64,000 nt of DNA from Octopus bimaculoides (taxonomy: Eukaryota), in contig NC_068986.1 in assembly GCF_001194135.2 (NCBI RefSeq), positions 26,429,308 to 26,493,307 of the forward strand, given 5' to 3'. The number at the start of each line of letters is the position of its first letter. Positions within the stretch are counted from its first letter, which is position 1. Below are positions 1 to 64,000 of this stretch, in pieces. The notes under the pieces were generated by a model. That model did no database searches and was not told the DNA's origin. It saw only the letters and a program-made list of their open reading frames with translations. The position numbers and the translations under genes were made by a program.

Positions 1-200
1 GTGACCTTATTAGGGGCCGTGATTGGTCAGTTTGCGTTCTGGCAGGAACGGTTCGAAGAAGTTGCCCATTCGAATAATGATCAGTCACGTGATGGACAAG
101 GAATGGGTTCTCTACTACGCTCGCATTTATTTATATTTAAATGAGAAGATGTATGTAATGGCGATAGTAGTTTGTATCTAATGGCGGGAGGTAGTTTCAC
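1..200. promoter_or_regulatory. Putative CpG-containing promoter upstream of the TIR gene
   Basis: Local CpG retention; ATTGG (reverse CCAAT) 22-26; GTCACGTGA E-box 84-92; AATGGCG 157-163 and AATGGCGG 180-187 (YY1-like core); a GTAAGT donor follows at 587-592. It could also serve a gene to the left of the window. Confidence 0.45.
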
Positions 201-456
201 TACAAATATGTTTGTGTGTGTGTGTGTGTGTACGTAGTTCATCTGAGACAGTAGTCTACCGTGGAACTTCGAACATTGCTCTGGTCTTTGTGAAAAGCTG
301 TTGTAGACCTTTCTCGTTCGCCGGCCTAGCCTTTCTCCTTTGTCTGTCTGTTGACTACCATATTTATAATAATCGTGGCAGCTAGAAAGACAGACATACT
401 GCAGCAGAGTTTGTACCTAAATATGTTAGCTCCTGTCCATTTGAACTTCACCTGAC

Positions 457-567
457 ATGGCTGAGGTCATAGGTCAAAGGGAGATGATCGATCACTTTTT
501 GACAGGACAAAGAAAACCTGTTTTCGCGCCTGTTGATCGTGGTGGTTTGACGACCGAGAATTCTTAG
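457..567 (+). other. 36-aa small ORF / putative uORF (MAEVIGQREMIDHFLTGQRKPVFAPVDRGGLTTENS)
   Basis: ATG in gacATGG context, open to TAG at 565-567, ending 19 nt before the GTAAGT donor at 587. Confidence 0.3.
464..476 (+). promoter_or_regulatory. Perfect DR1 nuclear-receptor element AGGTCA-T-AGGTCA
   Basis: Exact direct repeat of two AGGTCA half-sites with a 1-nt spacer, read directly from the sequence; function untested. Confidence 0.4.
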
Positions 568-734
568 ATTCGGTTTTTACATATATGTAAGTGGTAGGAC
601 AAGTCTGTATGTACATTAGTATATGCGTGAGTATCTGTATATACAGTTGATACATGGATATGCTATTCTCAACCCTAACTTGGTATGCTTATTCTTGAAA
701 TACCTCGATTCAGTTGGATCCTGCAAATATATAT

Positions 735-1019
735 CATCATCATCATCATCATCGTTTAACATCCGCTTTCCATGCTAGCATGGGTTGGACGATTTGACTG
801 AGGACTGGTGAAACCGGATGGCAACACCAGGCTCCAGTCTGATTTGGCAGAGTTTCTACAGCTGGATGCCCTTCCTAACGCCAACCACTCAGAGAGTGTA
901 GTGGGTGCTTTTACGTGTCACCCGCACGAAAACGGCCACGCTCGAAATGGTGTCTTTTATGTGCCACCCGCACAAGCCAGTCCAGGGGCACTGGCAACGA
1001 TCTCGCTCGAAAATCCTAC
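735..1019 (-). mobile_element. RTE-LINE 3'-tail-derived repeat, young copy
   Basis: (CAT)n-GTTTAAC..TTTCCATGCTAGCATGGGTTGGACG..; near-identical copies at 22333-22630, 48669-48782, 49430-49750 and 57659-57799; runs into an N gap. Confidence 0.75.
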
Positions 1020-1249
1020 NNNNNNNNNNNNNNNNNNNNNNNNNNNNNNNNNNNNNNNNNNNNNNNNNNNNNNNNNNNNNNNNNNNNNNNNNNNNNNNNN
1101 NNNNNNNNNNNNNNNNNNNNNNNNNNNNNNNNNNNNNNNNNNNNNNNNNNNNNNNNNNNNNNNNNNNNNNNNNNNNNNNNNNNNNNNNNNNNNNNNNNNN
1201 NNNNNNNNNNNNNNNNNNNNNNNNNNNNNNNNNNNNNNNNNNNNNNNNN

Positions 1250-1490
1250 AAAGGTCTCGGTCAGTAGTCATCGCCTCGGTGAGGCCCAATGTACGAAGGT
1301 CTTGCCTCACCACCTCAGCCCAGGTCTTCCTGGGCCTACCTCTTCCACGGGTTCCCTCAACTGTTAGGGTGTGGCACTTTTTCACGCAGCTATCCTCATC
1401 CATTCTCACCACATGTCCATACCAGCGCAATCGTCTCTCTTGCACACCACAACTGATGCTTCTAATGTTCAGCTTTTCTCTCAAGATACT
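1250..1490 (-). mobile_element. RTE-clade LINE ORF2 C-terminal fragment
   Basis: Translation VQERRLRWYGHVVRMDEDSCVKKCHTLTVEGTRGRGRPRKTWAEVVRQDL matches the RTE LRWxGHxxRM...GxRxRGRPRxxW motif. Confidence 0.85.
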
Positions 1491-1518
1491 TACATATATA
1501 TATATATATATATACATA

Positions 1519-1900
1519 CAGGGTGGCCCAAAAGTAGGTTTTCAGTTATTCAACAATCTCTTTTGCATTCATATATTATCAGTTCTGATCTTAAGTATAA
1601 AAGAAACATGAAACCATTATTCTATGCTAATTTAGTTAATTTTGTCAAGCTCCTTTTTCAGTTGACTGTAAGAGACTACCTTAACCAAGCTTTTCACAGC
1701 ATTGGTTTGGAAGACGGGGTAGCATCAAATGGCCTCCACATTCACCAATGGATTTTGTGTTTTTTTGGAGTGTTGTAAAGAACAAGGTTTTGAGCCTAGT
1801 TTGGTAAGCTAACAGAGAATGCATTACTTATAAGTAAACCACCTTATGGCACTTATTTAGAACATAAACAGAAAAAAATGTCTTAAACCCTCACCTTTAG
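1519..1900 (+). mobile_element. Degraded Tc1/mariner relic
   Basis: TA|CAGGGTGGCCCAAAAGTAGG terminal motif at 1519; near 1728-1790 it encodes a frameshifted WPPHSP..MDF.FFG..KNKV, the mariner WPPxSPDLxPxDF C-terminal block. The right end is uncertain. Confidence 0.6.
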
Positions 1901-2058
1901 ACCTGGAGGCCAATACCTTATTGATTTAGTCAGCTGTGACTCAATACATGTTTATTAAACATATTAACAACAAAGAATTATGCAATTATGTTATTCTTAA
2001 TTTCTTTAAAGATTTTTCTCTTGTTTTCAGTAAAACCAAAACGTTCGAATGCACAAAT

Positions 2059-2490
2059 ATGACTGGCGTTCCTGAAGGTGATAAGAGTAACAAATATGAT
2101 TGCATTATAGTCTATTGTGAAAAAGATGAAGATGAAGTCAAAAACATACAAAATGAATTGCTAAAAATTGAACTAAATGATGAAAAACCTCTCAATATTG
2201 AACTGGAGGAATATGTTGGAGGTACATCATTTAAACGACCTGAACATTTACAAAAACTTAAAGATAAAGCGTTATTCATTTGTGTTTTAATTTCAGACAC
2301 AATAACTGACATTACTAAACATGAATATCATGAACTCTTAAATGACAACCATGGTAGGATACTGCCAATCCTCTTGCATCCTCGTTGTATGATTTCTGGT
2401 TTCCAAAGTCTTAATTGTATTGATTGGACTAACAAACATAAACTAGACAAATTTAAAAACATTGTCATCAAGAGAAGGAAGAGAGACTAA
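2059..2490 (+). CDS. TIR-domain-only protein, 143 aa, TRAM/TRIF(TICAM)-like
   Basis: Intact ORF with A at -3 of the ATG, downstream of a ttgttttcag acceptor at 2030. TIR topology: bA YDCIIVYC, aA EKDEDEVKNIQNELL, BB loop EEYVGG, bC ALFICVLIS, aC DITKHEYHELL, bD RILPILL, bE LNCIDW; basic tail KRRKR. Upstream coding exons cannot be excluded. Confidence 0.8.
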   Translation: MTGVPEGDKSNKYDCIIVYCEKDEDEVKNIQNELLKIELNDEKPLNIELEEYVGGTSFKRPEHLQKLKDKALFICVLISDTITDITKHEYHELLNDNHGRILPILLHPRCMISGFQSLNCIDWTNKHKLDKFKNIVIKRRKRD

Positions 2491-2601
2491 AATTACTCAT
2501 GAAATACAAAATGAATTGAATAGGTTAAATTTCAAATTAGTTTTCTGTTAGAATTAAGGCAATTTATAGAATAGCAAAAATTAAACTACTCTGGTGAATA
2601 T

Positions 2602-2988
2602 AATACTATATTTAAGAGATGAGGAATTATGTACATTATTTACATTTGTCGGATATTTGACCTCATCTTTGTTGTTACCATGTTTTGGCTGATATACCCT
2701 CCAGCCTTCATCAGGTATCTTGGGGAAATTTCGAACCTGGGTTCTCATTCCTAAGGTATTTTCCGATGTTTTTATTATTATTATTATTATTCAGATCACT
2801 GCCTGGAATCGAACTTGGAATCTTGGGGTTAATAGCCTGCCCTCTTAACCACGACACCATATGCCCGTGGGCATATTGTGTAGTGGCAAATTTCCCAAGA
2901 CACCTGATGAAGACTGGAGGGTATATCAGCTGAAATGTGTTAACAACAAACAAGATGAGGACAAATATCTGTCAAATGTAAATAATGT
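2602..2988. mobile_element. Penelope-like foldback insertion with ~100-bp inverted arms and degenerate hammerhead cores
   Basis: Arms 2633-2730 and ~2888-2988 are reverse complements; each carries CTGATGA-A-G(G/A)CTG-GAGGGTATAT-CAGC(C/T)-(G/A)AAA; flanking direct repeat CTGGTGAATAT at 2591-2601 and 2989-2999; tRNA-like SINE sequence in the spacer. Confidence 0.65.
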
Positions 2989-3929
2989 CTGGTGAATATG
3001 TTTGGAAAGGCTGATTGAGTGAACAAGCTAAAGATGTATAATGAAAAATTTGATGCAAATATATATTACAAAGGAACAAAGAAATGAATACAATACTGTA
3101 TGTCTTATGAACATGTCAATTTTTCTCTATATTAAATGTCTTTAAATACATGTATCAAAAATATATAATCCTCTATATATGTGAATATTATTTCATACTA
3201 TTTTATATTAATTTTCCCATGGTTATATGGACAAGATAGTTTGCACAGAAATTAATCAACCAACCAGGAAAAGTTCTATGACAAGAACACATTCATCAGC
3301 ATACAAAAGCACATGAAGACATCTTATCTTATACATTATGTACACACACACACACACATCCTGACTGAACTGCCCACTCTCTTGGACTTGCATATCTTAA
3401 CCACTTCCAGACCTTTCAGCACCTCTCCTCATCTACATACCAGCACTCTACCTGGAATACCACTGGATCTTCGTACTCTTTTGGACTCTACCTTCATGGA
3501 TCTCACTGGTTTATTTTTGTTTATGTAAATCGCTCTAATCTACCTTGACTTTTGAACTTTCTGAACTCCATACGTTCCTCTTATTTCTTTCTGTTGAAGA
3601 GCATAGTCTTGAAACAAAAGATTTTTTCATTTTTCCCCCAGCATCAAACTAATACACTTGCTTATTGTTCCTTCACCTGTCGTCTTTCTTTTTCTATAAA
3701 TTTGAACCATATATACATAAATATCATTTGCCATCATCATCATTTTTATGTCTAGTTTTCCATGCTTGCAGGAGTTGGACAGAGTTTATTGAGGCAGATT
3801 TTCTATCGTCATATCGATAGAATAAGTACTAGGCTGACAAAGAATAAGTCCTGGAGTCGATTTGTTTAACTAAAGGCAGTGCTCCTGCATGGCTGCAGTC
3901 AAAATGACAACCAAATAAAAGAATATATA

Positions 3930-5460
3930 TACTAGACTACCCATGACTCAGTGGGTCACCAGTAATTCAAGGTACCTGGAAAGTTTGAGTTTCCCATCAA
4001 CGGAGTTTTGTTTCCTGTTCCAGGTCATTTTGCATGCTTTCAACAAATGTGACATTGAAATCATGCAGTAAATGGCTGCTTTCCCCAGAAAAAGAAAGAT
4101 TTTGGCTGCTATTTCTTACATACCCTGCTACAATGTAACAAGTATTTGGGTCCTTTATTGTAAATAGCTGTTATGCAGTAGCAGGGCATGCTAGAAATAG
4201 CAGCCAAATCTTTGGAGGTGAGATACGTTGAATGCACTCGAAAGAAACCTATGGAAAAAAACTATTTCACACTGAGGTTATGAATGGGTCTTTTACTAAA
4301 TATTTATTGTATTTTTAAAGTCATTTTCACTTTAAAATATTTTACCTATTATAATGTGTCTAATGGAAAGGTTAGTTTCTTCCCTCTCAGGGTTATTTTT
4401 GGAGTATTTTCCCATTATGCAGTTTTGGGTATTTATACCCCCAAAACTCCGAATATCTCAATGACCACTGGTCTGATTTATGTGAAACTTGTTTTATTCC
4501 ATTTGCATTCACATTTCAAACTATTTTCCTATTATGCGCCTGTTTGGCTGTGTAACATTGTAAGCAAGCAAGCAAGATTGAAGTTCATTTTTAATGTAAT
4601 ACTAGACTACCCATGACCCATTGGGTCACCGGGAAACTGAGTTTCCTAACAACAGAGTTTTGTTTCATGGGTTTTTTTCGTTTCCAGGTTATTTTGCATG
4701 CTTTCAACGAATGTGACTTTGAAATTATGTCTAAATGGCTCCAGAAAAGGAAAGATTTGGCTGCTATTTCTTGCAAGTCATGCTTCCACATAACAGGTAT
4801 TTTGGGTCCTTTATGGCAAATAACTGTTACGTGGTAGCAGGGCATGCTAGAAATAGTAGCCAAATACTTTGAATGCACTTGAAAAAATTATTTCACACTG
4901 AGGTTACAAATGGGTCTTTTACGAAAAATTTACTGTATTTTTAAAGTAATTTTCACTTTAGAATATTCTTTAAATATGCCAAAAAAAATTTTTGTAATGG
5001 TATTCAGGTGCAAATAATTTTTAAAAAACATTAAAATATTGTCTGATTAAAGAAAGCTAAAATATAAATACTTACTGTACAAACAACTTACATTTTTGAG
5101 ATCACATTCACTTAAAAATATTTCTAAATGATTAACAAAAGCGAAAATAGAAACATTTACTGCAAAAAAAAAAATCGTATTTTTTTTGCTGTCAACTCAC
5201 TGTTTAATTGAAAGGTAAGAGTTTCTTCCCTTTCAGGATGAAGATTATTTTCCCATTAAGCAACATTTTTGGTATTTATACCCCGAAAATGTCTAATATC
5301 TTGAAAAGCACTTTCTTGATTTATGTGAAACTTGTTTCATTTTGTTCCTATTAACATTTCAGTGTAAAATTAATTCATAGTATTTTCCCATTATGCGCTA
5401 GTTTGGCTAAGTAATATTGCAAGCAAGGAAGCAAGATTCATATGGACTTTTAATGTATTA
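3930..5460 (+). repeat. Head-to-tail tandem pair of diverged ~670/860-bp Helitron/HINE-like non-autonomous elements
   Basis: Both units start TACTAGACTACCCATGAC(T/C)CA(G/T)TGGGTCACC (3930, 4600), align over their length, and end with (GCAA)n then TTTTAATGTA. Confidence 0.5.
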
Positions 5461-7259
5461 TATATATATATATAATTCACACACACACACACCAGGCTTT
5501 TTGTGTTTCCTTTTACTAAGTCCAGCACAAGGCTTTGGCTGGCCTGAGGCTATAGTAGAAAATACTTACCCAAGGTACCATGTGGGACTGATTGTAAAAC
5601 CATGTGGTTAGGAAGCAAACTTCTTGGATGAATATATTATTGGAGTCGTTGTTTTACAGACAGTTGCCCTTCGTAGCTCTTATCTTTTTTCTAAGTAAGA
5701 GAGAATTTATTCCACCTGGCTTCAAATACATGAAGTGCTCAGACAATTTGTTGACAGGAGAAACTGACAACACTGTGTTCCACACTTTTGAATGAGCAGT
5801 TGCAGCTGAAAACAAACATACAGGCACTCATATAAACGTACGTACCTGTGTGTGTGTGAGTACACACATACATTAGTTCAGATCTGGAGAATATGGGCCT
5901 TAGTTACCTTCGTGAAGTTAGTTTTCATATCATCCCGTTTTCTAAGGGTTCAATTCCCTTTAAGCTCTCTATAGTTTCTATGGCTGGGTGCTCTTTCTCC
6001 CATGAATAACTTCACAGAGTACAAAGTACATTTTATTATGGCACCAATACAAGAGAGGTTGAATGATTTGACTGAGGACTGGTGAACCAGATGGCTACAC
6101 CAGGCTCCAATCTGATTTGGCAGAGATTCTACAGCTGGATGCCCTTCCTAATGCCAACTACTCAGAGAGTGTAGTGGGTGCTTTTACGTGCCACCGGCAT
6201 GAAGGCCAGTCAGGCGGTACTGGCAACGGCCACGCTCAAAATGGTGTATTTTACACGCCACCTGCACAGGAGCCAGTCCAGCGGCACTGGCAACGATCTC
6301 GTTTGAATGCCGCTGGACATACATATGAGTATTTATATCGTCATCATCCTTTAACGACCGTTTTCCATGCTGGTATGGGTTGGACAGTTTGACCAAAGTT
6401 GGCAATCTGGAGAGATGCACCAGGTTCTATGGGTGGATGCCCTTCATAATACCAACCACTTTACAGTGTGCACTGGGTGCTTTTAATGTGGCACCAGCAC
6501 AAGCACTTCTATGTGATGACAACAGGGGTACTTTATATAACCATCTATCTCTTTATATATATGTAGACACAAAATGAGCTTCCACATAGTTTCCTTCTGC
6601 TAAATTCACTCACAAGGCATTGGTAAGCCCAGGGTTACCATACAAGACACTTGCTCAAGTTGCTGTGCAGTGGAATTGAACCCGAAAGCAAGTAATTTGC
6701 AGATTTCTTAACCACACATCACTTTTTTTTACTATTCATGTTCACTAAGTTCTAAATAAGAGCCATAAGGTGGTTTACTAACTGTTGGGATAGCATATGC
6801 ACATTATAATTAACAGTCATGGGAGTGATGAGGTGTAATTAATTTTTTTTTAATGGAAAGAATTGATAAAATTAGAAAGAATGGAAATTAAAAGACAATT
6901 TTTTTCTTTAAAGTTATATTCAGAAAGGAATCATAAATATTATTTTATTAAATACGTAATTCATTTAAATAATAAGCAAAATTAAAGCTTAATTTAAAAT
7001 GAAATAATCATAACAACTAACAAATGACAAAAATTCCAAAGCACTTTGCAAGAGTTCTTCTGGTCATCAAATGGTTCTGTTCAATATCTTGCTAAACACA
7101 GAGTCTCTAGAAATGCAATCAAACATTAATATACTCAGCACTTTAATGAGACAGCAACCTTCTTGGCCTGAGATTTTGTAGCATTATCTGTAGTGAGAGT
7201 ATGTCGAGTCATGCTAATATAAAGAAACAAAAATACTTGATGAAAGTATGTAATCTAAG

Positions 7260-10200
7260 TTAAGCAGATGCGTCAAAAAATTTATCGATCATTTTGCCAA
7301 CATCTTCTACGGAGTATTTGATATATTTATCAGGATTTTTTGTGAAGTTCAACTGAGTATATTTGTCTCGAAACATTTGGTACATTGGAAGGATGTAATC
7401 TTTGTTTTCTTTCTTTAATGACTGTCTTAAATCGAGGTCTGGAATAGCATAGCTTTTTTGAATGCGGTAAATCTCTTCTAATTCTTTGTTGAAACCCTAG
7501 AAAAGAAAATTTGAAGTAAATTTTGAAGACAGTAATAAAGTACTGCTTTGAGTTACATAGTAAACTTATACACACACACACACAAACACAGATAACACGT
7601 GTGTGTGTGTGTATTTATACATGAATACTCAATTACAAATAGATTTCTTTATTTATGAATAAAAGACTGGGAAGTAGGAAAAACATGGATTATTTAAAAG
7701 AATTTACTGAAATGTGTAAATGTAGTAATTCTAATTAAAGAAATTAAAAAATTCAATTATAGACATTTGTAATCAAGACAGCTTGGATATCAAATAGAGT
7801 ATGTTCCTTTGTACCACTTCAAATTTGTTTAAGTTGTTAGCAATGAAGAAATGAAAATACAAGATTTAATTAAAAAATGTTATTTTCTCTGTTGTAATAT
7901 TTTCCCAACTAATCACTTCATGCTTGTATTTCACTGTTACTGATCAGTCTCCTGGTTTTAGAAGGTTCTCTTAATTGGTTTTCTACCTTCCAACTTGTCA
8001 AAATGAAGTGCATGAATAAATATGGAAATACAAGCATATCTCAGCTTAATGCTGTTTTGAGTTACATCTTTTTTGACTTTGTCATTTTTTTAACCCTTTA
8101 GCATTCAAACCAGCCACATCAGGCCCAAATATTCTACATATTTTGTGTTCAAACTGACCAGATCAGACCTCTCATAACTAACCAGCAAAGTCATTCTAAA
8201 AGTAAACAAACACGTCACTGAAATCTTGAAGCTACAAGATAATGTATGATAAATTTAAAACAAAGTGACAGACATTAGAATAAATAAGCATTCTGTTTGA
8301 CAGAATAATCTGAATGCTACAGAAATTAATTGGAAAAATAACCTTCAACTCCAGTTGATTTATCCAACTTTATGTTGATCTCAGTGAACATATTTTAAAA
8401 ACATAAAAATTGTAAAGCCACTTAAAAACCAATACTAAAGTGGAAAATCATAAAATATATGTGGAAATATATGCAACCCTTTTTTAAAAACAAATATAGG
8501 AATCAGTTCACCAACTGCAAAGATAAATATTTTGAAAAATAAATGTACTTACAGTAAACTTATCTTTAATATTTTGTCTTTCTTTATCTTTTAGCTGAAA
8601 TGAATTATAAATGAATTAATTACATGATTAAAAATGAAAATAAAAATTTAATACTGTGAGAAACTGTGTTTTATGTTTTATGTATGCTTGTGCCATATTT
8701 TTCAGTTTTTCACAGAAACTTAACAAAAATCTATTATAGAGTAATTCCAAAATATTTATTAACCAAGCACAAAGAAGTCAGACTACAATGTATGTGCACG
8801 TGTTTCTTTATTAAATAAGTGACAAATATCACCACTGGAATGAAAATGATAAACAAGATTTTTAAAATCATTCTTCTCCAATAAAATATAATAAAAATGT
8901 TCCAGCTCCATGACAACAAGGTATTTTAATATTAATTTCAAATTTTGGTACAGGGCCGCAGTTTTTGAGGGAAGGGTAAAGATGATTACATCAACCCTAA
9001 TACTTGACTGGTACTAACTTTATCAACCCCTAAAGGACAAAAGACATAGTTGACCTCAATGGAACTTGAACTCAGAAAGTGAAGACATATGAAATGCCAC
9101 TAAGTATTTTGTCTGGCATGCAAATGGTTCTACCAACTTGCTACCTTAAGGTATTTTCATATTAAAACTGTTATATTTTGGCCAGGCATGAATATATTTA
9201 TATTGATTGTCATTAGACATGGACAAAACAACAAAACATCAATAGTGAGAAAACATTTTAAGGCTTTCTCAAGTTTAATGACACAAATTATTAGTAATGA
9301 CTATGAATTACCTTAGCTAGTTCTGGTTGCTGTGCTCGTTGAACAGAAATTGGTTTGTGAACTTCCAAAATATAATGTAGAACTCGGCTCCAACTAAAAA
9401 CAAAGAAAATAAACTTTAAAAATCCAGTAATAATGTAAAACATAAAGTGGAGAAAATATTTTTTAAAATTATTTTTAAATCAATTAAAGATTCTGTAACA
9501 ATTTTCAGCATAGTATACCCCCAAAAGCATCCAGTCCACTTTGTAACATGGTTGGCATTAGGAAGGGCATCCAGCCACAAAACCCATGCTAAAACAGACA
9601 GTGAAATCTGATGCAGTCCTCTGGCTTGCCAGCTCCTGTCAAACCATTCAACTCATGCCAGCATGAAAGATAGATATTAAATAATGATAATGATGAAAAA
9701 AGAACAAAACCTTTTGTTATGTATCTCACTTGTAAAGGTACATTTATAAAGCATTTAGTGTTTGGTACTGCTCCTCTAAGTCAATCTCAGACACCACAGT
9801 CTCTCTAGCTATAGTTTGTACTAAAGTTTAACTGAAAAATCCATTAATGAAGCTGATGGGTGCAAAGGACTTCCACTGAACCCCAAACCTCTTTAGCACA
9901 AAGCTAGTGAGAGATTACCTGGATAGCACACTTCTTTATTCTATCAACTTTATATTAGGTACAATGATTGACATGGTACACAGGCCATTAATTGCAGCAT
10001 CGGTGAAGCATTGTTCTATCATGTTTTTCAAAGTTAATAACCACTTAGAGCCATTACCATTCACAAGAATCTTGTGGCCATTGAGGTTTATATCCTTGTC
10101 TGCTCTCAAAGTAGAAGCAATGCTAACAGGATAAGATTCATTAGAAATTCTTAGCTATAGTCTCTTACTTGAAGAAACTGGGAAGACATCAGTATCAGTT

Positions 10201-22151: not shown

Positions 22152-25100
22152 TTACACACACACATATATACACTCACACACATACATATATACACTCATA
22201 CACATACATACAGACACATACATACAAACACATATATACACTCACACACGTATATGTACACATATATACACACACACACACTCACAAACACATACATATG
22301 CACACACACACACACATGTATTGAAATGAAGTTTGACTGGCCTTGTAGGGTTTTCGAGCGAGATTGTTGCCAGTGCCCCTGGACTGGCTTGTGCGGGTGG
22401 CACATAAAAGACACCATTTCGAGCGTGGCCGTTTTCGTGCGGGTGACACGTAAAAGCACCCACTACACTCTCTGAGTGGTTGGCGTTAGGAAGGGCATCC
22501 AGCTGTAGAAACTCTGCCAAATTAGATTGGAGCCTGGTGTTGCCATCCAGTTTCACCAGTCCTCAGTCAAATCGTCCAACCCATGCTAGCATGGAAGGCG
22601 GACGTTAAACGATGATGATGATGATGATGAAATAAATCATTTGTTATTTGAAAGAAATTGGCAAGAGAGAATACTTACTTTGATGTTTTCTATGAAATCA
22701 TCCAAAGCTTTTGCACCCTGCAATGGAAAGGCAAAACATGATAGAAATATGAATAAAATTACTTCTATTAAAGATAAATATTCGAGGATGAAAATATATT
22801 CTAATTTATCAGTTTTCTGAAAAGATGTTAGGAACAATTGAATCTAGATAAATATGGCAATGACGGAAAATGAACATTACTTACTGTAGAGTCCAGTACA
22901 GATAACAGTGATGCCAACTTAGATCTTGTTGGAGCTTGGCAGCCCTATAAAGAATCAAAAAGTGTTTTTCTTGAAACCCTATACTGTTGAAACTATTAAT
23001 ATGCATAAAAAAGTGATATTTAGTTGGTGGAGAGGGGCAGAGTCAGCTTATTCAAAGATAGGGGCTTGTTTGATGTAAAAGAATTAAGTTTCATTTTATA
23101 TATATGAGTCCAGCTTTCAATTTTGTCATTTTTTTTTTGCGTCATCATTTAACGCTGGCATGGGTTGGACAGTTTGACCAGAGCTGGCAAACTGGAAAGC
23201 TGCACCAGACTCCAGTCTGATTTGGAATAGTTTCTACAGCTGGATGCCCTTCCTAAAGCGGTTGGTGTTAAGAAAGGTATCCAGCCATACAAACCATGCC
23301 AAAATAGACTGGATCCTAATGCAGCTCTCCGGCTTCCTAGCCCTTGTTAAACCGTCCAACCCATGCCAGCATGGACAGCAGATGTTAAATGATGATGAGC
23401 ATAGTATCTAAAGTGTCACAGGTTATTAATAACAGGTGTTGTAAGGTTGATACAATGTTATTGTTAATATAATAAAACTCACCTCTAAAGTAAGATCAAA
23501 TTGTGGTTTAATGCAGCGTAAATGCTGTACAATAGGAAATATTGACAAAACTGATGTGTATTCATGACGAGCAATGTTCTTTTTAGCATTTGTAGCTATA
23601 GCCTTGGAAAAAGAAAAAAAAAACAATTAATAATATCTTGGTTTCAAATTTTGGCACAAGGCCAGTAATTTTGGGGAGTGAGCAGATTGATTAAATTGCC
23701 CCTAGTGTTCAACTGGTACTTATTCTATCAACCCCAAAAGGATGTAAGGCATAGGAGACCTTGGCAGAATTTGAACTCTGTAAAGACAGACGAAATGCTG
23801 CTAAGGATTTCCCCCCAGTACGCTAATGATTCTGCCAGCTCACTGCCTTTAAAAAGAAAATAATAACATATTGGGTTGTCTGGAAAGTTTGTGCTGATTT
23901 TTAAAGGAAAGAAAAAGGTCAATAAATACTTGCCATTACATTTTTAATCAACCAAATATGAACCATTTTGTTGCACAATGCGTCTCTATCTTTCCTTTAA
24001 CTTGAAAATACCCTCTTCCCCGAATGGAGGTCATTTCATGGCAAATAAGTCGAAAGGTAAGCTACTATAAATTGGCACGAACTTTCCAGACAACCCAATA
24101 TAATTAACATAGAATGAAATAACACTTTGAAAGCAGCAGAGATTTGAATGAACAGTTAATGTGATTTTTGTTTAATTTCAGATATTCTGAACATCATATT
24201 ATTTTCGGTATCAAGAAATATTATCAAGGATCAGTTGGCAGAGGAGATCCTTGTTCAACATTGAAAGGACAAAAAAAATAAATTAAAAGAAAGTGGTGTA
24301 GCTATCTGGTTCACCAGTTCTCAGTCAAATCGTCCAACCCATGCTAGCATGGAAAGCGGACGTTAAACGATGATGATGGTGATGATTATTTTGATCTTTT
24401 ACTATATTCAGCCATTGGGCAATGGCCATGTTGGGGCACTACATTTTCAGTTCTGAGACCAATGTAATTTCAGCTTGGTCTTTATTTTATCGATCTCTGT
24501 TTAGAAGCTAAGTCACCTTTTGACATAAAGGGACATGATTGAATACACTGGTTTACACTATTAAAACAAGCACACAAACACACACATAAATATATATACA
24601 CCTTTTATCTTTTACCTGTTTCAGTCATTGGACTGTGGCTAAGCTGGAGTACCACCTAGAAAGGTTTTAGTTGAACAAATCAACCCTAGTACTTATACAG
24701 GGTGGGGCATAAATACTGTTACAAAAGTTCAAAACTATGTTTCATAATTATATTCAAAGAATTCTAATGATTTATTTGAGTTAAATGATAGTTATTATAT
24801 GTTTTCTTGTATTTCAGAAACTAAATATTAAAATTTTGTTGCAATGTCTGTTGAATGGAAGAGAAAATTCATCATAGAGCAACATGAGAAGGGCATGCGT
24901 CCACCTGAAATATTCAAGTTAGGGAAAAACCTCATCAAAAATGTTAGGGAAAAATTCAGACGAAATCCAAGAAGATCCATGAGGAGAATTGCAAAAGAAG
25001 CACAAACATCGCCAAGGACTATGCAGAGGATATGCAAAAGTGACCTAAAGTTGTCACCCTATAAACTCCAAAAAAGACAGCTTCTCTCCACGCCCACAAT

Positions 25101-28100
25101 TGAAAAGAGACTCAGCAGAAGCAGACTCTTGTTGAACCGTACTAAAGATGGCATGCTCCGTAACATCATCTGTAGTGATGAAAAGTTATTCTCAGTTCAA
25201 CAGTCTCACAATCATCAAAATGACCGAATCCTTGCTAAAAGTATTAAGGCAATACCTGGTAATGCAGGAAGGGTTTTCAGAACCCAAAAACCAGCATCAG
25301 TGATGGTCTGGGCAGCCATTTCTGAAAGAAGGAAAACTCCACTTGTTTTTGTCCCTCAAGGAATCAAGATAAACAAAGAACAGTACATCGAGGACATTCT
25401 GGAAGGCGCGTTNNNNNNNNNNCTCTTGATTATTCTTTGTGGTCAATTCTGGAGAATGAAGCCTGCTCTACTCCTTGCCAAAATATTGAAGCTCTAAAGA
25501 AAAAATTGACCAAGTGCTGGAATAAAATACCCTTAGATGTTGTGCGTGCTGCTATAGATGACTTCCCAAAAAGACTTCGTAGTGTTGTGAAGGCACGAGG
25601 TAAACATTTTGAATAAAAGTTACACCATATTGTTCCTTGGGCATTTGCAAAGCATATTTTGTAATAGTGGGTTGTTAAATAAATTTTTGTCGGGATAAAT
25701 CTGTTTTATTTTGTAACAGTATTTATGCCCCACCCTGTAGTATCAGTCTCTCCTGTTGGACCACTTAGTTACAAGGATTTAAACAAACCTACACCACCAT
25801 TTGTAAAGCTATAGGAGAGGGGGACAAACATAACATAAAGATACAGATGCACACACACACACAACACATGATGGCCATCCACACAGTTACTGTCTACAAA
25901 ATTCACTCATATGGCATTTTGGTTGTCCAAAGTGACACACAATGGGATTGAACCCAAAACTATGTGGTTGCAAAGCAAAATTTTTAACCACACAACCATG
26001 CCTATGCTTATATAATATATGACAGCCTTTCACACAATTTTTATCTATCAATTTCTACTCACATAGTAACATGATATATGTAATTTCATCTAAGATATCA
26101 TATCATTAGAACAAAATTACTATCCTTGATGTTTCTTCACTCAGATGCATCCTTAAAATAGACACATGCAATAAAAAAATAGTAAGTTTATTTTGGGGAA
26201 ATATCTACCTCTCCTTCACTAACCACCATCTCTAGTGCTCGTAGAATGACTTTATCAAACTCCATACGCTGATATTTTTCTGGAATAATACCATTCATTA
26301 GTTGTGCTTCACTCTGAAATTATACATAAAACAAATTAATAAAATTATAGATAAAATAGACATTTGCTAATTATAGTTGAAAAGAAAGTTAAGACCAGTT
26401 TGGAATCATCTCAATCATTTTGGCTCAGAATACATGTAACCTTTAAGGTTACATGTATTATGAGGCAAAATGATTGAGTAGTTAAGTAGCTGAACCATTA
26501 CAAACATTGTATTGTGTCCCTGGGAAAGATCTTTTAATACACTTTCCACAATTAAGTTAACAAGTTTACTTCCAGTTCATGGTCAGAGTGGGTAAAACAT
26601 TAAACTGTATAAGCAAATGCTTTACAAATGTAAAAGTTTACAAAAAGCCATCACATTAGATACTTTAAAATTAAATATTTGTGATGTGTCATACATGCAT
26701 TTCTAGTTCTCATTACAAAAGATAATTTTATGAGACTCCAGCAAATAAGATCTGAAGAAGGAATTCTAATTCCGAAATATCATCGGACTATAGTTTACCA
26801 AGTTACAACAGGTATATAGTCCATTTTTGTTCTATAGTGCAGTGTTATACCTTCCTAAAGTTTTTATTCTTTACAAACAATACACAATGCTTCAAGCGAA
26901 CTACAATACTCTCCTATTTCTTTTCATATTTTGAAAACAATGCAATCTTTTACGCCATCAAATACAGTAAGTTTAATGGTTTAAAGTATCAAAATGAACA
27001 ATTGATGAGAAGATCTACTGCAGATTTGTTTCGATCAAAATAACATGGGAAAATGAAGTGAATGTAGTTATGAAAAATGAAAAATGAAAAATGATAAACA
27101 GTTACAGTTTCAGATATCATGTTCTTACTTGCATTAACTTGAGCAAAGCAGTCATCTCTGTAATGTAAAACTCCACCTCAATCTCAGCAGGGTCTTCTTT
27201 TACACCTTCTGTAGATGAGCCGGTTCGGCGATGACCTACACAGAACAAACGAACATTTTTCTTCCGAGTTAAAATATTTTCAAACTGAAAACATTTTTTA
27301 ATGAAATTTCCATTCTTCATAAATCTACAGCATTATAGCCTATTTTAAGTGAAGCATATAAATCAACTTACCAGATTCAAATGAGGATTTGATGAGAGAT
27401 GTAGAGGCTTTCTTCAGATATCTGAATTAACAGAAAAAGGATTACAAAACGATGAATATGAAAAAGGATAAAACTGAGAAAAAAAAAAAGGTTTCTTTTA
27501 AAGTATGAAATAAAATTTTAACAAGGATATAGTCATTGAAATTGATTTCAGTATAGTACTAATAATTCCGATGGGATCTGAGCCCAAAAGGATGAGACAT
27601 CAAACTAGAATACACAAAGCAATTAGCCTGATGCTCGACTAATACAATTATTCAATAATAGGGAATTGACTTACTGTTTGTATATTACTGATATTAATAT
27701 TATTAACCCTTTCAACCTGGAAATTTTTCTCAAGAATTTTCTCTCAAATCACTAATGGCNNNNNNNNNNNNGGGGGGGGGGGAGAGGGCTTGTATGCATG
27801 CGAGCCTTTTGAGCCGTCATTATAGTGTCATACACTCCGATCATACATCCGGCGCTACATACTTTCAAGAAAAACTGGAGCGGTACTACACTGCATCATA
27901 TAGAATGGGAATTTTAAAGATTTGGGTTGTAAAATTTTTGACTGGTACACATATATGTACCAGCCAGGCGGAAAGGGTTAAAGTAACTGAACCTCTGTTC
28001 AAACCATACTGGAATACGAAACATGTAAAAGGATGAAATATTAAATTTCAATTTGACTGAAATATTAATTGTCATTGAACTTGCCCTTGAAGAGCCATCT

Positions 28101-31100
28101 AGACTAAGCAGCTCATACTGATCATTCTCACCCTTTCTTCTAAATATGTGTAACCATGTAGCTCCTTTTATCCTTCCCTCCTGCCTTTTATATTTTAACC
28201 CTTCATTGCTTTGCATAAACCTACCCCTGCCTCAGTTCTGTAATCTTGCAAACTAAATGGCAATCTTACTAATGCTGGTGACACAGAACAAAGTTTGCAG
28301 TACACAATGTCAAGTGGTTAGCATAAAGGAGGATATCCAATCATAGAAACCATGCTAAAGCAGACACTGGAGCACAATGCTGTCCTTGGACCCATCAGAA
28401 ACCAATGCCAGCACAGAACACAGATAATAAGTAATAATAAAAACATTCTATTTCTGCTTGAGTCATGTGTATAGGGTACTAACTTAAACAGGTACAGTTC
28501 ATTGTTGCAAACATGACACCAACAAAGCACGGGATCGTATCTGGCATGTCAATGCTCTAGTAAAGCTGCCTGCTTATGGTGGGATCATCCATCTCAGCTC
28601 TTGATTTGGGAGGTTTCCTGTCCCACATTTGATTAATCCTTTCCGACCCACATTTTATTAACCCTGGTGTGCCACCAGGTTTGGTTTTGTCTCCTACTCT
28701 TTTCCTTCTTATACATCAATGACCTACTTGCAATCACTTCCAATGATGCTCACTCCTATACATGAAAGATGAACACCACCTTCATCATCATCGTCATCCA
28801 CGTGCAATCTAGACACTTATACCAAACCCACATTGATTCTATGACCAGAGACTCTGAATACATTCTCCAATGAGGTCTCCTGGTGGTTGCACATCTTCAA
28901 TATGTTGAAGATTGAATCACAATGACTCTCCTTCCTTTTCAGAGTTTCGAAATACTTTGGTTTGTCCACATTACTTCATAAGGAGCCAGTTTCCCATTTT
29001 TCTGGTGTATATATTCCTCTCTGAACACTGATAAAATTGCCAAAACTTACCCAGGAAACTTTAGTGCTTTCCAGGGTGTCATTTCTTTTGTTGGACGTAT
29101 TTTTCCAGTCTAAAAGTGACAGAGAGAGAAAGTAAATGACAACTTTAAATAAAAGTCAATAATCGTCTAACTTCAACTCAGACATAAGAATGCATATACA
29201 CGCTTTTATATGCAATGAAAAACTAAAAACTATCATGCTTATATGTCTACCATAAGTTGTTAGCAAGATTATAATATTTTGAACTATTACTCCCATCTTC
29301 AGAGAGGAAAGAGTTTTTCTTATGTCTTCACATTTCTTGGTTTGAGCTATGATTGTCATCAAATATCTTGTTTCAGTGTGGCCCACAAAAAGAAAAGTGT
29401 AAGAGGCAAGTGCCTCATTTCAAAGACATGATAAATTGAAATTGTAAAGTAAGAGGTTTATAGCCTCAAATTGTAAATTTATGTATAAATTTATAAAAGA
29501 ACAATGATTTAGAGAAGCAGTGTTCGGCGGGCGGCTCCTGTCTTCTCCCATTAATACCATCTTAATCATCATTCATCTCATCTCATTAATGTGTTTGTCC
29601 AGCCCGTAGCTACTCTCTGTGTACTGCCTTTATGGCAAACTGAATGAAATATAGTATCTTGTTTCAGGAAGAGTACATAATACTGAGTGGGATTTAAACT
29701 AGGACATGTACATCGTTACTTTTAGTTTAGAAATAAAAGTTCCTAGATTGAATTCCATCTGATACTATGTACATATATTCAGAAATATGAAACTTGATAA
29801 TGATTAGAAATTACAGTTGTCAAAGTATAGCATTGATGTAAATACTTACAAGTCTTTTATCTCCAAAGATGAAAGTAAAAATTTGAAAAATTAAAATTAA
29901 AATCGAGTTCATAGTTGAAGGTTTAATTATGCTATTTCAGATTATAACATGAAATACAGCCAAAGCTCCTATGTTAAAAATTCAAGCTTAAGTATTTTAA
30001 TTAAATTTAAATTTTGTCATTTTTTTTGGCTAGATCTAAAAGTTCTGTTATTTTGATAACTAGATAGAGTATGTATTTTACAATTAGATGTTCTTAGAGC
30101 TGCAACAATAAAATCTGAGTGGTATCTATTTTATTGCAACTAGGGTAATGGATAAGCATCTAACAAGCCTACATACAAAAAAGGTTGACTTCTCAGCTAT
30201 TTGTCCAATACACTGTATGCTTGGACAGTCACATATTAGCAACAGTTTCTTTTGATTTCTATAAACAAGAACAAAATTTAAGTTGCTTTCACATGAGCCA
30301 AATTATAATACAAAAATTTAGAAAGGTAAATAGGCTTGATTTCATTATGTTAGTATCTTTACATTCTAGAACAATGGTTCCCAACTAGGGACCATAATGC
30401 TCCTGGGAGTCAATATAAGATTCTGTGGGGTCCAAACAAGCAAAGTAGTAAATTGGAGATCTACAATAGTATTTTAGGGGTCCATGAAAAAAATTTTGCT
30501 TTAGATGTATTTATTGTAAGAAACAACTAGGTTTCTTTCTCTAATGCTTAACTAAGTTCAGCATATTTCTGGTCACTGAAACATGTTCTCTTGGGGAGTG
30601 CTATAGCTAACCTACACAGGTGAATGTGTGAAAAACAAAATGGGAATTTTGAAAGAAGTATCTATAAAACTAGTTTTTAAACACTGAATGGAAATGGGGG
30701 TCCATATGTAAAAAAAAAAAAGGTTCAGAATCATTCTAGAAAAATGCATTTTTACCAAACAAGTTTTACTTGTTATAATAATACTTAAATAGAATTTATT
30801 TCTTAGTATGGCACAAGCTAATTAAATAAATGTTTTTGCTGACACATTTGATAATTTAATTTTTTTTAATCTCAGAAAGAATTTTGGTATTTGAATATTT
30901 ATGAAAATTAAGAAGAAAACACTGCAATACAATTCAATTTAACTAACATTTCAAGCCATGAAGATACAGTTATTGTAACAATTACCTAGAAATTTCCATT
31001 TCTTATACCTAAAACTAGATCCAAGTTTGACTGGTTTAGAAAATGAGAAGATTGTGAAAACAGAATATCAATGCCTACTCAATAAACATTGAATATTTTA

Positions 31101-34100
31101 ATTCACGTAATTTTAGTTAAATAATAAAAAATAATCAGGCACAGGCATAGTTGTGTGGTAAGAAGTTTGCTTCCCAATCACATGGCTCCAGGTTCGGTCC
31201 TGCCATGTGGCATCTTGGGTAAGTGCCTCCTACTATAGTCCTAGGCAAGCCAAAGCCTCATGGGTGGATTTGGAAGATGGAAACTGAAAATAGCCTATCA
31301 TGTCTGTGTATATATGTATGTGTGTGGATTTGGGTCCCTTTATCTTGATACCATGTGATAATCATAAAAGTGTTGTCACTTGCATACAAGCAGTGCCAGT
31401 TATTTCTAATATCCTGCGAGAATATGTCTGGCCATGAGGAAATATTATCTTGCATAAAAACAGGTAAAGATTGGCAAAAGGAAGGGCATCTGGTTGTAGC
31501 AAATCTGCTTCAATACTATCCAATTCATGCAGGCATAGAAAAGTGAATGTAAATATGATGATGAGTCAAAAACAAAAGCAAAAAATTTAGTCAGTGTTTA
31601 CTTACTAAAGCAGGGGAATGTTGAGTGTATCCACAGTTGCTACTACCACTAGCCGATTTCAAGTGCTCTTTAAGACTGAAAAAGAAAACAAAAAAAGAAA
31701 CATACAATGAAATTGTTAAAAAGCTAACATACAAAAATAAATGTTCATTATTTTGTGAATTATGAATAAAACTCCAATTTAATTATATTGCCAACATATT
31801 CAACATTGAAGTTAAGATGTTGGCATATCAACAGCCTTCACTAGAGCTCAGACTCTGTTGCAATCATTTAAACCTCTGATTTCCCTCCTTATCCACATTT
31901 AACCATAAAACTTTGATGTGATGATCTGCAAGCTTGACATCAGCTGCAACAATCTCACCTATCCGGAACAATCAGGAAAGGTCAACAGCACAGTTTTGCT
32001 TTTTCTGATTAAATTATAATAATCCTTTCTACTATAGGCACAAAGCCTGAAATTTTTGGGAAGAGGATAGTAGATTATATCAGCTTAACTGGTACTGTTT
32101 TCATTGACACCTAAAGGATGAAAGGCAAAGTCAACTTTAGAGGAATTTGAACACAAAATACTGCTAAGCATTTCGTCTGGCATGCTAACGATTCTATCCT
32201 ACTCTAGGCACAAGGCCTGACATTTTTGGGGAGGGAGCCAGTCAATTAGATTTACCCCAGTATGCAACTGGTACTTAATTTATTGACCCCAAAAGGATGA
32301 AAGGCAAAGTCGACCTTGACGGAATTTGAGCTCAGAATGTAAAGACAAACAAAATACTATTAAGCATTTTGCCCAGCATGCTAACGACTCTGCCAGCTCA
32401 AAGCCTTTGATTAAATTATAATGATGAAAAAACAAAAAACCTATTGATTTCTGCACACTCAGCACACCATACTTAATTTTAGTCCAGTCTCTTCAGCTCT
32501 TCTACATTAATCGTCCATGTTTCATGCAAAGTCAATTTATGTAAGATTAAATACAAATGATTTGAGAAAATAGAGTATTGGTCAAACCAAGCATAAGCTG
32601 CAGCTACATTAGTATGAATATAATGTGAATGGATGATATATGGAGGGGGAGGCAAAGTAGTTTGAGATGAAAAGGGAGAAGTTTCTGATCAGGAAAAATA
32701 TCTGGGAATCTCAGAAGTGATAACAACAGATCTAAAAACACAGAATGTCATGGAAGAGATGGCAAGGGATCAGAATGATTAATGGTTTCAGGTCCAGTCT
32801 ACTGCATAGCACCTTGGGCAAGTATTTTCTTTTCTAAAGCCCCAGGGTGACTAAAAACCCATGTAAATAGATTTCATAGACAGAAACTGAAAGAAGCTTG
32901 TCATATACGAAGGGTGCTGAAAAGTTCCTGGCTTTAAGGATATCACAAAAGGCCTGGTTGAAGGCCCAACCTTTTAAGTTCTTTTACAGGGTTTAGGAAA
33001 ACTAAAGGACTGCTGCAGTAAGTGTATGAATCTGATAGGGGAATATGTTGAATAAAATCATAGTCAACTGATCCTCCTGTTTTTTCTCTTACCCAAAACC
33101 AGGAACTTACAGCACTCCCTCGTATGCATGTATACATATACATATGTGTGTGTGGGTGTGTGAAAATACCCTTCCCTTGACATTATGTGATATGTGTAAA
33201 CAAGCATCACCACCATACATACAATGTTTATTTCTACAGTTTAATGACTGAAACTAGTAAAAGATAAATGACATCTCACTTCCCTAAAGAAAACAATTAT
33301 AGAAAGTAAGGAAGTACCGGCCTTTAAAGATAGAAACTCACCCATGTAATGATCGCACAAGTATGTCAGATCTGGACGATGTGTAAACATTAAGGAAATT
33401 CGTCGTATTGCCATTGGTTACTAGCCATCTACTGATGTCGCCAAGTTCTTTCGCCACCTTTTCTGGTAGATGTTCAAGTATATCTGGTTCTCCATTGCCT
33501 GATTGAAGCTCTGTCAACAGAAAACAGCAATAAACCATACACATGGAATAAATAAATAATGTATATAATAAACAGTTTAACAGAGAGACATTTACTTGTT
33601 GCACTAAAAAGCTAACTTGAAATATGTTACTGGGGACAAAGCAATATTAATTAATGTCTAATATCTTTTTGTTTTTTATATACATAGATGCAAGCGTGGC
33701 TGTGTGGTAAGAAGCTTGCTTCCAAACCACATGGTTTTGAGTTCAGTCCCACTGTATGGTGCCTTGGGCAAGTGTCTTCTACTATAACCACGGGCTGACC
33801 AAAGTCTTCTGATTGGATGTGGTAGATGGAAACAGAAAGCCTGCCATGTGTGTGTGCATGTTTGTCCCCCACCACCACTTGACAACCGATGTTGGTGTGT
33901 TTACGTCCCCATAACCTAGCAATTCAGCAAAATAGACCGATAGAACAAATACCAAGCTTTAAAAAAAGTTTCATTTCACTCTAATTTCTTCAAGGTGATG
34001 TCTCAGCATGGCCACAGTCTAATGACTGAAACAAGTAAAATGTGTACATCAAATATGGGAGACAACTCTAGATGTCTTTCAATCTGACCTCATCAGTGAC

Positions 34101-37100
34101 ACAGTCTTCACCACACTTACTATTATTGTTATGAAATAATCATTAAGTAAATGTACAAGATTGCACACTGGTGGCACAAGAGAACAGAATTGTTAAGAGA
34201 ATACGTAAGTAAAAATAAAATGCCATCTCCATGAAAAAAATAACAGTTCAGTTAGTGCTAACATATTTAATGCAGGGAACATGTACAATAAGTACCTATA
34301 AAACCAAACAGCTATAGAAGACAAAAAACAATGTTTTGTAAATATACATAATGTAAAAAGTGATAACGAAAAACTTTTTTCATGTGTCTAGTATAAATTG
34401 AATTTCAAGATTAGAAGTGATTTTTCATCAAAACAAATTTTTAAGCAGCCTACATACCTTCATCAGTTCCCAACATATCCAGAATGAGAATAGGGGGAAC
34501 AGGTTTACCATATCTGGATAACTGAGACTCAAATTCTTTACCAAGCACTTCTTTACCATCTTCAAATAACTGAACCTGAAAAGAGAACAAAAATTCATCC
34601 AGGAAATTTATTATCATTATAAAGTCACTAAGTAGCAGGAGCTTTTGTCTTTCAAAGTACTTGGGAACCTCACTAGAGCTACTGGCATAAAAAAAAGAAC
34701 CCAGTACATACTGTAAAGTGGTTGGTTGGCATTATGAAGGGCACCCAACCATAGAAACCAAGTCAAAGCTGACATTGGAGCTCAGCATAGCCCTGCAGTT
34801 TACCAAGTCCTGCTAAATGATCCAAGCCGCCACCGCCACCACCGAGTGTATCAAAGTGTATCAAAATTATGATTAGAATGTACAAATATGGCTAAACTTC
34901 AGTCATTGAAGATCAAAAGGGATATGTCAGTACATAACAAAAAAACACTGAAGTGAGTAGAACATAGTTAGCATGATTGGAGAGTACATTCTGGTCAGAG
35001 TCAATTCTTATTTGGAGTTACTGCCCTCCTTTGTTCAATCAATTTTTTTGATGATTAATTAACTATAGGAACACTAAGTACTGGTGATTAGGATAAAGCT
35101 CACTGTTTAGTGTATTTTTAATAAATTAATCTCAGCTTGACAAAGCTTTGCACATGCCAGGAAATTTATTATTTGCTGTTTACTTATAAGAACAGCAGTT
35201 CTTAGTAAGCTATGAATGCTGGATACAATGTCTGTAGTTAATGAAGTGTAATAACACAGAAGCATGGCCTATTGTCATATGATGTCATTTATAGCCCAGT
35301 TTAGTGTGTTTTCATGCACACATCGTCTACAAGAATTTCTCTTCCAAGACATTTACTGCAGCAAAGGCCTTTTCACGTTTGAACAGGATATTAAGTTTAC
35401 ATAATTACTTACTACTTCTGTCAGTTCCAAGCTACCTGGATTGTGATCTTTAAAATAGCGAACAGCTTTCAGAACACTTTCCATATGTTCCAGATATTTC
35501 TCCAGCCCACTGGCAATTGGTCTAGAAAAGCAGGCAGAAAAAAATATAACCATGAGGGAGAAAGAGAAGAGGGAATACACACATACACAAAGAAGAACGA
35601 GAGAGATGATATATCAGAGAATTTATAGATATGAAAGAAATAAAGAGGGAGTTAAAGAAAGATTCTAAATGCTTGTTTTTTTTTTTTGTTAATTCATATA
35701 ACTAATTGACTGCTTTTACCAACTCTGTTGTAAATGAAATAGGTATCAATAATATAGTAAGATCATTTCAATGTCTTGTGCAGTCAACTTAGTATTTCAT
35801 ACTGACATATCTTACAAGCCATACATCTTACTACTAATGCTCTTTGCTCTGTGAGAACTTTCTCTGAGATCCAAGAACCAGAAAATATCTAATATTACTT
35901 AAACACTAATGATAATATTTGGAGGAAGATAAATGTATGAAACTCCTATTTCTCATTAGCAACACTAATTTTAGAAAAACGTCATCAGCATTTCCAGCAA
36001 ACTTCATGAAGCTGCATCAAAAAAAAAACAAAACAAGGTATTCCTTTCAGAACAAAAGTGTTTCATTCCAGAACACTTTTTGGTTTTCTCTATACCCAAA
36101 TAAAGCCAAATAATGCTCTCTACACTCATCCATTAATGGCAATCAAATAATCCAAACATATCCACTGATCTGATAAGATAAATTCTTAAACTTTTGATAA
36201 TCTATTTTTCATCCACCTCTTCTATTGATAACAAAGTGCTTATGAGAATTTGCTAGCTGCATCCATTCTTCATGAACGGAACTACTGTGCTTGTCTCTAA
36301 GCTTTCCAGTATTTTCTGTCTCTTAATCTAACCACATCGTAAACACTACCTGCTATATTTCATTCCAATGTTTTGTATCCAGTAAAATTCTCTCTCCACT
36401 CATAGGTTCTCACAATACATTAACCTGCTTTTCCAAGTTTCAGATTAACTACATCAATATTAGTCATACTCCTCTTTCACTTTGCTATTTGGAGGGTATT
36501 CTTTGGACTAGGGTTAATGTCCTTCCTCCTTGTGCACACACACAGAGTATTGACGATAATTATGAAAAGATACATTAATTAAGGAACAAATTGATGCATT
36601 TTAGTGTAAAACATATAAAGAACTCAACAAAAAAGTTTCGTCAAAGACAACTCACCCTTCCTTGATGGCAAACTCTAGATCTTTAGCTATATGATAATAT
36701 CCAAGTACATTGTCAAGAGTTGACATTGTTTTATCAATGTCTGGTGACATTAAGGAATGCAACTAAACATAAATATAAACATATAATTACAGAAGTCAGC
36801 TCAGTTTAATAGTTAAGCACTAGCAACAGTATGCTTTTCAATTATGTACAATTAGACAGGTTATTACAGAAATTTTGAATTAACAGTATCAATACACAAA
36901 TCTTACACATACACCCACCGAAAAAGTTAATTCCAAACTGCTACAACCATAGTGTGTTTGGCCAGTAACCTTGTGGGCATCGGTGCCAATTTTTTCTTCC
37001 TCCGTTTTCCCGTTCTTTGAACTTTCCTTGTTTCCAACGAAGGTCTCCGCCTGAAACATCATACTCTCTCTCTTTCCTTTCCTGAGCGTCTAATAACACT

Positions 37101-38990
37101 ATCCATATCACGTCCTCACGTTGTTGTTTTTTGTTATTGTATTTTGTCTTTTTTTGAACTTATATATATATATATATATAAAACATCTAATGAATCATTT
37201 ATACTTGTGCGTAATTATCATATAGTAATATTGTTACATAAATAAATTAAATATAAATTAACAATTACACAAAAAAGAACTATATAAGCCACTTGCACTC
37301 AATGGAAAATGAACAGTAAACACTAATTACTACAGACTATGAAGAAAGATCATTACATCACTTTGTTAAGAGTAATGGGGAAAGTCTCAAAAAGGATACT
37401 TTCTTGACGTCTTCTTAAGTTTTCTGTTTCTTGATATACTGGGAGAATTGTGTTTTCTAGCTTGCATAATCTTGTTTCAAAACTGTTTAAGATGGCTAAC
37501 ATGTTCTGTGTATTTGTATTGCTTTTATTAAGAGACTCCTTCAGTACAGAGAGATTGTACATCTCCTGAAAAGAAATGACAATAAAATGAGAAAATGAGA
37601 CTTTACAATTGCTCTACAGTAATAAAAATCAAAACCAAAACATTTTAACATTAAATATGAGTTGTTGCTGTTGTTTAATATAAAGTTAGTCCATATTGAG
37701 CAGACCCATGACCATAAGTCAGCTCAATGAGAGTATTAAGAAAGGAAAGCTGACAATAATAACAGGAAACAGTAGAGTGGTGAAAGCATCTAGTGTAATG
37801 TTCCCATTATTTCAATCAGATCAAAGGTGGCGAGCAGGCAGAATCGTTAGCATGCCAGATGAAATGCTTAGCAATATTTTGTCTGCCACTACATCTGAGT
37901 TCAAATTCCGCTGAGGTCGACTTTGCCTTTCATCCTTTCAGGGTCGATAAATTAAGTACCAGTCAAGTACTGGAGTCAATGTAATCGACTGTCGCCCTCT
38001 CCACAGATTCCAGGCCTTGTGCTTATAGTAGAAAGGATTATTTCAATCAGAAAAGCAAGCTTCTTACCACACAGCCACTCCTGCGCCTGATGTTGAAAGT
38101 TATTCAAATTTTTAGTTCAACATTCTAAATTAGATAGATATGCTGATGCCATAAAAAAAGCACTCGTGCCAGCGCCTCGTTAAAAGCACCCAGAAAACAC
38201 TGTAATGTAGTTGGAGTTAGGAAGGGCATATAGCCGTAGAAACGAAGCTAAATGAGACTGGAACCTGGTACAACTTTTCTGCATGCCAACTCTAACCAAA
38301 CCGTCCAACCCATGCCAGCATGGAAAACTGACATCACAAGAGATGACAATGATGAAGTCTCAGCGAGTAATAAACTTTCCAAACATCAACTAGTAATGAC
38401 AAATAGTTTAAGCGTTTTCCGCAAAGGTTTAGATAATGTAAATTTTCGGAATATTCTCAAAAGGAGAGTTTTTCTGAAGTCAACGTTTGTCTTCAGAAAA
38501 AGTCTTTATGGGTAGTGCCTTGCAAGAATCAGTAGAGCGTTAGATAAAATGCTATGCGGTACTTATTCCGGTTCTCCACATTCTGAGTTCAAACTCCGGC
38601 AAAGTCAACCTTGCCTTTCATCTTTTCAGGATTGTTAAAATAAAAGTACCATTCAAGTACAGGGGTCGGCGATGTAATCGACTTAATCCCCACCTCCCTC
38701 AAAATTTCCGGCTTTGTATCTATACCAGAAACAATTATTGTTATTCTTACAGTCTCTTCGAACTTCATCAATAAATCACTTGTTGACAACTTAAACGTAG
38801 TAAAAACAAAAGAAATTATAGGGAGTAGTTGAAATGCTGATATTTTACCACTCAAGACATTCCTTCATCTTGATGTCCTGACCATCAGCTGTGGGTGATA
38901 ATGACGGAAAGAACTTGTCAACAAAGCACTCACCTTCTCCAGTTTTCTGTCGATGTCTGCTTTAAGCACTGAAATATCATCCATGTCCAT
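7260..38990 (-). CDS. EXOC7: Exocyst complex component 7 (Exo70), 22 coding exons, 2094 nt, 697 aa
   Basis: Coding exons (minus strand): 38934-38990, 37400-37565, 36656-36740, 35413-35521, 34458-34575, 33342-33510, 31606-31675, 29051-29109, 27372-27421, 27129-27235, 26209-26313, 23483-23602, 22885-22944, 22679-22717, 20002-20064, 18723-18789, 14001-14072, 11693-11813, 10889-10984, 9312-9393, 8553-8594, 7260-7496. All introns GT-AG with matching phases. Family motifs: ILNSFETRLCKLENTILPV, MPKDGTVHELT, IFLLNNYNYIIKSL, LKDKERQNIKDKFTGFN, FTKNPDKYIKY, terminal IDKFFDASA*. Confidence 0.96.
8094..8325. mobile_element. piggyBac-type MITE
   Basis: TTAA|CCCTTTAGCATTCA at the left end; degenerate right end TGAATGCTACAGAAA|TTAA. 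Confidence 0.55.
12980..13185. mobile_element. pogo/Tigger-type MITE
   Basis: TA|CAGTAATTCCTCACCATATC ... GATAGTCAAGGGATTACTG|TA imperfect TIRs with TA duplication. Confidence 0.55.
15346..15586. mobile_element. Foldback MITE with ~90-bp inverted arms
   Basis: Left arm ACACAAATGGCATTTAAAATTTACGACAGCTGTTT... pairs (about 75-80% by eye) with right arm ...AAACAGCTGTCATGAATTGTAAATGCCATTCGTGT; ~60-bp loop. Confidence 0.6.
15587..16020. repeat. Compound (TA)n/(CA)n/(TG)n microsatellite block
   Basis: Direct reading; contains a 10-N gap and produces spurious YI/HT-rich ORFs. Confidence 0.95.
16024..16460 (+). mobile_element. RTE-clade LINE ORF2 3' fragment (degraded)
   Basis: SLRVKGRLYDACVHTAMLHGSETW...VQERRLCWFGHVMCMDEDGCVKKC with in-frame stops; same family as 1250-1490. 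Confidence 0.85.
21300..21460 (-). mobile_element. RTE/BovB-like LINE C-terminal fragment
   Basis: Minus strand reads WSGHLSCMSDNRIPK*LLFGQFSTGKSVGRPLLHFKDKLKDNLKRCNI. Confidence 0.7.
22333..22630 (+). mobile_element. RTE 3'-tail-derived repeat, opposite orientation to 735-1019
   Basis: Near-identical reverse complement of 735-1019, ending in a (GAT)n tail next to the EXOC7 exon 22679-22717 donor. Confidence 0.75.
23871..24098. mobile_element. Mariner-type MITE
   Basis: TA|TTGGGTTGTCTGGAAAGTTTGTGC ... GCACGAACTTTCCAGACAACCCAA|TA. Confidence 0.75.
24698..25737 (+). mobile_element. Tc1/mariner DNA transposon, maT (DD37D)-like, with perfect 29-bp TIRs
   Basis: TA|CAGGGTGGGGCATAAATACTGTTACAAAA ... 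TTTTGTAACAGTATTTATGCCCCACCCTG|TA; interrupts an older SINE at ...AGTACTTA|...|GTATCAGTCTC; lies in EXOC7 intron 11. Confidence 0.92.
24844..25616 (+). pseudogene. maT-like transposase with N-terminal in-frame deletion; catalytic middle hidden by an N gap
   Basis: CSDEKLFSVQQSHNHQNDR (first catalytic D), KPASVMVWAAIS, KTPLVFV; after the gap (P)LDYSLWSILE...CWNKIPLDVVRAAIDDFPKRLRSVVKARGKHFE* (third catalytic residue D). Confidence 0.8.
27707..27977. mobile_element. piggyBac-type MITE
   Basis: TTAA|CCCTTTCAACCTGG ... CCAGGCGGAAAGGG|TTAA; internal N gap. Confidence 0.75.
28520..29010 (+). mobile_element. Degraded CR1/L2-type LINE reverse-transcriptase fragment
   Basis: INPGVPPGLVLSPTLFL..INDLL matches the RT GVPQGSVLSPxLFxxYINDL motif; frameshifted. 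Confidence 0.7.
30372..30733. mobile_element. hAT (Charlie-type) MITE
   Basis: CAATGGTTCCCAAC ... GGTTCAGAATCA termini; exact 8-bp flanking duplication TTCTAGAA (30364-71, 30734-41). Confidence 0.7.
32908..33122. mobile_element. Mariner-type MITE nested in a tRNA-SINE
   Basis: TA|CGAAGGGTGCTGAAAAGTTCCTGG ... CCAGGAACTTACAGCACTCCCTCG|TA. Confidence 0.7.
37825..38035 (+). mobile_element. tRNA-derived SINE family (GGCAGAATCGTTAGC..GAGTTCAAATTCCGCCGAGGTCGACTTTGCC)
   Basis: Further copies at about 8935-9150, 23640-23850, 32210-32400, 38540-38730, 41720-41910, 48235-48450 and 51840-52020, in both orientations. Confidence 0.7.
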
Positions 38991-39005
38991 TTTGACAAAA
39001 GGTAT

Positions 39006-39439
39006 CTGCAGAAATCCTCACACACCTGACACCACACTTTAGACATTCACACACACAAACACCAACTCTGATGGTCGCCTTCACTCTGCAAAAACACACA
39101 CCTCCTTTCTCATTACACCTTCTCTCACTACTACTTAGCTTCTATTGTCACTTAGGGATACCATTTTATGGTTGTCGTTCTTGGGTTTAGACAAATGAAT
39201 GATAAAATATAAAAACACAACTGAAATATATATTATACATATTGATATTAATAACTATATTAATTTACTATAAATAAAGAATACCGTAAATGTCGACTTA
39301 TTATTCCACTAATTTCTTACAGCATTTCTACTTCGTTTTTGGTTGCAAGGTCACGTGGCTAACTATGGCGGCTTAAAATATCAACTCAATATTTATTTTA
39401 GTTTGTTTTCCTATTATCTGACAATCTAAACGAAAGAAA
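39006..39439. promoter_or_regulatory. Bidirectional promoter / 5'UTR region shared by EXOC7 and WBP11
   Basis: Divergent ATGs at 38990 (-) and 39440 (+). EXOC7 acceptor at 39006-07 and upstream minus-strand GTAAG donor at 39320 imply a non-coding first exon. GTCACGTG 39350-57, ATGGCGGC 39365-72. No transposon sequence in the interval. Confidence 0.75.
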
Positions 39440-42400
39440 ATGGGACGCAGATCTATAAACACCACTAAAAGTGGGAAGTATATGAACCCCACTGATCAAG
39501 CCAGTAAGTTTTATTTTTCGTATAGCAATAAATGTTTAGAATCGATGTTAAAGGAGCATCAATGAGTTTATTTATCCTAAGTGCCCCCCGACCAAATCTC
39601 AGCTCCTGAGTTTTCTGTAAATGGTTTTGTTATTTGACTCCTATTAATTTTTACGCTTGGAATTATTGCCTCGGTGATTTATTTTCTTGACATCATTGCA
39701 TTAATAAACTAATAATTAACATTACTTGTTATGCTAATTGGTCATTGAAGTGAAGGGTTTTGCAAACATATTTTGTGTTATTTTTTTCCTGAACTGAATT
39801 CAGTGAAATGGTAACAGAAAGTCCTTTCAGGCCGATTTTAGTTAAGCATGAAGAAAAATAACTGTCTACGCATTATTTTCTCCTTACAACACAAATGATA
39901 TTGCAATGTTAAAACTGGGTGAATTGTGAACTAGAGAAAAAATACTGCGATAAGGAAATAGAAAAACAACGGAGCAAGGATAAATTATAATAAAATGTTA
40001 TTCATCAAGAAATGAAATGGAATAAACTCTGATTATATTGACAATCTAGAGAAAATATATGACTAAACTTCTCTGATTTTGTATTTTTGGTTTGAATGCA
40101 TTTTGGAACTTTGGTATGTTGCATTTACATGACCAGATATTCCACTATGAGGTCTGCAATTTCAAACTTTTGCCAAAAGCCTTAGATATACTCTACTCTT
40201 TTACTTGTTTCAGTCATTTGACTGCGGCCATGCTGGGGCACCACCTTTAGTCGAGCAAATCGACCCCGGGAATTATTCTTTGTAAGCCTAGTACTTATTC
40301 TATCGGTGTCTTTAGCCGAACCGCTAGGTGACGGGGACATAAACACACCAGTATCGGTTGTCAAGCAATGCTAGGGGGACAAACACAGACATACAAACAC
40401 ACACACATATATATACATATATGCGACAGGCTTCTTTCAGTTTCCGTCTACGAAATCCACTCACAAGGCTTTGGTCGGCCCGAGGCTATAGAAGATATTT
40501 GCCCAAGGTGCCACGCAGTGGGACTGAACCCGGAACTATGTGGTTGGTAAGCAAGCTACTTACCACACAGCCACTAAATATGTTTCTAATTGATATAAGA
40601 CAAACATTCTTTTGATTGATGTCTTTTGTTGTTTAGCCCTAGGTAAGTATCGATTAAGCAGATCTGTAATCAGATGTATTCTTGCCACATCTGATCCAAT
40701 CTATATTTCAAGCTTAATGTATCTAAGACAACATCATACATTATATTGTATGGTAAGTAGCTTGCTTACCAACCACATGGTTCCGGGTTCAGTCCCACTG
40801 CGTGGCACCTTGGGCAAGTGTCTTCTACTATAGCCTTGGACCGACCAATGCCTTGTGAGTGGATTTGGTAGGCGGAAACTGGAAGAAGCCTGTCGTATAT
40901 ATATATATATATGTGTGTGTGTATATATCTTTGTGCGCTTGTGTTTGTCCCCCAACATCGCTTGACAACCGATGCTGGTGTGTTTACGTTCCCGTAACTT
41001 AGCGGTTCGGTGAAAGAGACCGATAGAATAAGTACTAGGCTTACAAAGAATAAGTCCTAGGGTCGATTTGCTTGACTAAAGGCGGTGCTCCAGCATGGCC
41101 GCAGTCAAATGACTGAAACGAGTAAAACAGTAAAGAAAGTTTGGCTGCTGTTTCTAACAAGTCAAGTGATCACATAAAAACTTCCTCATTGTCTGGCTTT
41201 TAAATTAGTGCTCACCGAAGTAGATGAAAGCTTCCGTAAAAATGCATAGCATATGTCACACATTGATAACCACATTTATGAATATGACAAGTGGATCACT
41301 TTTTATTTTTCATCTTATTGACCTGAAAATCTTCAGTCTGAGAGGTAGCAAGCAAATCTCATATGGTCTGCAACAAAACTACAAACAGCAAATTCAGTAC
41401 CAAACATTTCAATCAAAATATATATATATAAAGAAATGTAACTAGAAAGAATCCAGTAATAAATGACGTAATTAAGAAAAAAAGAACCATTAGAGAATTA
41501 GGTGCATCATATTATTGGATGGTATGTGGTAGAATCAATAGGGCATCTTTTAGTTACATACTGTGTTCAAATCCTACCAAGGTCAGCTTTATCTTTCATC
41601 TTTTCCATGGTTAAAATTAGTAGTAATTAAGTACTGGGGTCAGTATAATCAAGCATGTGTCCTCCTCTGAATTTATGGTCTCCTATCAATTGTAGGAATC
41701 AGTTTAAGTCTATTTGAAGATAGCAAGCTGGCAGAATTGTTAGCATGTTGGGCAAAGTGCTTAGCAGCATTTCTTCCATCTTTATATTCAGAGTTCAAGT
41801 TCTGCCAAGGTCATCTTTTTGGGGTTGATAAAATAAGTACCAATTAAGCATTGGGGTCCATGTAATCCCCTGAAATTGCTGGTCTTGTACCAAAATTTGA
41901 AACCAATTAAGTCTATTTGGGTCTTCTCACTAGCTTCCCAATTTTCACTACTTCTTCAAAGTAAGTAGTGGTTCTGAGGAATATCAACTGATCACATTTT
42001 AATTTTATGGGGTAGCAATGAAGCTAAGTATAAATTTTTTGTGTTTACAATTGTAGTAGTAAATACAGTCATAGCTATCTAGTTAAAAATGCTCACTTTG
42101 TAGCCATATGGCTCAAGTTTGATCCCACTTTGTTAAGCCTTGGGCAAGTGTCTTCTACTGTAGCTTTCAAGAAACCACTAGTTTGGGGTGAAATTTTGGA
42201 GATGAAAACTGTGTGGAAGCCCATTATATATATATATATATATCATTTGATGTGTATTTGTGTTTGTTTCTGTCAAGATTGTAAAACTTCACCATTGTTG
42301 ACCTGGGACTAAACAGTTGATACACTCACTGAGTAATAAGTCAACATTAAGGGGCATAGCTGGTTGAAACCAGTTCATGCAAATATTCAGCTCTGAGTAA

Positions 42401-45375
42401 AGCTATAAAAAACATAAATGAAAAGGAGTAATAAAAATTTATTATTTTAAAATGTCTAATTGTATGTTCTATTAATCAGACATAACCTGTCATTCTTATT
42501 TCAGGAAAAGAGGCAAGAAAAAGGGAGTTAAAAAAAGTGAGTATTTGTTATCATGCACAAAACCAGTCTATTAAAACAAAAATACGCTGTGATGACACAG
42601 ACATTTTAGGTTTAATGCTTTACTTCATATCCTCCCCCTCATCTTCACCACCATCATTATCACCACCAACATCATGATTATCATCTTCCATCATTGTCAT
42701 CATTTCCACAGCCTGCATTACCATGAAAAATTGTTGAGGTTCACCTGATTCTGATAAAATTGACTTTGGTATTTTTACTTTTGTATTTTTAGAACAAAAA
42801 GCAGCGTATGCTTGTACGCCAAGCTGTGCTGAAAGGAAAAGACCCTACCAAAATATTACAAGAGATGGAGATAATCGACAAAATGGGTAAACTTACTGTT
42901 TATTTTTATTTTATTGCATCTTTTTTTTTCCAGTATTTCTGACTAAAGTTCTTTATTTTAAAAACCAAACTTGGTGATCGTCAAGTACAGTTTAATTTTA
43001 ACACCATAAAAATGATGAAAGGGTCCTAGTAATAATGTTCTGAATATAACTTGAAACTTATTGGGTCAGCTAACTAGTAATACAACCTGTAGTCCCAATC
43101 TGGCCTACAAACTTAATGTAAGCACTTCATAAAGAAATTCTTTGTTTCCTTTATCAATTTTTACTTAACCCTTTAACAGCAACATTAATTTTCATGATTA
43201 TTCCAGTTATGATGTTGAATATCTACAAAAAATAGAATTGGTATTTTCTGCAAGTCACATTGCCCCAATAAAATCAACATATCTCAGCAAAAAATAGTTC
43301 CAAGCATGCCATTCCTCAACAAAAGATCAATTGGTACATAAAGCTGCTTTCTGCAGTTAAGGTTAATGAAATTTCGAGGGAATATATCTGATTTTTGCTG
43401 TAAAAGGGTTAAGGATCTATAAAATTCAGTATTAGAAAATAGAGTGCCCCCTGGCTGGCTCCTCTGCTGATGGCACGTAAAAACCACCATCCGAACATGG
43501 TTGATACCAGTGCCCTCTGACTGGCTCCGCTGCCAGTGGCACATAAAAAGCACCATCCAAGTGTAGTTGATACCAGTGTCCCCTTACTCGCTCCTGTGCC
43601 AGTGGCACATAAAAAACACCCATTACAACTCTCAGAATGGTTGGCGTTAGGAAGGGCATCCAGCTGTAGATGAGTTCAGATTGGAGCCTTGTGCAGCCCA
43701 CTGGCTTGCCAGACCTCAGTCAAACCATCCAACCCATGCCAACATGGAAAGTGGACATTAAAGAATGATGATGATGATGTTATTTTTGTAGTAGCTTCAA
43801 ACGAATCATTATCATCTTCATCATCATCATCATCATAATGATAAAAAGAAAGATAACAACATCCTGGCCTCTGATCTAGTCAGGTATCAATGTTCTCTTA
43901 TTATCATAACTCAAAATATCAATCAATGATTTAGGTTAATACAAAAGAAAAAGTGATTACTTCATTTGGTAGATTTTTTAAACAATAAATTGTTTTCTCT
44001 TTCATAAATGAATTGATCTACAAACACTAACAACATGTTATATTCTGTTGCAATACAGTTTACTTGAATAATCAACTCTAAGAAAGGAGAGAGTGACAAA
44101 AAAAAAAAAAACGTTTACTTGTTTGTTGGGAAATGGAAGTGGCCTGATTAACTCCATACTTACCTTGAGACCACAACCATCTCTGGCTCTCCTCCCTGTT
44201 CAACCTAACCAAAAATGTTTTAATTCTTCACTGTGTGTTGTGCTATACATGGCACATACTAATTTTTAAGTCATTAAATGTGGAGTGATTCCTTCGTTAC
44301 AAATTTTATTATCACTTTTCATCATCATCATCATCTTAATCTCCACTTCTCCATACTTGCATGAGTGAGAGGGAATGCATTGAAGCAGATTTTCTAAGGA
44401 TGCCTTTTCTCTCACCAGCCCTTGCTTGTTTCCTATTTGCTTTGTAGATATATCCTCTGCTCTTAATTTTTTTTTCCAGAATATGATCCAACCCAACCGC
44501 CCAAACTAAATGAGAAAGTCTTGAAAGACAAACGGAAGAAACTTAAAGAAACTTTCCTGCGAATTCTAAAGCTCTATGTAAGTAACCAGTTGAACCAATA
44601 TATTATAGTGGGGTGGTGTCATTTGAAAGCTAAAACAATGTGAAGCGCATTGTGACCAGCGTTGTATAACAACATCCGATAGTCTGGTGGATGCCATGAT
44701 ACCATCATATATGTATATAAAAAATAGTTCTCTGTAACAATTGCTTGCTGAGTTTGAGCAATGTGCAGAATTTGAACAATAGCATGTAGATATGCAGTGT
44801 GCAGAAGTATACTTCTATCCTTTTCTCACTGTTTTCTTGGATGAAATTGATTTTGCTAATACATACTCATAGACACAAACTTACAGCAAATATTAATACC
44901 ATTACATATAGCTTTTTGTTTTGTTATTGAATTTCTGTGTTTATATGCATATGTTTATATTAGTGCTATATATTAATACATACATACATACACACATACC
45001 ACCACCACCATGACTACCATCATCAGCATCAGCACACACACACATATATATATATATCATCATTATCATCATCAACTACACACAAGCCTGTAGCAAACAT
45101 TATCAACTTTCAGATATCTTTCAGTTTTACTGCTAAATGAATGTCTGTGTATATTTGTATAGTATATATTAGTACATTGGTATATGTATGTGTGTATGTA
45201 TACATATATATATATATACATATATATATATAACAGGTATGGCCATGTGATTCTCCCAGTNNNNNNNNNNNNNNNNNNNNNNNNNNNNNNNNNNNNNNNN
45301 NNNNNNNNNNNNNNNNNNNNNNNNNNNNNNNNNNNNNNNNNNNNNNNNNNNNNNNNNNNNNNNNNNNNNNNNNNN

Positions 45376-45418
<43 letters not shown>

Positions 45419-48400
45419 ACAGGTATGGCCATGTGATTCTCCCAGTCACACACCCTATCTTCTTAAAAAGGAAGGTTGTCATATATAAAAGCCAATGTCA
45501 GTCTTCAAAAAATCTCTCATGCTTCAATCTTTAAAAAAATTAAGTACACATTGAATAATATTGCCCTTATTATACAAAAATGACAGAATGCTCATGACTG
45601 GAATGCTGTTTATCATAGGTCTGTTCCTCGAACAAAACCTGGGGATAAGCAGTAACAAATAGGAGAACCCTTATGTGGTAACCAACGTCAGAGCCACTGA
45701 ATGTTCATTGAAACTGCTAGAAACAACAGCTAGAAACATGCTAGCCATATTCTAAATTGTAGTACTCCATTTCATATGCATATTACATAGTCTTGGATAT
45801 GGCGAGGAGAACAAATGTTAAGAAATAATGACACCAGTGTTAATTATAATGATGATGAAGTTGCAATAGAAAAAGGGTTAATTGAAACATGCACTACGAT
45901 TTTAACCTAAATCTTATTGTCACTTTAAACTAATCTCTGTATATGGAAATATCCATGTAAGATATTATTGAATGGCATTTTGAAGAACAGGTTGTAAATT
46001 TTTGTTAAAAAGTTAGATGCATATTTGACATTAATAAAAAAGAGTCTATTATTGCTTGATTTTGTTTGCAATATTTTAGTATGACTTTTGTTTTTCATCT
46101 CGTCTTACAGGATAAAGAAAATCCTGAGTATGCATTAGAACTAAGGCGAGCAGAGTCTGAGTATGATAAGAAGAGGATCCAGTTACAGATATACTTTGGT
46201 TAGTTCTACAGCCATTCACATCAACTGCAACTATTTTTTTAACCAATTAGGGAACCTCTAGAAACAGCTTCTAAATCTCCTTCAAACCAAACCCCACGAT
46301 CTTTAAAAAAGAGAAGGGTGTATTAGACAGTGTTAGTCTTATATAGAGAGAAACACACATGATGGACACTCTAGACAATGTTAGTCTCAGATATACAAAG
46401 AGACAAGATGAGGACAGCTCAAATGCTTTTGATCATAAGTCTGATCAGTCAGGCTGACCTAAGGCTAAAGAGCACAACAGAGGTCACAGCTTGAATACTT
46501 TTACCCATAAATCTGCTTAGTCAAGAATGATTGAGCGTTGAATCAGTAGCAATGTCAAAATAACAACTAAAAGAGTAAGTGGTTTCCAATACTCAAATTT
46601 TCCTCTAAACTTTTCTTACTGTCTTACATATACAAACAGCAGATTTCTAGTCCATAGCTGTTGGAGAATAAGCCAAAACAGATGAGAGGGTGTTGTTTGA
46701 GGGTTAACTAAATTATAGGGGACCACTGAGTTGGACGCACTAATTTATGGATCATTAATAATTTACCTTGAAAAAAGTGGTGTGCACCGACGCAGTTATT
46801 GTAAGCGAGAGAATCACTTCTCGATTTATCTTAGCGTGGTTCGAAATTTAAATCGAAGAATAATGAAGGAGTTATAAGATCTTAAATTTTATAGTCATAA
46901 ATAGCCATATATAGCACCATTTCATCTTTATTTGAAATCAACATGGTACAACCTTTGGCAAATAAGTTACACTTGTTTACTGGAGGGATTCAACAGTAAA
47001 TGTCCAAATTGTATGACTGAAATATGCAACATACAATAAATTGAAGCTACAACTAGAAATGCTAGAAATTATTTATAAGTTCTGTTCATTTTTAACAATC
47101 ACTTCTCCATGCTTGCATGGGTCAGATGGAATTTGTTGTGGCAAGGTTTCTACAGCCAGATACCTTTTCTGTCACCATCACTTACCTGTTTCCAAGCTAG
47201 GTAATATTTCTTCATGGCCAGGTATATTTTTCATGGAAGACTGAAAAATGAACAACATCGCTTGTATGGCAGTGATGCCTATTTACAATCATCACATGAT
47301 GTCAAGACAAAGGTACACACACGCATGCTCGTATATAGATACATATACGATATGCTTTATTCAGGTTCCATACCAAATCCACTCATAAGGCTTTGGTTGG
47401 CCCCAGGTTATATGAGAAGACACTTGCCTAAGTTGTTGTGCAGTAAGATTGGATATGGTTGGGAAGCAAGCTTCTTGCTGATAAAGTTTATAAAGTTAAA
47501 TTTAAAAATAAAAACATATGAGGATTACACTTTTAAAGTTCTGGAAATTAAAGTTGATTTGTCAAATGTTCCAGTGGTTTATAATCTCAGGAATATTTTG
47601 TAAGATTTAATCATCTTCTTGTCACCTCTAGACCTTGTGTATTTCAATTAAATATTACTTTTATATTTCAGAACAAGTGAAGAATGCTGAACGTGTACAA
47701 CTGGATCAGATTCCTCTGCCTGACTTACCCTTGGAATACACCAGTAAATTAACATATTTGTTATCTACTTTCTTTTTGTCCTTGTAATGATTAATGATGT
47801 TCTTCATTTTCAGTGTTTAAAATATGAGTCTTTCGGAATTACCAGATGAAGATCTAATTAATGTTAACCAAAACTATTGTATTATATATAAAGTGTGTGT
47901 GTGTGTGGACACTGCAAACTATGTCCCAGGTAATCCATTTGGAGGACACTAACCCCAAAGAAGGAGTTGTTCAGGGTGGAGGCTCCTCTTTGGTCCTCTT
48001 TCATTCGACAGCTTCTTTAGTATTTGTGGCATGATTGAATGCTTTCAATACACTTTGCATAGAGGTTGGTGATAGAAGATACATCTAGCATAGATAGCAA
48101 GCCAAAAAAATGAAATACATGAGCAAGACATGGACTCTGCAAGGTGCAATGCAAGCTAGCCATTTAGGAGAGTTGTAACTCTAAGTAAGAACTCATACAG
48201 ATATACAGGGGAACTCTTAAATATTTCTTATTTCTTTATTGCCCACAAGGGGCTAAACATAGAAGGGACAGACAAAGGGATTAAGTCAATTATATCGATC
48301 CCAGTGCGTAACTGGTACTTAATTTATCAACCCTGAAAGGATGAAAGGCAAAGTCGACCTCGGCAGAATTTGAACTCAGAACATAACGGCAGACGAAATA

Positions 48401-51400
48401 CTGCCAAGCATTTCGCCCGGTGGGGTAACATTTCTGCCAGCTTACCGCCTTAAATATTTCTGCATAGGAAAATATCTCACATGCAAGGAGCACAATAAAA
48501 TGCATACAGCTCACACTATATGATGTGTTGGCTTGCTTCTCAGTTGCTGCATGTGCAAGATGATGCATACTATGTCAAGTATGAGACTCATCAGACCCAT
48601 ACCAGAATGGAAATCCAGATGTAAATTGGTGTGGTGATTATTGTATGTATGCTTTATAAACTATATAAATCAGACTGGAGCCTGGTGTTGCCATCCGGTT
48701 TCACCAGTCCTCAGTCAAATCGTCCAACCCATGCTAGCATGGAAAGCGGACGTTAAACGATGATGATGATGATGATGATGATAAATATCAAAATATAATA
48801 TCTTATCTTAATGATCTTTATTAATTAGAATTTTTTTTTTTTTTTTTATCTAGAAACATATTTAAATAAATTATGTTAAAGTTTTAATTGTGAAAATGAT
48901 TTCATGTGATATAAAAATTAAGTTTAAATCAACATATTGTAAGATCAAGGAAGATTGTTTAAATTCTATAATCAGCCTTTAGCAATAATTTAGTTAATTT
49001 TCTATATCTCTGTTATAAACTTAGATTTAAAGAAGTTGAACATGAACCATTGAATATTTATTTCCACTGTTTGAACTATAAATGTTTCATTGGGTTTTTT
49101 TTTTTGTTCTTCACTCAGTTCCTTCTATGATTCCTTTACCAAATGAAATGCCTCCTCTTGGTGCAATACCAGCTCCAAACCAGAAACAACCTGTAGGCAT
49201 TCTTAAAAAACCATCCTTGTTTGTGTAAGTATTGCTTTATGAGTTGTTTTTTTGCTTGTCTTGATTAGGCTTTTCAATACCACCCTACCCTGCTTATACT
49301 AAAGGATTCATATTTAAATTAAAATCTCAATTAATGTGAATGATATGGTGAAATTTCAGTTGGTCAACACCATCATAGTATATACAAGTACTAACCCTCC
49401 TCCAAAATCTTGAATATATCAAAATCATCATCATCATCATTATCATCGTTTAACGTTCGCTTTCCATGCTAGCATGGGTTGGACGCTTTGACTGAAGACT
49501 GGCGAACCAGACGGCTGCACCAGGCTCCAATCTGATCTGGCAGAGTTTCTACAGCTGGATGCCCTTCCTAACACCAACCACTCCGAGAGTGTAGTGGGTG
49601 TTTTTATGGGACCAGTCAGGCAGTACTGTCAACGGCCACGCTCAAATGGCGTTTTTTACATGCCACCTGCACAGGAGCCAGTCCAACAGCACTGGCAACG
49701 ACCTCACTCGAATGTTTTTTCACGTGCCACTGGCACAAGTGCCAGTAAAGCGACACTGGTAACAAATATTGGATTCATTTGCGGTTCGGGCATGGATAGG
49801 CACTGGCGTGGCTGTGTGGTGGTTAAGAAGCTTGCTTCCCAGCCACTTTGTCCTGAGTCCAGCTTCACTGCATGGCATCTTAGGTAAGTGTCCTCTACAA
49901 TAGCCCTGTGCTGACCAAGGCCTTGTGAGTGAATTTTGTAGACAGAAGCTGAGAGAAGCCCTCTGCATCATCATCATTGTCATCATTTAACATATACTTT
50001 TCCATGCTTGCATGGATCAGGCAGAATTTGTTGAGGTAGATTTCCTATGGCTGGCTGCCCTTCATTTGTTTCAAAACAAGCACTGTTTCTCATAGCCTGG
50101 TATAATTTTTTCATCCTTTTCCATTAAATTTATTAAATTACTTATTAAAGTCCTTTGTTACGGTTGTACCTAATGTAATGGAAGCAACTCATCATCATCC
50201 CCGAAGAGTTATGCCCCCATGATTTCCCCACAAAATGTAAACAATACAAATGATTGTATTTGTAACTTTTATGCTGATTTAAAATGTATGGATTTCACAA
50301 TTATCCTCTCCAGACAAGAAGCTTGAATTAACCCATTTATAGTTTGTTTTGCTTAATACTCACACATACACACATACACCTAGTCCACTTCCATATAGTC
50401 ATTAAACAAAGACTAGAAAATTTGGTACATTTTTAATTCCATGTTACACTTCATTACAGTATAGGAAATACATTATAAATATTAGTATTAATATTATAAA
50501 TATGATAAATTTATAATAAGAATATACATTTTGAGAATATGGAGAGGATCTCCTAACTGTAACTTCTCATTCATTTGATTATGAGAATATACATATGTGC
50601 TTCATGTGGACACAGCTTGGATTATAACTTGTTCTCTACATTTCAGCAGAACTTCTAGAGTGACTCAAGAACTGATTCTTTTACTTGCTTAAGTCATTTG
50701 ACTGCGACTATACTGGAGCACCACCTTAAGGGGTTTTAGTTGAACAAATCAACTCCAGGATTTAGTCTTTGTAAGCCTGGTACTTATTCTATCGGTCTCT
50801 TTTGCCAAACCACTAAATTACAGTGCTGTAAACACAGCAGCATCGGTTGTCAAGCGATAGTGGCAGGGACAAATACACAAATATATATATATGGAATTTG
50901 AACAGTGTCTAATGAGTTGGAACAAATACTGCCAGGCATTGTATCCAATGCAGCCATCCTGTATTTTTTCCTCTTTTTCTTAATATATATATATAGAGAG
51001 AGAGAGAGAGAGTCAGTTTTTACTATTAATGCATTTATTCTCTTAATGAATATAAACCTTTTTTTTTCTAGTCCTAAAACTGGTGATGGTAAAATCATTG
51101 ATATGAAACTGTACATAGAAAAATCACCTCCAGGACCTCCACCTGGCTCACCTCCTCCTCTTACTGACAGTGAAGATGAAGAGTATGATCCTGAAAAAGG
51201 TAAGACATTCTTATTACTATTTCTGCATATTATACATTTCCTTTTAATCTTTTCTTTCTTTTATTCATATACTCTTCAACCTTTACCCGAATCTCTTGAC
51301 CTTATTTTTTCATTAGTTAAAAATATCCCAATATTTTTTTATTTCTTTCAAGCTTTTAAGTCTTAACTGCTAAATTCTAGATTGTCTATTATATTATTAC

Positions 51401-52880
51401 TATCACTATATATTATCTCATATAAAAATTTTCATTAATTTTTTTCCTACTATAGCTCCAAACCAATGAATGAATTTGGTATCTGGGGACTAAAAGAGTC
51501 CCGTTGTATATAAATATCTGTGTGTGTTTGTGCTTCTTTTTCTTGACATTGCCGAATAGTTGCAAATGAATGTCACTAGCATACAAGCAATGTCTTTCAT
51601 TTCTACTTTTACCTGGGGAAACATGTCCTACCATAGAAAAATATTATTTTGCTTGGAAACAGGTGAAAGTTGGTGACAGAGTGGGTATCAAGCTGTAGAA
51701 AATCTGCCTCAATGAATTCAGTCTGACCAATGCAAGCAATGAAAATTAGGTGTTAAAACAATGGTTATGATGATGATGATGATGTAGTACCTTTTATTCA
51801 GTCAGTTCAACGTTCTTTCTGTATTGATACATTTTGGGACAGACAAAGGGATTAAGTCGATTACATCGACCTGAGTGCATAACTGGTACTTAATTTATTG
51901 ACCCCGAAAAAATGAAAGGCAAAGTCAACCTCGGCGGAATTTGAACTCAGAACATAACGGCAGACGAAATACCACTCAGCATTTTGCCCGGCGTGCTAAC
52001 GTTTCTGCCATCTCGCCACCTTTTGGGACTGTACCTCTTGCTATTCAGTGGCAGTGGAGCATGATGCAGTCCTGGGGCTCATTGGATTGTCAAACTGTCC
52101 AATCCATGTCAGCATAAAACATGGACATTAAATGGCAATGATAATTCTATCAGCTTATATAAAAGAAAATGGCTAAAAATTTCAGAAATAGTTTTGTTAC
52201 AGATCTCAATTCACATATTTAATTCTTATTGACAGCCATAACTTTCTTTAATGATACAAGATGAATATAACTGTAAATCTTAGGGTGTATACTGGGTGAT
52301 TCTGCTACCTGCAGGTGTAAAACCAAATCAGTAACTGCTCAGATTGGTGCAATATTTTTCTCTCGCTGCCCATTTTGACATTTGTGTTTCTTTCTGTTGT
52401 AGATATTCATGAAATCATTGGTAATGTAGAGGTTGAGGAACAAGCAGCTGAAGTTGTACAAAATGTTCCTGAGCCTGTTGGAGAACCACCTGCTGGTATG
52501 GTTTGCTACTTTTTTTTCGTTTTACTCATAACCCAATACACTCCTTATTTATTACAAAGTCTTAAGCCTTGTTTCTACTGCATCAATGAATGTGTTTGCA
52601 AGAAAGGAAATGTATTGTATCCTTAATCGAACTTTGACATTTTAATTTATTCTATTTCTTTCAACATTACAAATGTGTGTGTGTGTGTGTGTATTATATA
52701 CTCGCATGCATATGTGTGTGTATGTGTGCAGGCATGGCTGTATAGTTAAGAAGTTTGTTTTGCCATCGTGTGGAATCTTGGGCAAGTGACTTCTGTTACA
52801 GCCCTGAGCCAACCAAAGCCTTGCAAGTGGATTTGGTTGATGGAAACTGGAAAAAGCCTTTTGTAAATGCGTGTGTGTGC

Positions 52881-52931
<51 letters not shown>

Positions 52932-55900
52932 TAGATATGTACATTTATATGTGTTTGTGTGTACCTTTATCTAGACATCATGTGATGTTTGTAAGGAGCA
53001 TCACCATCATACTTGTGAAGTTATTCATTTCCAGTCTTCCATGAAAAATATGTCTAGTGATGTAGAAATTTGTTGGCAAGAAGGGCATCCAGATGTAGAA
53101 AATCTGCTTCGGAAATTCCGTCTGACCCACACATGGAAAAGTGGACATTAAATGATTGACAAATAACATTAAATTTATTGGTTGAAATATTTTAGATATC
53201 TCTCTCTAATTTTAATTTTTTTATTGTTTGTTTTTCAATTGTTTTAGCTAAAATTAGAAAAATCCGTTTTGCTGACGACAAGGCAAAGGCAGCGCCTGAG
53301 GAAACTGAAAAAGAGTTTAAGTATCAGTTTGCAAAGAAAATCCGTAAGAATGTCACACCTCTACAAGCGATGATGTTGCGTATGGCTGGACAACAGGCCC
53401 CTGATGTACAGGAAGAGGATGAAGACGAAGAGAAAGATGAAGAGAGTGACAGTAAAGACAGCAAGGAGAAAGAGAGTAAATCAAGAGAGCAGAACAGTTC
53501 TGATAGTGAAGAGGATGACTCTAAGGATGTCACTGAAGAGGATGAAAATACAAATGCTGAACAGAAAAATGTAACACTTCATTTTTTTTTCTCAACTTGC
53601 CTTTATATTTTATAAGATAATATACACTGACACTCCATTGCTTATGATGACAAGTATTCCAGTTGATCCAATCAATGGAATAGCCTACTCATGAAATTTA
53701 TGTGCAAGCATCATGGCTTATGAGGACTTTTTAGTTTTGTTGAGAGCAAGACAACTTCCATAATGCTAATGCATCAAAAATACACTTAATACACTCTGTA
53801 AAGTAGTTGGTGTTAGGAAAGGCCATAAAAAGACCCTTACCAAGACTGAAACACTAGAGCAATACATGGTCTTCCAATCTGACTGATACAGTCAAACTGT
53901 CCACTTCATGCCAGCATGGAAAGTGGATGTGAAATGATAATGATACACACACACACACACACACACACTATTTTACTTCCTATTTTTCCTACTGGCATGG
54001 ATTGCACAACATGTATATGCATATGTTTATTAAAAGTAGTTGTTTTCATGTATAGTTATATATAAAAACAATCAAACATTAATAAATTGGTCACTCAATA
54101 CATTTAAGGTTAACAGTGACTTGGAATTTTAGCTCTGTTGTCTTTCGACTTGACTGTCTGACAAAGGCAACTGAGTCAAAATTAAGATTGCACCCTTTCC
54201 TGATCAATGAGCTTAATGTGTCCATTTATACTTTACTTAGTGTTGACATGTGTGAAGGCACGTGACTTAGTGGTTAGGGTGTTCAGCTCACAATTACAAG
54301 GTCATGAATTCGATCTCCAGTGGCGTGTTGTATCTTTGAGCAAGATATTCTATTTTGCATTGCTTCTGTCCACTCTGCTGCCAAAAATGAGTATGTACTC
54401 CTGTATTTCAAAGGGCCAGCCTTGTCACACCCTACATCATGTTGAACCTCCCCGAGAACTACTTCAAGGGTATGTGTGTCTGTGGAGTGCTCAGCCACTT
54501 GCATGTTAACCCATTACCTACTAGGGATCACTCATATGAGATCACTTAAAAATGACAAATTTCGTAATTATCTGTCAATATTTACACATATCTAACCTTT
54601 TTGCTATATCTACTAGGTATATTTCTCTGATATTCAAATGAGGTTTGCTAATTTTTCACCCAATATCTTGCTTATTTCTATTTTAAATGTTATTTTGATC
54701 ATTCCAGTGTGTTTCTAAGGCTGTTTTATGCTAGAAATCAATGTTTCATAAAAAAATTCCAGTTGATAGAATTGTGGGAGGTAATGGAGCTAATGTTATG
54801 ATCAAGCTGTCTGGTTGATCAAATCAAATGGAACACTCATTGTCATAACCAATGGAGTGCCATAGAGAGTGTAGACATAAAGGTTACTTGTTTGACTTTT
54901 TATTATTGACAGTGTAAATTCATTTTTGGTTTTATAGTAAACATAGGGTGTTTTCACTTTCTAGCTCTCAGATGAAGAAGACAATGCTAAGCAGAATTCC
55001 GATACAGGCACTCAAGATAATAAATCTGGACCAATTATGTCGATGGCACCTGTAGTACCAACAGCAACAGACATCCCTTCACATCCTAATAAGCTGATTC
55101 CTCCAGGTCCACCTCCAGGACTACCTCCTGGAGGACCACCAGGGGTTCCACCAGGGGTTCCACCAGGGGTTCCACCAGGTCAGTAAAACTTTTTATTTCT
55201 GAAAAGGACAAAAACAGAAGAAGGGGATGGTGGGAGCCAGAGTTTGGGAAGGACAGAGATAGGGGTTAGTACATTGTGTTGAAAGTGGGGTAGATGTTGA
55301 GAACAGTGCATTATATTGGTGGGAGTCAGAAATTAGGAGACATTGTGTTATTTTAGGAAGGTCAAAGGAATGGTAACAGTGCATTATGTTGGGCAGAGCA
55401 GGCAGAAGTTCAGTGACAGTGCATTCTGTTGGGGAGGACATTAAGTTGTTGGGGTAACATAAGTAAAAGTAAAGGCTACCTTTTCAAGTCATGTCGACTT
55501 CTAAGGGCTTATCTGGATGGGATGCTGGTCTGACACAAGATTACTAATTTTTGCCAGCTGAGTGGACTGAAACACCATGAAATGAACTGTTTTGCTCAAG
55601 AACACAACATGTTGCCTGGCCCAGGAATCGAAACCATGATCATATGATCATGAATCCAACACCTTAACCAGTAAGCTATGTACCTCCACTAACATAAGTA
55701 AGGGATAGTGCATTATGTTAGGAGAGGAGAGCAAAGGTTCAGGAAGAGTGCATTATGTCAAGGAGAAAAAGAGATTGGGAGACAATGCTTTATGGCAGAG
55801 AGGTAAGTTGAAGTGGAACAGTACTATATCATTTATTTGGCTGATGAACCATTCTGTTTCTAAAAGAAGGAGTTCTTTTATTTATTAAAGACACAATATT

Positions 55901-57656
55901 TCAGTAGTTTATCTCCATACAAATGGATTTCATTATTTGAATTAATTTTACTTTTTACTTTGTCAGGTGTTTGTGAATGTATTTATTTTGTTAATTCTTT
56001 TTCTTTTTAGGTCCACCACCTGGAGCACCAGTATTTATGAGACCTCCACCTCTGCGGCCTCCAGCTGGCACTATGCCGCGTCTCTTACCACCAGGTCCAC
56101 CACCAGGAAGACCTGCTGGTTTACCTCCTGGTCCACCACCTGGCCTACCACCTAATCTGCGTGGTTTACCTCCCAGATTGCCCCAAGGACCACCTGGTGA
56201 GTGAATTTTCTGTTGTTTTTTGTAAATTTTTTTCTCCTTTTAATGAATCTCTCTGAGAACTGCTTTAAGGGTACGTGTGTCTGTGGAGTGCTCAGCCACT
56301 TGCACTTTAATTTCATGAACTGGCTGTTCCATTGATCAGATCTAGGACACTCATTCTAACCAGTAGAATGCTAGAAAAATGTAGAGACATCATTTTTGTA
56401 TTTGATAATAGTAAAAGTTAATCATTTCACCAACCTCAGGTCTAATACCTTGACAGTTTTTACAGCATTATTGTTTGGGGATATAAATCTTCCTGAGTTG
56501 AGAGTGTCAGCGTATCACACCAAATTTTCTCTGAGGGCTCTGGTAGTTACCCCTTTTTAGTCAGAGGTTTAACATGTTGCCCTGTTTCATGCCACCCAGT
56601 ACTTTACACAAAGTACTCTAGTACTTCCCATGAAGTTTTTTTTCTGTTACTAACATTAGGACTTTTCCTACTGTTTACCCCTGCAGACTTGCAAACATGC
56701 CAAATGAATTGAGCCACAGCACCTGTGGTGTCAATGTTAGAGGAGAGAGAAGGGTGAGACCCAAAAGGAAATGATGGCCTTACACCATTATGTTACCATC
56801 TTGCTCCCATCTTGCTCAAATACATAGATGTAAGGTTCAATTTTTCAGCAAGGAAAACATTACACTTTCTTTCGTTTTCCTTCCCCTTCTCTCTCTCTTT
56901 CTTTTTTCTTCTTTGTATTATATACTAATGTGCATAAAAAACTGCATAAAAAATTTTGGGGTTTTGATTCTGTTTTCTGTATTTTCAGGTGTTGTTCCAC
57001 CCCGACTCATACGACCTCCTGGAGCATTACCAAGCATCCCACCTCCTGGCCTGCCTCCTCCGCCTGGTGTGACTGGGCTCGGTCCACTAAATGCCAGTGT
57101 GTTGAGTGCCCCTCCAAGCATTGTGAAACCTCCATTAAAATCCAGTGAGGACAATGTGAAATCTGGCAGCAGTGCCACTATTGAAGCCAAGCCCCAGATC
57201 AAGAACCTCCTGGCTGATGTGACACGATTCACTCCAACAGCTCTAAAAGTAAAGAGGGGTATTCGTGATGCTAGAGGTCGTGTAAAGATAATCAGTAAGT
57301 ATTGTTGCTTCATGTCTTTATTTCTGCTTTTCCTGTTTGCTGTTTTATTTTCATGTCTCTATGCTTGCATGGATAGGTTGGTTTTTACGGCTGAATGACC
57401 TTCATGTTGCTAACCACTCTACTTTGAGGTAGAAGTAATGCATTTTTTTTTTTTTTTTTTTTTGTTAATCCAACAAACAGGAGTACGCAAAGTTATGTTC
57501 GTTGGCAAATATGGTCAATGCTATGCTTCACTGATGCTGTCATAATAAGTTTCAGACAAACTGAAAATAACTGACACCCCCTTTCCAGCTATACCAGCAT
57601 GGAAAGCTAACAAAATAACAGTGATGACGATGATGATGATGAGATATATTAGATAT

Positions 57657-57716
<60 letters not shown>

Positions 57717-58380
57717 GTTTAACGTCTGCTTTCCATGCTAGCATGGGTTGGACGACTTGACTGAGGACTGGTGAAACCGGATGGCAACACCAGGCTCCAT
57801 GTATATAATTTTAATGTCTGGAGGTGCAATGGCCCAGTGGTTAGGGCAGCGGACTCGCAGTCATAGGATCGCGGTTTCGATTCCCAGACAGGGCATTGTG
57901 AGTGTTTATTGAGTGAAAACACCCAAAGTTTCTGTTGTGCCTGTAATTCAAAGGGTCAGCCTTGTCACACTGTGTCACGTTGAATATCCCCGAGAACTAC
58001 GTTAAGGGTACACGTGTTTGTGGAGTGCTCAGCCACTTACACGTTAATTTCACGAGCAGGCTGTTCCGTTGATCGGATCAACTGGAACCCTCGACGGAGT
58101 GCCAACAACAAATTTTAATGTCTACTTTTCCATGTTTGGATGAGAGAGAGAGAAAGAGAGAGTAGGGGATGATTAAATAAGTGTACATGTGTGTTTGTGT
58201 TCACATTAACATATATTCACATGACAACTATTTTTGTTTTTAGATCCTAATCTGACAGCAAAGGAAGAAGAAAAGAGACCTTCCGGAATGCAGAATAAAC
58301 CCACACCCACAGTGACACAGACGAAAACTAAGGATGATGTTTATGAAGAGTTTATGAAAGAAATGAAAAACCTTTTGTAA
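39440..58380 (+). CDS. WBP11: WW domain-binding protein 11 (SIPP1/NpwBP), 14 coding exons, 1941 nt, 646 aa
   Basis: Exons: 39440-39503, 42505-42536, 42793-42886, 44480-44577, 46111-46198, 47672-47743, 49119-49224, 51072-51199, 52403-52495, 53248-53570, 54965-55178, 56011-56196, 56989-57294, 58244-58380; all GT-AG and phase-consistent. N-terminus MGRRSINTTKSGKYMNPTDQARKEARKRELKKNKKQR, LNEKVLKDKRKKL, KIRF PP1-docking motif, TPLQAMMLRMAGQ, PPG-rich region, VTRFTPTALKV, C-terminus TKDDVYEEFMKEMKNLL*. Confidence 0.97.
40189..40575 (-). mobile_element. Full-length tRNA-derived SINE (copy A of inverted pair)
   Basis: Reverse strand reads GGCTGTGTGGTAAGTAGCTTGCTTACCAACCAC..GGTTCAGTCC..(TA/TG)n..GCAGTCAAATGACTGAAACAAGTAAAAG. 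Confidence 0.8.
40751..41130 (+). mobile_element. Full-length tRNA-derived SINE (copy B of inverted pair)
   Basis: Same family, about 90% identical to copy A by eye, opposite orientation, 175-bp spacer. Confidence 0.8.
43169..43408. mobile_element. piggyBac-type MITE
   Basis: TTAA|CCCTTTAACAGCAA ... TTGCTGTAAAAGGG|TTAA (13/14 TIR match). Confidence 0.75.
55467..55689 (-). mobile_element. tRNA-SINE with 12-bp target-site duplication
   Basis: TAACATAAGTAA at 55455-66 and 55690-701 flanks a reversed SINE (…CCAGGAATCGAAACC…). Confidence 0.65.
57819..58105 (+). mobile_element. tRNA-derived SINE with intact A/B boxes
   Basis: TGGCCCAGTGG (A box) and GTTTCGATTCC (B box) followed by non-tRNA body; degraded copies at about 54255-54510, 56270-56350 and 62400-62580. 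Confidence 0.7.
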
Positions 58381-58524
58381 TTACACTTCTCCTGTTGAGA
58401 ACTGTGTTTGCTTGGGTATCGTTGGCAAGATTACAGCCTCTGTGTCTTACCTTGGGTGGCTTGCCTTATATCCAACACTTGTCATGTACATTTTCATTAT
58501 TAGCAACCTAAGCAACACATCTTT

Positions 58525-58530
58525 ATTAAA
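58525..58530 (+). terminator. Candidate WBP11 polyadenylation signal ATTAAA
   Basis: First hexamer 145 nt after the stop codon; AATAAA alternatives at about 58625 and 58655. Confidence 0.4.
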
Positions 58531-58539
58531 ACACTAATT

Positions 58540-58581
<42 letters not shown>

Positions 58582-58824
58582 CATGGGCTCACAAGTTCAA
58601 AAGAAGCTGTGCCTGGCCACTTAGAATAAAAGGCTCAAAGACAAGTCTGAGAGTGAATAAAACATATATTGAATCCATAATCATAAATCCAACTAAATGC
58701 ATATTGTTTTGCTTATGGCTTTGCAAGAACAATTCCCAAACAATATATTTTGTTGGACTAATGATTGTGGATTAAATATCTTTTATATATATATATATGT
58801 ATATATGTGTGTGTGTGTATATAT

Positions 58825-58855
<31 letters not shown>

Positions 58856-59846
58856 GCTTAGTTTGTACAGAACTCCTTTCTTGAACTGATTTTATGATTA
58901 CAGTACATCTGCCTCCCTTTCAATTCCTCCTCTTCCTCTATATTTTGTGATCTCGAGTGCATTGTTGGTCTAAAGAAACTACAATCTCTCTATATTAGGC
59001 CCAGCTTCACAAAGACAAAGCTTCTTAATTTCTTGTGGCTTTGTTCCCCAGAAATCCGCACACACACACATGTTCTGTTATACAGAAACAAGTAATGGAG
59101 AGGATGTTAATTTTGAGGAGGTTTTATTATTTTTTTTTTTCAAATATTTTTGTTATATTGATAAAAAAGAAGAAAAAATAAATATGTATAAATTATTGAT
59201 GCTTCGTTGTCTTGTATTTTTGTTTGTTTTATTCTTTTCTTTTATTTGTTTCAGTCATGCTGGGTCAGCACCACCTGGTGGGTTTTTGTAGATTACCTTT
59301 CCCCTCTGACCTACTCACATGACCTCCCCTATGCCTCTATTTCCTTCAGTGACTTTCACAGAATTCCTCCCCCACCTTGGTCTATTTCTCCCTTCCTGTT
59401 CCTTTTCCCTCACACCTTATGTTTACACATACCCCTTATTATGTTGGACAGCCCTAGATCTTCTTACAAAACCAACCCTATAGCTTTTTCGAACTTTATC
59501 CCTCCCTTTTTCTCAACCCTATCACTAATCTCTTTCCTCTCCCTTGTTCCCTGTAATTTTCCCCCATCTTCTCTTACTTACCATTCCCTCATCCCTCAGC
59601 CTAGGATCATTACCCACTTTCTCTTCTGGTCTGACTTTCCAAGTTACAACGTGATCATCACTAGTACTGGTGCCATGAGAAAAGCACTCTGTACATTCTG
59701 TAAAGTGGTTGGCATTAGGAAGGCATTCAGCCATTGAAACCATACCAAAAATAGACATTAGATTGTGTTAAAGTATCCAACCCATAACAACGTGGAATAT
59801 GGATGTTCAATAATGACAATGATGTATGTATATACACATGCATGTA

Positions 59847-60680
59847 CAAGGTCTGATCAATAAGCATCTGGACTGGTGCTCTAAAGACAACTGTAACACG
59901 TACCAAAGTAGTCCCCGTCGGAAGCCACACACTTAACCTACTGCTGTTTCCATTGATGGAAGCATTCCTGGAACTCATTTTTTGGGACAATCAGCAGCTG
60001 CCTCGTTGCATTCACTTTGAATTCTTTGACGTCCTGAAATCTTCCCTTCAAGCGGAATTTGATTTTTATAAAGAGGCAAAAGCTGCAAGGGTTGAAATCT
60101 TTGGAATACGGTGACAGTCAGACTTGGGGAATGCTGCACCTTGCCAAAAGCTGCTGCATAAGCTGTGCTGAATGGGCAGATGCATTGTCAGCCGAAAGCA
60201 GTTTTGGCATGCGTCTCATACCCAAATCGTCAGTGATAACGGACTGAACTGAACCGTAATTAATCAGCACATCCTCTGATAACTCACGGATGATGATCTG
60301 ACAATTTCCTCTCACATATGCACACACATCTGCAATGTTTTTCTCAGTTCTGTTGGTTGCAAGTCTCCCAGAATGTTCATCACTCTCGACATTTTTTTGG
60401 CTCATACACTCCTCTTTATACACCTTCTGTAACTTTGCGTAGGCCTCTGAGCAGGTGTTGCCAAGCTTTTGGCAAAATTTGATGCAGATTCATGGTCAGT
60501 GTGATGATCACATGCTACACACGTTTCTTCCAAGCATTACTGTAAACAACAGGTGAGCTAGAACATTAAAACTTAGTGCAAATGCACAGCAATCATGTTT
60601 GTATGATGGCTGCAACTTGCTTTAAAGCAAGACCATCACTTGATTGTTCTCTTAAATATGAGCAGCTTTTCAGTCTTATT
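59847..60680 (-). mobile_element. Internally deleted mariner transposon relic
   Basis: TA|CAAGGTCTGATCAATAAG terminus; minus-strand translation ESDEHSGRLAT..IRELSEDVLINYGSVQSVITDDLGMRRMPKLLS|ADNASAHSA joins the HTH region directly to the DNA(xx)H catalytic block. Confidence 0.75.
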
Positions 60681-61109
60681 AGGAACCTTTAACTCTTGCA
60701 AAGATGTGGCAATGATGGGTGCCTCTTAAAGTAGGTGTTCAGAGAGAGAGAGTTTACCACTCATACTGACATATGCCTTTATTCCATTATCTAATTCTTC
60801 AGTGAATGTTTTGCCTGTCTACTGCCTGCCATAGCTTGCAGCACATAATAGAGATGTTAAAACAATCAAGTGAGACGCTGAGTTTGATGTTTACTGGGAT
60901 TGAACATGAAACAATGTGGTTGCAGAGCAAACTTCTTAATCACACAGCCATATCTGTCTGCTGGATTTTCTTTTTCTTTCATATTTGTTTTTCTACTAGA
61001 TTTTCTTTTTTTGTTTTCCTATTTGTTTTTTTTTTTTCCAAGCAGTAATAATTTATTGGCCTTTAGGGGGAAAAGAGAAACCTCAACAAAATGTTAGACA
61101 CTATTAGAA

Positions 61110-61481
61110 CAGTGTTTCTCAACCATTTTTTTGTTTTATCTATGGACCCCTTTCATTTCTATTTTACTCCAGTGTAGGGAGTAGTCATTTGATGTTTACA
61201 AAATCCTATTATATTTTTATGATTAAATATTATTAGGAATTGTATAAAATGTTCTTTTAGTATTTTGGATATTGTAGATGTATAACCAGTTCATTCTTTT
61301 ATCTCTTACTTGTTTCAGTCATTAGACTGTGACCATGCTGGGGCACCACCTTGAACTTTCTTTTAAGCCTGGTACTTATCCTATCAGTTACTTTTTGTTG
61401 AATCACTAAGTTACAGGGACATAAACCCACTAACATCGGTTGTCAAACTGGTGGAAGGCAGACCCCGGTTGAGAACCACTG
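61110..61481. mobile_element. hAT-type MITE with nested SINE fragment
   Basis: CAGTGTTTCTCAACC ... GGTTGAGAACCACTG TIRs; flanks TATTAGAA/TAGTAGGA (6/8). Confidence 0.7.
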
Positions 61482-61759
61482 TAGTAGGAGAAAGGGCTTA
61501 TTTTCATTTAGCCTGTGTCATAAATTTAATGTCTGTTTTTGATCAAGTAAATCTCTGATCAAAGGTGTTCCAGCAATGACCATCCCACCTTATTTCCAGA
61601 CATTATATTTAAAAATACATTATCCCATGTGCCATACTTTTTCTAAAGATGGTAAGGTGTGAGATAAGGGAAATTTGGCTACTATTTCTAACAGGCCAAG
61701 TGACCACGTAGAAACTGTTTTATTGGCCCATTTCATCAGCCAGCAACCAGGAGTCAGCT

Positions 61760-62160
61760 TTCCATGACACTCTTGTGTTGTATGCAGACAATCACCCAGG
61801 CTCTTGCCTCCAGTCCATTCCTTGATGTTGTCAGCACACAAACATCTTTGATGACCTCTTGCTCTCTTCCTCTCCATAATATGGTCTTGGGTAGTGACTT
61901 ATGGCACATTGTATGTTCAAAATATGATGACTACTGTGGACTTGATTTTTGACAATAGTTGTCTTTCGCCTCTCAGGTTTTCCAGTTCTGCAGCGTTTAT
62001 TACTTTTTCTTCTCTATCACTATGTACATTGTCCAAGTTTCTGCCTCATAGAGGACAACTAGCATAATATAAGTTTACTTGCTTCAATTTTGGTGCAGTG
62101 TTATGTCTTCTGATGTGAAGATTGTTTTCATTCTTATAAATGTTGTTTTAGCCTTATTTA
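61760..62160 (-). mobile_element. Degraded RTE LINE ORF2 3' fragment
   Basis: VVLYEAETWT ... RKRARGHQR..DNIKEWTG motifs with stops. Confidence 0.7.
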
Positions 62161-63239
62161 AAAGGCAAAGACAACGGTTATTAAACAGAACAAAAGGAAG
62201 AAAATATAAAACTAGATGGAAAGAAGCTTGAACAAATAATAAATCAGGGAGATCACTATGTAGAAGATACTCAAAGAATAAATAAGGTTAAAATTTATTG
62301 TCCCTTTTAATATTGCATTTATATCTGCTGGCAAAATGGCAAAGTTGTTAGAGCATTAGATGGAATGGTTAGTCCACATTACTCTATAAGGAGCATAGGG
62401 CCAATTTCTTTAGTGTATATATTTCTTCCAGGATGGGTTGCTGGTCTGTCACAGGATTACTCATTTTTGCCAGCTGAATGGACTGGAGAAACGAGAAATG
62501 AAGAATACAATGCACCACCCAGCCCAAGAATTGAAACCACAATTTTACAATGATGAGTCCTACTCCTTAACTGCTAAGCCATTTGCCTTCACATTGGATG
62601 GAGTATTTTGCAGTATTTGTCACAATACTTGTGCTCTGAGTTCAAATCTTGCTAATGTCAATTTTACCTTTCATTCTTTTGGAGTTGGGGTAAAAAGTTC
62701 TGTGTTCTGTAGCAGGAATATTTAGCAGACATGAGCATCTATGAATAAAAACTGAATCACTGTACCTGATGTAGAAACAAGTAAATGCTATGAATGCAAT
62801 TCATCCAATTATTGATGATGTTATCAAGCACTGATTTAGAACAGGGTCTCATTAACAATTCCATTTTTGGTGCCATTTTCTCTCTGAAAGCAAAAGTTAC
62901 ATATAGATCTGTTTTTCTTCTAACCAGTGGTGTGTGTAAGCGATTAGTGGTGTGTGCCTTGAACTGGTCAGCTACAAGTGTGGCTGTAGCAGTCAAGACC
63001 AATGGCTGATGACGTCAGCAGCACAACCAAAATCACCTAGCTGCTAAAATCACATAATGAAGGCTATTACTTTTTTCTTGATACACAAATATATTACAAA
63101 CTGCTGAACTGCTTTAACTTGGTCAGGACATTTTTCTGTTATTGGTTCTGATGATAACACATTGTTCTGTTTCACAATAAAATAAAATAATTTTGTATTT
63201 AAAAATCCAAACTGAATTTGTGTTCTTGCATTTATTGAT

Positions 63240-64000
63240 ATCAACTCAACTTAACCAAATTGTTTCACTGGTGACAACCCCACACTCGTAAAGGACATTA
63301 TGCAGCTTCACAACATATTAAACAAGTTCAAAAACATCACTGAGATGTCAATACACTTCCCCAGCAAGAATGTTGCACAAGCATCAAACACTAACCAGTA
63401 AAAGCAGGTCAAAGAGAAGCTCCTTCAGAGCCTTTATGTGAGCTTGGGAGTTGGCAAGAGTTGAATATGTTACCATCAGTAGGGAAACAGATGTAGTTGT
63501 CCTTATGCAAGTCTTCCTTGGTCTCTCACAGCATCGTGCTGAAAATCATGAAGGGAAGTGGGGCTAGGACACAACTCTGTTTCACACTTGTTCTCAATAG
63601 GGAAGGGGTTTCAACAGGTATTTGAGCTGGCCCCACTGGCCCTTGTGTAGAGGATGGAGGACAAAGAGAGACTTGAGCCACTCCAGGATTCTCCACAGCC
63701 TATACTTACTAACCATATCAAATGTCTTGGTCAGATCTTTGAAAGCAGCGTAAAGGGCCATGTTTTGCTCTCTGAATTTCTCCTGTATATGGTGGAGGAC
63801 AAAGACCACAATGATGCTTTGGACAGATTTCATCAGTTATGGCAGAGATGAGTCTTTCTAGAAGAACATACACCGGTATCTTGTCTGCAAGGGAAAACAA
63901 CATGATGCCTTTGCAGTTGGAGAATTCTGACTTTTCTCCTTTGGACAGAGATACTTTTGTGGTGTTGTGCAGGTCATGCAGGATTTCCCTTCTCACCCAG
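63240..64000 (-). mobile_element. RTE/BovB-like LINE reverse-transcriptase fragment, continues past window edge
   Basis: KGEKSEFSNCKGIMLFSLADKI..LLERL, IQEKFREQNMALYAAFKDLTKTFDMVS..LWRIL; multiple frameshifts. Confidence 0.85.

What the first reader, a model, noticed from the sequence alone, without database searches (positions are those of the whole stretch)
2059..2490. Compact TIR-only gene resembling TRAM/TRIF adaptors but retaining a SARM1-type catalytic glutamate
Seen: an intact 143-aa single-exon ORF with full TIR secondary-structure order, no transmembrane, LRR or death domain, and a C-terminal KRRKR patch. Established: TRAM's TIR begins FVILHAEDDTDEALRVQNLL, matching IIVYCEKDEDEVKNIQNELL here. 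TICAM-type adaptors are classically described from chordates. NADase TIRs (SARM1, plant and bacterial TIRs) need an alphaC Glu; SARM1 has D-W-V-H-K-E, and this protein has D-I-T-K-H-E with the same spacing, whereas TRAM has Q there. The BB-loop proline is replaced (EEYVGG). Inference: a stand-alone cephalopod TIR that may be a MyD88-independent adaptor, a decoy, or an NAD+-cleaving/signal-producing immune enzyme. This is the best candidate for an undescribed system in the window.
Basis: partly seen in the sequence, partly recalled or inferred. Interest (0 to 1): 0.78.

Follow-up and report, generated by a model that had tools for sequence, protein, structure and literature searches.

The report
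Octopus-only small TIR-domain protein gene

Summary
The 143-aa ORF at 2059-2490 (+) is real. It is Octopus bimaculoides LOC106880740, an "uncharacterized protein". Orthologues turned up only in octopods: O. sinensis/vulgaris, an unnamed octopus and Argonauta hians. No paralogue was found.

It is a divergent TIR domain. Pfam TIR_2 scores 27.3 bits (cut-off 28, E 5.7e-6) over the whole profile, and all five orthologues hit it. Human TRIF's solved TIR scores only 23.7. Profile-profile scores beat decoys for animal TIRs but not for plant or bacterial ones.

TRAM is the best single match, but weakly. A TRAM-family profile scores TRIF, MAL, TLR2 and bacterial TcpB higher than this protein, so TICAM membership fails.

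The proposed catalytic Glu (E89) falls in the catalytic column in no multiple alignment. That column holds E92 or H91, depending on the method. The strand-A serine that pairs with the Glu in NADase TIRs is Val here, a hydrophobic residue as in the adaptors.

The gene is not single-exon. RefSeq models add 5' exons, and Argonauta's start codon lies in a separate exon.

Both AlphaFold runs failed (pLDDT 45), so no structural test was possible.

Most likely it is a small cytosolic TIR-only adaptor or regulator. NADase activity is unlikely but not excluded. It is a new member of a known kind, of modest interest.

The parts
2059..2490 (+). Coding sequence of the conserved 143-aa TIR-only protein, including the TAA stop. 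It equals residues 29-171 of XP_014786317 (O. bimaculoides LOC106880740 isoform X2).
   Evidence: ORF read directly. 100% identical to P0001. Orthologues of 143 aa in O. sinensis/vulgaris, an unnamed octopus and Argonauta.
2107..2463 (+). TIR domain, residues 17-135.
   Evidence: Pfam TIR_2 27.3 bits, E 5.7e-6, profile positions 3-121 of 122. All 5 orthologues hit TIR_2. hhalign scores against animal TIRs are above decoys.
2110..2112 (+). Val18, in the column of the strand-A serine of NADase TIRs (SARM1 Ser567).
   Evidence: MAFFT alignment: Ser in SARM1, L6, RPV1, TcpB, PdTIR, TLR1 and TLR2; Leu or Cys in TRAM, TRIF, MyD88 and MAL; Val in all five octopod proteins.
2206..2223 (+). BB-loop segment EEYVGG (residues 50-55). 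Gly54 stands where TLR, MyD88 and MAL have the box-2 proline.
   Evidence: Alignment. It lies in the strongly constrained block of codons 33-84. Argonauta reads EGYVRS.
2317..2337 (+). Start of helix C: K87-H88-E89-Y90-H91-E92-L93. K87 is in the canonical Trp column (Trp in Argonauta). H91 or E92 occupies the catalytic column.
   Evidence: E92 in L-INS-i and G-INS-i, H91 in E-INS-i; hhalign against TRAM and the TLRs places H91 or a gap there; against TcpB and RPV1 it places E89, with probability under 5%.
2470..2484 (+). C-terminal basic patch K138-R142 (KRRKR).
   Evidence: Read directly. Only R140 is invariant among the orthologues. In the unnamed octopus the sequence past window 2480, inside the last codons, is replaced by a repeat.
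2032..2058 (+). 5' part of the coding exon upstream of the conserved ATG. It is in frame and open (KTKTFECTN). The splice acceptor cag is at 2029-2031.
   Evidence: Sequence. Both RefSeq isoforms join here in the same phase.
1805..2031 (+). Intron of RefSeq isoform X2 (GTAAGC ... polypyrimidine tract, CAG).
   Evidence: Contigs from a related octopus run colinear through it, so they are genomic.
1749..1804 (+). Alternative first exon of isoform X2 (MDFVFFWSVVKNKVLSLV). It is not shared with X1 or with the orthologues. It looks like the C-terminal remnant of a Tc1/mariner-type transposase, and is probably 5' UTR rather than conserved coding sequence.
   Evidence: tblastn 100%. Frame translation ...GRRGSIKWPPHSPMDFVFFW. 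The transposase resemblance is from memory only; a Pfam scan of the 47-aa piece found nothing.
2580..2585 (+). Candidate polyadenylation signal ATTAAA, 90 nt after the stop.
   Evidence: Pattern search. No transcript data were examined.

Best explanation
The locus encodes a small cytosolic protein that is essentially one compact, highly divergent TIR domain and is found only in octopods.

Most likely it works by TIR-TIR association. It would dock onto the TIR domains of octopus Toll-like or IL-1R-like receptors or MyD88-type adaptors. There it would act as a bridging adaptor or, since it has no effector module, as a competitive regulator or decoy of those assemblies.

Shown:
- Gene structure, TIR homology, restriction to octopods and single copy.
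- Strong purifying selection on strand B, the BB loop, helix B and strand C, with near-neutral change elsewhere.
- Adaptor-like rather than NADase-like residues at strand A.

Inferred:
- The binding partners and the direction of the effect (activating or inhibiting).
- Any membrane or nuclear targeting by the basic C-terminal tail.
For: TIR homology:
- TIR_2 is hit by all five orthologues over the full profile.
- Solved TIRs score in the same range: TRAM 36.7 bits, TRIF 23.7.
- hhalign scores against animal TIRs are TRAM 27.4, TRIF 22.6, MAL 21.3, MyD88 21.2 and TLR1 20.2. Reversed, column-shuffled and CheY decoys give 10-14, with a maximum of 19.5.
- Plant and bacterial NADase TIRs score at decoy level, 12-15.

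Adaptor-like features:
- Strand A reads YDCIIVYCEKD, like MyD88 FDAFICYCPSD and MAL YDVCVCHSEED. It has a hydrophobic residue where NADase TIRs have Ser.
- Only TIR_2 is found, and the longest product is 173 aa.

Selection and conservation:
- Against a related octopus, codons 33-84 carry 7 synonymous and 1 non-synonymous change. The rest carries 5 synonymous and 30 non-synonymous. The constrained block covers the BB-loop face that TIRs use for homotypic contacts (established knowledge).
- The ORF is intact in Argonauta at 51% identity, with the same Exo70 neighbour.
Against: - No experiment or expression data were seen.
- The TIR_2 score is 0.7 bits under Pfam's cut-off.
- The structure could not be predicted (pLDDT 45 twice), and Foldseek on that model found no TIR.
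- The BB-loop proline important in many signalling TIRs is missing, and the loop differs in Argonauta.
- Two invariant glutamates (E89, E92) sit at the start of helix C. A 2026 preprint reports that many non-TLR animal TIRs keep the Glu and make cADPR (10.64898/2026.04.20.719644), so an enzymatic role is not excluded.
- Overall dN/dS is 0.46-0.56, and the CDS is no more conserved at the nucleotide level than the adjacent intron (87.6% against 87.0%).
Confidence: 0.5

Rival explanations
1. It is an NAD+-processing TIR enzyme (an NADase or cADPR-type signal producer). An invariant helix-C glutamate, E92 more likely than E89, would be the catalytic residue. The enzyme would be activated by self-association.
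For: - E89 and E92 are invariant in all five octopod sequences, inside an otherwise fast-changing segment.
- Two of three MAFFT modes place E92-L93 on the E-L of the catalytic column.
- hhalign against TcpB, RPV1 and the NADase group places E89 there.
- A preprint reports that most non-TLR animal TIRs keep the Glu, and that TIRs from diverse animals, including a mollusc, make cADPR (10.64898/2026.04.20.719644).
Against: - Anchored on the strand-C Ser, the Trp (present in Argonauta) and the Tyr, the ungapped register puts H91 (Arg in Argonauta) in the catalytic column (E-INS-i).
- Either Glu needs a 1-2 residue indel inside the helix to reach that column.
- The strand-A Ser is described as critical for NADase activity; it lies 2.6-2.7 A from the Glu and S-to-A reduces activity in vitro (10.1101/2025.04.09.647920). 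It is Val18 in every octopod.
- Similarity to the plant and bacterial NADase TIRs is at decoy level, and to SARM1 only marginally above it (score 18.3, decoy maximum 19.5).
- PADLOC models, which include defence TIRs, give no hit.
Confidence: 0.17
2. It is a protostome member of the TICAM (TRAM/TRIF) lineage: a MyD88-independent sorting adaptor homologous to TRAM.
For: - TRAM is the top match of the octopod profile, both as a single sequence (27.4) and as a family profile (31.8, 52.6% probability, 122 aligned columns).
- There are local matches in strand A/helix A (8 of 19 identical) and helix B (HLQKL against HLQNL).
- Like TRIF, it hits only TIR_2 in Pfam.
Against: - The TRAM-family HMM scores 4.0-10.9 bits, against 78 for TRIF, 24.6 for MAL and 12.7 for bacterial TcpB.
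- In hhalign, TRAM's profile scores MAL, TLR2 and TcpB higher than this family.
- A search with TRAM plus TRIF returned 192 proteins. The 120 listed are all vertebrate TICAM2, with no mollusc among them.
- There is no Gly2 for myristoylation, no BB-loop Pro-Cys, and no TRIF N-terminal domain, RHIM or pLxIS.
- The literature places the origin of TICAM in chordates (PMC9440496).
Confidence: 0.06
3. It is a decaying or non-functional lineage-specific ORF, or its TIR_2 match is spurious and the protein has an unrelated fold.
For: - The score is below Pfam's gathering threshold.
- There is no sequence hit to any PDB TIR, even with a profile at E up to 10.
- AlphaFold could not fold it.
- Overall dN/dS is about 0.5, and CDS identity is no higher than that of the flanking intron.
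- The locus is full of transposon remnants.
Against: - The ORF is intact at equal length in four or more octopod species, including Argonauta at 51% identity.
- Codons 33-84 show 7 synonymous to 1 non-synonymous change.
- The TIR match covers the whole profile and recurs in all orthologues.
- hhalign against the TRAM family scores 31.8, against 12.5 +/- 2.4 for column shuffles.
- The alignment recovers box 1, the end of strand C, and the Trp and Tyr of helix C.
Confidence: 0.1

Closest known systems
Uncharacterised cytosolic TIR-domain-containing (TIR-DC) proteins of molluscs (Gerdol et al. 2017, as cited in PMC10279657)
   Same: An intracellular protein that carries a TIR domain and no receptor ectodomain. 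It is lineage-restricted, fast-evolving and of untested function, and is presumed to interact with TLR or MyD88 TIRs.
   Different: - This one is a bare 143-aa TIR with no partner domain.
- It is found only in octopods and is single-copy.
- Cephalopods have the smallest TLR repertoires among molluscs (PMC10279657).
- No direct comparison with the bivalve families was possible here.
TRAM / TICAM-2 TIR domain (PDB 2m1w, 9dlg)
   Same: - It is the best-scoring solved TIR for this family (hhalign 27.4 as a single sequence, 31.8 as a family profile).
- It shares an acidic strand-A/helix-A segment ([IV]-x-[HY]-x-E-x-D-x-D-E) and an HLQxL helix B.
- It has a hydrophobic residue, not Ser, at the strand-A position.
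- Both are small adaptor-sized proteins.
   Different: - It fails the family-profile test (4-11 bits against 78 for TRIF).
- There is no N-terminal myristoylation signal and no BB-loop Pro-Cys.
- The D/E region is much shorter.
- TRAM has Gln in the catalytic column; this protein has His or Glu.
MAL/TIRAP and MyD88 TIR domains (PDB 3ub2, 4eo7)
   Same: - Box 1 is very similar: YDCIIVYCEKD against YDVCVCHSEED and FDAFICYCPSD.
- hhalign scores of about 21 are above decoys.
- MAL is a sorting adaptor that uses a basic lipid-binding patch, which may parallel the basic C-terminal tail here (inference).
   Different: - There is no death domain (MyD88) and no N-terminal PIP2-binding motif (MAL).
- The box-2 proline is absent.
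- The basic tail is C-terminal and poorly conserved.
SARM1 and the plant and bacterial NADase TIRs (PDB 6o0q, 5ku7, 3ozi, 4c7m, 3h16)
   Same: They share the TIR fold family. Invariant Glu residues lie near the start of helix C, one of which (E92) can be placed in the catalytic column if a one-residue insertion is allowed.
   Different: - Similarity is at decoy level for the plant and bacterial TIRs (12-15) and marginal for SARM1 (18.3).
- The strand-A Ser partner of the Glu is Val.
- The W-x-x-x-E spacing is not kept: W/K87-H-E-Y-H/R-E.
- There are no SAM/ARM, NB-LRR or Thoeris partners.

Membership tests
TIR domain superfamily (Pfam TIR_2, PF13676) | Match to the family HMM at or above the curated gathering score | tested here: inconclusive
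   27.3 bits against a cut-off of 28, E 5.7e-6, profile positions 3-121 of 122. All 5 orthologues hit, best E 4e-6. As a control, the solved TRIF TIR scores 23.7 and TRAM 36.7.
TIR domain superfamily (Pfam TIR_2, PF13676) | Profile-profile similarity to solved TIR domains above decoys | tested here: met
   hhalign against the TRAM family scores 31.8, against 12.5 +/- 2.4 (maximum 19.5) for 40 column shuffles. Reversed sequences and CheY give 10-14. TRIF, MAL, MyD88 and TLR1 give 20-23.
TIR domain superfamily (Pfam TIR_2, PF13676) | Box 1 ((F/Y)D-hydrophobic strand A), box 2 (BB-loop RDxxPG) and box 3 (FW) | tested here: inconclusive
   Box 1 is present (Y13-D14-C-I-I-V-Y). Box 2 is degenerate (EEYVGG, with Pro replaced by Gly54). 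Box 3 is partial (F132-K133).
TIR domain superfamily (Pfam TIR_2, PF13676) | Flavodoxin-like alternating strand-helix fold that superposes on solved TIRs | tested here: inconclusive
   Two AlphaFold2 runs gave mean pLDDT 45.4 and 45.0. The strand-helix order is compatible. Foldseek of the model against the PDB gave no TIR and nothing better than E 0.3.
TICAM adaptors (TRAM/TICAM-2, TRIF/TICAM-1) | Family-specific profile scores it like a member, above other TIR families | tested here: not met
   HMM built from 16 TRAM orthologues: TRIF 78.2 bits, MAL 24.6, TcpB 12.7, Argonauta 10.9, this protein 4.0. hhalign: TRIF 117.5, MAL 44.5, TLR2 40.5, TcpB 35.7, this family 31.8.
TICAM adaptors (TRAM/TICAM-2, TRIF/TICAM-1) | TRAM: N-terminal myristoylation signal (Met-Gly...) and BB-loop Pro-Cys | tested here: not met
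   The N-termini are MTGVPE and MAVPLK, with no Gly2. The BB loop has G54-G55 where TRAM has P-C.
TICAM adaptors (TRAM/TICAM-2, TRIF/TICAM-1) | TRIF: N-terminal helical domain, TRAF6-binding and pLxIS motifs, C-terminal RHIM | tested here: not met
   The protein is 143 aa, at most 173 aa in any RefSeq isoform. Pfam finds only TIR_2. No such motif can be read in the sequence.
NAD+-cleaving TIR enzymes (SARM1, plant TNL/TIR-only, bacterial Tcp/Thoeris) | Catalytic Glu on helix C (W-x-x-x-E), structurally within about 3 A of the reference Glu | tested here: inconclusive
   By sequence only. The column holds E92 in L-INS-i and G-INS-i (with a one-residue insertion), and H91 (Arg in Argonauta) in E-INS-i and in hhalign against TRAM and TLR2 (TLR1 leaves the column unmatched). 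It holds E89 only in hhalign against TcpB and RPV1, at under 5% probability. The structural criterion could not be applied because the models have low pLDDT.
NAD+-cleaving TIR enzymes (SARM1, plant TNL/TIR-only, bacterial Tcp/Thoeris) | Conserved strand-A serine next to the catalytic Glu (SARM1 S567, SNC1 S26) | tested here: not met
   Val18 in all five octopod proteins. It is Ser in SARM1, L6, RPV1, TcpB and PdTIR, and Leu or Cys in TRAM, TRIF, MyD88 and MAL. The role of the Ser is taken from 10.1101/2025.04.09.647920.
NAD+-cleaving TIR enzymes (SARM1, plant TNL/TIR-only, bacterial Tcp/Thoeris) | NAD+ consumption or (c)ADPR production that depends on the Glu | not testable with these tools
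   This needs expression and LC-MS or NAD+ assays of the wild type against E89A and E92A.

The most novel reading that the evidence does not exclude
An octopod-specific, stand-alone TIR of only about 125 residues that is catalytically active with a non-canonical active site. The Glu would be displaced by one residue and there would be no strand-A serine. It would produce an NAD+-derived immune signal in an animal lineage that has an unusually small TLR repertoire.
Probability: 0.1. Interest if true: 0.6.

Novelty: new member of a known kind. Interest (0 to 1): 0.3.

Why it matters
If the adaptor or regulator reading is right, this adds one lineage-specific piece to the poorly known cephalopod Toll pathway. 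That is useful for comparative immunology but not surprising, because molluscs are already known to carry many uncharacterised cytosolic TIR proteins.

It would matter more if the protein proved enzymatic. A recent preprint argues that catalysis is widespread among animal TIRs. A minimal TIR that works without the strand-A serine and with a shifted glutamate would test how much of the canonical active site is really needed.

The negative result also matters. It removes an apparent case of a TRAM/TRIF-type adaptor outside chordates.

Tried and rejected
- **AlphaFold2, twice.** A 2-sequence and a 5-sequence alignment gave pLDDT 45.4 and 45.0, which is unusable. Foldseek of the better model against the PDB returned only noise. 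The planned superposition on SARM1 E642 was therefore impossible.
- **PDB sequence searches.** Neither the protein nor the octopod profile hit any TIR, even at E up to 10.
- **Search for more relatives.** The exhaustive HMMER search of 1.8 billion representatives found only two octopod proteins and one spurious repeat protein. The word-indexed search with the 5-sequence profile added nothing. A deeper alignment could not be built.
- **Other family libraries.** PADLOC gave no hit and NCBIfam no meaningful one.
- **Paralogues.** tblastn found no second copy in the window.
- **Literature.** No paper mentions the gene or protein accessions. The supplements of the animal-TIR preprint list other octopus TIRs, but not this protein in the stored text.
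- **Transposase remnant.** A Pfam scan of the 47-aa piece under X2 exon 1 found nothing, so that identification rests on memory.
- **tRNA-derived element.** ARAGORN found no tRNA-like gene downstream of the ORF.
- **Recalled AbTir sequence.** It did not verify against the PDB and was dropped.
- **'Last exon of a long receptor'.** Rejected, because every annotated product is 143-173 aa.
- **Pseudogene.** Considered unlikely, given the 7:1 synonymous to non-synonymous ratio in the core and the intact ORF in Argonauta.
Full report
**1. What is at the coordinates**

The + strand carries an ATG at 2059 and an uninterrupted frame to TAA at 2488-2490, giving 143 codons. The window is AT-rich (35.5% GC), contains assembly gaps and is full of repeats, so it is animal genomic DNA.

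The protein is 100% identical to residues 29-171 of XP_014786317, "uncharacterized protein LOC106880740 isoform X2" of Octopus bimaculoides. The window maps to chromosome record CM046606.1; window position 1 equals position 25576 of locus L002.

**2. Gene structure**

- A strong splice acceptor (ttctcttgttttcag) ends at 2031, 27 nt before the ATG, and the frame stays open between them.
- RefSeq isoform X2 joins exon 1 (window 1749-1804, donor GTAAGC) to this acceptor.
- Isoform X1 joins a different exon, which lies outside the window; its gene model begins about 15.6 kb before window position 1. It splices into the same acceptor in the same phase.
- The two N-terminal extensions are unrelated to each other, and the 143-aa orthologue models of O. 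sinensis and O. vulgaris lack them.
- X2's exon 1 reads ...GRRGSIKWPPHSPMDFVFFWSVVKNKV. I recognise this, from memory only, as the C-terminal motif of a Tc1/mariner-type transposase. Pfam did not confirm it.
- In Argonauta hians the homologous exon begins at (K)YDSIL, directly after an acceptor. The start codon (MAVPLK) lies in a 19-nt coding piece 2.5 kb upstream, followed by GTAAGT.

So the conserved protein is about 143 aa, but the gene is not single-exon and its 5' end is evolutionarily labile. No model adds a receptor, LRR, transmembrane or death-domain part.

**3. Is it a TIR domain?**

- Pfam gives one hit, TIR_2. It scores 27.3 bits against a gathering score of 28 (E 5.7e-6), and residues 17-135 cover profile positions 3-121 of 122.
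- All five orthologues hit TIR_2 independently.
- As a control I scanned solved TIR domains whose sequences I had checked against the PDB. On the same model TRAM scores 36.7 and TRIF only 23.7. A score of 27 is therefore within the range of genuine, divergent animal TIRs.
- An independent profile-profile test agrees:

| Target | hhalign score |
|---|---|
| TRAM | 27.4 |
| TRIF | 22.6 |
| MAL | 21.3 |
| MyD88 | 21.2 |
| TLR1 | 20.2 |
| SARM1 | 18.3 |
| Reversed sequences, CheY, 40 column-shuffled TRAM alignments | 10-14 (maximum 19.5) |

- A MAFFT alignment recovers box 1 (Y13-D14 plus strand A), the Ser at the end of strand C, and the Trp (present in Argonauta) and Tyr of helix C.
- Structure prediction failed twice (pLDDT 45), and Foldseek on the model was noise.

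I accept the TIR assignment at about 90%.

**4. Phyletic range**

- An exhaustive HMMER scan of 1.84 billion representatives found only an unnamed octopus (78% identity) and Argonauta (51%), plus one spurious low-complexity bacterial protein.
- A second search with a five-sequence profile added nothing.
- There is no paralogue in the window.
- Exo70 lies downstream on the opposite strand in both O. bimaculoides and Argonauta, so the loci are orthologous.

In these libraries the family is single-copy and restricted to octopods.

**5. Selection**

I compared the CDS with genomic contigs from the unnamed octopus (88% nucleotide identity).

- dN/dS is 0.46-0.56, and the CDS is no more conserved than the adjacent intron (87.6% against 87.0%).
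- The changes are very unevenly placed. Codons 33-84 (strand B, BB loop, helix B, strand C) carry 7 synonymous and 1 non-synonymous difference. The rest carries 5 synonymous and 30 non-synonymous.
- The core, including the BB-loop face, is therefore under strong constraint, while helix A and everything after strand C evolve near neutrally or faster.
- Within that fast segment, H88-E89-Y90 and E92-L93 stay invariant.

**6. TRAM/TRIF resemblance**

In HMMER's register the strand-A/helix-A stretch matches TRAM at 8 of 19 positions. hhalign also pairs HLQKL with TRAM's HLQNL. TRAM is the top match.

The reciprocal test fails, however. I collected TICAM2 orthologues, built a 16-sequence TIR profile and scored everything with it.

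| Target | HMMER bits | hhalign score |
|---|---|---|
| TRIF | 78.2 | 117.5 |
| MAL | 24.6 | 44.5 |
| TLR2 | not scored | 40.5 |
| TcpB (bacterial) | 12.7 | 35.7 |
| TLR1 | not scored | 32.2 |
| Argonauta orthologue | 10.9 | part of the family profile |
| This protein | 4.0 | 31.8 (whole octopod family) |

From TRAM's side, this protein is no closer than receptor or bacterial TIRs. It also lacks TRAM's Gly2 myristoylation signal and BB-loop Pro-Cys, and every extra module of TRIF. TICAM membership is rejected. What remains is a mild, untested preference for adaptor-type animal TIRs.

**7. The catalytic glutamate**

NADase TIRs share W-x-x-x-E-[LI] at the start of helix C.

- In all three MAFFT modes the Trp column holds K87, which is Trp in Argonauta.
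- The Glu column holds E92 (with L93 on the conserved Leu) in L-INS-i and G-INS-i, at the cost of a one-residue insertion.
- It holds H91 (Arg in Argonauta) in E-INS-i and in hhalign against TRAM and TLR2. Against TLR1 the column is left unmatched.
- E89 reaches the column only in hhalign against TcpB, RPV1 or the NADase group, at probabilities below 5% and with a two-residue gap.

A second criterion depends less on the alignment. The strand-A serine lies 2.6-2.7 A from the catalytic Glu and is reported as critical for NADase activity; the S-to-A mutant has reduced activity in vitro (10.1101/2025.04.09.647920). It is Ser in SARM1, L6, RPV1, TcpB and PdTIR, and also in TLR1 and TLR2. It is Leu or Cys in TRAM, TRIF, MyD88 and MAL, and Val18 in every octopod sequence.

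Similarity to the plant and bacterial NADase TIRs is at decoy level.

Against this, a 2026 preprint reports that most non-TLR animal TIRs keep the Glu and that several, including a molluscan one, make cADPR (10.64898/2026.04.20.719644). The prior for catalysis is therefore not negligible. This protein is not in the stored part of that paper's tables.

My reading is that the enzyme idea is not excluded but is disfavoured, at about 0.17. If there is a catalytic Glu, it is E92 rather than E89.

**8. Most likely mechanism**

A bare TIR with no effector module can act only through TIR-TIR contacts. The conserved BB-loop block and the adaptor-like strand A fit a small cytosolic adaptor or competitive regulator of Toll/IL-1R-type assemblies.

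The basic tail (KRRKR) might target membranes or the nucleus. However, only R140 is invariant, and in the unnamed octopus a repeat replaces the sequence from window 2480, inside the last codons.

Partners and the direction of the effect are inferred, not shown. Confidence is about 0.5.

**9. Comparison and novelty**

The closest known kind is the set of uncharacterised cytosolic TIR-DC proteins of molluscs (PMC10279657). TICAM adaptors are regarded as chordate inventions (PMC9440496), and nothing here changes that.

The gene is already annotated, with a TIR_2 hit, as an uncharacterised protein. I rate it a new member of a known kind, with interest 0.3.

Noticed in passing
window 1690-1804 (+): The first exon of RefSeq isoform X2 lies in a stretch that translates to ...WFGRRGSIKWPPHSPMDFVFFWSVVKNKV. 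This looks like the C-terminal motif of a Tc1/mariner-type transposase, so the annotated N-terminal extension is probably an exonised transposon remnant.
   Followed up: partly
window 957-1517 (-), interrupted by the N gap 1020-1249; a related copy at about 16126-16374 (+): The ORF fragment ...RRLRWYGHVVRMDEDSCVKKCHTLTVEGTRGRGRPRKTW... resembles the C-terminal tail of a non-LTR retrotransposon ORF2. A 78% identical DNA copy lies at 16204-16324.
   Followed up: no
window 2633-2731 and 2888-2988: Inverted repeat arms of about 100 bp, 86% identical, flank about 157 bp just downstream of the gene. The structure is MITE-like, and an (ATT)n run lies at about 2776-2795. ARAGORN found no tRNA-like gene there.
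   Followed up: partly
L003 1479-1545 (and L004-L006); window 40750-40815, 40501-40565, 33705-33769: In the unnamed related octopus, colinearity with the window stops at window 2480, inside the last codons of the ORF. It continues into a dispersed repeat that has three copies in this window. This explains that species' different C-terminal tail (EKRNGK).
   Followed up: partly
window about 7263-37613 (-); L002 32835-38065; L001 15252-22904: An Exo70 (exocyst subunit) gene lies downstream on the opposite strand. Its last exon is at 7263-7496 (...KYIKYSVEDVGKMIDKFFDASA), and likely N-terminal exons are near 35356-35613 and 37356-37613. The same neighbour is present in Argonauta, so synteny is conserved.
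   Followed up: partly
window about 53196-57400 (+): Open frames with an acidic, Ser-rich stretch (…EEDEDEEKDEESDSKDSKEKE…) are followed by long proline-glycine repeats (PPGPPPGLPPGGPPGVPPG…). They are probably exons of a proline-rich nuclear or splicing-type protein gene.
   Followed up: no
L002 7165-18877 (-): A 405-aa gene model without any Pfam hit is annotated on the opposite strand, overlapping the upstream part of the LOC106880740 X1 gene model. It lies outside the window.
   Followed up: no
window 24832-25613 (+): A 221-aa open frame, followed by a fragment ...LDYSLWSILENEACSTPCQNIEALKKKLTKCWNKIPLDVVRAAIDDFPKRLRSVVKARGKHFE. This looks like a Tc1/mariner-type transposase copy interrupted by a 10-N gap.
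   Followed up: no
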